Source: an uncultured Acidobacteriota bacterium (GTDB lineage Bacteria > Acidobacteriota > Polarisedimenticolia > J045). From it: a DNA stretch of 64,000 nt. The DNA is taken from positions 96,001 to 160,000 of the forward strand of contig CAVPCQ010000032.1 in assembly GCA_963702425.1 (NCBI GenBank), read 5' to 3'. The translations under genes were made by a program, and so were the position numbers. The notes beneath the pieces were generated by a model. It had not been told where the DNA came from. It saw only the letters and a program-made list of their open reading frames with translations, and made no database searches. Positions 1 through 64,000 of the stretch are shown here, piece after piece (within the stretch, counting starts at the first letter, position 1; each line of letters begins with the position of its first letter).

Positions 1-62
1 TTCGGGACTCGGGCCGTTCGCCGGGTTGGCCGGGAGCTCCGCCGGTTCGCCTCGGGGTGGCT

Positions 63-1145
63 TCAGGCGAACGCGATCTTGGCCTTCTTGATCAGCGGGT
101 CCTGGCGCAGCTTCGACAGGATCACCGCGTAGTTCGCCTGCCGGTAGCGACCCGCGAAGTGGAGTCCCACGACTCTCTGCGTCTCGAGGTCGATGACGCA
201 AGAGCCCGAGTTGCCGCCGAGGGTCGAGCAGTCGTGCTCGAACTCCTTCCGCGCGGCGGCGACCTTGGCGATCTCCCCCGGTTGCAGCCGCTTCACGTTG
301 TAGATGTCGCGGAAGATCTCGCTCATCGGCGTCGGCTCGTTGCGTCGCCCATCCCACGCCGGGTACCCCACCACGTAGACGCGGCCGCGCGCACGAAGCT
401 TGGGATTCTCCGCGAGCAGCAGCGGTTCCGGGGCGCGGGCACCTTGGGGGGTTTTCCGGGAGGCCTTCAGGAGGGCCAGGTCGTACGTGTCGTGGATTCC
501 GATGACTGCGGTGAGTGCGAACTCGGCCGGCTTCTTGGCGCCCAACTCCTCCACATAGTCGATCCGGGCCTTCATGCCGGCCTCGAACGCCCAGCCCGCC
601 CCTTTCTTCCGACTGAATTCCTTGGCCACGTGGCGATTCGTCATCACGACACCGTCCGCGACCAGGAAGCCTGTGCCGATCCAGTCGAGCGAGGGGTGAC
701 CGGTGACTTCGATGCGGCCGACGCTGCCGAGCGTCGCCTCGATCCCCTCGCGGTGGGCGTTCAGCACCGTCCACTCCTCCGGCGGGTCCTCGAAGCGTCC
801 GTTCGTGACGAGAAGGGCGGGGCGACCTTCGAGCAGCACGATGGCCTCGAGCGCCGTCTCTTCGGTTGGGCTGAGGCGAGCGTTGGCCCCGTCCTTGCGC
901 ACTTTCTCGATCGCCTTTCGACCCTCGCTCGCCAGAATCTCGGCGCGTGCTCCCGGGCCGGCGAGGCGACGCTCGGGACTTGCTTCCGACGCGGCGGCCA
1001 CGCTCTCGAGCATCGGAGCGGGGCTGGGCCGGGTCGCCGTGAGGCGTCGCTCCAACGTTGCGGGATCAACGAGCCGTTCGTAGACGGCAGCCAGGTTCGA
1101 GACCTGGCGCATGGCCCGTGCTGCAACCGACTCCATCTTCGCCAT
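63..1145 (-). CDS. Trypsin-like serine protease (S1 family) with N-terminal extension
   Basis: Motifs GTGFLV, TNRHV (His), DLALL (Asp), CSTLGGNSGS (Ser). ATG at 1145 follows a CAGGAG RBS; the ORF-track upstream extension is spurious. Confidence 0.88.
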   Translation of the reverse strand: MAKMESVAARAMRQVSNLAAVYERLVDPATLERRLTATRPSPAPMLESVAAASEASPERRLAGPGARAEILASEGRKAIEKVRKDGANARLSPTEETALEAIVLLEGRPALLVTNGRFEDPPEEWTVLNAHREGIEATLGSVGRIEVTGHPSLDWIGTGFLVADGVVMTNRHVAKEFSRKKGAGWAFEAGMKARIDYVEELGAKKPAEFALTAVIGIHDTYDLALLKASRKTPQGARAPEPLLLAENPKLRARGRVYVVGYPAWDGRRNEPTPMSEIFRDIYNVKRLQPGEIAKVAAARKEFEHDCSTLGGNSGSCVIDLETQRVVGLHFAGRYRQANYAVILSKLRQDPLIKKAKIAFA

Positions 1146-1312
1146 CGCTTTCTCCTGTCTTTCGCCACAGGCCCGTCCGCCCGACTCCTCAACGGCCTGC
1201 GCGCAACGCCACTCTACCGCCGAACGGTCGACGGGAGCGTCCCGACGGCCGCCGAGGCTCCCGCCCTGGTCCGGGGATGAGCCTCCGCCGAGGCCTTCCG
1301 GCGCTGACGGAA

Positions 1313-2503
1313 CTACGGATCCCGCGCGCACCGGAACCCGATGTCCTCGCTCCGGAGATCCGGCATTCCGTGGAATCGTTTCGTAGCGACGAGTCGTTCG
1401 CCAGGGTCGAAGCGCCCGCCGCCGCGTATCACCCGACCGGTTCCGGTTTCCGGCCCCTTCGGATTGCGCACGTCGCCCACGGGGAAGCTGTCCGAGTACC
1501 AGTCGGAGACCCATTCGGACGCATTGCCGGCAAGATCGTGGACGCCGAACGGACTGAGACCGGCAGCGTGCGCACCCACCTTGGCGAGACCGCCGTCGTA
1601 GGCTTCGGGCGACGCGTTCTGGTAGTTCGCATGATCGAGCGTCGGCGACGCGTCGCCCCAGGGATAGCGACGGGCGTCGGTGCCGCGCGCTGCCTTCTCC
1701 CACTCTGCATCGGTCGGCAGGCGTCGGCCGGCCCACTTGCAGTAGGCCGTCGCGTCGTTCCAGTCGACACCGATCACGGGAAGCTCGTCACCGCGACTGA
1801 GATCGAGCGCTTCCCAACCGTCCGGCGGGTGTGAAGACCCGGTGGCGGCGAGGAACCTCCCATAGCGGCCGGTGGTGACTTCGTACCGATCGATGTAGAA
1901 CGCATCGAGGTAGACCTCGCGGCGCGGGGACTCCTCATCGTCCCCCATCGTGAAGTTCCCCGCCGGAACGAGCACGGCGGGAGCGCCGTCCGTGCCGGTG
2001 ATCTCCGAGGCCGGAGCTCCGGGCAAACGCACAAACCAGACGACTGCCGTAATCAGCGCGGCCACCGCGATGCCCCCGGCGACCTTCCATTGGGTCGCGC
2101 GGCGCCGGCGGCGCGCGATGCGATGCACCGCATCGGCCACGGCGGCGGGGATGTTCCCCGGCGAGTCGAGCACCGTCACGGACTTCAGGAACGGCGGCAG
2201 CCGGTCGACCGCCGTGGGCCGCAACAGCACCGGCAGCAACCGCCCGGACGCCTGCTTGAGGTTCTTCTCGGCGACGTCGAGTTCGTTCAGCGTGTAGCTG
2301 CCCGGATCGATCGCATCCTCGCTCACGAGGAACACGAACAGGCCCGCCTCCTCGATCGCGCGCCGGATGCGGATGTGGAATTCCTCGCCGGGCGGCAGAT
2401 CCTCGCGGTCGAAGAACACATCGTGTCCCTGTTCGAGCAGCGCCCGGTTGATCGACTCCGCGAGCGGGCGGTCCTGGGAGGCGTAGCTCAGGAAGATCTT
2501 CAT
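1313..2503 (-). CDS. TIR domain + transmembrane helix + FGE-sulfatase (SUMF1-like) domain protein
   Basis: N-terminal KIFLSYASQD...VFFDR...YTLNEL (TIR); TM segment VAGGIAVAALITAVVWFV; FGE motifs FYIDRYEVT, RLPTDAEWEKAARG, DLAGNASEW, GFRCARD. Confidence 0.88.
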   Translation of the reverse strand: MKIFLSYASQDRPLAESINRALLEQGHDVFFDREDLPPGEEFHIRIRRAIEEAGLFVFLVSEDAIDPGSYTLNELDVAEKNLKQASGRLLPVLLRPTAVDRLPPFLKSVTVLDSPGNIPAAVADAVHRIARRRRRATQWKVAGGIAVAALITAVVWFVRLPGAPASEITGTDGAPAVLVPAGNFTMGDDEESPRREVYLDAFYIDRYEVTTGRYGRFLAATGSSHPPDGWEALDLSRGDELPVIGVDWNDATAYCKWAGRRLPTDAEWEKAARGTDARRYPWGDASPTLDHANYQNASPEAYDGGLAKVGAHAAGLSPFGVHDLAGNASEWVSDWYSDSFPVGDVRNPKGPETGTGRVIRGGGRFDPGERLVATKRFHGMPDLRSEDIGFRCARDP

Positions 2504-2628
2504 GTCGACACGTTCTCGCCCGTCATGGACTGGGTGCAGCGGGACGTTCCGCCCGCCACGCGCGCAGGGTCCAGGCAGGACTCGCGAAGTCCTTCACCGA
2601 ACTCGCCGATGCCACCAGCACCGGACCG

Positions 2629-3726
2629 TCAGCGCAGTCGCGGGGATCCATTCAGCTCCAGCCAGCTCCGGATGTCGGTCGCGTCCGGGTTTTCCATGAC
2701 CTGCTCCCAATCCGCGTCGAGCTCGCGACGTGCCTGCCGGAGCGCCTCGACCACCGCGGCGCGCGTCGCGGCATCGGCTGGCTGTCGCGCGGCATACTGC
2801 GCGTCCAGGCTGATCAGGCAGAGCGCCCGGCTGTACTGGTAGAATCGCCCTTCCTCTACGCGATCCCCTCGCAGCATCACAGCGTGGGTGAGGCTCTGCA
2901 GGGCACCCTGCCAGTCCGGCGTCAGCTGGTCCTTCAGGGCGTATCCGAGGTTCCCGTGTGGCGCATGCCACTTGGGATCGGCGCGAACCAGCGCCTGGAA
3001 CACGGGGATCGTGCGCTCCATCTGGTGCTTGTCCGTGAACCAGTTCTCGCGGCGCACGTCCTGGGCCATGTTGAAGATCGCGGTCCGCACTTGGCGGCTG
3101 GCCCGGAGCACGGCGGCGGAGAGGCGCCTCGCGTCCGGCTTGTCCCCGCCCGTGTCCCCGAACAGCTGGCGGTAGCAAAGCAGCAACGCGATTTCTCCGA
3201 TCTTCGACTGCGGGGTGGTGTCGGTGATCTCGGTCGACGCGGTGCCATCCCCGCCGTAGAGCAGCTCGAGCTGGCGACTGAACTGCCACTGCAGATCCTC
3301 GGTGTTGCGGTAGTACGTGGGGTAGTGCTCGAGCGCCTGGAGCCTGGTCTTGAAGTCCAGGAGGCTCTTGACGTTCTCGTCGAGATCGCCCGTGAGGACG
3401 AAGTCGTTGCGGAAGTAGGTGTAGATCTGCGGCCCGGTGCCGGCCTTGAGGTCGGCGAAAGCGGTCTCGAACTCCTCCAGGGTGTAGCGCCCGACCTTGG
3501 TGAAGAAGAGCATCACGAAGATGTCGCACTCCTGGACGGCCTTGTCGTACTCCTTCTGCAAGCCTTCCTTCGACATCGCGTCGACGAAGTTCTCCCAGAC
3601 CACGAGCTCGAAGGTGATGTCCCGCGGTCGCCATTGGGGGTTGAGGCGCGCGAGCATGAGTTCGAACGAGCGCCGGTCGTCCTTCAGTTCTTCGGACGAC
3701 GCGAGGAAGATTTTCTTCACCTGCAT
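2629..3726 (-). CDS. DUF4062/TIR-like domain protein with C-terminal TPR-like helical region
   Basis: KKIFLASSEELKDDR...ECDIFVMLF...VGRYTLEEFETA is a DUF4062-like signature; HGNLGYALK is a TPR-like helix. Confidence 0.72.
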   Translation of the reverse strand: MQVKKIFLASSEELKDDRRSFELMLARLNPQWRPRDITFELVVWENFVDAMSKEGLQKEYDKAVQECDIFVMLFFTKVGRYTLEEFETAFADLKAGTGPQIYTYFRNDFVLTGDLDENVKSLLDFKTRLQALEHYPTYYRNTEDLQWQFSRQLELLYGGDGTASTEITDTTPQSKIGEIALLLCYRQLFGDTGGDKPDARRLSAAVLRASRQVRTAIFNMAQDVRRENWFTDKHQMERTIPVFQALVRADPKWHAPHGNLGYALKDQLTPDWQGALQSLTHAVMLRGDRVEEGRFYQYSRALCLISLDAQYAARQPADAATRAAVVEALRQARRELDADWEQVMENPDATDIRSWLELNGSPRLR

Positions 3727-3919
3727 GGCGCCTCGACCTGGCTCGTGGGGAGGAGAGGTCCTTTCAGCCCGCGTTCCAAAGCGGGACGAGGGTAGCACCG
3801 GCAGGTTCGGAGCGGAGCCCCGCCGGCGTCGTCGGGTCCTGGCACAGTGGGCCTCCCGGTCCTGGCCGCCTGTGACTCGGCATATCTCCGTCCGCGTTGC
3901 CGCTCAGAAAATCACATTC

Positions 3920-4070
3920 CGACGAGCTACTGCGCCGAGTTTTCGCTCTGGACGCCCTCCGCTGCCCGCGCTGCTCGTCCCGCATGGAGGTCCTGGCCCG
4001 GCTCCACCCGCCCGATACGGCCCGCGCGATCCTCGACTGCCTCGGGCTCGCCGCCCGTGCCCCGCCCCGC
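3920..4070 (+). pseudogene. IS91/ISCR-type transposase C-terminal fragment (Zn-ribbon)
   Basis: Translates as ELLRRVFALDALRCPRCSSRMEVLARLHPPDTARAILDCLGL, typical of the IS91-like transposase C-terminus; the rest of the gene is absent. Confidence 0.7.
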
Positions 4071-5341
4071 TACAGTCCCGCCGTCCCCGGGTTGAGCCGC
4101 GCGCGATCCATGAGCTCCACCAGGTAGCTGCGCGCCAGCCGCGCGTTCAGCGCCGCCTTGTCCATCACGTCCACCCGGTCCGCCGGCTCCGATGCCAGGG
4201 GCCCCGGTAAGCGCCGAACCACCGGGATGTAGTCCCCCGGGTAGTCGAGCAGGCGCAGGATGTCGACCACCGAGGCGCGCTGCAGGTCGGCGATGCGGAG
4301 TGGCTGCCGCAGCATGGCTTCGCCGAACCATCGCCGCAGCAGGTCCGCCGTGACGTCCACCTTGGCCTGCATCTCGCTCTGCGGGAACGGCATCCCGAAG
4401 GCCCCCTGCCAGAGCTGCAGGATGTCCTGGATCTCCGGGTCGAGCAGGGTGAACGCGAGCGGGCGCTGGCGCAGCTGCGCCTCGAACGCCGCGAGGGCAG
4501 GGACCATCGGCCGGATGGTCGACAGGATGGTCCCGGTGGACACCTGGCCGACGAAGCGCTCACTGCGCGGCCCCGGCGCGGCCCCGCGGGAGTCCACGAT
4601 GAGGATGCGGCGAACGCCCGTGAATCGCTCGGCGAGCGCCGCGATCAGGAAGAGCCGCGTTGACCACCAGGTCGTCGCGAGGTCGATCTTGAGGGCACGC
4701 TGCGTGTCCCCGGCCTCGGTGATGGCCCGCTGGATGCCAAACGAGGCACTGCTGTCGCCGGCCACGCCGGTCGCCGCGTCGAGCGTCGTGGCGGGCTGCA
4801 GGTCCAGCTGGTTGGTGAGCCCCGTCATCGTGATCGCCGCACTCACGCGCGCCTCGAGGTCCGACGGCGTCGTAAACCATGCCACCACGCGCTCCTGTTG
4901 CAGCGCGGTCCGGAGCGTGCGGATCCTCGTCGTATCCGGCTCGCTGCCCACCAGCCCCCGGTCGAACCCGTCAACCAGGCGCGGCGACCAGGGATAGCCC
5001 TCCTCCAGGAGGAAGGCGAGGATCGGGAGCTTCCGGTCCTTCGCCTTGAGGTACTCGTAGTGCGTGATCGAGGTACCGCCCGCTACGGCGCCCGGCACGG
5101 CAGGTGCCGGAGACACGCCCGGGGCCGCGGCCGGCGGCACGTAGCCGTAGCGCCAGGCGAAGATCCCGACGTATGCCTCCGCGCGATCCACCATTTCCAG
5201 CACCTTGGAGAGCGGGGCGGTGGCGCCGGCGGTCATGTCCTCCATGGCGAGGACCTCGTGGCCGAGCTGCCGCAGGATGCGGATGGCGGCGGCGCGGTGC
5301 TCCTGCAGGTCGACAAACGACGATGAGACGAAGACGCGCAT
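4070..5341 (-). CDS. DUF4062 domain protein
   Basis: MRVFVSSSFVDLQEHR...YVGIFAWRYG...SITHYEYLKA...PILAFL; C-terminal half uncharacterised (WWSTRLFL motif). Confidence 0.85.
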   Translation of the reverse strand: MRVFVSSSFVDLQEHRAAAIRILRQLGHEVLAMEDMTAGATAPLSKVLEMVDRAEAYVGIFAWRYGYVPPAAAPGVSPAPAVPGAVAGGTSITHYEYLKAKDRKLPILAFLLEEGYPWSPRLVDGFDRGLVGSEPDTTRIRTLRTALQQERVVAWFTTPSDLEARVSAAITMTGLTNQLDLQPATTLDAATGVAGDSSASFGIQRAITEAGDTQRALKIDLATTWWSTRLFLIAALAERFTGVRRILIVDSRGAAPGPRSERFVGQVSTGTILSTIRPMVPALAAFEAQLRQRPLAFTLLDPEIQDILQLWQGAFGMPFPQSEMQAKVDVTADLLRRWFGEAMLRQPLRIADLQRASVVDILRLLDYPGDYIPVVRRLPGPLASEPADRVDVMDKAALNARLARSYLVELMDRARLNPGTAGL

Positions 5342-5564
5342 GGTCGATTCCTCGCGAGGGGCTGCCTCGAAGCTAGCACGGGTGGGGGCGAGCGGACACT
5401 GGATGATCCCCGCGCCCGTTCTTGACGGCCTCAAACGAATGCGCGCGACGCCTGAAAGCTATCCGACCCTCCCGGCATCTCCTGATGTGCCTCACCAGGC
5501 TCGGCAGCGCTGGCCTCGGCGCATGTTCGCTTGCCCAACCGCGTTCCGGGAGTCCTGACGCGGC

Positions 5565-6350
5565 CTACATCGCCACCTTGAGCCTCGACAAGTCCGCCCG
5601 CGAGATGAACCCCGCGGCCGCACCGAACCAGATCATCCGCGTCTGCCGGTCGTAGACCATGTGCCGCACCGTGTTCCGGTCGCCGGGAATCTCCGTCACG
5701 TTGAAGAACGCCTGCGTCTTCGGGTCGAACCCCACCAGGCGGTTCGGGCGCGCCGGGTTCGCCTCGGCGACCCACACCCGGTCGCGCTCGTCGATCGTCA
5801 TCCCGTACGGCAGCGAGTTCGCCCCGCCGGGGAGCGCCCACTCGTCCACCTTCCCCGTGGCGGGGTCCGGCCGGCCGAGATAGCCGCGCGTGTAGTCGGT
5901 GTAGCAGAGCTTGTCGTCAGAGGAGATCGCGATGCGGCGGTCGCACGTGCGCTCGTTCCCTAACGGGTACGTCGTGAGCTTGAGCCTCGCGGGGTCGAGG
6001 GTCCCGATGGTATTCGTGCCGAAGAGGTCGAACCACGGGTGCCCCTTCGAGTCCATCGCGATGCCATAGCGGCGCGAGCCGGGCTGCGGCATCTTCACGG
6101 GACGGAACTGCTTCGTCGTGACGTCGAGGTGCCCCGCCACGTTCTAGTTCTGGGCGGTGAACCAGATGTTCCCCTGCTTGTCCCACACCATGGTATCCGG
6201 GTCGCGCACGCCATCGGGGATCTCGAAGCGCGTGACCTCGCCCGTGCGGGGATCCAGCCGGCCGGTGGTGCCGTTGGTGTTTCCCGGGTACGACACCATT
6301 CCCTTCGCGTCCACGACGTAGCTGTGGGGATGGGCGTTCTCGTCGCTGCC
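5565..6350 (-). pseudogene. Vgb (virginiamycin B lyase)-like beta-propeller, in-frame stop and 5' truncation
   Basis: Repeats such as GRLDPRTGEVTRF, GNIWFTAQN, YGIAMDSKGHPWF, YGMTIDERDRVW; in-frame TAG at 6144-6146; no intact N-terminus. Confidence 0.75.
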
Positions 6351-6399
6351 CTTCCCGCTTGAAGGTCCTGACGCTGTCCCCACAAATGGCGAATTCGAG

Positions 6400-6659
6400 T
6401 TCGAGGCCTCCCTGCCGCGGCCGCCGGCGTGTGGGCGCGCCGCTTTGGGGTCTCGGAGCGCCAGTCGCGCCGCTACGCCGAGCAGGCGCGCGACGGGGGC
6501 ACGCAGGCCGTCCCGCCGCCGAAGGTCGTCTTCACGGTCAAGCTGCCCGCCGACGCCGTGCGACGGGTCCGGCAGCGGGCGAGAAGTCGGCGGCAAGCGC
6601 TCAGCGCTCTCGTCGAGCAGGTTCTCGCGGACTTCTTGTCCGCGGATCCGGCTGGATGA
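6400..6659 (+). pseudogene. Small HTH/ribbon-helix-helix accessory ORF of the recombinase element
   Basis: ARRFGVSERQSRRY (HTH-like) and VFTVKLPADAVRRVR...LSALVEQVLADFL (RHH-like); start unclear. Confidence 0.55.
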
Positions 6660-6784
6660 CGTGGCGGCGGCTCGACGCGTCGCGATCGAGTACGTCTTCG
6701 ACCGGCTGGGCCGGCTGCGCCTCGCCGAGACTGACGAGCTTCTCGTTCCCGAGCGTCGCCGGAGGACCGACGGAGGACAGGATC

Positions 6785-7630
6785 ATGCCGTGTGCAGCGC
6801 TCTACGCACGAGTCTCGACGCTGGGTCAGAAGGAGGAGGAGACGATCGCCAGCCAGACCGCGGAGCTGAAGGAGCAGGCGCGGTCGGCGGGCCTGATCGT
6901 ACCGCCCGAGTGGGTGTTTGAAGACGCGGAGTGCTCGGGTTCCACGCTGATCCGGCCGGCGCTCGAACGGCTTCGCGATCTGGTCGTCCAGGAGCGCGTC
7001 GACGTGATTCTCTGTCACGCGCCGGACCGGCTGGCTCGGCGCTGCGCCTGCCAGGTGCTGCTGATGGAGGAGTTCGCGCGCACCGGGACCGAGGTCCGGT
7101 TCATCAAGGCGCCGCCGACCGCTACATCCGCAAGGGACCGGACAGCCCGGCGCGCTACGAGATCGTCGAACACGACGCACGGATCGTGCGGGAGTTGTTC
7201 CGGCGGTACGCGGAGGGACGGACCTCGCCGCGCGCATTGGGGCGGTGGCTGACCGAGCGTGCGATCCCGACGGGAGCGGGCAGGGCGTTCTGGGACCAAT
7301 CGACGGTGGCTCAGATCCTGCGCAATCCCGCCTGCCGCGGGTGTGTGGCCTTCGGCCGGAGGGCGCCGGTGGACGACCCGCCGCGGGTCACGCCTTCGCG
7401 CCGTCTGGCCGGTGCAAAGGCCGCGCGGCGCTTCGACGACATCCGGCGCTTCTCGGCTCGCCGCACGAAGGAGCCGTGCGAGGCGGCCGCCGGCACGTTG
7501 GTCCTCGAACGCCAGCGCGTCGTCCGACTCGTCGTCCGGGACGTCCTCGTGGACACCGACACCGTGGTCATTCGGCACACGATCCCCGGACTGGACTCGG
7601 GCGGACGACCCGTTTGCCGCTCGTGGGGAC
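6785..7630 (+). pseudogene. Large serine recombinase, frameshifted and internally deleted
   Basis: ALYARVST..QKEEETIASQ, RPALERLRD and PDRLAR; frame change near 7120 continues as ARIVRELFRRY, WDQSTVAQILRNP and ERQRVVRLVVRDV. Confidence 0.8.
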
Positions 7631-7633
7631 CCC

Positions 7634-7775
7634 GTGTTGGCCCAGATCCACCCGCCCGACACCGCCCGCGTGATCCTCGACTGCCTCGGGCTGGCCTCCC
7701 GTGCCCCGCCCCGCACGCCGGCCCGCGCCGAGCCGGACTCGCTCCCCTTTCCCGCCAACACCGCCGCGGACTGAA
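7634..7775 (+). pseudogene. Second IS91/ISCR transposase C-terminal fragment
   Basis: VLAQIHPPDTARVILDCLGLASRAPPR; the first ~80 bp are a direct repeat of 3990-4070. Confidence 0.65.
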
Positions 7776-8203
7776 CTCCTGGACGAACGCCCCGGCCCAC
7801 GCGGGTCCTGACCACCTGGAGGGTGGATCTCCGCCGCCATGGCGGCCCTCCGCGCGTCCCATCCGGGGCCGCTCTCGCCGCCGCGCAGCGCTCGACCACG
7901 CTCCATCCACGCGGCCGGCCGTTCCCGCCGCTGGCGGCGCACCGACTTCGGCTGGCGTGTCATGAACGCGGCACTCCAGCTGCGCTACCGGGAGTTCCCA
8001 GCCTCCTTCGCTGCGGCGGCTTGAATCTGCTGCCCACTTCTCTTCGGTATGCGGAGAAGTTACAAAGCAATGATTTATCTTCCGGCCGGGGGTGAGTTGC
8101 CCGGGAGGCTTGTCCGCGAAGTCTGCCACGTCCACCACGACGCGTATCGCCGGGCGAACCCCGCCTGTTCGGCGTACGCTCCCCCTCATGAAAGGGGAAA
8201 GAC

Positions 8204-9952
8204 ATGCAAACTCCCAAGGATGGTGGCAAGCCCAAGAATGGTGGAATGCCCGGCAGAAAAATCGAAGTGGGCTCCTTCCGCGGAAAGGAGGTGACGTTCC
8301 TCGCACGCCGGCTGGTGATCCAGCTGGCGGCGTCGGAGGATGAGAAGTTGCTCATGGAATCCGTGGCGACCCTGATGGCCAAGGCCAAGGGCGCACGCGT
8401 GATGCGCGGGCCGAGTGCCACAGGTCGGATCCTGGTCATGCTGCCGGAAGGCCAGAGCGTGATCGAATGGGCCGCACGCTTCTCCGACGAGCGCGCCGTC
8501 GCCTACGCCGAGCCGGACATGCTGGAGCGGCTCCAGATCGTGCCGAACGACACACTGTACTCGAGCCAGTGGAGTCCGGGGATGGTGAATGCGGAGCAAG
8601 CCTGGGACCTCGAGACCGGCAAGACCAATGTGATCATCGGGATCATCGACTCCGGGATCTCCATCACCGGCGGGGCACTGGACCATGACGACCTCAACAC
8701 GCCGGGGCGCTTCGTCCTGGGGACGGACTTCGTGGATGGGGGCACGCCTCGCGACCTGAACGGCCACGGCACACACGTGACGGGGATTGCGGCAGCGATG
8801 GGCGACAACGGCACTGGGATCGCGGGGATGAACTGGGGATCGCAAGTATACATCTGTCGGACGTTCGATGCGGGAGGGAACGGCAGCTCGGCGGACTTTG
8901 CCGACGCCGTCGAGGAGATCACGGATTTCGCCGTGGCCAACGGGCTGAAGGCAGTGATCAACTACAGCGGCGGCGGCGTGGACAACCAGACTAAACAAGA
9001 CGCCGCCACGTACGCGTCGAACAACGGGATGCTCCTGGTTGCGGCGACCGGCAACGACAACGGCGGACCGGTGATCTTCCCGGCCGCGTATTCGACCACG
9101 ATCACGGGAGTCATCGCGGTCGGATCGACGGATTCCAACGACACCGTCTCGGGATTCTCGAACGTTGGACCCGAGGTGACCGTGGTGGCGCCGGGCGGCG
9201 ACATCCTATCGACGACGCCAACCTACAACGTGACCCTCTCGGGCCCGCCGGCCAACCTCGCGCTCAACCACGGCAACCTGAGCGGAACTTCCATGGCGAC
9301 GCCCATGGTCACTGGGTTGGCGGCCTTGATGTGGAGCCGGCACCCCAGCCACACGAATCAGAAGGTCAAGCAGTGCCTGATCGACACGGCCGTCAAGCTG
9401 GGCTCGGGGAACTTCGACAACAGCTGGGGCTTCGGCCGAATCGACGCGTACGCCGCACTCAAGTGCGGAGACTGGATCATGCCCTCGAAGCTAATCCTCT
9501 GCAAGTCGAGGCTGGTCCTCTGCACGTCGAAGCTGAGCACTTGCAGGACGCAGCTGTCCGTCTGCAAGTCGAAGCTGACCATCTGCAGCTCGCAGCTGGT
9601 AATCTGCAAATCGCAGTTGACAGTCTGCAAGTCGCAACTGACGCTCTGCGGAAAGTCGCAGTTGGTTCTCTGCCCAACCAAGTCGTTCCTCGATGCCTGC
9701 CCGGTCAGGTCGGTCCTGGCGGCCTGCCCTTCAGCGGTGGACGCGTGCCCGTCGACGCCCGGAGGATGCGAGTTCGTCGACCCGAGAGAACTTCTGGTCG
9801 ACCCGCTCATCCGGATCGCGGGACTTGAGTACCGGCTTCAGGAGCTCAAGACGGAGCTGTGGTACGGTGCGGGCGCGGCCAAGGCGCCCGATGCCGGCGA
9901 CGACGACGGTTGGTTCGTCCTCGACGACGGTGGCAATATCCACCTCATCTAA
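8204..9952 (+). CDS. Subtilisin-family (S8) protease with I9-like prodomain, fused to a C-terminal Cys/Ser/Thr-rich repeat (putative RiPP core) and acidic tail
   Basis: Triad IIDSG, NGHGTHVTG, GTSMATP; prodomain ends YAEPD before the mature-like PND..Y..QW; no signal peptide; tail of 13 x [S/T]x4C. Confidence 0.92.
   Translation: MQTPKDGGKPKNGGMPGRKIEVGSFRGKEVTFLARRLVIQLAASEDEKLLMESVATLMAKAKGARVMRGPSATGRILVMLPEGQSVIEWAARFSDERAVAYAEPDMLERLQIVPNDTLYSSQWSPGMVNAEQAWDLETGKTNVIIGIIDSGISITGGALDHDDLNTPGRFVLGTDFVDGGTPRDLNGHGTHVTGIAAAMGDNGTGIAGMNWGSQVYICRTFDAGGNGSSADFADAVEEITDFAVANGLKAVINYSGGGVDNQTKQDAATYASNNGMLLVAATGNDNGGPVIFPAAYSTTITGVIAVGSTDSNDTVSGFSNVGPEVTVVAPGGDILSTTPTYNVTLSGPPANLALNHGNLSGTSMATPMVTGLAALMWSRHPSHTNQKVKQCLIDTAVKLGSGNFDNSWGFGRIDAYAALKCGDWIMPSKLILCKSRLVLCTSKLSTCRTQLSVCKSKLTICSSQLVICKSQLTVCKSQLTLCGKSQLVLCPTKSFLDACPVRSVLAACPSAVDACPSTPGGCEFVDPRELLVDPLIRIAGLEYRLQELKTELWYGAGAAKAPDAGDDDGWFVLDDGGNIHLI
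9485..9769 (+). repeat. Intragenic tandem repeat (21-27 nt units) encoding 13 [S/T]-x4-C units
   Basis: Units such as tgcaagtcgaggctggtcctc, tgcaagtcgaagctgaccatc and tgcaagtcgcaactgacgctc. Confidence 0.9.
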
Positions 9953-9973
9953 GTCAAGCAGGAGGACTGTGGT

Positions 9974-11005
9974 GTGAGTGAACTGGGACTGGCCCGGCGG
10001 GCTGCGCGATTCGTGATCACACGTGGGTTGATCTCGCACGAGGAGGTCCATCGCTACGGGATCCGAGCCCGGGACCTATCCCAGTCCAACGGCGTTGCGC
10101 TGGTCGAGTCCGGCAACGGACGAGGCTTCGTGGCGAAGGATATGAGGCCGACGCGCTCGGGGGACCAGGGTTCCCCCGAGCGCGAACTCGGCCTCTACCG
10201 GGCCATCTCGGGCCGGAAGGAGCTCGAGGCCTTCACGCCGCGGTTCCATGGGTACGACGACGGGGAACACATCCTGCTCATCGAGGGCCTTTCGTCGTCT
10301 CGGCGCCTCGATCAGCTCGGCGGCGGGCGAAGCGTGCTGGATCCTGAACTAGCGGGTCGGGTCGGCGCGGCCTTGGGTCTGTGGCACCTGCGTGCGGCGG
10401 CGCTGGACGGTCTGGATCGAGCCGTGATCTGGTTCCTCGGCATCGACGGCGAGAACCGCCTGGCCGTACTCGATGCTGATGCGCGTCTGCGCGAGCTCAC
10501 CCTGAAGATCCTCTCCGACCCAGAGTTGAAGAAGTGCCTGGTGCGCGTGCGTGCCCACTGGACGGACGAGACGGTGATCCACGGCGATGTGCGCTTCGCC
10601 AACGTCATGGTCTGTCCCGCACCGCAAGTCGTTCGCTTCATCGACTGGGAGACCAGCGGGATGGGCGATCCGGCCTGGGACGTGGCGGGCGGCGTCCAGG
10701 AGTATCTGAGCGTAGGGATCGCGGGCGGACATCCGCTGGAGAGTTCGCCGGCCGGAGATCCGGTGGAGGCGTTCCTCAGGCGCTACCGGGAGACGTCTCG
10801 CAGCTCGATGCCGTGGTCGCGCTTCGCGCCCTTCGTCGCGTGCCGCCTGATGATGCGGGCGCTGCAGCTGACGTTGTGGGATGGGGACGCACGGGAGGCG
10901 ACCGAGCAGCACCTGAAACTGGCCGCAGAGATCGGCACAAGGACGGAAAGTCCGTTCGAGCGCGTTCCGCAGGACGACCCGGCACTCCAGTCCACGGACC
11001 AATGA
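9974..11005 (+). CDS. APH-family phosphotransferase (LanK-like Ser/Thr kinase)
   Basis: FVAK, Brenner motif IHGDVRFANVM, FIDWE..GMGDPAWDVA; GTG start after a CAGGAGG RBS. Confidence 0.85.
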   Translation: MSELGLARRAARFVITRGLISHEEVHRYGIRARDLSQSNGVALVESGNGRGFVAKDMRPTRSGDQGSPERELGLYRAISGRKELEAFTPRFHGYDDGEHILLIEGLSSSRRLDQLGGGRSVLDPELAGRVGAALGLWHLRAAALDGLDRAVIWFLGIDGENRLAVLDADARLRELTLKILSDPELKKCLVRVRAHWTDETVIHGDVRFANVMVCPAPQVVRFIDWETSGMGDPAWDVAGGVQEYLSVGIAGGHPLESSPAGDPVEAFLRRYRETSRSSMPWSRFAPFVACRLMMRALQLTLWDGDAREATEQHLKLAAEIGTRTESPFERVPQDDPALQSTDQ

Positions 11006-11937
11006 TCAGCGCCATGCACGGCGATCTCCTCGAAGCGGCTGAGTGGTTGGTCGACCAAACCCTACGCCACGAGGCAGCGAACGAGGGTCCTGACGAGCTG
11101 GCGCTCAGGCTCTACGATTGGTACCTGAATACGTCGCCGCTGCCCAAGCCCACGGGTCCACTGCTCCCCTATGAGCTCAACCTGCCGGCTGCCGTGCGCG
11201 GTGCACACCATGAAACGCCCCGCTTCGAGGGCGGATGGAAGGCGCAGACCGCTTCATCGTGGGGGCGGGTGGTGGCGAACAAGGGAGACGAGACCCGAGT
11301 GCTCGAGCGCAGCGAGTATACGGTTCCCGGCCGACGTGGGTTGCGCGCCCAACACGGCGACGCTCTCCTCGTCTCCCGCTGCTGGGACTGGGTCGACGAG
11401 GAGACCGGATTCTGGCACTACAGGCGCGGGACCTGGCCTCCCCCCGGAGCGGACCGCCTCGTCCGGATCTATTGGAACTGTGTGCCTGCCGAGGCTCCGC
11501 GCGTCATTGCGCAGGTGTCCCTGGTTCTGGGCGCCGCGGCCGATGTCCCGTTCATGGTGAAGACCCCCGCGCGATCCGATCACAACGGACGCGCGGACGC
11601 CGTCGTGAGCTACCTGGGACCCGATGGGTATTCGAGATTCGAGTGCGAGCTCCGAGCGACCGCGGAGTCGCTCGCTGTGTGCCTGCGGCCGCAGACTCCG
11701 CGAATGACGCATCGGCTGGCCCCCGGAGTAGCCCTCACCGAAGGCAAACTGGGCGGAGACAGCTTCGGCGATGTGCGTTGCCGACTCTTGGCCGATACGT
11801 TTTGCGAGGCAAGCGCCGAGGCTCGCCGCTCGGTGCCGCAGCTTGTGGAGAGGATCGGTGCAGACTTCCGAGCGACGGGCCTGGACCCCGCACGCCCATA
11901 CCTCGAGCCAGGGCCGGTTCGTGACTACGACGGTTGA
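11002..11937 (+). CDS. HopA1-family phosphoSer/Thr lyase (LanY-like)
   Basis: VRIYWN, PFMVK, RADAVVSY, PRMTHRLAPGVALTE and SFGDVRCRLLA motifs; ATGA overlap with the kinase stop. Confidence 0.8.
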   Translation: MISAMHGDLLEAAEWLVDQTLRHEAANEGPDELALRLYDWYLNTSPLPKPTGPLLPYELNLPAAVRGAHHETPRFEGGWKAQTASSWGRVVANKGDETRVLERSEYTVPGRRGLRAQHGDALLVSRCWDWVDEETGFWHYRRGTWPPPGADRLVRIYWNCVPAEAPRVIAQVSLVLGAAADVPFMVKTPARSDHNGRADAVVSYLGPDGYSRFECELRATAESLAVCLRPQTPRMTHRLAPGVALTEGKLGGDSFGDVRCRLLADTFCEASAEARRSVPQLVERIGADFRATGLDPARPYLEPGPVRDYDG

Positions 11938-13408
11938 CTACCTGGCGCTCGCGGGCGGCATCGCGAATCGGCTGTGCGACGAGGCCATCCGCAGCCAGGG
12001 GCGCGCGACGTGGCTCGGCGACGAGAAGGAGAGTTTCGACGGAAGCTGGGAGGTCGTTTGCAAGACCGTCGACGGAGACCTGTACGGTGGCACGGCCGGA
12101 ATCGGCCTGTTCCTCGCCCGGATGGCCGCCGCGACGAAGGACCCTCGTTACCGCACCACAGCGCTCGAGGCCTTGGCCCACGCGACGGAGTGGACGCGGC
12201 GCACTCGATCCCTGGGCACGCTCTACGGCGGAGCGGCGGGCGTAGCAGCTGAGCTGGCGGAAGCCGGAAGGCTGCTCGATGAGCCGGGATTGACGGACGA
12301 GGCCTTTCGTGTCGCAGGCGAGAGCATCGACCACCCACCTCAGGGGGCGAACGACTTGATCTCCGGCCGGGCGGGGTCGATCGTCGCGCTTCTGCACCTC
12401 GCGCGGACGTTGCCCTTCGACGCCGCGTTGGAAGCAGCTCGCGAGCTCGGCGAGCAGATCGTGAAGGCCGCTGTGGGAACGCCATTCCCGGGCGCTGCCT
12501 GGCCATCGGACATCGGGCCGAACGAGCCTCCCCTGTGCGGACTCTCGCACGGTGCCTCGGGTATCGCCTGGGCCCTGGAGGAACTCGCGCTGATCACCGG
12601 AGAGCAACGCTACAGCCAGGTTGCTGCTTCCGCGGCCGCCTATGAACGGGCCTGGTACCAGCGGGAGGAGGGGAACTGGCCGGACCTCCGAGAGTTCACT
12701 CGCGCCAAGCTGGCGCGCGGCGAAGCCCCCGGCTTCCCGATGTTCTGGTGCCACGGTGCCGTCGGGATCGGTCTGGTGCGCCTGCGCCAATTCGAATTGA
12801 CCGGGGAGACGGTCTACGCCGTAGAGGCCGAAGCTGCCATGATGTCCGCCGAGAAACAGATCGCAGAGGTCTTCGAGGCACCGCGAGTCGACCTATCCCT
12901 GTGCCACGGTGTGGCTGGATTCGCTGAACTGTTCCTCGAGGGGGCTCGGGTCTTCGCACAACCGCTCTTGCGTGAGAAGGCGCTGTCCTGCGTCGACTTG
13001 GCGGCGCGCTGTGGGCAAGACGGGGCAGGGCCGTGGCCGTGCGGCATCCCCGACGGTGGCGAGAACCCCAGCCTCATGGTCGGGCTCGCGGGTATCGGGA
13101 TGATGTTCCTCAGAGCGGCCGATTCCAGCGTGCCTTCGGTGGGCCTGCCCTATACTCTACCGATCATGATTCCCCGATTGATCGTCCAGCTCAAAGTCAC
13201 CGAATCGCCGGCCGACCTGCAGGCTCGCGCAGCCGAGGTCGCCGCACTTCTGCCCGGCAGCCGCATAGAACGGATCTCTCGGCGCGGGCGCGTCCTCATT
13301 CGCCTACCCGCGGGTGCATCCGCAGAGTCTGCGGCACGATCGCTTTCCGGCCGCCAGGGAGTGGAGTACGCCGAACCCGACGCCGTGGACCACCAGACTG
13401 GCGAGTAG
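11921..13408 (+). CDS. LanC-type lanthionine cyclase with C-terminal subtilisin-prodomain-like domain
   Basis: LYGGTAGI, DLISGRAG, GLSHGASG, WCHG and LCHG (Zn ligands), LMVGLAGIG; GTG start overlaps the upstream gene; extra ~80 aa domain ending YAEPD. Confidence 0.9.
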   Translation: MTTTVDYLALAGGIANRLCDEAIRSQGRATWLGDEKESFDGSWEVVCKTVDGDLYGGTAGIGLFLARMAAATKDPRYRTTALEALAHATEWTRRTRSLGTLYGGAAGVAAELAEAGRLLDEPGLTDEAFRVAGESIDHPPQGANDLISGRAGSIVALLHLARTLPFDAALEAARELGEQIVKAAVGTPFPGAAWPSDIGPNEPPLCGLSHGASGIAWALEELALITGEQRYSQVAASAAAYERAWYQREEGNWPDLREFTRAKLARGEAPGFPMFWCHGAVGIGLVRLRQFELTGETVYAVEAEAAMMSAEKQIAEVFEAPRVDLSLCHGVAGFAELFLEGARVFAQPLLREKALSCVDLAARCGQDGAGPWPCGIPDGGENPSLMVGLAGIGMMFLRAADSSVPSVGLPYTLPIMIPRLIVQLKVTESPADLQARAAEVAALLPGSRIERISRRGRVLIRLPAGASAESAARSLSGRQGVEYAEPDAVDHQTGE

Positions 13409-13504
13409 GGTTTCGAAGGCGTTGTTGGCTAGATGCATCAAAGAGGCAGGAGTGTGCCTGGCCACTACCCCGTCCGCCTTGCCCTTCAACGAGTTGCGTT
13501 CCGA

Positions 13505-13906
13505 TGCAGGAGATCCGGATCGCCATCATTCAGCCCGCAACCGTCATTCGCTGGCATCGCAAAGGTTTCAGACGGTACTGGCACTGGAAGTCGCGGCGCC
13601 ACGCTGGACGCCCGACCTCAACGGCCAATACCCGCGCTCTCGTCCACCTCATGGCGGCCGAGAATCCGTCGCGGGGCGCGCCGCGATCTCCTCGACCACG
13701 TCATCGTCCTCAACGAGAAGCACCTGCAGCGCCTTGTGGCCTGCTTCGCCTCGTACGGCCTCGACAACCGGACGCACTTGTCCCTGAAGAGGGATGCGCC
13801 CGCGATGCGAGCCGTGGAGTCGAGCCCGCATCCAGCCGCCGAGATCATCGCTCGACCTCGCCTCGGCGGGCTTCATCATCGCTACGCTTGGCGCCGCGCG
13901 GCTTGA
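13505..13906 (+). pseudogene. Integrase-core (IS3/IS481-like) transposase relic with large internal deletion
   Basis: IIQPATVIRWHRKGFR..W..KS..GRP...MAAENP..GAPR joined out of frame to LLDHVIVLNEKHL...RTHLSL..DAP...PRLGGLHHRY. Confidence 0.78.
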
Positions 13907-14368
13907 CGATTCCGCTCGACCCGTCCACCGCCGCGGCCTCGTCGTGGAGCGGCTGTGCCTTTGTGGAAGGCAGACCGTCGCCATCTCTGTCAACCGATGG
14001 GCATGACCGTCCCCGACACACGTAGGGGCGCGTTCGGCCGGCGTGTTTGCCTGCCATTCCAAGCCGCGTGAGCCATCAGCAATGCGCCTGCTCGATATTG
14101 GCGAAGAACAGGTGGCTCGGGAGCTGGCGGGCTGGACTTCCAGCGGCTCTTCGGGTGCGGCCCCTTCGTGGCCGGCCTCTGCGAGCGAGCGCGGCGGGGA
14201 GCGGCGGCACGGCTCCATGCCCCCCGGACTCCGCCTGCCGGCGCGAGGCCGATCCGAGAGGCGCCGGAGGCGGTCTCCGGGCGTTGCCAGGAAGAGCGGC
14301 GCTGGAGTAGTCTCGCGCCGTTCGCAACAGGCGATCCGCGCCGTGCGCGGTCGCGCGGAGGACTCGAG

Positions 14369-15196
14369 ATGAGGCCAGGCTGGAGTATCGGTCGTCGGGC
14401 GGCGTTATTAAGCCTCGCGGTCGCCGCGCTGGTTCCAGCGGTGTCGCGGGCCGAGGTGCCGGCGGACAAGTGGGAGTGGCGCGTCACCCTCTACGGCTGG
14501 TTCCCGGCGATCGACGGAACCACGGACTTCCCGACCGGCGGGACCGGCCCGTCGTTCCAGGTCGACGCCAGCTCCATCATCGAGAACCTGAAGTTCGCCG
14601 CGATGGGCACGTTTGCGGGGCGCAAGGGACGGTGGGGCGGGTGGGCCGACGTGCTGTACGCCAACGTCGGCGACGACAAGTCCCGATCGCGCGACTTCAC
14701 CATCGGCGGGGCCGAGGTGCCCGGCGACGTCAACGTGGACGCCAACCTCGATATCAAGTCTTGGCTCGTGACCGCGGCCGGGACCTACCTGCTGAGCAAG
14801 ACCCCGCGGAATGAAACCGAATTGCTGGGCGGCTTCCGCATGCTCAACATGGACCAGACGCTCGAGTGGAGCGTCGACGGAAACATCGGCCCGCTCGAAT
14901 TGCCCGGTCGCAACGGCACCGCCGCCATCAGTGCGTCGAACTGGGACGGCATCATCGGCCTGAAGGGAATCGCAACGCTGAGCGGAAACGGGCACTGGAT
15001 CCTGCCGTACTACCTGGACGTGGGGACGGGCCAGTCGGATCTCACCTGGCAGGCCTTCGCCGCGATCGGCTACCGGTTCAAGTGGGGCGCGACGACCCTC
15101 GGCTGGCGCTACCTCGATTACCAGTTCGATTCGGACATGCGGCTCCAGGATCTCAGCCTGAATGGGCCGTTCGTCAGCCTGAGCTTTGCTTGGTGA
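14369..15196 (+). CDS. Outer-membrane beta-barrel protein
   Basis: Signal peptide, alternating aromatic strands, C-terminal SLSFAW; GGAGG RBS. Confidence 0.8.
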   Translation: MRPGWSIGRRAALLSLAVAALVPAVSRAEVPADKWEWRVTLYGWFPAIDGTTDFPTGGTGPSFQVDASSIIENLKFAAMGTFAGRKGRWGGWADVLYANVGDDKSRSRDFTIGGAEVPGDVNVDANLDIKSWLVTAAGTYLLSKTPRNETELLGGFRMLNMDQTLEWSVDGNIGPLELPGRNGTAAISASNWDGIIGLKGIATLSGNGHWILPYYLDVGTGQSDLTWQAFAAIGYRFKWGATTLGWRYLDYQFDSDMRLQDLSLNGPFVSLSFAW

Positions 15197-15314
15197 CCTG
15201 ATCCGCGCGGCGTGCCGTTCGCCGCGCCCCGGTGCCACGAATCGCGGGATGCGGGCAGGATCGCTCGTCCGTCGAGGTTGTTTCAGGCGCAGGCCGGATC
15301 AAGGAGGCACGGAA

Positions 15315-16193
15315 ATGAAGAGTTCGAAGACGAATCGCTCCGTCAAGACGGCCCTTGTTGTTTCCCTTCTGCTCCTGCTGTTCGGTGCCGCCGTAGCGGA
15401 CGCCGTCAGGGTGCAGGGCGTCATCAACGGACGAAGCGGGGCCACCATGACCGTCCGGAGCCCGGATTCGGGGATCGTGACCGTCCTCCTCACCCCGTCC
15501 ACGCATGTCGACGAGATGGAGTCGATCTTCGTCACGAACCGCCTGGCGCTGACGGCGCTGGTTCCCGGGCTCCAGGTCACCGTGGAAGGTGCGTTCGACT
15601 CCAGCAAGCAGCTGGTCGCGGACAAGGTCCTGTTCCAGGGCTCCGCGCTCCAGACGGCGCAGGACATCCAGGCGGGCCTGACGCCGGTCCAGCAGCAGCT
15701 CCAGCAGGATCAGAAGCAGATCCAGGCGGAGCAGAAAGCCACCGCCGCCCAGGCGGCGGCGATCGCCGCGAACAAGGCGGCCATCGCGGAGGCCAACAAG
15801 CGCTTCGGCGAGCTTGGCGACTACAACATCCTGGGCGAGGCCACCGTCCTGTTCGGGAACGGCACGGTCGCGGTGGATCCGCAATACAAGCCGCAGCTTC
15901 TGAAGCTGGCCGCGCAGGCCAAGGGGATCAAGGGCTACGTGATCTCGGTGCAGGGATACGCCTCGAAAGTCGGAAGCGCCGCGCTGAACCAGAAGCTGAG
16001 CTCTGAACGCGCGGCTAACGTGACGGCCTTCCTGGAGCAGGAGGGCGGGATCCCGCTGACCAACATGCTCGCTCCCGGCGCGATGGGGACGAGCAAGCAG
16101 GTGGCGCCGGATGCTACGGCGGAAGGGCAGGCTGAGAATCGGCGGGTCGTGGTCAGGATCCTGCAGAACAAGGCAATCGCCGGCGTCAACTGA
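15315..16193 (+). CDS. OmpA-family protein (N-terminal OB/DUF5666-like domain, coiled coil)
   Basis: Signal peptide; VQGYAS..G..ALNQKLSSERA and AEGQAENRRVVV; AAGGAGG RBS. Confidence 0.88.
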   Translation: MKSSKTNRSVKTALVVSLLLLLFGAAVADAVRVQGVINGRSGATMTVRSPDSGIVTVLLTPSTHVDEMESIFVTNRLALTALVPGLQVTVEGAFDSSKQLVADKVLFQGSALQTAQDIQAGLTPVQQQLQQDQKQIQAEQKATAAQAAAIAANKAAIAEANKRFGELGDYNILGEATVLFGNGTVAVDPQYKPQLLKLAAQAKGIKGYVISVQGYASKVGSAALNQKLSSERAANVTAFLEQEGGIPLTNMLAPGAMGTSKQVAPDATAEGQAENRRVVVRILQNKAIAGVN

Positions 16194-16307
16194 GACATGC
16201 GCATGCAACAGGGCGGACCTGCGACTCGTCGCAGGCCCGCGGCGGGGGCAACTCGGGCGTGCCGCCGGGGCTGACGCCGGTGCTGCGCTCGGGCTGCTTC
16301 CCTGGGT

Positions 16308-16535
16308 CTATCCGACGTACTTCGGGATGTAGGGCGCGACCTTTTCGCGGGGCCGGGCGCGGAAGCGTCCCTCGTAGGCCTCGCGGAATCCCCGGGGGAG
16401 CCCGGTGCGGCGCGGAAAGCGTCTCCGCTGGCACAGGCCGGCCCAGCCGCGCGGCCGCCACAGGTCATACGTCTCGACCGGCGCCATGTTATGCGGGCAG
16501 TCGGGGTTGGGGCAGAACGGCGGGACGAAGTCACG
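16308..16535 (-). pseudogene. Probable transposase remnant (Zn-finger start joined to a C-terminal piece)
   Basis: FVPPFCPNPDCPH joined directly to a short basic tail; too short to be functional. Confidence 0.35.
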
Positions 16536-16700
16536 CACCCGCTCGGAGTTCCTTGCCGCGGCCCATGCGTCAAGGAGACCACGCGGGCGGCGGTCGCGCA
16601 GCTTCCGTTCGCTCGTGATGCCCCGGAAGCGGGAATCCCGGTGACCACGGGGCCCTCTGCAGGCCCCGTGGTCGACCGTGCGCTGTTTCCAGCGCACCTC

Positions 16701-17114
16701 TCAGTGCTTGTTCGGCGCCATCGGCACGCCGCGGCGCTCGTACGTGATGTAGCTCTCCAGCGCGATCATCATCGGATCGTCGACCTTGAGCGGCTGCCCC
16801 TCCAGCGGCTGCTGGATGCACCAGTTGATCATGTCGCGCAGCGGGATCACCCGCCCCAGCTGCTGCTGGAACTTCGGATAGGTTTCGGGGTGGGTGTTGG
16901 CCGCGTTGGGGTGGCACTGCGCGCAGGCCACGCCGTTCGTCCCCAGCTCGGGGCTCGTCCAGAGCGCCCGGCCCTTGGCGACGACGCTCATGTACTCCTT
17001 GTCCCAGCGCGCCAGGTCCTCCTTGGTGAACTCGTCGGCCGTGAGCAGCCCGTGACCGACGAGGGCCGCCACGCCCAGCACGAGAGCACCGATGATCCAG
17101 GATCTCCTCTTCAT
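16701..17114 (-). CDS. Monoheme cytochrome c (SoxA-like domain)
   Basis: Signal peptide MKRRSWIIGALVLG; CAQCH; LRDMINWCI; AGGAGAG RBS. Confidence 0.85.
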   Translation of the reverse strand: MKRRSWIIGALVLGVAALVGHGLLTADEFTKEDLARWDKEYMSVVAKGRALWTSPELGTNGVACAQCHPNAANTHPETYPKFQQQLGRVIPLRDMINWCIQQPLEGQPLKVDDPMMIALESYITYERRGVPMAPNKH

Positions 17115-17128
17115 CGCACTCTCTCCTT

Positions 17129-18211
17129 CTAGTAGTGGATCTGCGGCGAGATGCGCTTCGCCGGATCCTGGTAGACCGTGTCCGCGGGCATGCCGGTCTT
17201 CGGATCGTAGGCCACGACCCGGCTGGTGTTTTCGTAGAGGTTGTACTTGACGGCGGCTCGGCCGGCGGCCACGTCGATCGTCTGCCAGCCCGTCGCGTCG
17301 CGCTCGAAGAACGGGTTGGCGCGGTTCATCGGCACCGTCATCTTCGGCATCGCCTGCTCGGCCTGGGCGTAGCTCTCGGGGTACGGCCAGGGCCACGCCG
17401 TCGCCATCACCGAGTGGAAGGTGATGTTGCCGATCTGGTTGTACTGGATCTGGTGCACGTGACCGTAGACCACGGTCGGCGTCTTGAACGGCTGGAGCAG
17501 CGCCTGCACCTGTTCGGCGTCGTCGGTCCAGAAGTTCCAGCCCTTGTAGATCTTCTGGATCGGCGAGTGCGAGAAGACGACCAGCGGCGTCTCCTTGCTC
17601 ACCTTCGCCAGGTCCTCGGCCAGCCAGGCCCGCTGCTTCTCGCCGACCATGAACGGCGAGCCGTTGGGGTTGTCGAGCCCGGCCATCTCCAGCATCCGTT
17701 GCTGGGCCGTCGGCCAGCGCTTGTAGGTCCACTCGTCGGTCGTGAGGATGCTGTTGAGCACGACGAAGTGGACCCCCTTGTGGTCGAAGCTGTAGTACTG
17801 CGGGCCGAAGAGCTTCGACCAGTATTCCCCGAGGTCGAGGTAGTAGTCGTGCTCGCCCATGACGCAACGGAGCTTCCCCTGGAGCTTCGACAGCATCTCG
17901 GCGCCGTGGTCCAGCTCGGCCTGGTTGCCGAGCTGCGCCAGGTCGCCGCCGAACATCACGAAGTCCGGGGCCGGGGTGAGCAGGTTCGTCTCCGCGACGG
18001 CCCGGATCAGGCCGCGGTCCCAGTTGCGGACGAACTGCGTCCCCTTGATGTGCTGGATGTGCGCGTCGGAGATGTAGGCGAAGGTGAAGTTCTGGGCCGG
18101 GTCGGCGAACGCCAGCTCGACGAGGCTCACCGGAAGGGCCGTCGCTGCAGCCGCGGCTCCCGCGGTCTTCAGGAAGGTCCGCCGATCGACGGTGGTGATG
18201 GCTTCGTTCAT
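17129..18211 (-). CDS. Tat-exported metallophosphoesterase (calcineurin-like)
   Basis: DRRTFLK Tat motif; SDAH, GGDL, GEHD, FSH, GHVH. Confidence 0.9.
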   Translation of the reverse strand: MNEAITTVDRRTFLKTAGAAAAATALPVSLVELAFADPAQNFTFAYISDAHIQHIKGTQFVRNWDRGLIRAVAETNLLTPAPDFVMFGGDLAQLGNQAELDHGAEMLSKLQGKLRCVMGEHDYYLDLGEYWSKLFGPQYYSFDHKGVHFVVLNSILTTDEWTYKRWPTAQQRMLEMAGLDNPNGSPFMVGEKQRAWLAEDLAKVSKETPLVVFSHSPIQKIYKGWNFWTDDAEQVQALLQPFKTPTVVYGHVHQIQYNQIGNITFHSVMATAWPWPYPESYAQAEQAMPKMTVPMNRANPFFERDATGWQTIDVAAGRAAVKYNLYENTSRVVAYDPKTGMPADTVYQDPAKRISPQIHY

Positions 18212-18227
18212 CCGCTCCTCCTTCCCG

Positions 18228-19376
18228 TCACTTCTTGGCCGCGGGCGCGGCCGCAGGGGCGTACTCGGGGCTGGTGAGCGTCTCCATGAACGCCACGAGG
18301 TCGTCGATCTCGGGTTCGGTCAGGTTGAGCGGCCGGATGCCGCCGCTGAGGAAGTCGTTCACCGGATCGCCGGGCTTCGTCACGCCGCCGTTGTTGTAGT
18401 GGACGACGACCTCCCGCAGCGTCTCGAGGCTGCCGTCGTGCATGTACGGCGCCGTCACGGCGATGTTCCGGAGGGTCGGCGTCTTGAACGACCCCAGGTC
18501 GTCGAGGCCGCGCGTCACCGCGAAGCGGCCCAACTCCGAGGTGCGCTTGTCGCTGAGGACCTGCTTGTCGACCTCTGCCAGCGTGGCCTGGGCCTTGAGG
18601 AACTCCTTCGCCAGGGACGGGACGTCCTTCTGGATCGCGTTGATGCCGACGCCGACGTTGTGGAACCGGTTGTCGGTGAAGATCGCCTGGGTCTGCTCGA
18701 TCACGTGGCAGGAGACGCATCGGCCCTTGTTCACGTACAGGTCGAAGCCGCGCTTGGCGGCGTCGCTGACCGCCTTCCCCTCCCCGCCGAAGTACCAGCG
18801 GTCGAAGGGCGAGTTCCCGGAGACCTGCACGCGCTCGAACGAAGCGATCGCCTGCGTCACCTCGACCATCGTGATCGCGTTGCCGCTCTTCGCGAAGACC
18901 GCCTGGAAGGCTTTGACGTACTCGGGATCGGTCCGCACGATCTTCAGGATCGGGTCGTGGTTCGGAAGCCCCATCTCGACCGGGTTGACGAACGGGTGGA
19001 GCGCCTGGTCCTCGAGGTCGGGCGAGCGCCCGTCCCAGAACATCTTCTCCATGTAGACGGCGTTGACGACGGTCGGCGCGTTGCGCGTTCCGTTCAGTTT
19101 CCGGATCCCCTCGGAGACCGGGAGCGGGCTGTCGGTGAAGGCCTTGGTGGCGTCGTGGCAGTTGGCGCACGCCACCTCGCCGGTCGAGCTGAACCGCTTG
19201 TCGTGGAAGAGCTTCTTGCCCAGCGCGACCTTGGCCTCGGACTGCGGGTTGTGGGCCGACACCGGCGCGGGCGGCAGGCCGAGCGGAGGGCCCCCCGCGG
19301 TGTCGCCGCCGCTCGCCGGCAGGGCGGCGGCCAGCGCCCCCAGGACGAAGAGCGCCGCTTTCCTCTGGATCCGCAT
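18228..19376 (-). CDS. Di-heme cytochrome c peroxidase (bCcP/MauG family)
   Basis: LGKKLFHDKRFS, CANCH, RNAPTV, FWDGR, CVSCH, FKTPTLRNIA.TAPYMHDGS. Confidence 0.93.
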   Translation of the reverse strand: MRIQRKAALFVLGALAAALPASGGDTAGGPPLGLPPAPVSAHNPQSEAKVALGKKLFHDKRFSSTGEVACANCHDATKAFTDSPLPVSEGIRKLNGTRNAPTVVNAVYMEKMFWDGRSPDLEDQALHPFVNPVEMGLPNHDPILKIVRTDPEYVKAFQAVFAKSGNAITMVEVTQAIASFERVQVSGNSPFDRWYFGGEGKAVSDAAKRGFDLYVNKGRCVSCHVIEQTQAIFTDNRFHNVGVGINAIQKDVPSLAKEFLKAQATLAEVDKQVLSDKRTSELGRFAVTRGLDDLGSFKTPTLRNIAVTAPYMHDGSLETLREVVVHYNNGGVTKPGDPVNDFLSGGIRPLNLTEPEIDDLVAFMETLTSPEYAPAAAPAAKK

Positions 19377-19380
19377 CGCC

Positions 19381-19935
19381 TCACCTCCTCTTCTTGCTTG
19401 CCTGCTTGCTCGTGGGCCGGGCCTTGCCCGGCGGCCGGCGGCGCCCGGACAGCGGGGCGCGGCAGGTCCGGCACAGGCCCCGAAACTGCACGACGAAATC
19501 GCTCACCTCGAAACCGAGGCGCGATGTATCCGGCATGGGAAGGGCGTCGAGCGCCGGGTCGACGATGTCGATCACCGCCTCGCAGCCGCTGCAGACCAGG
19601 TGGTGGTGCGCGTCGAGCCGCGCATCGTAGCGGGCCGCGCGGCCCGGAACGCCCGCCTTGGCGAGCAATCCCAGGCGCACGAAGGTCTCGAGCGTGCGGT
19701 GGATCGTCGCCCGCGACACGCCGGGGAGGCGCCGGCGCACGATGGCCAGGACGTCGTCGACCGTGGGGTGCTCGCCGCGCTCGAGGACGACGTCGAGGAT
19801 GATGCGCCGCTGCACGGTGAGCGGGAGGCCCTCCTCGCGGCAGAGCGCTTCGAGCTGCTGGCGTCGCTTGTCCCGCTGGTGCGCGTCCACGAACCGCTCC
19901 CGGCGCGGGGGGGCCGCGTCGATTCGTTGAGACAC
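19381..19935 (-). CDS. Fur/PerR family transcriptional regulator
   Basis: TVQRRIIL, HPTVDDV, SRATIHRTL, HHHLVCSGC, GLCRTC; start uncertain. Confidence 0.9.
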   Translation of the reverse strand: MSQRIDAAPPRRERFVDAHQRDKRRQQLEALCREEGLPLTVQRRIILDVVLERGEHPTVDDVLAIVRRRLPGVSRATIHRTLETFVRLGLLAKAGVPGRAARYDARLDAHHHLVCSGCEAVIDIVDPALDALPMPDTSRLGFEVSDFVVQFRGLCRTCRAPLSGRRRPPGKARPTSKQASKKRR

Positions 19936-20011
19936 TATGGCAGATGAGATCCGATCTCAAGGGCTGAAAGCGAGCGAAACCGTCGCAGTAAGCCCCCTTT
20001 CCGACGCCTCT

Positions 20012-20401
20012 TTACGCCAGTTCGGCCAGGTTCCGCCCGGCCTTCTGCGCCTCCCGCAGCTGGCCCAGCGTGTCGACCGCGTGACGCAGGTGCGGGATGA
20101 CGATCGAGCCGCCGACGACCAGCGCGACGTTGAGCGCCTCGAGCAGCTCCTCGTCGGTGCTCCCCTGCCGGGCGCACTGGATCAGGTGGTAGTCGATGCA
20201 GTCGTTGCAGCGCAGCACCGTCGACGCAACGAGGCCGAGCAGCTCCTTCGTCTGAGCCGGGAGCGCACCGTCGACGTAGGCTTGGGTGTCGAGGTTGAAG
20301 AAGCGCTTGATGCCGAGCTGGCCGCTCCCGAGGATCTTCTCGTTCATCGCCTTGCGGTAGGTCGTGTAGCCGTCGAGGTCGAACCGGGAGCCGTCCGCCA
20401 T
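20012..20401 (-). CDS. Carboxymuconolactone decarboxylase/AhpD-like protein
   Basis: GALPAQTKELLGL...LRCNDCIDYH. Confidence 0.88.
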   Translation of the reverse strand: MADGSRFDLDGYTTYRKAMNEKILGSGQLGIKRFFNLDTQAYVDGALPAQTKELLGLVASTVLRCNDCIDYHLIQCARQGSTDEELLEALNVALVVGGSIVIPHLRHAVDTLGQLREAQKAGRNLAELA

Positions 20402-20507
20402 GCCTGGTCCTCCGTCCCCGGTGCCGCTTGACGTGCCGCGGGGGCGGGGTCAATTTAGCGCACCTTGAGGACCGGGAGGCGGGTCTGGGCATGAGGCACC
20501 GGCGCCG

Positions 20508-20978
20508 ATGACGACGAACACCACCGAGCGGGCCGTCCGCTACGAGCGGATCGCGGGCCAGCTGGCGGAGCTGTTCGGCAAGACCCCCGACCCGACCGCG
20601 CGCATGGCGACCGCGGTGGCGCTCCTGCACCACAAGATGCCGCACTTCTTCTGGACCGGGTTCTACCGGCTCGTGGACGGCGACCTGGTCGTCGGGCCCT
20701 ACCAGGGGCCGCTCGCCTGCCAGGTCCTCGAGCGCGACAAGGGGGTCTGCTGGGCCGGCGTCCGGCGCGCGGCCCCGGTGCTGGTCCCGAACGTCCACGA
20801 GTTCCCCGGCCACATCGCCTGCGACGCCCGGTCGCAGAGCGAGGTCGTCGTCCCGCTCCGCGACGCCTCGGGCCGCGTCGTCGGCGTGCTCGACGTCGAC
20901 AGCGACAGGCTGGCCGCGTTTTCGGAAGCGGACGTGGCCGGGCTCGAGAGGATCGTCGACATGATCTACGGGCGCTGA
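20508..20978 (+). CDS. msrC: GAF-domain protein, free methionine-R-sulfoxide reductase-like
   Basis: FWTGFY, GPYQGPLAC, GVC, VPNVHEFPGHIACDARSQSEVVVP, GVLDVDS. Confidence 0.82.
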   Translation: MTTNTTERAVRYERIAGQLAELFGKTPDPTARMATAVALLHHKMPHFFWTGFYRLVDGDLVVGPYQGPLACQVLERDKGVCWAGVRRAAPVLVPNVHEFPGHIACDARSQSEVVVPLRDASGRVVGVLDVDSDRLAAFSEADVAGLERIVDMIYGR

Positions 20979-21005
20979 CGCCCGGGGCCACTGCCGGAGA
21001 CCGCC

Positions 21006-21824
21006 ATGGACACCTCGCTCATCCAGCTCGACGCCGACCACCCCGGGTTCAACGATGCCGCCTACCGCGCACGCCGCGACGAGATCGCGCGCCTGGCGAT
21101 GGACCACAAGGAGGGTGATCCGCCGCCGCGCGTCTCCTACACCGAGAGCGAGACGACGACCTGGGGCACCGTGCTGCGGGAGCTGCGCAAGCTGTTCCCG
21201 AAGCACGCCTGCCGCGAGTTCAACGAGGTCTTCGAGGAGATCGGCTACCGCGAGGACCAGATTGCGCAGCAGGCCGACCTGCACGCCTTCCTGCGCCAGA
21301 AGACCGGCTTCTCGGTCTCGCCGGTCGCGGGGCTGGTCAGCTCGCGCGACTTCCTCGGCGCGCTGGCGCGCCGGATCTTCCCCTGCACGCAGTACATCCG
21401 GCACCACAGCTCGCCGTACTACACGCCGGAGCCGGACATCTGCCACGAGATGCTCGGCCACATCCCGATGCTGGCCAACCGCGACTTCTCGAATCTGACG
21501 CAGAAATTCGGCGACGCCTCGATCGGGGCGACGGACGCCGAGATCGACCAGCTCGGGCGACTCTACTGGTACACGGTGGAATTCGGGGTGGTGCGGCAGG
21601 ACGGCCAGCTGCGGGCCTACGGCGCCGGCCTGCTGTCGAGCTTCGGGGAACTGGAGAACTCCCTGTCGGGGAAGGCCGAGATCCGCCGCTTCGACCCCGA
21701 GGTGGTGCGGCAGATCGTCTACCCGATCACGACCTACCAGCCGTTCCTGTTCGAGGTCTCCTCGATCGCCGAGGCGTTCGACCGGATGTCGGCCTTCGTG
21801 GAGCGGATGAAGGCCGAGCGCTGA
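21006..21824 (+). CDS. phhA: Phenylalanine 4-monooxygenase
   Basis: FPCTQYIRH, YTPEPDICHEMLGH, LYWYTVEFG, AYGAGLLSSFGE. Confidence 0.93.
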   Translation: MDTSLIQLDADHPGFNDAAYRARRDEIARLAMDHKEGDPPPRVSYTESETTTWGTVLRELRKLFPKHACREFNEVFEEIGYREDQIAQQADLHAFLRQKTGFSVSPVAGLVSSRDFLGALARRIFPCTQYIRHHSSPYYTPEPDICHEMLGHIPMLANRDFSNLTQKFGDASIGATDAEIDQLGRLYWYTVEFGVVRQDGQLRAYGAGLLSSFGELENSLSGKAEIRRFDPEVVRQIVYPITTYQPFLFEVSSIAEAFDRMSAFVERMKAER

Positions 21825-21966
21825 CGGGGTTCGGCGTACCCGCTCGTTAGCCGTCAATTCCCTCGGCAGCGGCGGCCCCTCCGGCCGTCTCGCCCCGGGT
21901 CCCGGACCCGGCTAACATGCCGGTCTCACGTCTTCCCGGGGCCCGGACACCGGGCCGGAGAGCCTC

Positions 21967-23166
21967 ATGTCGAGCACGCCCGACGCGCCGAAGAACCTCG
22001 GCATCATCGGCTGGGACCACTACGAGTTCATCGTTCACGACCTCGAGCGCAGCCAGCGCTTCTACACGCGGATGATGGACATGCCGCAGGCCGGCCGCCT
22101 GGACGACCGCGCCGCCGCGGAGCGGGGCGAGAAGGGCCTGCTCTTCCGCGCCGGCAAGGCGACGTTCGCGTGCCTCACGCCGACCGAGCGCAACGGCCGC
22201 GCCGAGCGCTGGCTCCGGCGACACCCGGACGGTGTGGCCGTCATGGCGCTGCGCGTGCGCGACCTCGAGCAGACGCGGCAGCTCCTCGCCGCGCGCGGCG
22301 CGACCTTCTGCACCGGCACCCTCGAGACGACCGACCACACCGGCGCACCGTACCGCTGGTTCGAGATCGCGACCTCGCTCGGCGACGTCCGCTTCCGCTT
22401 CGTCGAGCGCGGTGCGGAGGCGCTGCCCCCGGGCTTCCTGCCGCTCGCCGAAACCCCGGCCCAGCAGAACCGCTACGGCTTCCAGGTCATCGACCACGTC
22501 ACCTCGAACTTCCTGACGATCGCCCCGCACATCGCCTGGCTGCGCGACGTGATGGGGATGGAGGAGTACTGGCGGGTCCACTTCCACACCGCCGACGTCA
22601 CGCGGCGCAAGGATTTCGGCTCCGGACTGGCCTCGATCGTGATGTGGGACCCCGAGTCCGGGATCAAGCTCGCCAACAACGAGCCGGTGACGCCCAACTA
22701 CGAGGCCAGCCAGATCTACACCTTCGTCGAGTCCAATCACGGCGCCGGGGTGCAGCACATCGCGTTCCACGTACCGCAGATCATCCCGGCGGTCGACGGC
22801 CTGCGGCAGGGGGGAATCGAGTTCCTCGCGACCCCCGCGACCTACTACGACATGCTGCCGGAGCGGCTCGTGCAGCAGAAGGTCGGAACCATGAAAGAGG
22901 ACATCGAGACGCTCCGGCGGCTCGGGATCCTGGTCGACGGTGCCGACGACCGCTACCTGCTCCAGATCTTCATGGTCGAGGGCGGCGTGCTCTACGACGA
23001 CCTCCACGCCGGCCCGTTCTTCTACGAGGTGATCCAGCGCTGCGGGTCCCGGAGCTTCGGCGAGGGGAACTTCCGCGCACTGTTCGAAGCGATCGAGCGC
23101 GACCAGGTCGCGCGCGGCGTCGTCACATCCGCGCCGTCGCAGCTGGACGCCGGCGCCGGATCGTAG
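21967..23166 (+). CDS. hppD: 4-hydroxyphenylpyruvate dioxygenase
   Basis: IDHVTSN, NEP....SQI, GAGVQHIA, YLLQIF, FFYEVIQR..FGEGNFRALFEAIERDQ. Confidence 0.93.
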   Translation: MSSTPDAPKNLGIIGWDHYEFIVHDLERSQRFYTRMMDMPQAGRLDDRAAAERGEKGLLFRAGKATFACLTPTERNGRAERWLRRHPDGVAVMALRVRDLEQTRQLLAARGATFCTGTLETTDHTGAPYRWFEIATSLGDVRFRFVERGAEALPPGFLPLAETPAQQNRYGFQVIDHVTSNFLTIAPHIAWLRDVMGMEEYWRVHFHTADVTRRKDFGSGLASIVMWDPESGIKLANNEPVTPNYEASQIYTFVESNHGAGVQHIAFHVPQIIPAVDGLRQGGIEFLATPATYYDMLPERLVQQKVGTMKEDIETLRRLGILVDGADDRYLLQIFMVEGGVLYDDLHAGPFFYEVIQRCGSRSFGEGNFRALFEAIERDQVARGVVTSAPSQLDAGAGS

Positions 23167-23170
23167 GCAC

Positions 23171-23229
23171 GTAGGGGCCGGCCTCCGTGCCGGCCCGGAA
23201 GACGTAGGGGCCGGCCTCCGTGCTGGCCC
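23171..23229 (+). repeat. Two tandem GTAG-type REP palindromes
   Basis: GTAGGGGCCGGCCTCCGTGCCGGCCC at 23171 and a near-identical copy at 23204, between hppD and hmgA. Confidence 0.75.
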
Positions 23230-23246
23230 GTGAAAGAGGTGAACGC

Positions 23247-24413
23247 ATGATCCACCGGATGCAACTGGGCGACGTGCCGAGCAAGCACCACATCGTCTTC
23301 AAGCCCGGCGGGAAGCTCGCCTTCGAGCACTGCTTCACGCGCCAGGGGTTCGACGGCGCCTACACGATCATGTACCACCGTGAGCCTCCGCACTGGGTGG
23401 CGACCGAGGAGGATCTCGGTGCGCACCCCGGTCTCGCCGGCTCGAACTGGGACGGTCCGCTGCGCCGCCGGCACTTCGTGACCTCCCGGATGGCGCTCGG
23501 CGGCTCGCCCTTCACCGGCCGCAGGCTGCTGCTGGAGAATGCCGACGTCGGCGTCTTCATGGTCCACGCCGACCGCGACGACGAGACCGTCGTCAGCAAC
23601 GGCGATGGCGACGAGCTGGTCTTCGTGCACCGCGGATCGGGGCGGCTCGAGACCCCGCTGGGTGTCGTGCGCTTCGGTCCCGAGGACTACGTCTACGTCC
23701 CGCGCGCCCTTCCCTACCGCTGGCGGCTGGATGGCCCCGCGTCGATGTTCATCACGGAAGGACGCAGCTACATCGACATCCCGAAGCAGTTCCGCAACGC
23801 CTACGGGCAGCTGACGCTGGACGCCCCCTACTGCCACCGCGATTTCCGGGGTCCCGAGTGGCCCGCGGGCGGCCCGGAGTCGCTGGGCGCCCCGGCCCGG
23901 CTGATCGCGCAGCGATACGGCCGGCTGACCGCCTTCACGCTCGGCTCCGACCCCTTCAACGTGGTCGGCTGGGACGGCAGCATGTGGCCGTTCGCGTTCA
24001 ACGTCCGCAACTACCAGCCGCGGACCGGCCTCGTCCACCTCCCGCCGACGATCCACCTGACCTTCGCGGGCGGCGGCTTCATCGTCTGTTCTTTCGTGCC
24101 GCGCAAGACCGACTTCCACCCGCAGGCGATCCCCTGCCCCTACCCGCACTCGTCGGTCCACTGCGACGAAGTGATCTACTACGTCGAGGGGAACTTCACG
24201 AGCCGCAAGGGGATCGAGCCGGGCTCGGTCTCGCTGCACCCGATGGGGATGCCGCACGGGCCGCACCCCGGCACCTACGAGGCCTCGATCGGCACGACCG
24301 AGACGAGCGAGCTGGCGGTCATGCTCGACACGTTCAAGGCACTGATGCCCACCGACACCGCGCGCGAGATCGAGGACAAGGGCTACAACCTCAGTTGGGC
24401 GCCCCACCTGTGA
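23247..24413 (+). CDS. hmgA: Homogentisate 1,2-dioxygenase
   Basis: NGDGDELVFVH, PFNVVGWDG, HLPPTIH, PYPHSSVHCDEV, LHPMGMPHGPHP, ELAVMLDT. Confidence 0.92.
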   Translation: MIHRMQLGDVPSKHHIVFKPGGKLAFEHCFTRQGFDGAYTIMYHREPPHWVATEEDLGAHPGLAGSNWDGPLRRRHFVTSRMALGGSPFTGRRLLLENADVGVFMVHADRDDETVVSNGDGDELVFVHRGSGRLETPLGVVRFGPEDYVYVPRALPYRWRLDGPASMFITEGRSYIDIPKQFRNAYGQLTLDAPYCHRDFRGPEWPAGGPESLGAPARLIAQRYGRLTAFTLGSDPFNVVGWDGSMWPFAFNVRNYQPRTGLVHLPPTIHLTFAGGGFIVCSFVPRKTDFHPQAIPCPYPHSSVHCDEVIYYVEGNFTSRKGIEPGSVSLHPMGMPHGPHPGTYEASIGTTETSELAVMLDTFKALMPTDTAREIEDKGYNLSWAPHL

Positions 24414-26353
24414 CCCGCTCGAATCACGTCTGGGAGCCTCGGCTCGACGACCTGTCGCACTCGCACGTGGCGCGCCTCATGGACCGCCACGGGATCGGGA
24501 CGCCCGACGAGCTGCGGCGGCGCGCAGCGACCGATCCGGACTGGTTCTACCCGGCGATCAGCGACGACCTGGGGATCGAGTGGTTCAGGCCCTACGACAC
24601 GCTGAAGGACGGGTCCCGCGGCCTTCCCTGGACCGACTGGTTCATCGGCGGACAGCTCAACCTGGTGCACAACTGCCTCGACCGGCACGTCTCCGCCGGC
24701 CATGGCGGCGAGCCGGCCGTCATCTCGGAGGACGACGACGGGAAGGTCACGCGCCTCAGCTACCGGGAGCTGCACGAGCGGGTCCAGCGTCTCGCGGGCG
24801 CGCTCGCCGGGCTGGGGGTGGGAGTCGACGACGCCGTCGGCCTCTACCTCCCGACGTGCGCGGACGCCGTGGTCGCGCTCCTGGCCTGCCTCCGGATCGG
24901 CGCGGTGGCGGTGCCGGTCTTCTCCGGCTTCGGTCCCGAGGCGCTGGCGGTGCGACTGGCCGACGCGAAGGTCAAGCTCTTGATCACCGCCGACGGCACG
25001 CGCCGGCGCGGGCGGCCAGTTCCGCTCAAGCCGGCCGCCGACCACGCCGCCGGCCTTTCGGGGACAGTGCGGCAGGTCGTCGTGCTGCGCCGGACCGGCG
25101 CACAGAACCCCTGCGACAAGGACCACGACGTCTCATGGGAGGAGATCGAAGCCGCGGCCGCGCCGTCATATCCGACCGTTCCGCTGAACGGCGCCGCGCG
25201 CGCGCTGATCCTCCACACGCCGGGCACGACCGGACCGCCCAAGGGCGCGATCCACACCCACGCCGGCGTGCAGGTCGTCACGGCCAAGGAAGTCGGCTAC
25301 CACCTCGACCTGCGCCCCGGCGAGACGATGTTCTGGCTGACCGATATCGGCTGGATGATGGGGCCCTGGGAGATCCTCGGCGTTCTGTTCCACCGCGGCA
25401 CCGTCGTGCTGCTCGACGGGACGCTCGACTACCCGGGATTCGATCGCCTGTTCCGGATCGTGGAGCGTCACCGCGTAACTCACCTCGCGATCACGCCGAC
25501 CCGCGCGCGCCAGCTGGCCGCCAACCAGGGCGCGATCGGGCGCGGCCACGACCTGTCCTCGGTGCGCGTGCTCGGTTCGACGGGCGAGCCCTGGGACGAA
25601 GCGAGCTATCTCTGGGCGTTCCACAATCTCGGCCGCGGCCGTTGCCCGATCATCAACATCTCGGGCGGCACCGAGCTGATGGGCTGCCTGCTCGCGCCGC
25701 TGGTCGTCGCTCCGCTGACGCCGACCACGCTGCAGGGCCCGGCCCTGGGGATGGACATCGACGTCGTGGACGACGCCGGGAGACCGGTGCGCGGCGCGGT
25801 CGGCTACCTCGTCTGCCGCAACGCCGCGCCCAACATGACGCGCGGCTTTCTCGGCGACCCGCAGCGTTATCTCGAGACCTACTTCGCCCGCTTCGGCGAG
25901 TCGATCTGGTGCCACGGCGACTGGGCCCGCGTCGACAACGCCGGCTTCTGGTACCTCTCCGGCCGCACCGACGACACGCTCAAGATCGCCGGCCGTCGGA
26001 TCGGCCCGGGTGAGGTCGAGTCCGCGGCCGTGTCGCACCCGGCGGTCCGCGAGGCGGCGGCGATCGGGATCGACGATCCGATGGAAGGGACGCGACTCGT
26101 GCTGGTGCTCGTGCCCAAGCCCGGTACGAGGCCGTCGGACGCACTCGGCCGCGACGTCGCGTTGCACGTCGCCGACCAGCTCGGGACCGCGATGCGTCCC
26201 GCGACGGTGCGGTGGGTCGAAGCGCTGCCCGCGACGCGGGCCGGGCGGATCCTGCGCGGCGTGGTCCGCAAGGTCCTGTCGGGCGAGGATCCTGGGAGCC
26301 TCGCGCTGGTGGCCAACCCCGACGCGGTCGAGGCCCTCAAGCGGACGCGCTAG
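24410..26353 (+). CDS. Acetyl/acetoacetyl-CoA synthetase-like AMP-binding protein with atypical motifs
   Basis: WFIGGQLNLVHNCLDRH, PVFSGF, HTPGTTGPPKG, DIGWMMG, SGGTE, GD, GRTDD; GTGA overlap with hmgA. Confidence 0.85.
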   Translation: MTRSNHVWEPRLDDLSHSHVARLMDRHGIGTPDELRRRAATDPDWFYPAISDDLGIEWFRPYDTLKDGSRGLPWTDWFIGGQLNLVHNCLDRHVSAGHGGEPAVISEDDDGKVTRLSYRELHERVQRLAGALAGLGVGVDDAVGLYLPTCADAVVALLACLRIGAVAVPVFSGFGPEALAVRLADAKVKLLITADGTRRRGRPVPLKPAADHAAGLSGTVRQVVVLRRTGAQNPCDKDHDVSWEEIEAAAAPSYPTVPLNGAARALILHTPGTTGPPKGAIHTHAGVQVVTAKEVGYHLDLRPGETMFWLTDIGWMMGPWEILGVLFHRGTVVLLDGTLDYPGFDRLFRIVERHRVTHLAITPTRARQLAANQGAIGRGHDLSSVRVLGSTGEPWDEASYLWAFHNLGRGRCPIINISGGTELMGCLLAPLVVAPLTPTTLQGPALGMDIDVVDDAGRPVRGAVGYLVCRNAAPNMTRGFLGDPQRYLETYFARFGESIWCHGDWARVDNAGFWYLSGRTDDTLKIAGRRIGPGEVESAAVSHPAVREAAAIGIDDPMEGTRLVLVLVPKPGTRPSDALGRDVALHVADQLGTAMRPATVRWVEALPATRAGRILRGVVRKVLSGEDPGSLALVANPDAVEALKRTR

Positions 26354-26375
26354 ACGGATCAGTTCGGGGGGGGCG

Positions 26376-26714
26376 GTGGGTACTCTCGACTGGCTCAAGG
26401 CATTCACGGGCCGCGCAGTCCGTCCTGTGTCCTTCCGCGGAAGTCGCCTTGGGGGAGTCCGTTTTGAAGGTGGTGACGGTGAGACCATCACCACGGCCGT
26501 TGTTGTTCGCGGCGCTGACTCCGACCTGGCGGGGACCTACAGTGAGTTCGCGTGGCTCGTACGCAAGTACGGGGAGAAGGAAAAGGACTGGAAGCTGCTC
26601 GCGCACTCTCACGGACAGCACGAGGGTCGAGACATCGACACATTCGAGATCGAGCTCAAGAGCGGGGTTCGCCTGTGCGTGTACTTTGACTGTACCGAGT
26701 CATTCGGTAGGTGA
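26376..26714 (+). CDS. Hypothetical protein (first gene cassette)
   Basis: 112-aa ORF, lower GC than flanks, followed by an attC-like site. Confidence 0.65.
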   Translation: MGTLDWLKAFTGRAVRPVSFRGSRLGGVRFEGGDGETITTAVVVRGADSDLAGTYSEFAWLVRKYGEKEKDWKLLAHSHGQHEGRDIDTFEIELKSGVRLCVYFDCTESFGR

Positions 26715-26793
26715 GATCACTGGCCAGAGGCTGCATCGGACTCTAGATACAGCCTGGGAAGAGGCTTCAAGATCGCGTGCCGCCTAACTTCGT

Positions 26794-28004
26794 ATCTGGA
26801 CTCCTCCCGCAAGCCCTCCGGTAACGAACTGGCCCCTCAGTGATCGATCTCAACGGAGAGACGATCTGACTGCAGTCGTATCTCTGGCTTTTGCCGTACC
26901 GCGGTAGCTCTCTCCGGAACGCCAGACCGCCCACAGGACGCGGGCCAGTTTGTTCGCCAGCGCCGTGGCCGCCTTGTTGTGTCCGCGCCGGGCCTCGACT
27001 CGCAAGACCCAGCGGCGGAGTGTGTCGGGGGACTTCATCGTCTTCGAGCTGAGCAGAACCACTCGGGCCCCGTGGATCAGCAGCATCCGGATGTAGGTGT
27101 CGCCCCGCTTGCTGATCGCGCCGAGGCGCCGGACCTGGCCCGATGACCGCTCCCGGGGGGTCAAGCCGCGGTAGCTCGCAAAGTGCCTGCCCGAGGGGAA
27201 GCGCTCGACATCACCGACGAAGGCGACGAGGGTCGTCCCGCTCAGCAGGCCGACGCCGGGCACGCTCATCAGCCGCCGCACCAGCGCCGATTGCCGCGCG
27301 TGCGCCCGCAGGTCCCGCTCGATCGCCCCGATCCGCTGCTCCAGCTCGTGGATTTCGGCGCACAAGGCGGCCAGGACGTCCCGCAGCGGCAGCGTCAGGG
27401 GCGCGTCGGCGTCGCTGAGCAGTTCCTGAACCCGCGGTACGACCTTCCCCGCGCCGATCGGGATCACGAACCCGAGCTCGCGCAGCACTCCACGCACCGT
27501 GTTGATCCGCGCCGTTCGTGTCGCCATCCACCCCGATCGGATCCGATGGAACGCGGTCAGCGCCTGCTGCTCTTCCGACTTGACCGGCACCGGCTCGATG
27601 TCGTCGTTCCGCAGCGCCTCCAGAATGCCCTTGGCGTCGGTCCGGTCGGTCTTGTTGCGGGTGATGTAGGGCCGGACCGCGTGCGGCGGCAGCAGCAGGA
27701 CCCGGTGCCCGGCGGCCTCGATCCGCCGGCCCCAGTAGTGCGCGCTGCCACACGCCTCCATCGCCACCGTCGCTTGCGCCCGCCCGTGGAAGAATTGCTC
27801 GAACTTCGTCCGGGTTAGCCGGTGTCGTTCGGAGACCCGACCCGGGTGGGCCGACACCGCGACTTCGAAGACCGACTTGGCCACGTCCACGGCGATCGTT
27901 GCGTTACAATCCACGGCGGACTCCTCCTTGGGCGGTACACCCAGTGCACGATGACTTTGGCACGATCGATGCCGCGTTCGGTCATCGGGAGGAGTCCATT
28001 GCGT
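26794..28004 (-). mobile_element. IS110 family, IS1111-type element
   Basis: Perfect 12-bp subterminal IRs TGGACTCCTCCC (26797-26808) and GGGAGGAGTCCA (27987-27998) around a DEDD transposase; exact ends +/-3 nt. Confidence 0.85.
26850..27914 (-). CDS. IS110 family transposase
   Basis: IAVDVAK, MEACG, KTDRTDA, GLTP.E.SSG, AATALANKLAR; GTG start after GGAGGAG. Confidence 0.93.
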   Translation of the reverse strand: MDCNATIAVDVAKSVFEVAVSAHPGRVSERHRLTRTKFEQFFHGRAQATVAMEACGSAHYWGRRIEAAGHRVLLLPPHAVRPYITRNKTDRTDAKGILEALRNDDIEPVPVKSEEQQALTAFHRIRSGWMATRTARINTVRGVLRELGFVIPIGAGKVVPRVQELLSDADAPLTLPLRDVLAALCAEIHELEQRIGAIERDLRAHARQSALVRRLMSVPGVGLLSGTTLVAFVGDVERFPSGRHFASYRGLTPRERSSGQVRRLGAISKRGDTYIRMLLIHGARVVLLSSKTMKSPDTLRRWVLRVEARRGHNKAATALANKLARVLWAVWRSGESYRGTAKARDTTAVRSSLR

Positions 28005-28081
28005 CATAGCAGCTGTCGGGCGGCCCGGAGGCTTGCGCGAGCAGAATGAACGTGGGGCCGCTCGCAGCTGAACGCAACTTA

Positions 28082-29371
28082 GGGTTCGTAACGAAATAAC
28101 TTGACTAGACATCCATTCTGTTCGACCATGGCGGCATGGGAGCCGAGCAGGGGATTCGAGCGAAGTACCGCGCGCTGCTGCCGGCAATGGACGAGCGTCA
28201 CCGGCGTCTGTGGGCCGGTACGGAGGCTAGGGCTCTGGGGCGGGGGGGCATTGCGGTGGTCGCCCGCGCGACCGGCCTGGCGCGCAATACGGTCGTTCGC
28301 GGGCTCGCGGAATTGGCGCAGAAGAAACCGCTGTCTCCCGATCGGGTGCGACGTCCGGGAGCGGGGCGGAAGCGGACGACCTTGCTGGCCCCGGGACTGG
28401 CCACGGCCTTGGAAGAACTGGTGGAGCCCGTGACGCGCGGGGATCCGGAATCGCCGTTGCGCTGGACCAGCAAGAGTACGCGACACCTGGCCGAGGAACT
28501 GAAGGCCCAGGGCTACGAGGTCAGCCATGCGTTGGTGGCCGGACTGCTGCACGACCTGGAATACAGCCTGCAGGCAAACCGGAAGACGCTGGAGGGAACC
28601 GCTCATCCGGATCGGAATGCGCAGTTCGAGCACATCAATGAGCGTGTCAAGAGCCAGTTGAAGCAGGGCCAGCCGGCGGTTTCAGTGGACACCAAGAAGA
28701 AGGAACTGGTCGGGCGGTTCAAGAACGCAGGGCAGGCGTGGCGGCCGCAGGGGAAGCCGGAGAGAGTGAAGGTCCATGACTTCTTGGAACCCGAGAACGG
28801 CAAGGCGATCCCCTATGGCGTGTACGATCTTGGTCGCAACCTCGGCTGGGTCAGCGTGGGGGTGAACCACGACACGGCCGCCTTCGCCGTGGCCACGATC
28901 CGGCGCTGGTGGCGCGAACTGGGACGTCAGCACTACCCTCGCGCCACGTCGCTCCTCATCACCGTTGACAGTGGCGGGAGCAACGGTTCCCGACTCCGCC
29001 TCTGGAAATGGGAGCTCCAGAAACTCGCCCGGCAGACGGGACTGGTCATTTCGGTCTGTCATCTCCCGCCGGGGACCAGCAAGTGGAACAAGATCGAGCA
29101 TCGTCTGTTCTCGTTCATCTCGCAGAACTGGCGCGGCCAGCCGCTGTTGACGCATGCCGCCATCGTGAGCCTCATCGCGGCCACGCGAACCCAGGCGGGC
29201 CTCAAGGTCCGTTGCGTTCTCGACACTCGCGAGTATTCCAAGGGGCTGAGGCCTACCGACGAACAGATGGCCGCCATCAACCTGAAACCGGATCCATTCC
29301 ACGGGGACTGGAACTACACCATCCTCCCTCGCGGGAAATCACAACTAGTCACCTAATTTCGTTACAAGCCC
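28082..29371 (+). mobile_element. ISAzo13 family element with 3-bp TTA target duplication
   Basis: Imperfect ~27-bp terminal IRs (GGGTTCGTAACGAAATAACTTGACTAG vs GGGCTTGTAACGAAATTAGGTGACTAG); TTA at 28079-28081 and 29372-29374. Confidence 0.88.
28136..29356 (+). CDS. ISAzo13 family transposase
   Basis: GDPESPLRWTSKS, HPDRNAQF, SVDTKKKELVG, PYGVYD, PPGTSKWNKIEHRLFS, FHGDWNYTI. Confidence 0.95.
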   Translation: MGAEQGIRAKYRALLPAMDERHRRLWAGTEARALGRGGIAVVARATGLARNTVVRGLAELAQKKPLSPDRVRRPGAGRKRTTLLAPGLATALEELVEPVTRGDPESPLRWTSKSTRHLAEELKAQGYEVSHALVAGLLHDLEYSLQANRKTLEGTAHPDRNAQFEHINERVKSQLKQGQPAVSVDTKKKELVGRFKNAGQAWRPQGKPERVKVHDFLEPENGKAIPYGVYDLGRNLGWVSVGVNHDTAAFAVATIRRWWRELGRQHYPRATSLLITVDSGGSNGSRLRLWKWELQKLARQTGLVISVCHLPPGTSKWNKIEHRLFSFISQNWRGQPLLTHAAIVSLIAATRTQAGLKVRCVLDTREYSKGLRPTDEQMAAINLKPDPFHGDWNYTILPRGKSQLVT

Positions 29372-29394
29372 TTAGGCGCCCGGAAGGTCACGCC

Positions 29395-30225
29395 ATGCAG
29401 GATCTTGAAGAGAGGGTAGTCGGGCTCCTGATCGGTTTGGCGGCAGGGGACAAGATTGGTGGACCGGTCCGGATGGCCCTCCGAGTTGCCGAGAGTCTCC
29501 GCGATTGTGGCGGCCTCGATGTGTCCGATCTGGGAATGCGCTACCTCGACTGGTGGCGTGAGGGTGCATTCGATACCGGACCTACGGTCGCGCTGGTCCT
29601 GAGGCTGGTCGAATCCGGAGTCCTATTCGAGCAGGCTGTCATTCGAGTCGACGAAAAAGCCGGGGGCATGACGGCTGGCTGTAATCCCGCGCATCGAAAC
29701 GCCCCGTTGGCCATGTGTGCGTCGATCGAGGATTCCGGGCTGGACCGGGCGGCGAATGCAGAGGCGCGACTCACCCACAAACACCCGCTTGCCGGTGACG
29801 TCGCTTCCGCAGTCTCGTGTCTTTGTCGTGCGCTGATTCGCGGCCTGCCGTGGTCAGTTGCTCTCCGCGTAGCCGCTGAGGGCCGGAGTCCAGAGACCCG
29901 CCGCGCTCTCGACATCCCAGCTTTCGAAGGGCTCTCGCGGACCGGTTTCGCTCCAGACGTGTTGGGCGCGGCCATCTATTTCACGAATTCGTCAGCTTCT
30001 TTCTCGACCGCGCTCGCCCGATCGATCGACTTCGCCGGTCCGGCCAACTACTGCCCTGTGCTTGTCGGTAGCATTGGGGGTGCGCGGTGGGGGCGCTCCC
30101 GAATCGACGACAACTCGCTTCACCACCATGAGAACTTGGTGCCACGATTGAATTCAGCAGCGGTCGCTCTCGCGAATGGGTGGCAGGATGTTGAAGCATA
30201 CCAACATGAGAGGTCGGACATCTAG
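29395..30225 (+). CDS. ADP-ribosylglycohydrolase family protein (second gene cassette)
   Basis: GLLIGLAAGD, FDTGPT, TAGCNPAHR, ARLTH, LVGSIGGARWG; lower GC; stop codon lies inside an attC-like R'' box. Confidence 0.8.
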   Translation: MQDLEERVVGLLIGLAAGDKIGGPVRMALRVAESLRDCGGLDVSDLGMRYLDWWREGAFDTGPTVALVLRLVESGVLFEQAVIRVDEKAGGMTAGCNPAHRNAPLAMCASIEDSGLDRAANAEARLTHKHPLAGDVASAVSCLCRALIRGLPWSVALRVAAEGRSPETRRALDIPAFEGLSRTGFAPDVLGAAIYFTNSSASFSTALARSIDFAGPANYCPVLVGSIGGARWGRSRIDDNSLHHHENLVPRLNSAAVALANGWQDVEAYQHERSDI

Positions 30226-30273
30226 CAATGGCATTCAGCTGCCGGCGCTGCGCGCCGCAGGTGATGCCAAGCG
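30220..30273 (+). other. Degenerate/truncated attC site
   Basis: ATCTAGC-AATGG-CATTCAGCTGCCGGCGCTGCGCGCCGCAGGTGATGCCAAGCG hairpin; ends at the G where GTTRRRY should begin. Confidence 0.65.
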
Positions 30274-30279
30274 CCGCCT

Positions 30280-31920
30280 TCACGACGGCGGCCGCAACCG
30301 CAGCGGCGTCACGTAGCGCAGGGGCAGCCTGCGCGCCTTCAGCCAGTCGAGAACCTCTTCCTGCGGCCGCGGCGAGGCGAAGATCCAGAAGCGGTCCTCG
30401 CCGACGTCGGGAACCTCGACGCAGTAGACCAGGATGCCGTCCCTGGCCCACGGCATGACGGGCTGCGGAACCTGCGGCGGCAGGAAGGGCCGCCGGAAGA
30501 AGAAGTCGTTGTAGATGTCCGCGAACATCACCCGACGCGCGACGATGTCCTCCCAGCTCGCGCGGCGCCGGTGATAGAGCACCTGGTCGCGATCGAACGG
30601 CCGGCTGGCAATCTCGGGATCGTTCAGTCCCCAGACGTCGAGATGCCACGCTCCGCTGACGTAGGGAAGCGCACCGGCCCAGCCGATCGCGATCCGGTCT
30701 GCGGGCGAAAGATAGCGCGCCAGCGCACGCCCCTGGCGGAGCATCTCGTCGGCCTGGGCTTTCATGTTGCCGGTCGAAGCGACCGCGCCGAAGCCGCGGA
30801 ACGGGCGCACCAGCGTGGCGGCCTGCGAGGCGACGAGCGCCGCGGCGAGGACCACGGCGAGCGCCGTGCGACGACGCGGGACACGAGCCGCGAGCGCGTC
30901 GATCCCGGCGACGGAGAGCAGGGCCAGTGCCGGGAGCAGCGGCACGAAGAAACGGAACTCCCACGCGTCCCCGCCGACCGCGACGACCCACGCCGTCAGC
31001 GCCAGCGCCTGCGCCGCGAGCGCCGCTGCCAGCGGCCGGCGACGCGCGGTGCCGATCACGCCCACGACCGCCAGGGGAAGCCAGAGCCAGGCGTGGGTCT
31101 GGAGCAGGAACTGGCCGAGATAGCGCGCTCCCTCGTCGAGCTGCAGACCGCCGACCTTGGCGTAGAAGGTGTTCGGGAGCGGGCGCCCGAAGTAGGCGAC
31201 GCGGAAGAGCACGAGCCCCGCCAGCAGCACGGCGTGGCTCGCGCCCGACACCGCGACGACGCGCCACGCGTCGCGCGAGCGTCGGACCGTCGCGAGACCC
31301 AGACCCGCCGCCAGGTGCATCAGCGGCATCTCGGGACGCAGCAGGGTCGCAACGAAGAAGAGCAGCCCACTGACCCAGGGCCGGCGGCCGGTCCCGCTCC
31401 CATCTCCCACCTCGCGGGCCATCCGGATCGTCGCCGCGAGGGCGACGACCGTGGCCGCGGTGGTCTCCATCGCCGAAACGCCCCAGACGACCCACTGGCG
31501 CCCCAGCGCCAGCGACAGCGCCGCGGCGACGGCGAGCCAGGCTGGCAGCCCGAGGTCTCGCTCCCCGGTGCGCGTCACCAGCCACAACCCGGCGAGAGCG
31601 GCGACCAGCCCCGCGAGCTGCGAGACGACGAGGGGGTCGAGTCCCGCGGCGATCGCGCCGGCGTTCATCAGCATCCAGCCGGGCGAAGTGCTCCCCTCCA
31701 CCCGGACCGGTTCGACCGTGTTCCAGACGATCCCGTGCCCGGCCGCGACGTTGGATGCGTAGCGCAGCGTGATGAAGGTGTCGTCGTTGTACCAGCGCCT
31801 CGGCCAGGCGACCGCCACGAGCAGGATGAGCACGGCGACGAGCGCGAACACCGCCGGCAGCCGGCGCCCTCTGGGGGAGGACGCCGAACTCGGCACCGAG
31901 GAGGAGGACGGGGCGCTCAT
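30280..31920 (-). CDS. Multi-TM GT-C-like glycosyltransferase (AftB-like), copy 1
   Basis: DDTFITLRYASN..AGHGIVWN....VEGSTSPGW, METT, LRPE, FR..YFG.PLPNTFYAK, GGD...RFFVP. Confidence 0.78.
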   Translation of the reverse strand: MSAPSSSSVPSSASSPRGRRLPAVFALVAVLILLVAVAWPRRWYNDDTFITLRYASNVAAGHGIVWNTVEPVRVEGSTSPGWMLMNAGAIAAGLDPLVVSQLAGLVAALAGLWLVTRTGERDLGLPAWLAVAAALSLALGRQWVVWGVSAMETTAATVVALAATIRMAREVGDGSGTGRRPWVSGLLFFVATLLRPEMPLMHLAAGLGLATVRRSRDAWRVVAVSGASHAVLLAGLVLFRVAYFGRPLPNTFYAKVGGLQLDEGARYLGQFLLQTHAWLWLPLAVVGVIGTARRRPLAAALAAQALALTAWVVAVGGDAWEFRFFVPLLPALALLSVAGIDALAARVPRRRTALAVVLAAALVASQAATLVRPFRGFGAVASTGNMKAQADEMLRQGRALARYLSPADRIAIGWAGALPYVSGAWHLDVWGLNDPEIASRPFDRDQVLYHRRRASWEDIVARRVMFADIYNDFFFRRPFLPPQVPQPVMPWARDGILVYCVEVPDVGEDRFWIFASPRPQEEVLDWLKARRLPLRYVTPLRLRPPS

Positions 31921-31970
31921 CGCGGATTCGTGACGGAGCGGGCGGGCATTCGGCGACGCACCGGACCGGG

Positions 31971-32318
31971 TCAGGACCCGGACCTCAGCCTGGCCGTATA
32001 GCCCAGCTTCTCGATCGCGGCCGTGATCGTCTCGGGCTTCACCTTGGCCGCGTCGTAGCGCACCACGGCCTTCTTCTCCGTGTGCGAAGCCTCGACGGTC
32101 TCGACTCCATCGATCGCGCCGACGGTGGACTGGATCGCCTGCTCGCAGTGACCGCAGGTCATCCCTTCGACGTCGAACACGGACTCCTTCACAACTGGAC
32201 CCTCCGGGCTCGCGCCGGCGACGCCGGCGGATCGATCCTGGCCGCCGCACCCGGCGGCCACGAGGAGGGCGACGATCAGGCTCGCCACGGCGAAAGTGCG
32301 GACAGGAAAGCTGGACAT
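31971..32318 (-). CDS. Heavy-metal-associated (HMA) domain lipoprotein, copy 1
   Basis: Lipobox-like AAGC; GMTCGHC; AIEKLGY. Confidence 0.85.
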   Translation of the reverse strand: MSSFPVRTFAVASLIVALLVAAGCGGQDRSAGVAGASPEGPVVKESVFDVEGMTCGHCEQAIQSTVGAIDGVETVEASHTEKKAVVRYDAAKVKPETITAAIEKLGYTARLRSGS

Positions 32319-32483
32319 CGAGCACTCCTCGGACGGGAGGCTAGCACCGCGGACCGGCACTGCCCACCGGATCGCCAGGAACAGTGGCCTCCGGTACCGT
32401 CGCGCGGTATAAGCCGAGGTCCGGGCCCCCCTTCCTGAAGTCCGATACCGTCCGCGGTCGGCCCGAACCGCTCGAGGTCACGC

Positions 32484-35400
32484 ATGCCGTCGTCCCGCAT
32501 CCTGCTCGCCACGCTGCTCGGCGTGGCCGTCGCTCCCGCCGCGCTCGCGATCGAATCGCCCACTGCCGGATCGCTCGCCGGGAAGACGGTCCGGCCGCCG
32601 TTCGTGACCGAGCGCACGATCGACGTCGCCGACGCCGAGGCCGGGAGCCCCGGCGCGGCCGGCACGCCGGTCGCGCCCTTCCGCGCGTTCGCGGTTGCGT
32701 CGGGCGGAGCGTGGACGGGGCGGCTGGTGGCGGGCAGCGGCCGCGCGGCGGCCCTGTCCGGCAGCGGACTGCCGCTCGTGCCGGGCGCCGGCAACGGCCT
32801 GGCCGGAGGCGATCCGCGCGACCTCTCGCTGCTCGAGCGGCGGGTGCGCGAGCTGCTCGCGGCCCACCCCGGCCTGCTCGCGCCCGCCTTCGGCGAGCTG
32901 GTCCTCTCGCCCCAGCGTTCGGCGGTGATCGACGACGGTCGGGTCGCGTTCGTCGACTTCGACTGGACGATCGGCGGAGTGCCGGTCGAGGGCGCGGGGG
33001 TGTTCGCACGCCTGAATGCGGGCAACGTGATCCAGCTCGGCACGCGCCTCCTGTCCGGCACGGCCGACGCTCCGGTCGCGCTGCTCGACGCCGCCGACGC
33101 GCGGCGGCGCCTCGGCGACTACGTCCGCGGGGGCGAGTCCGGCGACGGCGACGGGGAACTCGACCGGCAGCACGGCGAGCCGCGCCTGTTCTTCCTGCCG
33201 GTCGAGGAGGGCGCGGGCCTGCGCTACCGGCTCGTCTGGGAGGTCGCCTTCCGCCGCGCCGGCGAGCAGGCGACCTGGACCGGCCGCGTCGACGCCCACG
33301 ACGGCTCGATCGTGCAGTTCTTCGATGCCAACGCCTATGGCGAGGTGACCGGCGGCGTCTACCCGCGGACCGTGGTCGACCCCGAGGCAGTCGTACCGAT
33401 TCCGTTCGTGCAGGTCGACGGCGCGGGCGTGACCAGCGCCGCCGGCCGCTTCCCCTTCAACGGCGCGAAGGTCTCGACCGGCCTCGACGGCCGCTACTTC
33501 TCGACGAGCTGCGAGAACTGCTCGGCGCCGGCCCAGGCCTACGGCGAAACCACGCTCGGCCTGGGCTGGCTGAAGCTCGGCACCGGCGGGACCGACCAAC
33601 TGGCCAACGGGGTCTCGACGCGGGCCGAACGCAACAGCTTCTTCCACCTCAACGAGGCCCGGCTGGTCGCGAAGAAGTGGCTCAACCTGCCCTGGTTCGA
33701 CCAGACGGTGCAGTCCAACGTCAACATCGCCAGCACCTGCAACGCCTACTGGAACGGGACCGTCAACTTCTACCGTTCGGGCGGCGGCTGCAACAACACC
33801 GGCGAGATCGCCGACGTGATGCAGCACGAGTGGGGCCACGGCATCGACCAGAACACGCTGCTGGGCGACTCGGCGACCGGTGAGGGGACCGGTGACCACG
33901 TCGCCTTCCTGATGACGCACGGCTCGGTGATCGGGCCGTACTTCCGCACCAGCGGCGGCGGCGTGCGCGACGTCAACCGGCTGACCTCATCGACCGGACT
34001 GATCACGCGCGGCAACGCCGCCTCCAAGTGCCCCTCGGCCGGCTTCGGCTGCGGCGGACCGCTCGGCCTCGAGTGCCACTGCGAGGGCGAGATCTACGGG
34101 CAGACCGGCTGGGACCTGGCGCAGAGCCTGGTCGCCAAGCACGGCTATCACACCGGCTGGCTGACCTACGAGCGGATCTTCTTCGCTTCGCTGCCGCAGT
34201 CCGGCCCCTACCTGCCCAATCAGGCGAACTCGATCTACGACGCCTACCTCGCGGTGGACGACGACGACGGCAACCTCGCCAACGGCACGCCCAACGCGAA
34301 GCAGATCTACGACGCCTTCAACCTGCACGAGATCGCCGGGACGCAGCGCGCGACAACCGCCGGCTGCGCGCGGCCCGCGGAGCCGACGGTCTCGATCGCC
34401 ACCGGCTGCAACGGCGTCACGCTGAGCTGGCCGGCGGTGAGCGGCGCCACGAAGTATCGCCTGATGAAGACGATGTTCTCGCCCAACCGCGCCTTCCTGC
34501 CGCTGACGGAAGTCACCGGGACGAGCTTCGCCGACGGCGAGGTGCGCCCCGGCACGACCTACTACTACGTCGTCCAGGCGCTCACCGGTTCGGGCTGCGG
34601 CTCGACGATCGAGCAGGTCGTGTCGACGACCGGTCCGGCGCGGCCGGTCGCCGGGATCGTCTCCGTCACGACCGACGACACGCCGCGGGGGAACCGCTCC
34701 GGCACGGTCGACCCGGGCGAAGCGGTGGACATCTTCCTGACGCTGGGGAACGCGGCGCCGACGGCGGGGTCCGGCCTGGTCGGAACGATCGCCTCGAGCG
34801 CCGCCGGCGTGACGATCGACGTCGCGACGCAGCCCTTCGCCGACCTGCCTGGGAACGGGACGACCGTCAACGCGGTCGGCTTCCGGGCCTCGATCGCTTC
34901 GTCGGTCGCCTGCGGCACCTCGCTCCCCTTCACCTTCACCGTCACCGACGGCTCCGGGTGTACCGTGGACACGCAGTACTTCGCGCTGAAGACGGGCGGC
35001 GACGTGCTGCGGCGCTCGGACGGCTTCTCCGCCGACTCGGGCTGGGCCTTCGATCCGGCGACGTCGACCGCGTCGAGCGGTGCCTGGACGCGCGGCACGC
35101 CGGACGCGACGCCGTGGCAATCGGGCTCCGACTCCGACGACGCCGGCGACGGGTGCTGGTTCACGGCGCCGAACTTCAACGGCGATTCGGGAGACGACGT
35201 GGACGGCGGCGAGGTCGTGCTGCTGTCACCGGTCTTCAGCCTGGCCGGGCTCTCCGGCGCCGACCTCGCCTACCAGCGCTGGTGGGCCAGCTCCGCGCCG
35301 GGCGCAGACGCCAACGACTGGTACTGGGTCGAGGTCAGCAACAACGGCGGCTCGACCTGGCAGACGGTCGAGAAGCTCGGCAGCGGCCAGGCGGCCGCAG

Positions 35401-36819
35401 CCTGGGCGCGGGCCCGCTTCGACCTCGACGCGATCCTGCCGCTGACGGCGACCATGCGCCTGCGCGTGCGGGTCTCCGACGGCGTCGCCGCCGCCGGCAC
35501 GGTGGAAGGAGCCTTCGACGACTTCCGCGTCACCGAACCGACCTGCGACGCCACGCCGCCGTGCTTCGTGAAGCCATCGTTCGCAGGCGCCGCGTCGGCG
35601 ACGGCCGGCCCGGACTGCGCGGAGACCTCGCTGGCCTGGTCGGCCGCCGCGAGCGGCTGCTCGAACGCGAGCGTGACCTACAACGTCTACCGCTCGACCG
35701 ACCCGGGCTTCGTCCCGTCCGACGCGACGCGTGTCGCGAGCGGGCTCGCCTCGCTCTCCCTCGTCGATCGCTACCTCGTGCCCGGCACCGGCTACTACTA
35801 CGTCGTCCGGGCGCTCGACTCGCGCTCGGGCGAGGAAGCCAACCTGGTCCGGCGCGCGGCAACCGCGCCGGCGGCACCCGACACCAGGCCGCCAACCTTC
35901 TCCGGGGTCGATGGCGTCGTCGCCGGCGCAGGCTGCGGCGAGGCGCAGCTGGTGTGGGGCGCGGCACGGGAGACCTGCTCCGGCCCGGTCGTCTACGAGG
36001 TCTACCGCTCGACGACCGCGGGCTTCACCCCGGCGCCGGCCAACCTCGTCGGCCGGACCACCGCGACGTCCCTGGTGGACGCCGGCCTCGCGCCGGCGAC
36101 GACCTACTACTACGTGGTCCGCGCTGCGGACCGGCAGGGGAACGCCGACGGGAACGTCAAGCGCCGCTCGGCGCAGGCGACCGTGCTCCCGGAGCTGCTC
36201 TCGTCCGAGACCTTCGAGTCGGGGGCCGCCGGCTGGGCGCGCGCGGGCACCAACGACGCCACGACCGGGCTCTGGGAGCTGGGCGATCCGACCCAGACCG
36301 ACGCGCAACCCGGCACCTGCCCCTCCGGAAGCAACTGCTGGGCCACCGGCCTCAACAACGCGAGCCTCGGCGACAACGACATCGACGGGGGAACGACCAC
36401 GCTGCTCTCCGCGCGCTTCAGCCTGGCGGGCGCGCAGTCGCCGGCGATCCGCTACAAGCGCTACTACTCCAACAACACCGGCGCCACGCCGGGGACCGAC
36501 TCCTGGACGGTCGACCTGTCGACCGACGATGGTGCGAGCTGGTCGCCGATCGAGAACACGAGCGCTCCGACGCGGGGATGGTCTTCTCCCAGGTCGAGTT
36601 CCCGCTCGGTGCGACGGGCCCCACGGCGAACATGCGCGTGCGGTTCGTGGCCTCCGACCTGCTCGACGGGTCGCTGGTCGAGGCGGTCGTCGACGACTTC
36701 GAGCTGGTCGACCTGACGGGCGGCTGCGACGGCTGCCCGGCCCCGCCGACGGTGGGCCGGATCCTCGCGCAGCGCGACGCGTCCGACGTGGTGCTCGACT
36801 GGACGACCGACCCGGTGAG
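32484..36819 (+). pseudogene. Secreted M4/M36-like metalloprotease with FN3 domains, copy 1 (frameshifted and truncated)
   Basis: Matches copy 2 until a 1-nt deletion near 36564 (agcgctccga vs agcgcctccga); cut at the duplication junction. Confidence 0.85.
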
Positions 36820-36838
36820 CGGACGCGCTAGGCCGCCT

Positions 36839-38479
36839 TCACGACGGCGGCCGCAACCGCAGCGGCGTCACGTAGCGCAGGGGCAGCCTGCGCGCCTTCA
36901 GCCAGTCGAGAACCTCTTCCTGCGGCCGCGGCGAGGCGAAGATCCAGAAGCGGTCCTCGCCCACGTCGGGAACCTCGACGCAGTAGACCAGGATGCCGTC
37001 CCTGGCCCACGGCATGACGGGCTGCGGAACCTGCGGCGGCAGGAAGGGCCGCCGGAAGAAGAAGTCGTTGTAGATGTCCGCGAACATCACCCGACGCGCG
37101 ACGATGTCCTCCCAGCTCGCGCGGCGCCGGTGATAGAGCACCTGGTCGCGATCGAACGGCCGGCTGGCAATCTCGGGATCGTTCAGTCCCCAGACGTCGA
37201 GATGCCACGCTCCGCTGACGTAGGGAAGCGCACCGGCCCAGCCGATCGCGATCCGGTCTGCGGGCGAAAAATAGCGCGCCAGCGCACGCCCCTGGCGGAG
37301 CATCTCGTCGGCCTGGGCTTTCATGTTGCCGGTCGAAGCGACCGCGCCGAAGCCGCGGAACGGGCGCACGAGCGTGGCGGCCTGCGAGGCGACGAGCGCC
37401 GCGGCGAGGACCACGGCGAGCGCCGTGCGACGACGCGGGACACGAGCTGCGAGCGCGTCGATCCCGGCGACGGAGAGCAGGGCCAGTGCCGGGAGCAGCG
37501 GCACGAAGAAACGGAACTCCCACGCGTCCCCGCCGACCGCGACGACCCACGCCGTCAGCGCCAGCGCCTGCGCCGCGAGCGCCGCTGCCAGCGGCCGGCG
37601 ACGCGCGGTGCCGATCACGCCCACGACCGCCAGGGGAAGCCAGAGCCAGGCGTGGGTCTGGAGCAGGAACTGGCCGAGATAGCGCGCTCCCTCGTCGAGC
37701 TGCAGACCGCCGACCTTGGCGTAGAAGGTGTTCGGGAGCGGGCGCCCGAAGTAGGCGACGCGGAAGAGCACGAGCCCCGCCAGCAGCACGGCGTGGCTCG
37801 CGCCCGACACCGCGACGACGCGCCACGCGTCGCGCGAGCGTCGGACCGTCGCGAGACCCAGACCCGCCGCCAGGTGCATCAGCGGCATCTCGGGACGCAG
37901 CAGGGTCGCAACGAAGAAGAGCAGCCCACTGACCCAGGGCCGGCGGCCGGTCCCGCTCCCATCTCCCACCTCGCGGGCCATCCGGATCGTCGCCGCGAGG
38001 GCGACGACCGTGGCCGCGGTGGTCTCCATCGCCGAAACGCCCCAGACGACCCACTGGCGCCCCAGCGCCAGCGACAGCGCCGCGGCGACGGCGAGCCAGG
38101 CTGGCAGCCCGAGGTCTCGCTCCCCGGTGCGCGTCACCAGCCACAACCCGGCGAGAGCGGCGACCAGCCCCGCGAGCTGCGAGACGACGAGGGGGTCGAG
38201 TCCCGCGGCGATCGCGCCGGCGTTCATCAGCATCCAGCCGGGCGAAGTGCTCCCCTCCACCCGGACCGGTTCGACCGTGTTCCAGACGATCCCGTGCCCG
38301 GCCGCGACGTTGGATGCGTAGCGCAGCGTGATGAAGGTGTCGTCGTTGTACCAGCGCCTCGGCCAGGCGACCGCCACGAGCAGGATGAGCACGGCGACGA
38401 GCGCGAACACCGCCGGCAGCCGGCGCCCTCTGGGGGAGGACGCCGAACTCGGCACCGAGGAGGAGGACGGGGCGCTCAT
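36839..38479 (-). CDS. Multi-TM GT-C-like glycosyltransferase, copy 2
   Basis: Duplicate of 30280-31920 (one L/F difference seen). Confidence 0.78.
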   Translation of the reverse strand: MSAPSSSSVPSSASSPRGRRLPAVFALVAVLILLVAVAWPRRWYNDDTFITLRYASNVAAGHGIVWNTVEPVRVEGSTSPGWMLMNAGAIAAGLDPLVVSQLAGLVAALAGLWLVTRTGERDLGLPAWLAVAAALSLALGRQWVVWGVSAMETTAATVVALAATIRMAREVGDGSGTGRRPWVSGLLFFVATLLRPEMPLMHLAAGLGLATVRRSRDAWRVVAVSGASHAVLLAGLVLFRVAYFGRPLPNTFYAKVGGLQLDEGARYLGQFLLQTHAWLWLPLAVVGVIGTARRRPLAAALAAQALALTAWVVAVGGDAWEFRFFVPLLPALALLSVAGIDALAARVPRRRTALAVVLAAALVASQAATLVRPFRGFGAVASTGNMKAQADEMLRQGRALARYFSPADRIAIGWAGALPYVSGAWHLDVWGLNDPEIASRPFDRDQVLYHRRRASWEDIVARRVMFADIYNDFFFRRPFLPPQVPQPVMPWARDGILVYCVEVPDVGEDRFWIFASPRPQEEVLDWLKARRLPLRYVTPLRLRPPS

Positions 38480-38529
38480 CGCGGATTCGTGACGGAGCGG
38501 GCGGGCATTCGGCGACGCACCGGACCGGG

Positions 38530-38877
38530 TCAGGACCCGGACCTCAGCCTGGCCGTATAGCCCAGCTTCTCGATCGCGGCCGTGATCGTCTCGGGCTTCA
38601 CCTTGGCCGCGTCGTAGCGCACCACGGCCTTCTTCTCCGTGTGCGAAGCCTCGACGGTCTCGACTCCATCGATCGCGCCGACGGTGGACTGGATCGCCTG
38701 CTCGCAGTGACCGCAGGTCATCCCTTCGACGTCGAACACGGACTCCTTCACAACTGGACCCTCCGGGCTCGCGCCGGCGACGCCGGCGGATCGATCCTGG
38801 CCGCCGCACCCGGCGGCCACGAGGAGGGCGACGATCAGGCTCGCCACGGCGAAAGTGCGGACAGGAAAGCTGGACAT
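38530..38877 (-). CDS. HMA domain lipoprotein, copy 2
   Basis: Duplicate of 31971-32318. Confidence 0.85.
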   Translation of the reverse strand: MSSFPVRTFAVASLIVALLVAAGCGGQDRSAGVAGASPEGPVVKESVFDVEGMTCGHCEQAIQSTVGAIDGVETVEASHTEKKAVVRYDAAKVKPETITAAIEKLGYTARLRSGS

Positions 38878-39042
38878 CGAGCACTCCTCGGACGGGAGGC
38901 TAGCACCGCGGACCGGCACTGCCCACCGGATCGCCAGGAACAGTGGCCTCCGGTACCGTCGCGCGGTATAAGCCGAGGTCCGGGCCCCCCTTCCTGAAGT
39001 CCGATACCGTCCGCGGTCGGCCCGAACCGCTCGAGGTCACGC

Positions 39043-42000
39043 ATGCCGTCGTCCCGCACCCTGCTCGCCACGCTGCTCGCCGTGGCCGTCGCTCCCGCCG
39101 CGCTCGCGATCGAATCGCCCACTGCCGGATCGCTCGCCGGGAAGACGGTCCGGCCGGCGTTCGTGACCGAGCGCACGATCGACGTCGCCGACGCCGAGGC
39201 CGGGAGCCCCGGCGCGGCCGGCACGCCGGTCGCGCCCTTCCGCGCGTTCGCGGTTGCGTCGGGCGGAGCGTGGACGGGGCGGCTGGTGGCGGGCAGCGGC
39301 CGCGCGGCGGCCCTGTCCGGCAGCGGACTGCCGCTCGTGCCGGGCGCCGGCAACGGCCTGGCCGGAGGCGATCCGCGCGACCTCTCGCTGCTCGAGCGGC
39401 GGGTGCGCGAGCTGCTCGCGGCCCACCCCGGCCTGCTCGCGCCCGCCTTCGGCGAGCTGGTCCTCTCGCCCCAGCGTTCGGCGGTGATCGACGACGGTCG
39501 GGTCGCGTTCGTCGACTTCGACTGGACGATCGGCGGAGTGCCGGTCGAGGGCGCGGGGGTGTTCGCACGCCTGAATGCGGGCAACGTGATCCAGCTCGGC
39601 ACGCGCCTCCTGTCCGGCACGGCCGACGCTCCGGTCGCGCTGCTCGACGCCGCCGACGCGCGGCGGCGCCTCGGCGACTACGTCCGCGGGGGCGAGTCCG
39701 GCGACGGCGACGGGGAACTCGACCGGCAGCACGGCGAGCCGCGCCTGTTCTTCCTGCCGGTCGAGGAGGGCGCGGGCCTGCGCTACCGGCTCGTCTGGGA
39801 GGTCGCCTTCCGCCGCGCCGGCGAGCAGGCGACCTGGACCGGCCGCGTCGACGCCCACGACGGCTCGATCGTGCAGTTCTTCGATGCCAACGCCTATGGC
39901 GAGGTGACCGGCGGCGTCTACCCGCGGACCGTGGTCGACCCCGAGGCAGTCGTACCGATTCCGTTCGTGCAGGTCGACGGCGCGGGCGTGACCAGCGCCG
40001 CCGGCCGCTTCCCCTTCAACGGCGCGAAGGTCTCGACCGGCCTCGACGGCCGCTACTTCTCGACGAGCTGCGAGAACTGCTCGGCGCCGGCCCAGGCCTA
40101 CGGCGAAACCACGCTCGGCCTGGGCTGGCTGAAGCTCGGCACCGGCGGGACCGACCAACTGGCCAACGGGGTCTCGACGCGGGCCGAACGCAACAGCTTC
40201 TTCCACCTCAACGAGGCCCGGCTGGTCGCGAAGAAGTGGCTCAACCTGCCCTGGTTCGACCAGACGGTGCAGTCCAACGTCAACATCGCCAGCACCTGCA
40301 ACGCCTACTGGAACGGGACCGTCAACTTCTACCGTTCGGGCGGCGGCTGCAACAACACCGGCGAGATCGCCGACGTGATGCAGCACGAGTGGGGCCACGG
40401 CATCGACCAGAACACGCTGCTGGGCGACTCGGCGACCGGTGAGGGGACCGGTGACCACGTCGCCTTCCTGATGACGCACGGCTCGGTGATCGGGCCGTAC
40501 TTCCGCACCAGCGGCGGCGGCGTGCGCGACGTCAACCGGCTGACCTCATCGACCGGACTGATCACGCGCGGCAACGCCGCCTCCAAGTGCCCCTCGGCCG
40601 GCTTCGGCTGCGGCGGACCGCTCGGCCTCGAGTGCCACTGCGAGGGCGAGATCTACGGGCAGACCGGCTGGGACCTGGCGCAGAGCCTGGTCGCCAAGCA
40701 CGGCTATCACACCGGCTGGCTGACCTACGAGCGGATCTTCTTCGCTTCGCTGCCGCAGTCCGGCCCCTACCTGCCCAATCAGGCGAACTCGATCTACGAC
40801 GCCTACCTCGCGGTGGACGACGACGACGGCAACCTCGCCAACGGCACGCCCAACGCGAAGCAGATCTACGACGCCTTCAACCTGCACGAGATCGCCGGGA
40901 CGCAGCGCGCGACAACCGCCGGCTGCGCGCGGCCCGCGGAGCCGACGGTCTCGATCGCCACCGGCTGCAACGGCGTCACGCTGAGCTGGCCGGCGGTGAG
41001 CGGCGCCACGAAGTATCGCCTGATGAAGACGATGTTCTCGCCCAACCGCGCCTTCCTGCCGCTGACGGAAGTCACCGGGACGAGCTTCGCCGACGGCGAG
41101 GTGCGCCCCGGCACGACCTACTACTACGTCGTCCAGGCGATCACCGGTTCGGGCTGCGGCTCGACGATCGAGCAGGTCGTGTCGACGACCGGTCCGGCGC
41201 GGCCGGTCGCCGGGATCGTCTCCGTCACGACCGACGACACGCCGCGGGGGAACCGCTCCGGCACGGTCGACCCGGGCGAAGCGGTGGACATCTTCCTGAC
41301 GCTGGGGAACGCGGCGCCGACGGCGGGGTCCGGCCTGGTCGGAACGATCGCCTCGAGCGCCGCCGGCGTGACGATCGACGTCGCGACGCAGCCCTTCGCC
41401 GACCTGCCTGGGAACGGGACGACCGTCAACGCGGTCGGCTTCCGGGCCTCGATCGCTTCGTCGGTCGCCTGCGGCACCTCGCTCCCCTTCACCTTCACCG
41501 TCACCGACGGCTCCGGGTGTACCGTGGACACGCAGTACTTCGCGCTGAAGACGGGCGGCGACGTGCTGCGGCGCTCGGACGGCTTCTCCGCCGACTCGGG
41601 CTGGGCCTTCGATCCGGCGACGTCGACCGCGTCGAGCGGTGCCTGGACGCGCGGCACGCCGGACGCGACGCCGTGGCAATCGGGCTCCGACTCCGACGAC
41701 GCCGGCGACGGGTGCTGGTTCACGGCGCCGAACTTCAACGGCGATTCGGGCGACGACGTGGACGGCGGCGAGGTCGTGCTGCTGTCACCGGTCTTCAGCC
41801 TGGCCGGGCTCTCCGGCGCCGACCTCGCCTACCAGCGCTGGTGGGCCAGCTCCGCGCCGGGCGCAGACGCCAACGACTGGTACTGGGTCGAGGTCAGCAA
41901 CAACGGCGGCTCGACCTGGCAGACGGTCGAGAAGCTCGGCAGCGGCCAGGCGGCCGCAGCCTGGGCGCGGGCCCGCTTCGACCTCGACGCGATCCTGCCG

Positions 42001-43554
42001 CTGACGGCGACCATGCGCCTGCGCGTGCGGGTCTCCGACGGCGTCGCCGCCGCCGGCACGGTGGAAGGAGCCTTCGACGACTTCCGCGTCACCGAACCGA
42101 CCTGCGACGCCACGCCGCCGTGCTTCGTGAAGCCATCGTTCGCAGGCGCCGCGTCGGCGACGGCCGGCCCGGACTGCGCGGAGACCTCGCTGGCCTGGTC
42201 GGCCGCCGCGAGCGGCTGCTCGAACGCGAGCGTGACCTACAACGTCTACCGCTCGACCGACCCGGGCTTCGTCCCGTCCGACGCGACGCGTGTCGCGAGC
42301 GGGCTCGCCTCGCTCTCCCTCGTCGATCGCTACCTCGTGCCCGGCACCGGCTACTACTACGTCGTCCGGGCGCTCGACTCGCGCTCGGGCGAGGACGCCA
42401 ACCTGGTCCGGCGCGCGGCAACCGCGCCGGCGGCACCCGACACCAGGCCGCCAACCTTCTCCGGGGTCGATGGCGTCGTCGCCGGCGCAGGCTGCGGCGA
42501 GGCGCAGCTGGTGTGGGGCGCGGCACGGGAGACCTGCTCCGGCCCGGTCGTCTACGAGGTCTACCGCTCGACGACCGCGGGCTTCACCCCGGCGCCGGCC
42601 AACCTCGTCGGCCGGACCACCGCGACGTCCCTGGTGGACGCCGGCCTCGCGCCGGCGACGACCTACTACTACGTGGTCCGCGCTGCGGACCGGCAGGGGA
42701 ACGCCGACGGGAACGTCAAGCGCCGCTCGGCGCAGGCGACCGTGCTCCCGGAGCTGCTCTCGTCCGAGACCTTCGAGTCGGGGGCCGCCGGCTGGGCGCG
42801 CGCGGGCACCAACGACGCCACGACCGGACTCTGGGAGCTGGGCGATCCGACCCAGACCGACGCGCAGCCCGGCACCTGCCCCTCCGGAAGCAACTGCTGG
42901 GCCACCGGCCTCAACAACGCGAGCCTCGGCGACAACGACATCGACGGGGGAACGACCACGCTGCTCTCCGCGCGCTTCAGCCTGGTGGGCGCGCAGTCGC
43001 CGGCGATCCGCTACAAGCGCTACTACTCCAACAACACCGGCGCCACGCCGGGGACCGACTCCTGGACCGTCGACCTGTCGACCGACGATGGTGCGAGCTG
43101 GTCGCCGATCGAGAACACGAGCGCCTCCGACGCGGGGATGGTCTTCTCCCAGGTCGAGTTCCCGCTCGGTGCGACGGGTCCCACGGCGAACATGCGCGTG
43201 CGGTTCGTGGCCTCCGACCTGCTCGACGGGTCGCTGGTCGAGGCGGTCGTCGACGACTTCGAGCTGGTCGACCTGACGGGCGGCTGCGACGGCTGCCCGG
43301 CCCCGCCGACGGTGGGCCGCATCCTCGCGCAGCGCGACGCCTCCGACGTGGTCCTCGACTGGACGACCGACCCGGTGAGTGCGGGACGGTACAAGGTGTA
43401 CAGCTCCGAACAGCCGAGTTTCTCCGGCTCGTCGCTGCTCGGCACCGCCACCGCGAAGTCGTTCCGCCACGCCGGCGGGGCGGCGTACGCGGCGTTCACG
43501 GCTTACCTCGTCGCAGCGGTCGACAGTTGCGGCCAGGAGGGCCCGCAGCGCTAG
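39043..43554 (+). CDS. Secreted M4/M36-like zinc metalloprotease with FN3 and beta-sandwich domains (intact, 1503 aa)
   Basis: Signal peptide; FTP/PepSY-like prodomain; CNAYWNG, HEWGH, GEGTGD; repeated YYYVV FN3 motifs. Confidence 0.85.
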   Translation: MPSSRTLLATLLAVAVAPAALAIESPTAGSLAGKTVRPAFVTERTIDVADAEAGSPGAAGTPVAPFRAFAVASGGAWTGRLVAGSGRAAALSGSGLPLVPGAGNGLAGGDPRDLSLLERRVRELLAAHPGLLAPAFGELVLSPQRSAVIDDGRVAFVDFDWTIGGVPVEGAGVFARLNAGNVIQLGTRLLSGTADAPVALLDAADARRRLGDYVRGGESGDGDGELDRQHGEPRLFFLPVEEGAGLRYRLVWEVAFRRAGEQATWTGRVDAHDGSIVQFFDANAYGEVTGGVYPRTVVDPEAVVPIPFVQVDGAGVTSAAGRFPFNGAKVSTGLDGRYFSTSCENCSAPAQAYGETTLGLGWLKLGTGGTDQLANGVSTRAERNSFFHLNEARLVAKKWLNLPWFDQTVQSNVNIASTCNAYWNGTVNFYRSGGGCNNTGEIADVMQHEWGHGIDQNTLLGDSATGEGTGDHVAFLMTHGSVIGPYFRTSGGGVRDVNRLTSSTGLITRGNAASKCPSAGFGCGGPLGLECHCEGEIYGQTGWDLAQSLVAKHGYHTGWLTYERIFFASLPQSGPYLPNQANSIYDAYLAVDDDDGNLANGTPNAKQIYDAFNLHEIAGTQRATTAGCARPAEPTVSIATGCNGVTLSWPAVSGATKYRLMKTMFSPNRAFLPLTEVTGTSFADGEVRPGTTYYYVVQAITGSGCGSTIEQVVSTTGPARPVAGIVSVTTDDTPRGNRSGTVDPGEAVDIFLTLGNAAPTAGSGLVGTIASSAAGVTIDVATQPFADLPGNGTTVNAVGFRASIASSVACGTSLPFTFTVTDGSGCTVDTQYFALKTGGDVLRRSDGFSADSGWAFDPATSTASSGAWTRGTPDATPWQSGSDSDDAGDGCWFTAPNFNGDSGDDVDGGEVVLLSPVFSLAGLSGADLAYQRWWASSAPGADANDWYWVEVSNNGGSTWQTVEKLGSGQAAAAWARARFDLDAILPLTATMRLRVRVSDGVAAAGTVEGAFDDFRVTEPTCDATPPCFVKPSFAGAASATAGPDCAETSLAWSAAASGCSNASVTYNVYRSTDPGFVPSDATRVASGLASLSLVDRYLVPGTGYYYVVRALDSRSGEDANLVRRAATAPAAPDTRPPTFSGVDGVVAGAGCGEAQLVWGAARETCSGPVVYEVYRSTTAGFTPAPANLVGRTTATSLVDAGLAPATTYYYVVRAADRQGNADGNVKRRSAQATVLPELLSSETFESGAAGWARAGTNDATTGLWELGDPTQTDAQPGTCPSGSNCWATGLNNASLGDNDIDGGTTTLLSARFSLVGAQSPAIRYKRYYSNNTGATPGTDSWTVDLSTDDGASWSPIENTSASDAGMVFSQVEFPLGATGPTANMRVRFVASDLLDGSLVEAVVDDFELVDLTGGCDGCPAPPTVGRILAQRDASDVVLDWTTDPVSAGRYKVYSSEQPSFSGSSLLGTATAKSFRHAGGAAYAAFTAYLVAAVDSCGQEGPQR

Positions 43555-43568
43555 CGAACGGGGATATC

Positions 43569-43639
43569 GTAGGGGTTGGGCTCCGTCCCAGCCCGGGCTG
43601 CGAGCCGCGAATCGGGCCGCCACGGAGGGCGGCTGCTAC
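43569..43639. repeat. Inverted pair of GTAG-type REPs (REPIN-like)
   Basis: GTAGGGGTTGGGCTCCGTCCCAGCCC (+) and the reverse complement of GTAGCAGCCGCCCTCCGTGGCGGCCC. Confidence 0.7.
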
Positions 43640-43663
43640 GCTTCGGTGAAGAAGGGAGGACCC

Positions 43664-44206
43664 GTGACTCGTGCACGCACTCCCGCGCTCGTCCTGGCCG
43701 TCCTGTCGACCTTTCTGCTCGCCACGGGAGGACCGCCGATGAAGATCACGTCGCAGTCCTTCGGCGAAGGCCAGGAGATCCCGTCCGCCTACACCTGCCA
43801 GGGAAAGGACCTCTCCCCCGCTCTCGCGTGGGAGGGCGCTCCCGCCGGGACGAAGAGCTTCGTCCTGATCGTCGACGATCCCGATGCGCCCGACCCGAAG
43901 GCGCCGAAGATGACCTGGGTGCACTGGCTGCTCTACGACATCCCGGCCACCGCGACGGGACTGCCCGAGGCGGTCGCGCCAGCGGGGCTCCCCGCCGGCA
44001 CGCGCCAGGGTCTCAACGACTGGAAGCGGACGGGATACGGCGGCCCTTGTCCTCCGATCGGCCGGCACCGCTACTTCTTCAAGCTCCATGCGCTCGACGC
44101 GACGCTGGGCAACCTCGGCGCGGCGAGCAAGGCCGATGTCGAGCAGGCGATGAAGGGGCACGTGCTGGCGGAGGCCGTGCTGATCGGGATGTACCAGAAA
44201 CGCTGA
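43664..44206 (+). CDS. YbhB/YbcL (PEBP) family protein
   Basis: DLSPALAW, LIVDDPDAP, WVHW, YGGPCPP..RHRYFF; alternative start at 43739. Confidence 0.9.
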   Translation: MTRARTPALVLAVLSTFLLATGGPPMKITSQSFGEGQEIPSAYTCQGKDLSPALAWEGAPAGTKSFVLIVDDPDAPDPKAPKMTWVHWLLYDIPATATGLPEAVAPAGLPAGTRQGLNDWKRTGYGGPCPPIGRHRYFFKLHALDATLGNLGAASKADVEQAMKGHVLAEAVLIGMYQKR

Positions 44207-44250
44207 CTGCCGGAGTCGGGCGCGGCCCGACGCTCCCGGGGAGACAGTGC

Positions 44251-45444
44251 ATGCGCGAGCCCTCGATCGAAGCCAAGGACCTCGAAACCTGGGCCTCCAT
44301 CCTGCTCGATCACTCGCTCGGCGGGATCAAGCCCGGCGAGCGCGTGATGATCAAGGGAGAGCGGATCGGCTGGCCGCTGATGGAGGTGCTGGAGCGGCGG
44401 GTGATCGAGGCCGGCGGGTTGCCGGATGTCCTGCTGGTGCCGCCCAACAACGAGCGCGGCCGGGCCTGGTCGGCGGCGATGGGGCGCCGCGGGACGCCGG
44501 AACAGGTCAGCGCAGTGCCGGCCTGGCACCGTGCGCGCTACGAGTCGATGGACAAGTACGTCGAGGTGCTCGGCGCGGAAGACCCGGCGCGGTACGCGGG
44601 TCTCACGGCGCCGCAGTTCCAGGCGATCGTCGGCGCCGACAAGCCGTACACCGACCTGCGCCTGGCGAAGCCCTGGGTGATCACGCTCTACCCTACGCCC
44701 GGTTTCGCCGCGATGGAGGGACTCGACTTCGACGAGTACACGCGCTTTCTCGTCGGGGCCTCGACGGTCGATCCGCGTCCGCTCAAGGACGCCGAAGAAG
44801 CCCTGGCCCCGCTCTTCGAGCGCGCGCAGGCGATCCGGATCGTCACCGTCGACCCGCGCAGCGGACGCGAGCTGACGCTGACGATGAGCCTCGCCCCGAG
44901 CCGGCCGACGCTCTCGTACGGCCTGCGCAACTTCCCCGACGGCGAGATCTTCACCAGCCCCGATGCGTCTTCGGTGGAAGGCGAGATCTTCGTCGACCTG
45001 CCGGTCCACTACGGTGGGCGCGACATCCGCGGAATCTTCCTGAAGTTCACGCGGGGCCGGATCGTGGAGTACTCGGCGGAAGAGGGCACAGAGCAGCTCG
45101 CCGCGATCGTCGAGACCGACGAGGGCTCGCACCGGCTGGGCGAGGTCGCGCTGGGGATGAACCCGGGGCTCGAGCGGGTGCTGAAGCACCCGCTGCTGGT
45201 CGAGAAAGTCGGCGGGACGCTGCACATCGCGATCGGCGCGTCGTACGAGAACTGCTACGTCGAGGCGCCGGGGTCGGACGACGGAAAGCAGCGGATCGCC
45301 GAGCTGTTCGCGGCCGGCGCGCTCAACCGCTCGGCCCAGCACGTCGACATCGTCGCGGACTTCCGGCCGGGCGGGTGCGGGCGCCGGGTCTTCCTCGACG
45401 AACAGGAAGTCGTGCCGAGGAACGGGGTCTGGGTCCTGAAGTAG
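44251..45444 (+). CDS. Aminopeptidase (M29 family)
   Basis: NFPDGEIFTSP, TDEGSHRLGEVALG, EKVGGTLHIAIG.SY, NRSAQHVD. Confidence 0.88.
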   Translation: MREPSIEAKDLETWASILLDHSLGGIKPGERVMIKGERIGWPLMEVLERRVIEAGGLPDVLLVPPNNERGRAWSAAMGRRGTPEQVSAVPAWHRARYESMDKYVEVLGAEDPARYAGLTAPQFQAIVGADKPYTDLRLAKPWVITLYPTPGFAAMEGLDFDEYTRFLVGASTVDPRPLKDAEEALAPLFERAQAIRIVTVDPRSGRELTLTMSLAPSRPTLSYGLRNFPDGEIFTSPDASSVEGEIFVDLPVHYGGRDIRGIFLKFTRGRIVEYSAEEGTEQLAAIVETDEGSHRLGEVALGMNPGLERVLKHPLLVEKVGGTLHIAIGASYENCYVEAPGSDDGKQRIAELFAAGALNRSAQHVDIVADFRPGGCGRRVFLDEQEVVPRNGVWVLK

Positions 45445-45508
45445 CGGAAAGCAGGGGACGGCGGCGGCGTTTCGCGGTATCTATGGAGCCGGAGCGGAGG
45501 CCTCGGCC

Positions 45509-46012
45509 ATGCGGACGTCCTCGATTCCCATTCTCTTCACCGCGTTCGTCCTGGCTTCCCTGGCCGGTGTGACCGTCGCCGCGGGCCAGGACACCCCGTC
45601 CCTGGCCGGCGAGTGGCGGCTGGTGGAGCAGTACTACGGCACGGGGCAGCACAATTTCGTCGAGGAGGCCGTACCGTACCGGCTCTCGCTGCGGCTCGAC
45701 GGCGCGCGCGTCGTGGGGACGGCGACGCTTGCCAGACAGACCGCCGCCTGGCCGGCCTACTTCGGCCCCGACGGCCCGCGCCCGCTGCAGGACGTGACGG
45801 TCACGCGCGACGACGACGGCCTCGGGGTGCGCGCCACCTTCCGCGTCACGCCGCCCCCGGGCGACGACACCTGGCTGTTCGTGACGGAAACGCTGCGCGC
45901 CGGCCCCGACGGGAAGCTGGCTGCGGCGGTGACGGTCGAGTTCGAGCGGATGGGTGACCGCAAAGGGGCGTTCACCTGGCGCCGCGTCTTCGTCCGGGAG
46001 GACGCGCCGTGA
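45509..46012 (+). CDS. Hypothetical secreted beta-rich protein
   Basis: Signal peptide, GGAGG RBS, GTGA coupling to the next gene. Confidence 0.7.
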   Translation: MRTSSIPILFTAFVLASLAGVTVAAGQDTPSLAGEWRLVEQYYGTGQHNFVEEAVPYRLSLRLDGARVVGTATLARQTAAWPAYFGPDGPRPLQDVTVTRDDDGLGVRATFRVTPPPGDDTWLFVTETLRAGPDGKLAAAVTVEFERMGDRKGAFTWRRVFVREDAP

Positions 46013-48147
46013 GCGGCCGGCAGGTTCTCTTCCTGACACGCCGCGTGACGCCGGCTCTGGCCGCTCTGATCGCCTTCGGCGCGATGGCGCTCCCCGCCGC
46101 GGCGCAGACCGTCTCCGGCAGCGCCTTCAACGACCGCAACGCCAATGGCGTGCGCGACGCCGGCGAGGAGGCGATCGCCGGCGTTCCGGTCCGCGTCGCC
46201 GGCCAGCGCGACGCCGGCGGGGCGTACGACCAGAGCACGAGCACCGCCGCCAACGGCTCGTTCTCCTTCTCCCCCGGCAACGGCTGCTATGTCGTCGACC
46301 TCGAGGACCCCGCCGGCTGGCGCCGCACCTTCGCGCGCACCGACGAGTTCGCGCAGGGGACCTCCGGCTACAACCGTCCTGCGGGGGTGCGTCGCGTCGG
46401 CGCCGGGATGGCCCTGGTCGAGACGCTGCTCGGCGGCAACCTGCGCTACACCTCGATGGGCGACTCGATCGGCTGGAACTGGAACTCGTGCTTCGACACC
46501 TCGACCTTCTGGTACAGCCGCCAGGTGCGCGACCGGCTGAAGTGCGTCGCCCCCTCCGCGACCGTGGCTCTCGACGAGGCCGCGGTGAAGGGCGAGCACA
46601 CCGACCACCTGCTGATCGACGAGGCCGACCTCAACAACGTCTTCCGCGTCATCGACGCGCAGAGCAAGTTCGTGACGATCTCGATCATCGGCAACGACCT
46701 GCTCAACGCCGAGCCGCCCGACAATCCGACCCAGGAGCAGGTCAACCGCGCGGCGGCCGAGATCATCGACTCGCGCCAGAACCTGCAGGAGATCCTGTCG
46801 TCCCTCGTCGCGGGGATCCCCGGCGCGACCGTCGAGCTGAACACGCTGTACGACAACCTTGCCGACGCCTGTGCGACCGGCAACAGCACGGCGTTCCACC
46901 GCGAGTGGGTCCCGTTGGTGAACCGCGTGCTGCGCGAGGTGGCTTGGGGCCAGGCGCGGCGGGTCACGAACGCCGAGGTCTTCCTGGAGTTCTCGCACGA
47001 GGATCTGCTGAACGGCTGCACCGGCTTCCAGGGGCAGATCTGCCACCTGCTCGGCGACGACATCCACCCGACCGCGACCGGCTACGCGATCATCCGCGAG
47101 AAGGTCTGGGAGTCGATCGGTGGCGCCAACCTGGGACCGAAGGACGGCAACGCTGCGACCAGCCTGACCGGTCTCGATCACGGTTACCTGCAGCGGGTGC
47201 TGCGGCTCTATCCGACGGCATGGGAGGCGCGGAGCGGCGCACAGGTCACCGATCCCGCGGCGGCTTTCAGCGAAGCCGATGGCGGCGCGGGAGCCTCGGT
47301 CCGGCTGGGGACCGGCAGCGAGGAGTTCCGCCTGTCGGGCTTCCCCACCTGGTACGACGAGGTCGTCCCGGTCAAGGTGGTCGCCGGGATCCGCTACCGC
47401 ACCACCGGCAGCGTCACCGACGACCTCTATCGCGTCGAGGCCTCGGTGAACGACCGGTTCCGCCCGCCTGCCGGCCACCCGTACAGCGCGACCAACTGGA
47501 TCTTCTTCACGCCGCTGGTCGGCGGTGGCGGCCCGAATGCGCCGGCCGAGGCGCCCGACTACCCGAACGAGAAGATGCTCGTGCGGCCGAACGTTGCGGC
47601 CTACCGCGAGGTCAGCGCGACGTTGATGAAGAACCCGGTGCCGGCCGCGTCGGGCAAGGGCTACGACTGGCCGGCGCTCACGACCGCGGAACTCGGGACG
47701 ACGACGCTGCGCGTCGTCTCGGCGCCGCAAGCCGGCACGCCGGGCGACGACTACCGCGTCGTCGTCGATGCCGCCTGGCTGGATGTCTACGGCACGCTCA
47801 AGCCGCGGCCGGGCGAGGTCAACGGCGTGACCGTCGCGCGCCTGCCCGACGGCGGGCTCGAGATCGCCTTCGACCAGCTCGCCGGTTCCGAGCTGTACAA
47901 CGTCTACTTCGGCGACGCTGCGCTGCTGAACGCGCAGGGGCGGTACGACCACGGCAGCCGCGCGCGCTGCAACGTGGTGACGTCCGCCGCGGGGCCCGGG
48001 CGGCTGAAGACGACCGTCCCCGCGGCAGAGGTCCCGGCGATCGGCAGCTACGTCGTCGTCACCGGCCGGGCCGACGGGGTCGAGAGCCCGGCCGGGTACG
48101 CGACGAGCGGGGCGGAGCGGGATCGCGGGCAGAACGGGTGCCCGTAG
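46009..48147 (+). CDS. Secreted SdrD-B-like domain + SGNH/GDSL hydrolase protein
   Basis: VSGSAFNDRNANGVRDAGE; MGDSI, IIGNDL, DDIHP; C-terminal domain ending ERDRGQNGCP. Confidence 0.82.
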   Translation: MSGRQVLFLTRRVTPALAALIAFGAMALPAAAQTVSGSAFNDRNANGVRDAGEEAIAGVPVRVAGQRDAGGAYDQSTSTAANGSFSFSPGNGCYVVDLEDPAGWRRTFARTDEFAQGTSGYNRPAGVRRVGAGMALVETLLGGNLRYTSMGDSIGWNWNSCFDTSTFWYSRQVRDRLKCVAPSATVALDEAAVKGEHTDHLLIDEADLNNVFRVIDAQSKFVTISIIGNDLLNAEPPDNPTQEQVNRAAAEIIDSRQNLQEILSSLVAGIPGATVELNTLYDNLADACATGNSTAFHREWVPLVNRVLREVAWGQARRVTNAEVFLEFSHEDLLNGCTGFQGQICHLLGDDIHPTATGYAIIREKVWESIGGANLGPKDGNAATSLTGLDHGYLQRVLRLYPTAWEARSGAQVTDPAAAFSEADGGAGASVRLGTGSEEFRLSGFPTWYDEVVPVKVVAGIRYRTTGSVTDDLYRVEASVNDRFRPPAGHPYSATNWIFFTPLVGGGGPNAPAEAPDYPNEKMLVRPNVAAYREVSATLMKNPVPAASGKGYDWPALTTAELGTTTLRVVSAPQAGTPGDDYRVVVDAAWLDVYGTLKPRPGEVNGVTVARLPDGGLEIAFDQLAGSELYNVYFGDAALLNAQGRYDHGSRARCNVVTSAAGPGRLKTTVPAAEVPAIGSYVVVTGRADGVESPAGYATSGAERDRGQNGCP

Positions 48148-48153
48148 CGCGGT

Positions 48154-48678
48154 TCAGCGGAGCTTGATCTCCCAGCACTTCACGTCGGTTGGATCGTCGC
48201 ACAGGTCCTTGCCGTCCTTGCTGTAGCGTGGGTCGAAGTAGTGGTCTGGGAATTTGCATGCCTGGCCAGCAGGGCAATGGTCGAAGCCCCAGTTGATTGT
48301 CGAGTCGGAATCCCAGCGGACTTGAATCTGCTTGGGATCCTCCTTCGGTACCTTGGTTTCATATCGAAGCACCATCACTGACACCGCCTTTTCGTTACAG
48401 CGGATCTCGCGGAAGGACTCGACCGTGCCGAGCATCCTCCTCCAGATCTCTGCCGGGACCGCCTCGCCGGCCACGAACTCGTAGTGTCGCGTGGTGGCGA
48501 GCAGCGAGGTGGTGACATCCGCCTCCCACTGCACCGGATAGTCCAGACGCCCTTTGGTGATCCTGATCGTCGTCTTGGTCGTAGCACGCTGGTACAACAG
48601 GATCACGACTGCTGCCGCGAGCACCACCAGAGCGGTCAGAATCCGCGGCCCGGTGACAAGCTTCCTGGGTTTCTCCAT
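48154..48678 (-). CDS. Hypothetical membrane-anchored protein with Cys-rich C-terminus
   Basis: N-terminal TM; five Cys; lower GC; ATG follows GGAGGG. Confidence 0.65.
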   Translation of the reverse strand: MEKPRKLVTGPRILTALVVLAAAVVILLYQRATTKTTIRITKGRLDYPVQWEADVTTSLLATTRHYEFVAGEAVPAEIWRRMLGTVESFREIRCNEKAVSVMVLRYETKVPKEDPKQIQVRWDSDSTINWGFDHCPAGQACKFPDHYFDPRYSKDGKDLCDDPTDVKCWEIKLR

Positions 48679-48810
48679 GCAGCCCTCCCCCCCGGCGGGG
48701 CACGTCTCGCGCGCCCCTCTCGACACGCGAGGGCGCATGGTACACCGACTCCCGGGTGATTCTCGGGACGGACGCAGGAACACCGCGACTTCGGTCGTTG
48801 ACCGCAACGC

Positions 48811-51597
48811 CTACTTGGTCAGGAGGCTCATCCGCTCCGCCACGGCGTCGAGCCCCTGCTGCCTGGCCGCGGCCGCCGTATCCTGCGCGAGCGAACGGGC
48901 CTCCGCCCGGCGCCCCAGCGCCGCCAGCGCCTCGGCTTCTGCCGCCCGCGCGCGTACCCGGCGAGGCTCCGAGAACGTCGCCTGCGAAGCAGCCTCCCGA
49001 GCGAGGCTCAATGCGGCCCCGCGATCGCCCAACGTTCGCTGCACCGCGCTCTCCAGGATCGCCGCGTCGAGCGCGAGCGGACGCTGGCCGGTCGCGTCCG
49101 CGCGCTGCCTGAGCGCCGCGAGCCGTGCCGCGGCCTGGGCGCCGTGGCCGTCCTTCCACAGCATGAATGCGTCGACATAGTTCGCGCTCTGCGCCACCCC
49201 CGCGTTGCTGCTACCGGCGGCGCTCACCGCGGCATCCAGGTCGCCGCGCGCGGCATCCAGTTCGCCGCGCGCGGCGCGAGCGTACGCGCGTGATGCGAGG
49301 GCGAATCCCAACTGGTCGCCGTCGCCGGCTTGCTGCCAGCCCTCAACGGCGACCATGAGAGATGGCAGCGCTTCGTCATAGCGTTCCAGCGCGAGCAGCG
49401 CGTTCCCCAGAGTCGCCGACGCCTCGGCGCGGCCCGCGCCCGAGCCCTTGGGCCCCTTCTGCTCGGCCAGGATCTGCTCCATCTCGGCGAGCGCGGTGTC
49501 GGTCTTTCCCTGCTGCAGGTCGACCTCGGCCAGGTTGAGCGAGAACGTCAGCTCGTAGCCGGCGGCATCGTCCTGCTTCTGCGCCAGCGCGATCGACTCG
49601 GTCGCGGCGTGGCGGGCCTTGTCGTACTCGCCCGCCATCAGTTGCAACGCAACGAGATTTCCCCGCGCCGAAAGACTCAGGCCGAAGTCGCCGAGCAGCG
49701 TTGCCTGGCCGATCGTCTCGTGAAGCAGCGGCTCCGCCTCGGTCGGTCGGCCGGCACGAATCAACGCGACCGCGTGGCTGTTCCGTGCGACCGCGGCCAG
49801 CGACAGGTCGCCGTTCTCGGTCGCGGCGCTCTGCGCCTCAACGAAGCCCTCCATCGCTTCAGTCAGGTCACCCGACATCAGAAGCGCCGCGGACTCCTGG
49901 TAGCGCGAGTAGGCCTCCAGCGGGGGTTGCCCGGCCGCGCGGTACAGTGCGGTCGCCTGCCGGAAATGCTCGAGCGCCTCGCCTGGCTGCTTGTCGACCG
50001 CGAAGGCGATGACGCCGCGTTGAGTCTCGACCGCCGCCACCCCGGTCGGGACGGCGAGGCTGCGGAATGCCTGCTCCGCCGCCGCGAACGCCGCCTGGGC
50101 CTCGTTCCGCCGCCCGGCGGCGGCCAGTGTCGTCCCCTTGGCAAGCAACGCGTCGGCATCGAGCGGATCGCGCTCCGACTGCCGATCCAGCATGGCGAGC
50201 GCCTCGTCCATCCGGCCCTGGTCGGCCAGCGCCTCGGCGTATTCGACCTGGATCCCGGGGGTGTCGGGGAACTGCCTCGCCAGGGCCTCGGTCGCGGCCA
50301 GCACCTCGGGGCCGGACCTGAGAATCCTCGCGCGGGCCCGCTCGATCTCGAGCCCGAGCCGGCTCTTCGGATCGAGCCCCTGCTCGCGTGCCAGCGCCTG
50401 TGCATGGGCGATGACCTCGTGCGCCCTGAGCTCGTTGCCTGCGCTCCAGAGCGTCGTCGCGCGCAGGGCCTCGAAAGCGAGCAGTTTCGGGTCCTTGGCG
50501 AGCTCGGTGTCGAGCACTTCGATCGCTTCGCGGTAGCGGTGCTCCTTGCCCAACGCGCGGGCCCGGTCGAGCAGCTGCTGCTGGCCGGAGGTGAGCACCG
50601 GATCCTGCGCGCGCCGGGGCCAGTCCATCCGCGTCGCCACGATCGCGAGCGCTACCGAGGCGAGCGTCGCCAGCGCGATCCCGCCGAGCCGCCACCAGCG
50701 GCCGCCATTCCCGTGGGGCACCGTGTCCAGCGCCGCCACGAGCTCCTTGGCGCCCGGGTAGCGCCGCTCGCGCTCCTTCTCGAGCAGCCTCAGGACCACG
50801 TGGCGCAGCGGGCCGGCTTTGACGAGTTCGGCCGGCTCGACGCCGTCGCCCGGCGCCCCCGCCAGGATCGCGGCCGCCGTGCCGGCGGGCGACGCGCGGC
50901 GGAACGGGTGCACCCCGGTGAGTGCCTCGTACAGCAGGATCCCGAGCGAGAAGAGGTCGCTGCGCGGGTCGAGCCGCTCCTGTCGCAGCTGCTCCGGCGA
51001 CATGTAGCTCGGCGTGCCGACCGCGACCCCTTGCCGCGTCAGCTTCTCCACCGTCTCGCCCGTCTCGTCGTCCGGGTCCACCTGCGCGGTGAAGCGCTGC
51101 GCGATGCCGAAGTCCAGCACCTTGATATGGCCGCCCTCCGACACCATCACGTTGCTCGGCTTGAGGTCGCGGTGGACGATTCCCGCGGCGTGGATCCCGG
51201 CCAGCGCGTCGGCGATCTGATGGGCCCAGCGCGCGATCGTCCGCGGGCGGCGATCCACCGCGGCCGCCGCGTCGAGGGACTTGCCGCGCACGTGCTCCAT
51301 CACGATGTAGAGCTTCCCGCCGTCGTCGATCGCGTCGTAGACCGCGGCCACGTAGGGGTGCGTGACCGCAGCGAGGTTCGCGACCTCCTGCCGGAAGCGC
51401 TCGAGTTCCGACCGCGAGGGAACGTGATCCCCGGCGATCGACTTGATCGCCACGGTCCGGCCGAGCTGGGTGTCGCGGGCCAGGTAGACCACACCCATCC
51501 CGCCGCGGCCGATCTTCTCGATCAGCTCGTATCGCCCGACGAGGATGCCCGCCACACCGTCCGGCGCACCCCCCGCGTCCGAACTGCCCTGCGCCAT
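48811..51597 (-). CDS. Hanks-type Ser/Thr kinase + TM + TPR repeats
   Basis: IGRGGMGVVY, VAIK, HRDLKPSN, DFG, GTPSYMSPE; TM; Ala-rich TPRs. Confidence 0.92.
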   Translation of the reverse strand: MAQGSSDAGGAPDGVAGILVGRYELIEKIGRGGMGVVYLARDTQLGRTVAIKSIAGDHVPSRSELERFRQEVANLAAVTHPYVAAVYDAIDDGGKLYIVMEHVRGKSLDAAAAVDRRPRTIARWAHQIADALAGIHAAGIVHRDLKPSNVMVSEGGHIKVLDFGIAQRFTAQVDPDDETGETVEKLTRQGVAVGTPSYMSPEQLRQERLDPRSDLFSLGILLYEALTGVHPFRRASPAGTAAAILAGAPGDGVEPAELVKAGPLRHVVLRLLEKERERRYPGAKELVAALDTVPHGNGGRWWRLGGIALATLASVALAIVATRMDWPRRAQDPVLTSGQQQLLDRARALGKEHRYREAIEVLDTELAKDPKLLAFEALRATTLWSAGNELRAHEVIAHAQALAREQGLDPKSRLGLEIERARARILRSGPEVLAATEALARQFPDTPGIQVEYAEALADQGRMDEALAMLDRQSERDPLDADALLAKGTTLAAAGRRNEAQAAFAAAEQAFRSLAVPTGVAAVETQRGVIAFAVDKQPGEALEHFRQATALYRAAGQPPLEAYSRYQESAALLMSGDLTEAMEGFVEAQSAATENGDLSLAAVARNSHAVALIRAGRPTEAEPLLHETIGQATLLGDFGLSLSARGNLVALQLMAGEYDKARHAATESIALAQKQDDAAGYELTFSLNLAEVDLQQGKTDTALAEMEQILAEQKGPKGSGAGRAEASATLGNALLALERYDEALPSLMVAVEGWQQAGDGDQLGFALASRAYARAARGELDAARGDLDAAVSAAGSSNAGVAQSANYVDAFMLWKDGHGAQAAARLAALRQRADATGQRPLALDAAILESAVQRTLGDRGAALSLAREAASQATFSEPRRVRARAAEAEALAALGRRAEARSLAQDTAAAARQQGLDAVAERMSLLTK

Positions 51598-51694
51598 GAC
51601 CCTCCCCACCCGGCGAGCCCGCGACCGGGCGCGAGCCGCAGGGTAGACCGCAACCTGCGGAGGATCAAACGCGCAGAGGGCGTGCGACGCCGGG

Positions 51695-52084
51695 TCAGGT
51701 GATGACCACCTCGTGCCCACCGTTCCCGTGCGGGCATGGTCCGGCGGCGATGAACTCCCCGAAGAACTCGATCGGCAGATACCCCAGGCCGCGCATCCCG
51801 GCGGGTATCCGCACCACGTTGTCCACCATCCAGGTCAGTCCGACGCCCGCGGTGAAGCTGCCCGTGATCGAGTGGACCAGGCCGTTGATGTCCCGCGTAC
51901 TGAACGAGAACGTGGTCGGGAGGGCGAGGTGCAGGCCGCAGACCTCGATGTCCAGTTGGCTGAAACTCGTGAGCGACTCGTAGTTCACGACGGTCTGCGG
52001 CGCGCACCAGACACCATCGACGCTCCACTGCGTGTCGACCGTGCCCCATCTCGCTTTGTCGATCCGGATCTTCGTCTTCGGCAT
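51695..52084 (-). CDS. Hypothetical protein
   Basis: 129-aa ORF, strong GGAGGTG RBS, 3 nt after the kinase stop. Confidence 0.65.
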   Translation of the reverse strand: MPKTKIRIDKARWGTVDTQWSVDGVWCAPQTVVNYESLTSFSQLDIEVCGLHLALPTTFSFSTRDINGLVHSITGSFTAGVGLTWMVDNVVRIPAGMRGLGYLPIEFFGEFIAAGPCPHGNGGHEVVIT

Positions 52085-52087
52085 GAT

Positions 52088-54856
52088 TCACCTCCCCTTC
52101 CTGTCCCCCGGGTGATCGGTCGTTTCCTGCACGAACCCGCGCGCGGCGCGGGTCCGCTGGGTGCGGGACGCGCGCGGGTCGTCGAGGACCTGCCGCTCCA
52201 GCCGGTCCGCTGCCGCCTTGTCCCCTGCGCGGCGCCTTGCCTCGGCCTCGGCCAGCAGCGCCAGCAGCCGCAGGCCATGACGTTCGGAGCGTCCCGCGGC
52301 CGCGGCGAGTGCCGCGAGCCGCCGTGCCGCGTCGGCCGCGCGTCCCTCCGCGGCCTCGAGCTCTCCCGCCGCCAGCTCGGCGAGTTGCCCGACATTGGCG
52401 TTGCCGCCCACCGCCATCTGCAGCGCCTGGTCCACGTCGCGCCGCGCCGCGGCACGCTCGTCCAGCGCGATCAGCACCCGCGCCCGCGTCGCCAGCGCCA
52501 TGCCGAGCAGGTCGAGGTCGCCCTGCGATCCGTTCAGCTCGACCGCCGAGTCGGCCGGCGGCCGAGCCTCGGCTGGCCGACCCGCCGTCAGCCGAAGGTC
52601 TGCGAGCGCGGCCGAGAGGTACGCGACGTTGGCCAGCGCCGTCTCCCGCCGCTCCGTTGCGGCGCCGTCATCATCCCGCGCCGCCGCGTTCTCGCGTTCG
52701 AGGAGCCGCTCGATCGCCCCGATCGCCTCCGCCTCCCGCCCGCCGTACGCCGCCACGTGCGCGAGCACGACCTCGCCGGCGATCTCGTCGCTCGGCTCAT
52801 CGGCCTCGCGGGCGAGGTCGCGCAATTCGGTCGCCCAGCGCGCGGCCTCGTCCATCCGTACCTCCTCCTGTAGCAACCCGGCGAGGTTCCCGCGCGCCAT
52901 CCGCCCCATCTCCGCGTCCTCGAGCATCGCCGACTGGTCGATGACGCGGCGGAGGAGCGGCTCCGCCTCGGGGAACCGCGCGGCGCGGTAGAGAGCGACC
53001 GCCCGGCTGTTGAGCGTCAGGTTGAGCAGCGACAGGTCCCCGCCGTCGCTGGCCAGCCGTTCCGTCCCTTCGAGCAGCCGGAGCGCCCCGCTCACGTCGT
53101 TCGCCAGCAGCCGGATGTTCGCCGCGGCGGCGCTCGCACCGACCGCCAGCACATCGAGGCCGGCGTCGCGGTAGAGGCGTGCCGACTCCTCGTACTGCTG
53201 AAGCGCCGTGTCGTGGTCCCCGCGTTCGATCGCGAGCTTGGCGCGGGCCCGCGCGATCTTGGCCGCCCCGAACGGGATCTTCAGTCGATCCGCCGCGGCT
53301 GCGGCCTCGTCGAGCGACCGCGCGGCGCCGGTGAAGTCGCCGCCGTCCCCGAGGATCGCGCCCCGCAGCAGCAGTGCGTCCGGGTCGAGAGGATGCGAGG
53401 CGAGGTGGCGATTCAGGGTCGCCAGCGCCCGCTCGCCGCTCCCGGCCGCACCGCTCGTCCGCTGGGCCGCTGCCAGCTCGATCAGGACGTTCGGGGTCTC
53501 CGGGTAGAGCGACGCCGTCTGCTCGAGCGCGGCCAGCCGCTCGCGGGCGTCGCCGAGCACGACCGCGCGCACCTGCCGCACCGCCAAAGCCTCCCGACTT
53601 CGCGGATCGAGCCGCCGCCGCGCGGCCTCGGCCTCGGCCCGCCCGAGGGCCTCTCGAGCGCGCCGTTCCTGGCCCGACTCCATCAGGAGCCTCGCGCGCT
53701 CCAGCTCGAACTCGAGCAGCCGCGGCTCGTCTCGCAGTTCGTCCTCGACGAGGGCGAGAGCCTCGCGGTAGCGTCCCTCGCTGCGCAGCGACTGCGCCCG
53801 GGCCAGGAGCTGCGCCTGCCCCGCGTTCAGGGTCGCGACTTCTTTCCCCCGGTCGCGCAGCACCCACCAGGCTCCGGCGCCGGCCGCCACCGTGAGCGCG
53901 ACGGCGACGACGGCACCGATCGCGCGGCGATGCGGCTCGAGGAGGTCGAAAAGGCTCCGCAGCGGGTTCGGGCGTTCGTCGGCTGCCTCCAGCGCCCGCG
54001 CCACTTCTTCCGCCAACTGGTAGCGCTCGGCGCGCTCCTTGCGCAGCAGCCTGTGGACGATCTCGCGCAACCGCCCGGCGCGGCGCAACGTCGGCGGCTC
54101 GACGCCCCGGTTCGGCGACTCCACCAGCAGCGCGGCCGTCGTGTCGGCGCCGGTTCCGCGCTGGAAAGGATGGACTCCGGTCAGCGCCTCGTAGAGCACG
54201 AGGCCCAGCGAGAAGAGATCCGAACGGCTGTCGATATCCGCTTGCCCGCGGGCCTGCTCGGGCGACATGTAGAGCCTGGTCCCGACGATCGTCCCCTCCT
54301 GCGTCAGCTCGGCGACGGTCGTCTGGGTCTCCGTACCGTCCGCAGCGACAACGACACGCTTCGCGATGCCGAAGTCGAGCACCTTGACGTGCCCGCTCTC
54401 GGTGATCATCACGTTGCCCGGCTTGAGGTCGCGGTGGACGAGGCCGGCACCGTGAATCGCGGCCAGCGCCTCGGCAATCTGCTGGCCCCAGCGCCGAATG
54501 TCGCGGCGCGACACGCCGTCCTTGATGACGGAGGAGAGCGGTCGGCCGCGAACGTACTCCATCACCAGGAACAGGCGGTCGTCGCGCTCGACGACGTCGA
54601 GCATCTGCGCGATGTAGGGATGGGAGACGCGCAGCGTGTTCCGGATTTCATCTTCGAAGCGAGTGCGCAGCCGGGGGCTCGGCACGTGATCGGCGGGCAG
54701 CGCCTTGACGGCGACCAGGCGGGACAACTGCGTGTCCTCGGCGAGGTAGACCTCTCCCATCCCGCCGCGGCCGATGAGGCGCAGGATCGCGTAGCGGCCG
54801 ATGCGCTGTCCGACCCACGTGTCGCTCACCGCGCTCGATCGGTCCTCATCGACCAC
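52088..54856 (-). CDS. Hanks-type Ser/Thr kinase + TM + TPR repeats (paralog)
   Basis: IGRGGMGEVY, VAVK, HRDLKPGN, DFG, YMSPE; start uncertain (54856 or 54829). Confidence 0.9.
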   Translation of the reverse strand: MVDEDRSSAVSDTWVGQRIGRYAILRLIGRGGMGEVYLAEDTQLSRLVAVKALPADHVPSPRLRTRFEDEIRNTLRVSHPYIAQMLDVVERDDRLFLVMEYVRGRPLSSVIKDGVSRRDIRRWGQQIAEALAAIHGAGLVHRDLKPGNVMITESGHVKVLDFGIAKRVVVAADGTETQTTVAELTQEGTIVGTRLYMSPEQARGQADIDSRSDLFSLGLVLYEALTGVHPFQRGTGADTTAALLVESPNRGVEPPTLRRAGRLREIVHRLLRKERAERYQLAEEVARALEAADERPNPLRSLFDLLEPHRRAIGAVVAVALTVAAGAGAWWVLRDRGKEVATLNAGQAQLLARAQSLRSEGRYREALALVEDELRDEPRLLEFELERARLLMESGQERRAREALGRAEAEAARRRLDPRSREALAVRQVRAVVLGDARERLAALEQTASLYPETPNVLIELAAAQRTSGAAGSGERALATLNRHLASHPLDPDALLLRGAILGDGGDFTGAARSLDEAAAAADRLKIPFGAAKIARARAKLAIERGDHDTALQQYEESARLYRDAGLDVLAVGASAAAANIRLLANDVSGALRLLEGTERLASDGGDLSLLNLTLNSRAVALYRAARFPEAEPLLRRVIDQSAMLEDAEMGRMARGNLAGLLQEEVRMDEAARWATELRDLAREADEPSDEIAGEVVLAHVAAYGGREAEAIGAIERLLERENAAARDDDGAATERRETALANVAYLSAALADLRLTAGRPAEARPPADSAVELNGSQGDLDLLGMALATRARVLIALDERAAARRDVDQALQMAVGGNANVGQLAELAAGELEAAEGRAADAARRLAALAAAAGRSERHGLRLLALLAEAEARRRAGDKAAADRLERQVLDDPRASRTQRTRAARGFVQETTDHPGDRKGR

Positions 54857-55057
54857 GCGCCCCCCAAGCTGCCGCCCGGACGGCTCTCGCGCCGCCCGCC
54901 CGTGCGGAGTGGCCGCGGCTTCCCCCGAGGTCCGGGGCGGCCGGACGCCAAGGTTAGACCCGCAGCCGGAGGCGAAACCAGCACCCCCCGGCGGGAGGCT
55001 GCTCGGGAACCGACCCCGCACGGGCGCTCGCCTGCGGCCGGGGTATGATCCCGCCCC

Positions 55058-56035
55058 ATGTCGGTCGCCCTCTACACGAAGGACCTGCGAAAGACCTACC
55101 CGGGCAAGCCGCCGGTGGAGGCGGTACGCGGACTCGACCTGTCGGTCCCGGCCGGGATCACATTCGGCCTGCTCGGACCGAACGGAGCCGGGAAGACCAC
55201 GACCGTCGAGATCCTGGAAGGCCTTCTGGAGCCGACGGCGGGACAGGTCGAGGTCCTGGGCCTGACCTGGGCCCGGGACGCGGCGGCGCTGCGCGAGCGG
55301 ATCGGCGTCTCGCTCCAGGAGACGCAGCTCGCCGAGAAGCTGACCGTAGCGGAGACGGTCTCCCTGTTCGCGTCGTTCTACCGGCGTCCCCGCGATCCGG
55401 ACGAGCTGATCGAGCTGGTCGGCTTGCAGGAGAAGCGCGACGCGTGGGTCGTGAACCTCTCCGGCGGGCAGAAGCAGCGGCTGGCGGTGGCGACCGCGCT
55501 GGTCGGCGATCCCGAGCTGCTGTTCCTCGACGAACCGACGACGGGCCTCGACCCGCAGTCGCGGCGCCAGCTCTGGGACGTGATCCGCGAGCTGCGGAGC
55601 CGCGGCCGGACGATCCTGCTGACGACCCACTACATGGACGAGGCCGAGCGGCTGTCGGACCTGGTCGCGGTCGTCGATCACGGGAAGGTCATCGCGCTCG
55701 GCTCGCCGGCCGAGCTGATCGCGTCGCTCGGCGGAGAGCACGTGATCGAGTTCGCGGTCGAGAACGACGCGGGCGCGGCGAACGCCGCAGGCGACGCGGG
55801 GGACGGCGACGCCGGGCTGCCGCTCGAGCCGCTCCGGGGTCTCCCCTCGGTGATCGGGGTGCGGACCGAGGCGGGTAGCGTGCAGCTCACGGTCGGCGAG
55901 CCGCACCTGGCGATCCCGGCCCTGCTCGACCACCTCGACCGCGAGCGGCGCCACATGACGCGGCTGACGACGCGCCACGCCAGCCTCGAGGATGTCTTCG
56001 TCAACCTGACCGGGAGGCACCTGCGCGATGGCTAG
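55058..56035 (+). CDS. ABC-2 exporter ATP-binding protein
   Basis: GPNGAGKTT, LSGGQ, LFLDEPT, TTH. Confidence 0.95.
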   Translation: MSVALYTKDLRKTYPGKPPVEAVRGLDLSVPAGITFGLLGPNGAGKTTTVEILEGLLEPTAGQVEVLGLTWARDAAALRERIGVSLQETQLAEKLTVAETVSLFASFYRRPRDPDELIELVGLQEKRDAWVVNLSGGQKQRLAVATALVGDPELLFLDEPTTGLDPQSRRQLWDVIRELRSRGRTILLTTHYMDEAERLSDLVAVVDHGKVIALGSPAELIASLGGEHVIEFAVENDAGAANAAGDAGDGDAGLPLEPLRGLPSVIGVRTEAGSVQLTVGEPHLAIPALLDHLDRERRHMTRLTTRHASLEDVFVNLTGRHLRDG

Positions 56036-57071
56036 GCGGAGCGCGTTCGCGTCGCTGTTGCTGGCGCGGCTGAAGGAGTTCGTCCGCGAGCCGGAGGTCA
56101 TCTTCTGGGTCTTCGGCTTCCCGGTGCTGCTGGCGCTCGCGCTGGGGATCGCGTTCCGCAACAAGCCGCCCGACCACGTCGCGGTCGGCGTCGTCGAGTC
56201 CGACGGGGCTGCGCGGGTGGTCGAGGCGCTGGCCGCGGCGAAGGAGTTCGACGTCGTGCGCCTCGCGCCCGACGAGGCCGCGCAGCGTCTGCGCATGGGA
56301 AAGGTCGCGCTGGTCGTCGTGCCCGGCGCGACGCTCGAGTACCGCTTCGACCCGACCCGCCCCGACTCGAGCCTCGCCCGGCGGATGGTGGACGACGCGC
56401 TGCAGCGCGCGTCCGGCCGGACCGACCCGGTCACGGTCACCGAGGTCCTGGTGGCCGAGCCGGGGGCGCGCTACATCGACTTCCTGATCCCCGGCCTGCT
56501 GGGGATGAACATCATGAGCGGCGGAATGTGGGGCGTCGGCTTCGCGCTGGTCGACATGCGCACCAAGAAGCTGCTCAAGCGGCTGGTCGCGACGCCGATG
56601 AAACGGCGCGACTTCCTGGGGGCGATGATGGGCAGCCGCGGGCTGTTCGTCGTGCTCGAGATGGTGCTGATGCTGGCGCTGGGCTGGCTGGTGTTCGGGA
56701 TGGTCGTGCGGGGGTCGCTGCTCGGCATCACGCTGCTGGCGGTGCTCGGCGCGTTCTGCTTCGCGTCGCTGGGGCTGCTCGTCGCCAGCCGGGCGAAGAA
56801 GATCGAGACCGTCACCGGCCTGATCAACCTGGTGATGCTGCCGATGTTCGTGTTCTCCGGGATCTTCTTCTCGTCCGAGCGCTTTCCGGCGGCGATCCAG
56901 CCGCTCATCAAAGCGCTGCCGCTGACGGCGCTCAACGACGCGCTGCGGGCCTCGATCCTGGAGGGGGCCGCGCTGGTCGATCCCGCGCAACTGGCCCGGG
57001 TCGGGATCCTGCTTGCCTGGGGCGGGATCTCCTTCGTCTTGGCGCTGCGCTGGTTCCGCTGGTCGTCGTAG
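56028..57071 (+). CDS. ABC-2 exporter permease
   Basis: YIDFLIPGLLG, LKRLVATP, FSGIFF, LPLT; multiple TM helices. Confidence 0.93.
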   Translation: MARRSAFASLLLARLKEFVREPEVIFWVFGFPVLLALALGIAFRNKPPDHVAVGVVESDGAARVVEALAAAKEFDVVRLAPDEAAQRLRMGKVALVVVPGATLEYRFDPTRPDSSLARRMVDDALQRASGRTDPVTVTEVLVAEPGARYIDFLIPGLLGMNIMSGGMWGVGFALVDMRTKKLLKRLVATPMKRRDFLGAMMGSRGLFVVLEMVLMLALGWLVFGMVVRGSLLGITLLAVLGAFCFASLGLLVASRAKKIETVTGLINLVMLPMFVFSGIFFSSERFPAAIQPLIKALPLTALNDALRASILEGAALVDPAQLARVGILLAWGGISFVLALRWFRWSS

Positions 57072-57093
57072 GAGCCGCCCTCCGTGGCGGCCC
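57068..57093 (+). repeat. GTAG-type REP overlapping the permease stop codon
   Basis: GTAGGAGCCGCCCTCCGTGGCGGCCC, one mismatch to the copy at 43614-43639. Confidence 0.7.
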
Positions 57094-57117
57094 GAATGCC
57101 GGACGGGCTCGGCGGCC

Positions 57118-59298
57118 TCAGCAGCCGACGGTGCGGTACGTCGCTACGAGCTCGAGGGACACGCCGGGCGGTGCGGGACCGGAGAGGAGCAGGAACGTCT
57201 GGCCGACGTTCTCGTCCTCGGTGGCCTCGAGCAGGAGATCGGCCCGGCCGTCTCCGTCCAGGTCGCCGACCCAGGAAACGCTCCACGGCTCCGGGTCTCC
57301 GGAGAACCCGGTCTCGGCGGTGAAGAGCGTCTGCGTTCGCCCGGCGGAGTGGAGTTCGAGCCGGAACCCGGACTCCCCGGCCCGAACCCGCCGGATTTCG
57401 AGGTCCTCCCTCCCGTACCGGAGCGACGCGACGCCACCGCGAACCGGCGAGGCTGTCCCTTCCGTCAGCGCACGCGCTCTCAGTCCCGGCACGTTGCGCA
57501 GGAAGACCAGCGGTTCTTCGCAGTCGCGGGCCACAGCCTCCGCACCCGTCTCCTCGGACTCCGTGTCGAGAACCGCGTCGTTCACGAGCCGTACGGAGAC
57601 AGGCACCTGCTTCAGCTCCCGCTTCTCTTTCGGACCGCAGATCGCCCACCACGCGCCGTCGGCGTTCAACGGGACTTCATCTCCGTGATGCGGGCCCGGC
57701 CGCAGGATCTGCGGCGGCTCGCCTTCCAGCTTCGCTTCGCGCCAGCGGCGCCAGGTCGCGGCGTCGAGGCCGTAGTCGCGCCCGGTGAGCTCCTTCAGCG
57801 CCGCGGCGGCGGATTGCCGCTGCGCGGGCGGGCCGCCCTCCAGGCCCGCGATCAGCATCGGAACGAGAACACGCGGCGTGGGGCCGCACAGCAGGAGGGT
57901 CCTCTTGGCCGCCTCGCGGACCTCGGGCTGTTCGTCCCCCATCCCTGCGAGGAGGAACGGGACGCGGTCGCCGGGGACGGGAATCCTGTAGTCGAGCAGG
58001 ACCGTGAAGCTGCTCCGGCGGGCGGCGGGATCCGACAGCGCATCGAGCAGGGCGGTCCGGATCAACGGGTCCTTGTCCCGGTCGTAGAGGCGGCCGACGG
58101 CCCCCGCGTCCCGCGCGTTCCCGCTGGCGAGCAGGGAGCGGATGCGCTGCGTCCTCGCGGATGCGTCCAGCGACCGGAACTCCGCGAGCGCTCCTTCGTT
58201 CGCGCGCGGGGAGGTCGACACGACGCGCTCGGAGAACGGTCGCGGGTCGACGGGCACGGGCTCGCCGTACTGCACGAGCCCCGCCGCTGCGAGGTCCCGG
58301 ATCCACTCGTCGGGGTCGGCCATCGCCGCGAGGAAGACGGGGACCGCCCGTTCCCTGGGCAGCGGCCCGTAGAACAGGAAAGTGACGGTCCGGGCGCGAT
58401 CCTGGTCCGACTTGTCGGGCCGGTACTGGAAGCGGGGGTCGCCGTAATAGCTCGCCTCGGGGTCGAGGGTCCTCACGATGCTGCCAAGCCGCCGGAGCAG
58501 CGCTTCGTGGGACCGATCGATGGAGCCGTAGCTGTAGTAGCGGAGCCAGTTGGCGAGCGGAGCGGCGGCGGGCCGCGCGGCGGCGCCATACGGAAGGAGC
58601 TGCTCGCCGATCGCGACCACTCGCGCCGGCTGCGGGTAGGCGGAGCCTCGGGCCTCGAGCTCGGCCATCAGCCCGCGGACCGCGGCGGGGAGGTCGGCGG
58701 CTGGGGACGGTGGCGCCGGTCCGGCGGCGGGCGCGGCCGGGGACGGCGTGATCGGGGTTCCAGGCGGCGGCGTGATCGGCATTCCCGGCTGCTCGAGATC
58801 CGCCGCGCTGCGCGCGAACCAGCTCTGGTCTTCGAAGAGATTGGAGCGAATCCGCATCCACTCGTTGGCCAGGGAGGCCGGTGGCGCTCCGGGAGGCAGG
58901 TTCTTCGCCCCGGCCGCGAGCCGCCGGAGCTCGAGGGCCTCGAGCGCGAGAAAGCGGGAGTCGGAGAAGGACTTAACGCGGCCGGCCAGCACGTCGAGCT
59001 GCGTGGAGAGCGCATTGCGGCGCGCGGCGTCGACGGGGCCCTCCTCGAAGACGAGGCGGTCGATCTCGACGATCGCCTCCCGGAACTCGTCCGCGCTCAG
59101 TGTCACCGGCGTCGGTGCGAATGCACTGAAGTCGGCGTCTCCCTGGCAACTCGCGAGGACGAGGACCGACAGCGCCGAGAGGAGCAGGAAGCCGATGGCG
59201 GCGAGGTGCCCCGGTCCGCTGCTGCGCCGGCCCACGGGCCCGTGCCGCCTCCGGGCGCGCGGTCGATCGAGGGGAACGAGTCGCTGGCTGCGGTTCAC
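57118..59298 (-). CDS. Putative lipoprotein with HEAT repeats and C-terminal FG-GAP-like motif
   Basis: LASC lipobox; DPDEWIRDLAA, DKDPLIRTA, DEQPEVREAA; GDLDGDGRADLLL; start uncertain. Confidence 0.7.
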   Translation of the reverse strand: MNRSQRLVPLDRPRARRRHGPVGRRSSGPGHLAAIGFLLLSALSVLVLASCQGDADFSAFAPTPVTLSADEFREAIVEIDRLVFEEGPVDAARRNALSTQLDVLAGRVKSFSDSRFLALEALELRRLAAGAKNLPPGAPPASLANEWMRIRSNLFEDQSWFARSAADLEQPGMPITPPPGTPITPSPAAPAAGPAPPSPAADLPAAVRGLMAELEARGSAYPQPARVVAIGEQLLPYGAAARPAAAPLANWLRYYSYGSIDRSHEALLRRLGSIVRTLDPEASYYGDPRFQYRPDKSDQDRARTVTFLFYGPLPRERAVPVFLAAMADPDEWIRDLAAAGLVQYGEPVPVDPRPFSERVVSTSPRANEGALAEFRSLDASARTQRIRSLLASGNARDAGAVGRLYDRDKDPLIRTALLDALSDPAARRSSFTVLLDYRIPVPGDRVPFLLAGMGDEQPEVREAAKRTLLLCGPTPRVLVPMLIAGLEGGPPAQRQSAAAALKELTGRDYGLDAATWRRWREAKLEGEPPQILRPGPHHGDEVPLNADGAWWAICGPKEKRELKQVPVSVRLVNDAVLDTESEETGAEAVARDCEEPLVFLRNVPGLRARALTEGTASPVRGGVASLRYGREDLEIRRVRAGESGFRLELHSAGRTQTLFTAETGFSGDPEPWSVSWVGDLDGDGRADLLLEATEDENVGQTFLLLSGPAPPGVSLELVATYRTVGC

Positions 59299-59430
59299 GA
59301 TGGTGCGAGGGTAGCACCGAGGGGGTCCGGCCCGGCGCCCGACGTCCGATCCACCGCGGGAGCACCCACGCCGGCTAACCACGCCGCGTCCCGCCATGGC
59401 GCCCCCGCTCGGGGGGCTATCCTCCAGCGC

Positions 59431-59889
59431 ATGGGGAAGGTGAGCGCCATCCTCGTTCCGCTGGCGGTCGCCCTGGTGGGTGCCATCGCCTGCGCCGCCG
59501 GCGCCTGGTTCTGGACGCTCGGGCGGGAGTTCCGGTCGCGCGGTGTCACAGCGCACGCCCTGGTGCTCGAGAAGTACCGCAAGAGCGACGAGCTCCCGCT
59601 CGAGAACTTCTACGCTCGCGTCTCGTTCACCGACGCGAATCAGCGTCCGCACGAGGTCGACGTCAAGCTCCACTCCCGCGCCTGGCGCAGCGTGCACGAG
59701 GGGGAGACGACGCTGATCACCTACCTTGCGGACGATCCGGAGAAGGTGCTCGGCGGGCCGCGGGTCGGCCGGCAGATCGTCGGCGCGCTCCTGTTCTTCT
59801 TCGTGGCCGTTTCTGCGGGGCTCACGCTCTTCGCTCTCATCGAGTTGTTCAAGGCGCTCTTCGTCCGGACGGCCGCGCCGGGCGGCTGA
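59431..59889 (+). CDS. DUF3592-like membrane protein
   Basis: Two TM helices around RGVTAHALV...VSFTD...ITYLADDPE. Confidence 0.72.
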   Translation: MGKVSAILVPLAVALVGAIACAAGAWFWTLGREFRSRGVTAHALVLEKYRKSDELPLENFYARVSFTDANQRPHEVDVKLHSRAWRSVHEGETTLITYLADDPEKVLGGPRVGRQIVGALLFFFVAVSAGLTLFALIELFKALFVRTAAPGG

Positions 59890-59905
59890 GTCCGGGTCAC
59901 CCGCG

Positions 59906-60583
59906 ATGCAGACGCGAGACGGAGGGGCCGTGGACCGCACGATGGTGCTCACGATCGCCGGGTTCCTGGCCGTGGCAATCGCCGTCCTCGTCATCGCGCG
60001 GATCCAGGGCAGGCGCGAGACCGCGGCGCGGGATCGGTTCATCGCGAGCCACGGGTGGGAGGAGTTGCGCGAACCGCCGGCCGACCTGCTTGCCGCGCTC
60101 GAGCTTCTCGCCCCGGTCCGGTACCAGGTGACGACGAAGGTCGTGTCGATGGAGCAGAGTCCGCGCCGGGCCTACTTCTTCGGCTATGACGTGCAGACGA
60201 GCGCCCGCGACCGTGGCACGACCGGCTACGCGTGCCTCGTCGAACACTTCGGTCCACGGCCGGACACGCCGGTGGAGATCAGCCGCCGCGTGCCGCTGAT
60301 CGAGAAGCTGACGTCGGACAGGCTCGACGTCGGCTCGCCCGGGTTCCGCGAGGGCTGGCTCGTCCTGGGCGAGCAGCCGGGCGCCGCCGCGCAACTGGTC
60401 AACGCCGACGTACAGCGCCTGATGGTCGCCCACGACGCCGGGCCCGCGTGGAAGCTGGACGTCGACTTCGTCGGTCCGTGGGTCCTCGTCGGCAGCCACT
60501 GGGCGGCAGGGCCGGAGGAGTGGGAGTACCTCGTGAAGCTGAGCCGCGGGCTAGCGGACGCCGTGGGGCCGGAGCTTCGCTAG
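59906..60583 (+). CDS. Hypothetical membrane-anchored protein
   Basis: N-terminal TM, normal composition, follows the DUF3592-like gene. Confidence 0.65.
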   Translation: MQTRDGGAVDRTMVLTIAGFLAVAIAVLVIARIQGRRETAARDRFIASHGWEELREPPADLLAALELLAPVRYQVTTKVVSMEQSPRRAYFFGYDVQTSARDRGTTGYACLVEHFGPRPDTPVEISRRVPLIEKLTSDRLDVGSPGFREGWLVLGEQPGAAAQLVNADVQRLMVAHDAGPAWKLDVDFVGPWVLVGSHWAAGPEEWEYLVKLSRGLADAVGPELR

Positions 60584-60654
60584 AGCTACCCCGCAGACGT
60601 CCGGCCGATGCGGCCGGCACCCGGCCGCCTTGGGCGCGTCGCCTCGGCCATCGC

Positions 60655-63600
60655 TCACGGGCAGGCGCGGCCGGAGCCCTCGATCTCGTCGTCGCGTGTC
60701 TCCTGCAGGCCGGGGCCGGTGTCGTCATAGGTCCCGCCCTGCCCGCAGCCGATCGTCCGGAACAGGTAGAAGAAGCCGTTGGCGGCCCCCGGCAGCCCGG
60801 AATCCCTGGCCTGGGTGTCAGCGCTGTCGTTCTCGAGGCAGGTCATGACCGACGCCGCGAAGTCGCCCCGCGACCTCCGCAGCTCGCCGAGGCTCCCCTT
60901 CACCACGTCATACGCCGTCGCTGCCGGTTGGCGGGGCCAGTAGAGCGTCTGCCGATCCGTGACGAGGACGAGACCTCGGGCCGGACCTGGCGCGGAGGCC
61001 CCGTCGTCCACGGTCCCGTCGCAGTCGTTGTCCTTCGCGTCGCAGAGCTCCGCGTGGCCGGGGTAGACCTCGGGATCGTGGTCGTTGCAGTCGCCGCCCC
61101 ACACCCCCATCGCGTCGGAGTCGCAGTCGACTTCGGTTCCGAAGAGCAGCACGCTGCCGGAGTCGGAACCCAGCGAGCCGTCGTCCTCGGGCGCGCCGAC
61201 CAGCAGCTCCGGATCTCCTTCGCTGGTGAGGTCGCCCGGCGCCGCGACGCTCGCGCCGGCGTGGTCCCCGCCGGCGGCCTCCGGGTCGACGAGCTGGCCG
61301 ACGAACAGCCCATCGTCGCCGGCGAACACGACGGCGCGGCCCGACTCGATCGGACCCGAGGGCGAGGCGAGCGGGGCCCCCGCGAGCAGGTCCGGGACCC
61401 CGTCCCCGCTCACGTCGGGGGTGATCGCGACGGCGCTGCCGAGCTGCTCGCCGCCGTGCGCATCCGTCGCGCGGTACTCGATCGCGCCGGTCGACTCGGT
61501 GAAGACGACGACCGTCCCGGCGCGGTTGAGCAGCGAGACCGTCGCCAGCGGGGCGCCCGCGGCGGCTTCGAGGACGCCGTCGTCGTCCAGGTCGCCCGCG
61601 GCGACCGCGAAGCCGAGGTCCCCGGTGGTCTGCTTGTCCTTCAAGGTCCTCCGGAGGGCGCCGTCGCCGCCGCGCAGCACGCGGACGGAGTCTGCGCCCG
61701 GCTCGCCGACGAGCGCATCGCCGCCGGCCGCCGCCACGGCGTAGCCGAGGCGGCCGTCCTGGAGGTTGCCGGCCTGCCGCCAGACCCGGCGACAGCCGGT
61801 CTTCCCCTCGACGGAGAAGACGTAGGCCGCCCCCGCGTTGGCCGCGGACCCGGCGTCGGCGTACGGCGCGCCGACCAGCAGGTTCGGCGAGCCGTCGCCA
61901 TCGACGTCGGGGAAGGATGCGAGGCCGGTCCCCGCGCCGAGCTGGTCGCCGGAGGCTTCGCCGAGCGCGCACTGGACGAACAGCGAGCAGTCGCTGGAGG
62001 AGAAGATGACGATCGCGCCGGCGTCGGGGCGCGGGACGGGGAAGCCCGGTACTTTGTGCCGCGGTGCCGAGACCGCCAGGTCGTCGATGCCATCGCCGTC
62101 GACGTCGTCGATCCGCGCAACAGCGGTTCCGAGTTGATCGCCCGCGGCGCCCCAGTGGGCACGGCACAGGACCTGGCCGCCAGCGCCCGAGACCACCGTC
62201 ACGCTTCCGCTGTCGGTGCCGTCGGGATCGTCGAACGGGCTGCCGATCGCGTGGTCCGGGACACCGTCGCCATCGACGTCGCCGAGCGTCGCGATGGCGG
62301 ACCCGAAGTGGTCGCTGCCGGGGTTCCCGGCCGCCGTCCGCTTCACGGCGAAGTCGGCGCGCGGCATCCCCTCGTCGACGGTCCCGTCGCAGTCGTTGTC
62401 CTTTCCATCGCAGAGTTCGACGCAGACGGGGCAGCACGCGCGGTCGCCGTCGTCGCAGTCGTCGTCGTTCGTGACGTACCCGGCAGGGACCGGGGCGTGG
62501 CAGGTGGTCAGCGACTCGTCAGGATTGCCGTAGCCGTCCTGGTCCGCATCGCGGTAGTAGGTGTAGGTAGGGAGTCCCTCATCCACCAGGTCGTCGCAGT
62601 CGTTGTCTTTGTCGTCACAGACTTCCGGGTTGCCGGGGAATCGCTCCGGGTCCTGGTCGTCGCAGTCGTCGTCGTTCGCGACCGTCCCGGCCGGGGCCGT
62701 GGTGCGACACGAGATCAGCCAGATGGCCGGATTGCCGTAGCCGTCCTGGTCCGCATCGCGGTAATAGGTGAACGTGGGGAGTCCCTCGTCCACCAGGTCG
62801 TCGCAGTCGTTGTCCTTGTCGTCACAGACTTCCGGGTTGCCGGGGAAGCGCTCCGGGTCCTGGTCGTCGCAGTCCACCCGGACGCTGTAGCCGTCTCCAT
62901 CGGAGTCGGCCACCAGTGTCGTGAAGTCTTCCTGCTGCCCGCCGTTCCAGGGGTCCGTGATCCAGCGGCCGCGCTGCAGGAACGGAGATTTCGCCGGGCT
63001 CCAACGGTTGCGGAACCGCCAGTGGTAGCCCGTTGCGGGAAGCAGTCCGTCATACTCGAACTGGACCCAGTAGTTGATCGTGGGGTAGACCTCGCTGAGT
63101 CGCGTGTCCAGTCCGTCGAAGGACACGCCGAGCGGCTTGACCTCGAACTCCAGCTGGAAGGACGTGCGCCCAAGCGGACAGCGACCGACCGAGAACAGCT
63201 CGACGCGGTCCTCGGCGTGCGACATCCCGAGCGGCGCGATCAGCCGGTCGGCATCGGGCTGCCGCTGGCGGTGCGACACGTAGAGTCCGCGACCGCCATT
63301 GCCGTAATAGACGAAGGCTACCCCCTGGTCGGTCGAGCCCGCGTCGTACTCGGCGGCACCGAGCACGAGATCGGAGTAGCCGTCCTCGTTGATGTCGCCG
63401 GACCCGATCGCGCGGCCCAGGTGCATCCCCGCCTGGTTGCCGTCCACGAACCAGTCCGAGGTCGTCGACGGCCCGGACGGCGATCCGAGGAAGCCGACGA
63501 CCGACCCGCCGCCGGCAGCTCCCTTGCTGATGTCGGGGATCCCGACCGCGAAGTCGGAGAAGCCGTCGCCATTGACGTCGCCGGCGCCTGCCACGGCCGC

Positions 63601-64000
63601 GCCGACGTGCACCGCGGCCGACTTGCCGGAGTAGAGCCAGTCATGGGTCGTCGAGGGGCCGCCGGCGGAGCCGAGGAACAGGTAGGCGACGCCGGTGTCG
63701 GGGTTCACCCCGTCCCGGTACGGCGCGCCGACCAGGATGTCGGCGTACCCGTCCCCGTTCACGTCGCCGGCGCTCGCCACCGAGCGGCCGAGCTCGCACG
63801 CGCTCTGGCTGCACTCCGTGCTCCAGACCGGTGAGGCGGCAAGCCCCGTCGCCGCGCCGAGGTAGACGTACGCCGCCCCCGCGTCGGTGCCGTAGGTGGC
63901 GCTGTTGAATTTCGCGGCGCCGACCACGAGGTCCGAGAAGCCGTCGCGATTGACGTCGCCGGCCCCGGCCACGGAGGTGCCGAAGTTCGCATTGGGTTGA
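60655..64000 (-). CDS. Large FG-GAP/integrin-alpha repeat protein with Cys/Asp-rich putative metal-binding repeats (5' end outside window)
   Basis: Many AGDVNGDG..D..VGAP repeats; DCDD....PGNPEVCD.KDNDCD..VDEG repeats; C-terminal domain ending RD...CP. Confidence 0.9.
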   Translation of the reverse strand, partial: QPNANFGTSVAGAGDVNRDGFSDLVVGAAKFNSATYGTDAGAAYVYLGAATGLAASPVWSTECSQSACELGRSVASAGDVNGDGYADILVGAPYRDGVNPDTGVAYLFLGSAGGPSTTHDWLYSGKSAAVHVGAAVAGAGDVNGDGFSDFAVGIPDISKGAAGGGSVVGFLGSPSGPSTTSDWFVDGNQAGMHLGRAIGSGDINEDGYSDLVLGAAEYDAGSTDQGVAFVYYGNGGRGLYVSHRQRQPDADRLIAPLGMSHAEDRVELFSVGRCPLGRTSFQLEFEVKPLGVSFDGLDTRLSEVYPTINYWVQFEYDGLLPATGYHWRFRNRWSPAKSPFLQRGRWITDPWNGGQQEDFTTLVADSDGDGYSVRVDCDDQDPERFPGNPEVCDDKDNDCDDLVDEGLPTFTYYRDADQDGYGNPAIWLISCRTTAPAGTVANDDDCDDQDPERFPGNPEVCDDKDNDCDDLVDEGLPTYTYYRDADQDGYGNPDESLTTCHAPVPAGYVTNDDDCDDGDRACCPVCVELCDGKDNDCDGTVDEGMPRADFAVKRTAAGNPGSDHFGSAIATLGDVDGDGVPDHAIGSPFDDPDGTDSGSVTVVSGAGGQVLCRAHWGAAGDQLGTAVARIDDVDGDGIDDLAVSAPRHKVPGFPVPRPDAGAIVIFSSSDCSLFVQCALGEASGDQLGAGTGLASFPDVDGDGSPNLLVGAPYADAGSAANAGAAYVFSVEGKTGCRRVWRQAGNLQDGRLGYAVAAAGGDALVGEPGADSVRVLRGGDGALRRTLKDKQTTGDLGFAVAAGDLDDDGVLEAAAGAPLATVSLLNRAGTVVVFTESTGAIEYRATDAHGGEQLGSAVAITPDVSGDGVPDLLAGAPLASPSGPIESGRAVVFAGDDGLFVGQLVDPEAAGGDHAGASVAAPGDLTSEGDPELLVGAPEDDGSLGSDSGSVLLFGTEVDCDSDAMGVWGGDCNDHDPEVYPGHAELCDAKDNDCDGTVDDGASAPGPARGLVLVTDRQTLYWPRQPAATAYDVVKGSLGELRRSRGDFAASVMTCLENDSADTQARDSGLPGAANGFFYLFRTIGCGQGGTYDDTGPGLQETRDDEIEGSGRACP
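62524..62874 (-). repeat. Intragenic near-identical repeat, 207-nt period
   Basis: DCDDQDPERFPGNPEVCDDKDNDCDDLVDEGLPT(F/Y)TYYRDADQDGYGNP occurs twice. Confidence 0.85.

Follow-up and report, generated by a model that had tools for sequence, protein, structure and literature searches.

A four-gene operon in the stretch of genomic DNA from an uncultured Acidobacteriota bacterium that we analysed (hereafter, the window; 64,000 nucleotides) apparently encodes a class Vb-type lanthionine module that acts on the C-terminal tail of a subtilase encoded in the same operon. We propose, with a probability of roughly 60%, that this tail is cross-linked by the three enzymes encoded downstream, that the cyclase docks on the subtilase through a copy of the subtilase prodomain, and, as the least certain part, that the cross-linked segment is retained on the protein.

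Operon organization and the lanthionine enzymes

The operon (8204-13408) consists of four coupled genes on the forward strand, in the order S8 subtilase, kinase, HopA1-like protein and LanC. The original prediction had read this arrangement from the sequence, and both the ORFs and the Pfam matches confirm it, with all four families that it had suggested for HMM searches (Peptidase_S8, APH, HopA1 and LANC_like) recovered. The 582-aa subtilase (8204..9952, +; Peptidase_S8, E 2.5e-48), the predicted substrate, starts with ATG downstream of a GGGGA-type ribosome-binding site. It is followed by a LanK-type kinase of the APH fold (9974..11005, +; PF01636, E 5.2e-16, 59.6 bits against a cut-off of 23.2), with AGGAGG preceding the GTG start; by the predicted LanY-type phosphoSer/Thr lyase (11002..11937, +; HopA1, PF17914, E 2.1e-20, 73.7 bits against a cut-off of 22.7), whose ATG is shared with the kinase stop in an ATGA overlap; and by the 495-aa LanC cyclase (11921..13408, +; LANC_like, E 1.3e-51), which starts with GTG, overlaps the lyase gene by 17 nt and carries a C-terminal prodomain-like domain. 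Upstream of the operon lies an ORF with a serine-recombinase 'Recombinase' domain (6931..7965, +; PF07508, E 1e-11) and downstream, a transposase/integrase-like remnant in two frames (13433..13906, +), which was recognized by eye in the translations and has no family match.

The kinase contains the HGD (203) and IDWE (223) motifs, and its best NCBIfam match is the class V LxmK model, at a score far below the curated cut-off (47.7 against 315 bits), which sets it apart from the known systems and weighs against the proposal. The HopA1-like protein, the only match to this family in the genome, covers positions 12-170 of the 170 profile positions. In LanC, the zinc-ligand motifs WCHG (residue 276) and CHG (residue 328) as well as the SHGASG histidine are all present (C277, C328, H329 and H210), in agreement with the intact zinc ligands noted originally, and all of them are invariant among 38 aligned relatives. 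This protein also matches the model of the class IV enzyme LanL (E 4.5e-38, below the model cut-off). LanL is a single polypeptide with an OspF-type lyase domain that follows the same logic of lyase, kinase and zinc-dependent LanC, whereas here the activities are predicted to be distributed among three separate proteins, with a lyase of the HopA1 type.

Pfam searches of the four operon genes detected neither a LanD decarboxylase nor LanX, with no flavoprotein and no second APH protein among the products. By gene content, the enzyme set is that of the published class Vb lanthipeptide route, which is described as consisting of a LanK kinase, a LanY HopA1-type lyase and a stand-alone LanC (PMC11186320, PMC12291118) and is exemplified by SmoK/SmoY/SmoC, the enzymes that make mSmoA (Pei et al., J Am Chem Soc 2022, doi 10.1021/jacs.2c06808, as presented in PMC11186320, PMC12291118 and PMC12328550). 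The correspondence includes the same three stand-alone families (PF01636, PF17914 and LanC) and the lack of LanD, LanX and methyltransferase. The original prediction was right that the decarboxylase and the methyltransferase typical of class V clusters are missing; for an enzyme set of the class Vb type, this is to be expected. The dehydration enzymes LanK and LanY are also shared with class Va (cacaoidin, lexapeptide, pristinin and triantimycins), in which, as outlined in PMC12291118, LanD and LanX are present, the C-terminus carries AviMeCys and LanC is lacking; the operon, in contrast, encodes LanC and neither LanD nor LanX. For this type of enzyme pair, in vitro dehydration of Ser/Thr is reported in the case of CaoK/CaoY, an APH kinase and a HopA1 lyase (PMC9486802).

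The Ser/Thr-x4-Cys tail and its association with the enzymes

The Cys/Ser/Thr-rich tail of about 95 aa that the original prediction ascribed to the protease is, indeed, 95 aa long (residues 428-522; 9485..9769, +) and comprises 13 tandem Ser/Thr-x4-Cys units, the predicted lanthionine core. Each of the 13 Cys residues has Ser (12 units) or Thr (one unit) at position -5, compared to about 0.19 per offset in shuffled tails, and the last four units keep the Ser/Thr at this position even though their other residues differ. The predicted rings would be separated by gaps of just 1-3 residues. Part of the tail is underlain by a 21-nt tandem repeat (7.2 copies, 9498-9649), and a related strain has one additional in-frame 21-nt unit behind position 9630. 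This tail is the sole Ser/Thr/Cys-rich sequence of the operon. A short leader-plus-core precursor peptide, as expected of class Vb, was not found in or adjoining the operon, and the flanks (7966-8203 and 13409-14071), which contain solely Arg-rich off-frame ORFs and the transposase remnant, yielded no credible candidate for a small precursor ORF, as had been observed originally.

Because 13 such units sit at the end of the gene that directly precedes the genes for three lanthionine-ring enzymes, the protease's own tail, and no small peptide, is very probably what this enzyme triad cross-links. In the proposed scheme, LanK would phosphorylate the Ser/Thr in every one of the 13 units, LanY would eliminate the phosphate to yield dehydroalanine or dehydrobutyrine, and the zinc-dependent LanC would then add the Cys located five residues downstream, so that as many as 13 thioether rings of six residues each would follow one another.

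Two independent comparative samples bear on this reading. In the first, anchored on LanC, relatives of the cyclase were found in 81 loci, 64 of which contain the full triad, in the same gene order in all but one case (63/64). When the upstream ORF was picked by length alone, which was done in 60 loci, 37 had at least 8 Cys in the last 150 aa, against a background in which the 95th percentile is 7 (2401 ORFs). The remaining 23 ORFs lack this Cys enrichment: in some cases, the ORF picked lies in the wrong frame, in DNA of high GC content, and in others the repeat protein sits elsewhere or is small. The Cys-repeat proteins encoded upstream of the triad have varied, unrelated N-terminal domains: S8 in 20 loci (by BLAST) and, in 22 loci (including 4 that served as seeds of the model), a domain of approximately 110 aa that belongs to no known family, with mycosin-like S8 and trypsin-like forms recognized by eye.

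The second sample was anchored on the protease and included the 24 close S8 relatives with an ORF ending within the contig. Cys tails are present in 8 of these, and the kinase is encoded next in all 8; a further 13 end in (Phe-Thr-x)n tails, and the next gene encodes a GT2 glycosyltransferase in 13/13 cases and the kinase in none (0/13); and 3 have neither type of tail. Among the more distant S8 loci, no Cys tail or triad was detected (0/42). The co-occurrence of the Cys-tailed protease with the modification genes that the original prediction called for examining holds, for the kinase, in all 8 close relatives with Cys tails, and the same tail on S8 proteases that are not accompanied by such genes, which would have spoken against it, was not seen. 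The Cys-type S8 proteases form one clade of 13 rows (support 92/94), which points to a single evolutionary switch between the Cys and Phe-Thr tails in the close S8 family as opposed to 21 independent events. Judging by the sequences, the combination of S8 with a Cys tail is widespread and not a one-off, as the tail is carried by at least 68 of the 120 best S8 relatives. The identification of the tail as the substrate of the kinase, lyase and LanC, already suggested in the original prediction, is supported by both samples and by the prodomain copy on LanC.

A subtilase prodomain copy on LanC

The C-terminal domain of LanC (residues 418-495; 13172..13405, +) is a copy of a subtilase prodomain, with a match to PF22148 (Fervidolysin_NPro-like) of 33.7 bits against a cut-off of 21. 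It aligns with the N-terminal prodomain of the subtilase itself (residues 37-109; 8312..8530, +) at 34% identity (E 3e-10), and the prodomain HMM matches the same N-terminal region in relatives. Fusion of the copy to LanC occurs in 10 loci besides that of the window, and in two (L018 and L036) the copy is encoded as a separate small ORF; in a second S8 subfamily, it is a free-standing protein of about 75-80 aa in 8 of the 9 loci. To our knowledge, which includes literature searches, no cyclase with a protease prodomain has been described.

The subtilase catalytic domain (residues 141-411, the extent of the Pfam match; 8624..9436, +) has the S8 fold with the Asp-His-Ser triad typical of LanP-type proteases, with D149, H188, S363 and the oxyanion N284 present and invariant in 11 aligned relatives. 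The structure model of the subtilase is too poor to judge disorder of the tail (mean pLDDT 42.7, with the catalytic domain weak too). The modelled complex of the LanC prodomain copy with the catalytic domain scored 0.91 (0.91, 0.91 and 0.90 in three runs), compared to 0.01 for the best of 3 controls; this score may, however, reflect the likeness of the model to solved subtilisin-propeptide complexes. In the calibration, the score mark was reached by 58 of the 80 solved complexes and 2 of the 110 mismatched pairs. At least 98% of the contacts are common to the three runs, with a partner pLDDT of at least 89, and the modelled interface takes in the regions of the catalytic D149, H188 and S363. 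The prediction places the prodomain copy of LanC in the cleft of the active site, in the manner of subtilisin propeptides, in which the prodomain fold likewise sits on the catalytic domain. LanC would recognize its substrate via this domain, and since the last residues of the copy would lie in the cleft, docking would also keep the protease inactive while bound.

Fate of the tail and relation to known systems

Whether the stapled segment stays on the protein is the least certain step of the scheme. We lean towards retention because a conserved module follows the repeats, the sister clade adds a C-terminal segment and transporters are not among the largest groups of recurring neighbours. The module is acidic and aromatic (residues 523-582; 9770..9949, +), and all 11 aligned relatives share its end motif, which is of the W-F-Y-V-D-D-D-G-x-x-H-E-V type. 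In the sister clade, with Phe-Thr tails and the glycosyltransferase, a further conserved C-terminal segment extends beyond the repeats, a pattern that makes the tail resemble a modified linker more than a released peptide. Once the triad and S8 are set aside, every gene cluster is confined to 12 loci or fewer. The two biggest of these clusters comprise kinase/TPR and BTAD/STAND-type proteins and thus no transporters, and no transporter conserved beside the module was found among the recurring neighbours. Together with the absence of a hydrophobic signal peptide visible by eye on the subtilase, this suggests that the system is intracellular.

The same observations weigh against self-processing, whereby the fused subtilase, as a built-in LanP, would cut off the modified tail, whole or as single rings, to yield one or many free lanthipeptides, the protease being merely leader and maturase; the 1-3 residue gaps between the predicted rings would, moreover, leave scant room for a protease. 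We consider this unlikely, albeit with several features in its favour. S8 proteases are the usual lanthipeptide leader peptidases, as summarized in PMC10885120, and the catalytic triad of the subtilase is intact. The repeat proteins of L028/L069, L078 and L064 have short, near-identical units resembling multi-core precursors. Homologous clusters with a separate precursor and a tail-less protease, which the original prediction would have counted against a protease-precursor fusion, came up in a single case: L079 (a Roseivivax lentus record) encodes a separate precursor of about 480 aa with Cys/Thr repeat modules, the triad and, after LanC, a separate tail-less S8. This suggestive arrangement keeps the self-release option alive.

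Far less probable is that the tail is a structural or metal-binding domain, with disulfides or thiolates, that the triad leaves untouched while acting on an unrecognized small peptide or adding glutathione to another protein. Cys-rich repeats can, in general, bind metals or form disulfide ladders, and the tail search also matched Cys-heptad proteins (P0125, P0130, P0133 and P0136) that are unrelated and have a eukaryote-like composition, so that such repeats do occur without lanthionine enzymes. However, the type of tail matches the downstream enzyme without exception in the S8-anchored sample (8/8 and 13/13), the Ser/Thr at -5 is retained in otherwise different units, repeat proteins precede the triad across unrelated N-terminal domains, no small precursor ORF was found, and the presumed cytoplasmic location disfavours disulfides. 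Slightly less probable still is an electrophilic or polymerizing appendage that the triad merely dehydrates or links between molecules, giving covalent multimers or capturing target thiols. The electrophilic reactivity of dehydroamino acids and the dehydrated products reported for LanK/LanY alone (PMC9486802, PMC11186320) speak for it, but the fixed five-residue Ser/Thr-to-Cys spacing in 13/13 units is what intramolecular ring closure predicts and would serve no obvious purpose if the links were intermolecular, and the operon conserves a LanC with intact zinc ligands.

The proposed module, with retention of the tail as its favoured outcome, shares some features with known systems and differs from them in others. 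Like LanP-type subtilases such as NisP, the protease is encoded within a lanthionine gene cluster, but we know of no LanP that carries the core peptide, whereas here the predicted core is fused to the S8 protease. Borosins have the core fused to their own modifying enzyme, that is, to a folded, protein-sized domain as in the present case; here, however, the fusion partner is a protease and not the modifying enzyme. Protein-like leader peptides of the NHLP/Nif11 type similarly place a folded, protein-sized domain ahead of the core. According to PMC13692751, few thioether links have been validated on proteins of large size; in CrpA/CrpC of Methanococcus voltae, a radical-SAM enzyme introduces ranthionine links into a Cys-rich protein (PMC13692751), so that, as predicted here, the Cys-rich protein adjoining a RiPP-type enzyme is the substrate, although that system, as reported, involves no dehydration route, LanC or protease fusion. 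The only characterized class Vb member mentioned in PMC11186320, PMC12291118 and PMC12328550 is a short peptide whose three rings include two that overlap, in contrast to the substrate predicted here, a protease of 582 aa whose 13 tandem units do not overlap, and to the LanC that bears a prodomain copy.

Our literature searches found no description of a protease tail as the substrate or of prodomain docking, although the genome mining and supplements of the original class Vb study may bear on this novelty. The original prediction, which knew of no described system with this architecture, stands as regards the protease tail but not as regards the enzyme triad, which is that of class Vb. What appears to be new is the predicted substrate, a whole and, probably, cytoplasmic protease, together with the predicted docking via the prodomain. 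Acting, probably, inside the cell, the module would convert the tail into a rigid stalk, resistant to self-proteolysis, that connects the catalytic domain of the subtilase to its acidic C-terminal module.

A repeat-tailed subtilase and its genomic setting

The module (window 8204-13408, plus strand) consists of four genes, the first two 21 nt apart and the later ones overlapping (by ATGA and by 17 nt), which encode an S8 subtilase (582 aa), an APH-fold kinase (343 aa), a HopA1-like protein (311 aa), and LanC (495 aa). Pfam recognizes all four products, all on the plus strand, which bears out the gene order of the original prediction, and also places a Fervidolysin_NPro-like prodomain at the C-terminus of LanC. 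D149/H188/S363 of the subtilase, the HGD/IDWE motifs of the kinase, and the zinc-ligand motifs of LanC are intact, and in alignments, the subtilase, kinase, and LanC motifs are invariant across relatives. Inspection of both flanks of the module yielded no credible small precursor ORF, as originally claimed.

The ~95-aa Cys/Ser/Thr-rich tail that had been noticed on the protease is confirmed as residues 428-522, an array of 13 regular units in which each of the 13 Cys residues is preceded, at exactly position -5, by Ser (12 units) or Thr (1 unit). The units are separated by linkers of 1-3 residues; the last four keep the spacing and diverge in the other residues. Part of the array is underlain by a 21-nt tandem repeat, and the units are followed by a 60-aa acidic/aromatic module with an end motif that is conserved among relatives. 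One extra in-frame 21-nt unit occurs behind position 9630 in a related strain from a sediment metagenome (run X1; contigs 95-99% alike); thus, the array varies by whole units and remains coding. A word-index search with the tail matched only the protein from the window itself, and the ESM Atlas gave no usable match; relatives of the tail were recovered by exhaustive HMMER search. AlphaFold2 with an 11-row alignment produced a model too poor to bear on disorder of the tail (mean pLDDT 42.7, ~20 in the tail), in which the catalytic domain was weak too. We considered and dropped a coiled-coil arrangement, in which Leu would occupy heptad position a and Cys position d, given the Pro in every unit of many relatives.

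The module looks like an acquired island. Its 5' neighbor is an ORF with a recombinase domain, its 3' neighbor is, by eye, a transposase-like remnant, and the G+C content of its first 2 kb is 0.63, below that of the flanks. Searches with the HopA1-like protein as the query gave matches in none of 4 same-genus and none of 22 same-family genomes. A promoter and terminator scan gave no signal exceeding that of shuffles, a look-up of RNA runs listed none that covers the stretch, and PADLOC returned a generic subtilase match only, with no tie to a known defence system. The neighborhood is of the conflict or signalling type: a protein with TIR and FGE-sulfatase domains (1313-2593, minus strand) and a DUF4062 protein (4070-5434, minus strand) are encoded just upstream of the island, and several large Ser/Thr kinase-TPR proteins at 48811-56470. 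Elsewhere in the window, a Vgb_lyase/SGL-like beta-propeller gene (5565-6782, minus strand) is broken by one in-frame TAG (6144-6146), probably through pseudogenization or sequencing error. Two tandem copies of one gene pair (30280-36716 and 36839-43554) each combine a 687-aa protein of no family (minus strand) with a ~1430-1520-aa fn3-containing protein (plus strand).

Association of the tail with class Vb-type enzymes, and a glycosyltransferase sister clade

In class V lanthipeptides, according to passages of PMC9486802, an APH kinase and a HopA1-type lyase dehydrate Ser/Thr, as shown in vitro for CaoK/CaoY. Class Vb, as described in parts of PMC11186320, PMC12291118, and PMC12328550, combines LanK, LanY, and a dedicated LanC, without LanD/LanX, and the first of these names a single characterized member, mSmoA, as of 2024. 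The module lacks a decarboxylase and a methyltransferase because it has the class Vb enzyme set, so that the absence recorded in the original prediction stands but is expected rather than odd. The predicted chemistry of the module is of a known kind: it would have that of LanK, LanY, and LanC in common with the class Vb system and differ in the substrate, which here would be a whole protease.

With 38 aligned LanC relatives as the query, a scan limited to one genome for each species yielded 80 loci (ORFs taken as six-frame stop-to-stop translations, not gene calls) that span Actinomycetota, Planctomycetota, Acidobacteriota, Pseudomonadota, Chloroflexota, Gemmatimonadota, Myxococcota, and others; with one further locus (L003), the LanC-match set comprises 81. 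Kinase, lyase, and LanC (hereafter, the triad) are all present in 64 of the 81 loci, in the same order as in the window in 63 of these. When the upstream ORF was picked by length alone, at least 8 Cys were found in its last 150 aa in 37 of 60 loci, against a background 95th percentile of 7. A motif-guided pick gave 43/63 and is biased toward the ORFs with the most Ser/Thr-x4-Cys motifs, a bias that also affects the value at -5 in other tails (0.48); the length-only count is therefore preferred. Besides the triad and S8, every gene cluster is confined to 12 loci or fewer, and the two largest of these are BTAD/STAND-type (BTAD-nSTAND1-WD40; 12 loci) and kinase/TPR proteins (Ser/Thr kinase-TPR; 10 loci), not transporters. 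Proteins of one kind or the other lie next to the triad in L010, L041, L061, L006-L009, and L028.

The N-termini of the repeat proteins are diverse. In 9 loci, this part belongs to the same S8 subfamily as in the window (50-56% identical over the full length) and in 11 loci to other S8 subfamilies; mycosin-like S8 and trypsin-like forms were recognized by eye, with L012 confirmed as S8-like. In 22 loci, 4 of which were model seeds, it is a ~110-aa domain, sometimes in tandem copies, and short near-identical repeat units are found in L028/L069, L078, and L064. The ~110-aa domain and the trypsin-like forms match no Pfam or NCBIfam family, and an ESM Atlas search with the former hit unnamed clusters only. 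This domain, which may be a protein-sized leader, precedes the Cys-rich repeats of putative non-protease triad substrates in L029, L037, L040, L042, L013, L020, L023, and others; its genes sometimes come two or three in tandem and are located after LanC in L014, L061, and L065.

Scanning metagenomes with the aligned S8 proteins yielded another 80 loci, including 24 close relatives with an ORF that ends inside the contig. Cys tails are present in 8 of the 24; the kinase is encoded directly next in all eight, and the lyase and LanC follow wherever the contig extends that far. We looked specifically for the counterexample named in the original prediction, the same tail on S8 proteases lacking modification genes, and did not see it among these eight. 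(Phe-Thr-x)n tails occur in 13 relatives and are followed by a GT2 glycosyltransferase in 13/13 and by the kinase in 0/13. Three relatives belong to neither type: L104 has nothing, and L105 and L107 combine a truncated S8 ORF with GT2. Among the more distant S8 loci, a Cys tail or the triad was found in 0 of 42. The best 120 S8 relatives in the protein collection include at least 68 of the Cys type, a family large enough for study with members in cultured Acrocarpospora, Sinosporangium, and Nonomuraea strains, as well as 48 of the Phe-Thr type and 4 borderline or truncated proteins.

In a tree of 27 catalytic domains, from which L087 is left out, the Cys type forms one clade (13 rows, support 92/94) within a Phe-Thr-type grade. 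Thus, the tail split within this S8 subfamily counts as one event, and the independence of the tail-triad pairing comes from the other N-terminal architectures. In the sister-clade tail, which is probably O-glycosylated, 14-20 Phe-Thr/Ser triplet repeats precede a conserved C-terminal segment; with its glycosyltransferase and repeats, this clade is a built-in comparison for the Cys-tail family. The Phe-Thr loci are L090, L092, L094, L095, L097-L103, L106, and L108 (for example, L097:5986-8645).

The prodomain copy on LanC

LanC ends in a 73-residue stretch that aligns to residues 37-109 of the subtilase with 34% identity (E 3e-10). The window and 10 loci (L004-L011, L016, L019) have this domain as part of LanC; L018 and L036 encode it in a separate small ORF right behind LanC. 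In a second S8 subfamily, 8 of 9 loci have a free-standing ~75-80-aa prodomain protein, whose gene lies after LanC in convergent orientation. Free-standing prodomain-like proteins (L050:11202-11528, L044:6488-6874, and L052:5532-5813, all on the minus strand, and in L021, L022, L053, L062, and L080) share a terminal Tyr-Ala-Glu-Pro-Asp-type motif with the LanC tail and are candidates for dedicated protease inhibitors.

Complex predictions that paired the LanC copy with the subtilase catalytic domain scored 0.91, 0.91, and 0.90 against 0.01 for the best control, which amounts to a likeness rather than proof that this copy binds, since subtilisin-propeptide complexes have already been solved structurally. 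Of 80 solved complexes, 58 scored this high, as did 2 of 110 mismatched pairs. Contacts coincided to at least 98% between runs, the partner pLDDT was at least 89, and LanC residues 485-495 were placed against the D149, H188, and S363 regions.

Proposed route, fate of the tail, and implications

Gene content, motifs, spacing, and co-occurrence are established directly. In the route we infer, LanK would phosphorylate Ser/Thr of the tail, LanY would eliminate the phosphate, and LanC, tethered to the subtilase by the prodomain copy, would close as many as 13 Ser/Thr(i)-Cys(i+5) rings; the same copy would also occlude the active site. The main rival is that the fused protease releases the tail. In its favor, the precursor and S8 are separate in the Roseivivax lentus record (L079:5905-7479 and 11211-12854), which has a classical cluster layout with a separate ~480-aa precursor of repeated Ala-rich spacer/Thr-Cys modules and a tail-less S8 located after LanC. 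A homologous cluster of this kind, which the original prediction held to count against a fused precursor, was indeed seen at this locus. We nevertheless lean toward retention of the stapled segment, which would form a rigid, proteolysis-resistant stalk, because a conserved module follows the tail, a further conserved C-terminal segment lies behind the probably modified repeat of the sister clade, no exporter is conserved, and, by eye, no signal peptide is visible.

To the boldest reading, we give roughly one chance in four. Under it, these are cytoplasmic subtilases that serve as substrates themselves, with repeat stalks built by the enzymes encoded next door, through lanthionines in one clade and glycosylation in its sister; the LanC prodomain would plug the active site and free the active protease only after 13 rings are made, and the stapled protease would act as effector in a mobile system for conflict or differentiation inside the cell.

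Lanthionine rings are familiar from short secreted peptides. As far as full-text literature searches show, a whole protease as substrate, a cyclase that bears a prodomain, and the sister-clade pairing are apparently new: the searches returned no paper on a protease-fused lanthionine core or a prodomain-bearing LanC, although a mention in Pei et al. 2022 or in supplements is possible. The passages found in a 2023 review of RiPP proteases (PMC10885120) contain no precursor-protease fusion, and the abstract of a 2026 paper (PMC13692751) describes validated thioether links on large proteins as limited. If the self-substrate reading is true, this would be the first installation of multiple lanthionine rings in a full-size enzyme, with a 95-residue segment stapled by up to 13 rings, and the cyclase would identify its substrate via a borrowed protease prodomain rather than a leader peptide. 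RiPP-type chemistry would then extend to proteins with a new mode of substrate recognition, and tandem rings that resist proteases would become available as a natural scaffold.

Follow-up and report, generated by a model that had tools for sequence, protein, structure and literature searches.

The window, the 64,000-nucleotide stretch of DNA analysed here, carries at 8204-13408 four tightly packed plus-strand genes coding for an S8 protease, LanK, LanY and LanC. The question raised by this locus is why a LanC-type cyclase, encoded at one end of the cassette, ends in a domain resembling the prodomain of the protease encoded at the other end, and what this second copy could do there. The features of the cassette and the separate forms of the prodomain-like module found at related loci are collected in Table 1.

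Table 1. Features of the S8-LanK-LanY-LanC cassette of the window and separate module ORFs at related loci.
Feature	Position	Strand	Size or detail	Basis
S8 (subtilisin-type) protease	8204..9952	+	582 aa	PF00082 E 2.5e-48, residues 141-411
S8 cis-prodomain	8303..8530	+	residues ~34-109	hhalign to LanC tail; weak PF22148 match
Thirteen S/T-x4-C motifs	9485..9769	+	S8 residues 428-522	regex count
Conserved C-terminal S8 motif	9908..9949	+	GWFVLDDGGNIHLI	alignment A3 and locus translations
LanK-type kinase	9974..11005	+		PF01636 (APH) E 5.2e-16
LanY-type phospho-Ser/Thr lyase	11002..11937	+		PF17914 (HopA1) E 2.1e-20
LanC cyclase core	11921..13165	+		PF05147 E 1.3e-51
Prodomain-like LanC tail and stop codon	13166..13408	+	80 residues (P0005 416-495)	homology, fold, conservation
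Degraded ORF pieces, transposase/integrase look, cassette end	13433..14025	+		translations by eye
Split module, L018			80 aa; ATGA overlap	
Split module, L024			93 aa; GTGA overlap	
Split module, L019			106 aa; GTGA overlap	profile search
Distant-locus small ORFs, L025, L028, L031, L052		opposite strand		profile E 1e-6 to 3e-4
Distant-locus small ORFs, L060, L033		opposite strand		profile E ~2e-3
Distant-locus small ORFs, L021, L049		opposite strand		profile match weaker than ~2e-3

The S8 protease has an intact catalytic triad, namely Asp147 (IIDSG), His188 (HGTHV) and Ser361 (GTSMA), and no hydrophobic signal peptide was seen by eye in its N-terminus. In its C-terminal tail, nine of the thirteen S/T-x4-C motifs are spaced in a seven-residue register, and these motifs are candidate sites of (methyl)lanthionine rings. 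The Cys repeats are followed by one more motif (A3 consensus WFYVDDDGxxHxx), which is kept in most of the 40 aligned S8 proteins and is a possible follower or recognition element, that is, an alternative to the LanC tail in such a role. The S8 search gave at least 120 close relatives of similar length among the matches listed. PADLOC reported no defence-system match except a generic subtilase and a very weak IetS match (E 1.3e-4).

The LanY ATG overlaps the LanK stop codon (ATGA), and the LanC gene, called from the GTG at 11921 within an ORF of 11771-13408 (495 aa, P0005), overlaps the end of LanY by 17 nt. LanC was recognised by the PF05147 profile, by LanC-type fold matches of its core in Foldseek (LicM2, CuvL, LanCL1/2, MadC and NisC, E 4e-14 to 4e-8) and by its conserved Cys and His residues. 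Namely H210, C277-H278 and C328-H329 are invariant in 38/38 homologs, as are the WCHG and CHG motifs; the conserved Cys/Cys-His residues are what we take to be the zinc site, and the His the catalytic residue. The AF2 model of the protein has a pLDDT of 93.5 and a pTM of 0.91, and this is the single LanC in the window's genome. The cassette is ended by degraded ORFs, in which Pfam detected nothing at E <= 0.001 and which lie outside the system.

PF01636, PF17914 and PF05147 each mark a gene of their own, and these three genes overlap or adjoin one another; by its gene content, this set of a kinase, a lyase and a cyclase matches the class V(b) synthetases. Passages of PMC12328550, citing Pei et al. 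2022, describe class Vb synthetases LanK/LanY/LanC, for example SmoK/SmoY/SmoC. As in those systems, one operon encodes the kinase (APH-type), the lyase (HopA1-type) and the cyclase (LanC-type) as separate proteins. Unlike those systems, the operon of the window lacks a small precursor gene, the candidate for its substrate is a tail carried by a 582-aa protease, its LanC carries an extra prodomain-like domain and its LanK matches NCBIfam LxmK at 47.7 bits, far under the cut-off of 315. Between 8204 and 13408 there is no room for a gene of a small precursor peptide (leader and core), and the only Ser/Thr/Cys-rich candidate is the tail of S8. Repeat tails like that of S8 recur at related loci, in the ORF upstream of LanK. 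Among 41 candidates scanned at these loci, this ORF was an S8 protease in 31; in the other ten it encoded a protein of 221-525 aa with the same type of repeats. The S8 protease is the probable substrate of LanK, LanY and LanC, which are encoded 3' of its gene.

The sequence-only reading had aligned the C-terminus of LanC with the N-terminus of the protease by eye and had placed the tail at 13166..13408. Both statements were borne out. The Met opening the tail lies at 13166, the tail spans 13166-13405 and the stop codon occupies 13406-13408. A BLASTP comparison of the tail with the S8 N-terminus (8204-8560) gave 27/74 identities (36%) with one gap at E 3e-11. In the shuffle control, the local alignment score was 107 against 27.9 +/- 5.3, with a maximum of 57, and 0 of 2000 tail shuffles reached it (~15 standard deviations). 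The profile-profile comparison by hhalign (12 tails against 40 S8 proteins) placed tail residues 2-80 onto S8 residues 34-113 over 79 collinear columns with a probability of 99.0% (E 3.7e-18). The pairwise and profile-profile comparisons that the earlier reading had called for thus both returned a significant similarity.

The tail alone matched Pfam PF22148 (Fervidolysin N-terminal prodomain, Fervidolysin_NPro-like) at E 1.6e-9 and 38.5 bits, with a cut-off of 21; the match of the S8 N-terminus to this profile was weak and below the cut-off (E 0.014, 16.2 bits). In the homologs, the profile scored 22.2-32.9 bits for the nine fused forms and for two of the three split forms (L018 and L024). When the tail was scanned against Pfam at E <= 1, the one match besides PF22148 was a chance family; at this threshold neither Inhibitor_I9 (MEROPS I9 / PF05922), for which it should be noted that HMMER filters may drop weak matches, nor a PqqD-type RiPP recognition element (PF05402) was matched. 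The earlier description of the tail as an I9-like propeptide holds as far as the subtilase prodomain family PF22148 is concerned, whereas the strict I9 profile (PF05922) is unmatched. PF22148 occurs at five places in the genome of the window, and only the neighbouring S8 matches the tail significantly (tblastn E 4e-9); the best match among the other four places had E 0.012 over 16 residues. Unlike the cis-prodomains of this family, which normally stand N-terminal to an S8 catalytic domain, the module stands at the C-terminus of LanC or alone as a separate ORF, is followed by a stop codon and never by a catalytic domain, and ends where a cis-prodomain would be cleaved. By sequence, the tail of LanC and the prodomain of the neighbouring S8 are true paralogues. 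We also considered, and rejected, the idea that a second, broken protease gene begins with the tail: no S8 catalytic sequence lies downstream in any frame, and the homologs share the same end.

The AF2 model of the tail showed the propeptide topology with a disordered C-terminal strand, with a pLDDT of 87-95 for the linker and the tail. A Foldseek search of the PDB with this model gave nothing at E <= 0.001; its four best matches were subtilisin prosegments, only at E 6e-3 to 1e-2. By VIA-align, subtilisin/furin propeptides reached Z 7.1-8.1 (furin/PC1 8.1, prosubtilisin 7.6), below the unrelated Mesd/Boca with Z 9.6, the fold being of the very common ferredoxin-like type. Because VIA-align shows so common a fold, the identification of the tail as a propeptide rests on its sequence and not on its fold. 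The tail profile found nothing meaningful among the sequences of solved structures (best E 0.26).

For the examination of conservation, we aligned 38 LanC homologs, namely those of the first 41 matches listed whose coverage was 85% or higher; the three left out were P0025 (a 343-aa fragment), P0042 and P0043 (both 73% coverage). The tail was kept in 38/38, and its residues R451, G456, R457, E485 and D487, which include an E-x-D motif, were invariant in all of them. The fused form is thus kept in 38 clusters, down to ~40% identity and across phyla. Then, 80 related loci were searched. The module was present in 12/12 close loci with sequence after LanC: in nine it was in frame with LanC (L007-L012, L014, L015 and L017), and in three (L018, L024 and L019) it was an ORF of its own, with a 4-nt overlap at the LanC stop. 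This survey of LanC-prodomain fusions and their neighbours, proposed by the sequence-only reading, indicates that the tail is not the one-off relic which that reading had named as grounds for refutation. A complete cis-prodomain was present in 11/11 close S8 genes examined. A profile search of five genomes gave two strong matches in each, one being the S8 prodomain and one the copy beside LanC; one genome (G001) had an additional third, weak match (E 3.6e-4). Judging from these loci, the module is a conserved fifth component of the protease-with-lanthionine-tail system.

To follow the history of the two copies, a tree was built from 13 tails and from 11 cis-prodomains of these loci. The two sets lay on either side of one branch, which had weak support (77/68), and the internal order was mirrored: on each side the three loci with split forms grouped with one another, as did the members of the fused clade. 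This pattern fits one old duplication followed by co-divergence, with a single fusion or fission event. With both copies in every close locus and with mirrored trees, the tail ties the protease to the modification enzymes, as the earlier reading had argued, and it is independent evidence for the S8 protease as a member of the modification system.

In a wider search covering 1.84 billion representatives, the profile built from 12 tails matched 103 clusters (E <= 1e-3), of which 35 reached E <= 1e-10. Sorted by regular expressions, they comprised 51 stand-alone proteins, 17 LanC fusions or LanC fragments, 19 S8 N-termini and 16 unclear cases (15 without a motif and one other). This sorting is heuristic and has known errors: P0023, a LanC fusion, was labelled S8, P0333 was mislabelled, and P0266, P0291, P0296 and P0332, labelled stand-alone, look like S8 fragments. 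The stand-alone proteins have 76-160 residues, mostly 76-125, and S8 cis-prodomains appeared only among the weaker matches (E ~1e-8 and above). Small opposite-strand ORFs with weak profile matches adjoin the cassette in distant S8-LanK-LanY-LanC loci, whose S8 catalytic domains have ~35% identity (Table 1). As the module is free-standing in 3/12 close loci and in about half of the 103 clusters and lies on the opposite strand in distant loci, the covalent link to LanC is not required. Since the module is so often alone, we regard the covalent docking of LanC as a clade-specific addition and not as the core role.

The place where the module ends points to what this role may be. In the S8 protein of the window, the cis-prodomain ends with YAEPD at residues 101-105, followed by six residues and then IVPND; the 40 aligned S8 proteins likewise have YAEPD, six residues (consensus VVDxAQ) and (I/V)VPND. 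From this motif and from what is known of thermitase-type subtilases, S8 presumably cleaves itself just before (I/V)VPND. Most stand-alone proteins stop 5-7 residues past E-x-D and 17 of the 51 exactly six past it, which is the column of the last prodomain residue before (I/V)VPND in S8; in the distant loci, all eight small ORFs end five or six residues past E-x-D. Fused tails mostly end 0-3 residues further, and that of the window ends two past the predicted junction (last residues HQTGE, against ERLQ in S8). If the cut does lie just before (I/V)VPND, the C-terminus of the module would mimic the P1 end of a cleaved propeptide.

Passages of PMC6993865 describe how cleaved propeptides remain bound as tight inhibitors, with the propeptide's C-terminal tail occupying the active-site groove and with Glu69 and Asp71 of the subtilisin BPN' propeptide capping two helices of the catalytic domain. 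The E-x-D of the module matches the place of Glu69 and Asp71 at the end of the last strand, and by this analogy we infer a residue-by-residue equivalence. The invariant E-x-D and the C-terminal end near the predicted cut fit a mimic of the cleaved propeptide seated in the active-site cleft, and on these grounds the module would probably bind the catalytic domain of S8 as a cleaved propeptide does.

Our preferred, still tentative reading, to which we assign a probability of roughly 0.45, is that the module is a trans-acting copy of the propeptide which binds the propeptide site of S8, keeps the cytoplasmic protease off and, in this clade, tethers LanC. The LanC tail would dock where a propeptide normally sits on the folded catalytic domain of S8. 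The beta-sheet of the module would lie on two surface helices of this domain, capped by the Glu and Asp of E-x-D, and its C-terminal strand, being free, would occupy the cleft of the active site on the non-prime side, as that of a cleaved propeptide does. The cytoplasmic protease would be held inactive by the bound module. Where the module has become part of LanC, as in the clade of the window, this contact would in addition tether the cyclase to its presumed substrate, the S8 protein, in which LanK and LanY would first dehydrate the C-terminal Ser/Thr/Cys repeats and LanC would then cyclise them. There is a difficulty for all binding models, namely that the cis-prodomain of S8 itself would occupy the site first, until removed.

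A broader version of the preferred reading seems to us doubtful rather than probable. According to it, the propeptide fold was duplicated and recruited as the recognition module of a protein-sized RiPP system in which the folded S8 domain serves as the 'leader'. One contact would then both bring the cyclase and gate the protease, and release of the module would free the protease, possibly onto its own poly-lanthionine tail. The sequence-only reading, which is borne out in part, had likewise cast the protease as the 'leader' and had it stay inhibited until its tail is cyclised; both of these steps are speculative.

The strongest competing explanation, itself unlikely, is that the module is an inhibitor only. 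It would act as a safety catch on a cytoplasmic protease, as stand-alone I9-type inhibitors do, the fusion to LanC would be an accident of the 4-nt overlap, and recognition of the substrate would fall to LanK/LanY or to the follower motif. As the stand-alone forms are frequent and the link to LanC is dispensable, tethering may indeed add little: about half of the 103 clusters are free-standing, the split ORF occurs in three of 12 close loci, and in the distant loci the small opposite-strand ORF is uncoupled from LanC. Also in keeping with this explanation are the motif that follows the repeats, conserved in most of the 40 S8 proteins aligned, and cacaoidin biosynthesis, where, according to passages of PMC12328550, it is the kinase CaoK that binds the leader peptide. 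However, the fused form has been kept in 38 clusters down to ~40% identity, the modelled pLDDT of 87-95 for linker and tail and the pTM of 0.91 suggest a fixed packing on LanC and not a loose appendage, and in the split forms the module is translationally coupled to LanC, which suggests that the two proteins are made in matched amounts.

RiPP recognition elements (PqqD-like) occur as discrete proteins or fused to modifying enzymes. Like them, the module is a small putative binding domain, either separate or fused to a modifying enzyme and encoded beside the substrate gene; unlike them, it has an unrelated fold and family, and its presumed target is a folded 300-residue enzyme domain and not a short leader. 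An adaptor of this kind, using another surface for contact with the S8 prodomain (sheet-to-sheet) or with the follower motif (strand addition), is an improbable explanation. Its discrete-or-fused occurrence is typical of such elements, the follower motif is conserved and looks like a beta-hairpin, and other LanC clades carry C-terminal extensions of ~210-240 residues, one with a faint PqqD match. But the tail itself has no similarity to PqqD-type elements, and its E-x-D and exact C-terminal stop suit the canonical propeptide site and would have no obvious role otherwise. As for those other LanC clades, their extensions are different from the tail studied here and stand in the same place (E 0.088 for the PqqD match).

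It is more improbable still that the second copy is a trans-acting foldase which folds or refolds the S8 domain, for example after the loss of the cis-prodomain or during modification of the tail; the two copies do co-diverge, but a second foldase seems redundant because all 11 close S8 genes have a complete cis-prodomain. That the tail is a functionless relic of a duplicated or truncated protease gene is very improbable in spite of the degraded mobile-element ORF just downstream in the window, since the tail is conserved with invariant residues in 38/38 homologs across phyla, is present in 12/12 close loci and belongs to a family of more than 100 clusters.

The trans-acting propeptide copy that we favour has counterparts among known proteins. 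Passages of PMC6993865 describe stand-alone propeptide-like proteins as potent subtilase inhibitors, namely Pleurotus POIA1, the yeast proteinase B inhibitor, Arabidopsis SPI-1, Toxoplasma MIC5 and Plasmodium SUB1-ProM. Like these, the LanC tail is a module with a propeptide-like fold, encoded apart from the protease it resembles and beside the protease gene; it has conserved acidic residues at the end of the last strand, and its C-terminal tail could enter the active site. Unlike these, it is bacterial, belongs to a lanthionine-synthetase operon and forms a fusion with the cyclase in one clade, its partner S8 keeps its own prodomain and has a probable lanthipeptide core, and inhibition by the module is a prediction from the likeness.

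Most known examples of stand-alone propeptide mimics that regulate subtilases come from fungi, plants and parasites. The present family, with more than 100 sequence clusters, is bacterial and resides in a lanthionine-synthetase operon, with fusion to the cyclase in one clade. If the module binds as proposed, this would explain how a whole folded protein could be recognised by enzymes whose usual target is a short leader, and how a cytoplasmic protease with a lanthipeptide-like tail stays safe. As a transferable handle, the tail domain could also be used to direct a cyclase to a protein of choice. In the openly accessible literature, we found no description of a LanC-prodomain fusion, of this module or of an S8-fused lanthipeptide substrate. 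Automatic database names flag the domain on some LanC entries.

The junction between LanC and the tail was also compared. The opening tail residue in the 38 fused proteins was Met in 15, Val in six and Leu in one. The tail of the window has its ATG without a GGAG-like stretch. Meanwhile, six Streptosporangiaceae loci carry such a stretch 6-8 nt before the opening ATG/GTG of the tail, which may be left over from the split gene or may possibly act as an internal start.

The S8 protease encoded in the window carries a series of S/T-x4-C motifs in its C-terminal part, and nine of these 13 motifs are placed in a strict 7-residue register. Downstream of the repeats lies a conserved C-terminal motif, whose consensus among the relatives is WFYVDDDGxxHxx and whose window version is listed in the table below. 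It occurs in duplicate in each of L018 and L019, related loci in which the prodomain-like tail of LanC is a separate ORF. This motif may be a recognition signal of the follower type.

Features located in the window and in two related loci
Feature	Location	Positions	Strand	Detail
TIR + FGE-sulfatase fusion protein	window	1313-2503	-	
DUF4062 protein	window	4070-5434	-	
Virginiamycin B lyase family, first ORF	window	5565-6140	-	partial match
Virginiamycin B lyase family, adjacent ORF	window	6144-6596	-	partial match
Serine recombinase	window	6359-7965	+	split over two frames
S/T-x4-C motifs of S8 protease	window	9485-9769		n = 13
Conserved C-terminal motif of S8 protease	window	9908-9949		GWFVLDDGGNIHLI
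Degraded transposase-like ORFs	window	13433-14025	+	
Non-protease gene before LanK	L041	4581-5774		
Non-protease gene before LanK	L045	4862-5785		

The alignment of 40 S8 homologs (A3) contains six proteins, P0190, P0197, P0207, P0228, P0234, and P0242, that are 50-52% identical to the window protease and have no cysteine in their repeat tails. The C-terminal tails of these proteins are formed by repeats of the FT(R/S)FT type, followed by a different, helical C-terminus. The gene preceding LanK in the related loci L041, L045, L061, L068, L070, and L073 encodes a non-protease protein of 250-400 aa. These proteins contain up to 14 S/T-x4-C repeats and gave no matches in Pfam.

The position of the prodomain-like tail is occupied in the LanC homologs of other clades (L035, L042, L046, L056, and L067) by C-terminal extensions of ~210-240 residues. 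No clear Pfam family was found for them: the extension of L046 matched NGO1945_C (E 0.0012), and that of L056 gave a faint match to PqqD (E 0.088).

Among the stand-alone homologs of the LanC tail, a second subtype was noted (P0270, P0273, P0275, P0279, P0281, P0283, P0285, P0287, P0290, P0294, P0295, P0308, and P0310). Its hairpin motif is VRPPSxSGR, as in the S8 cis-prodomain, and not VRVSxxGR of the LanC tail; these proteins might be S8 prodomains encoded by separate genes. The fused tail might also be produced as a free protein in Streptosporangiaceae, since in the fused LanC genes of L008-L012, L014, and L017 a GGAG/GGAGG-like stretch is located 6-8 nt upstream of the first tail codon, an ATG or GTG in frame with LanC. 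Such a stretch is absent before the first tail codon in the window.

The cassette is flanked by the TIR/FGE-sulfatase fusion, the DUF4062 protein, the split serine recombinase, and the degraded transposase-like ORFs, and the GC content dips to 0.634 at positions 8001-10000 of the window versus ~0.70 around. The region resembles an island of the mobile or defence type. The two adjacent ORFs partially matching the virginiamycin B lyase family are probably a single gene broken by a stop codon or a frameshift.
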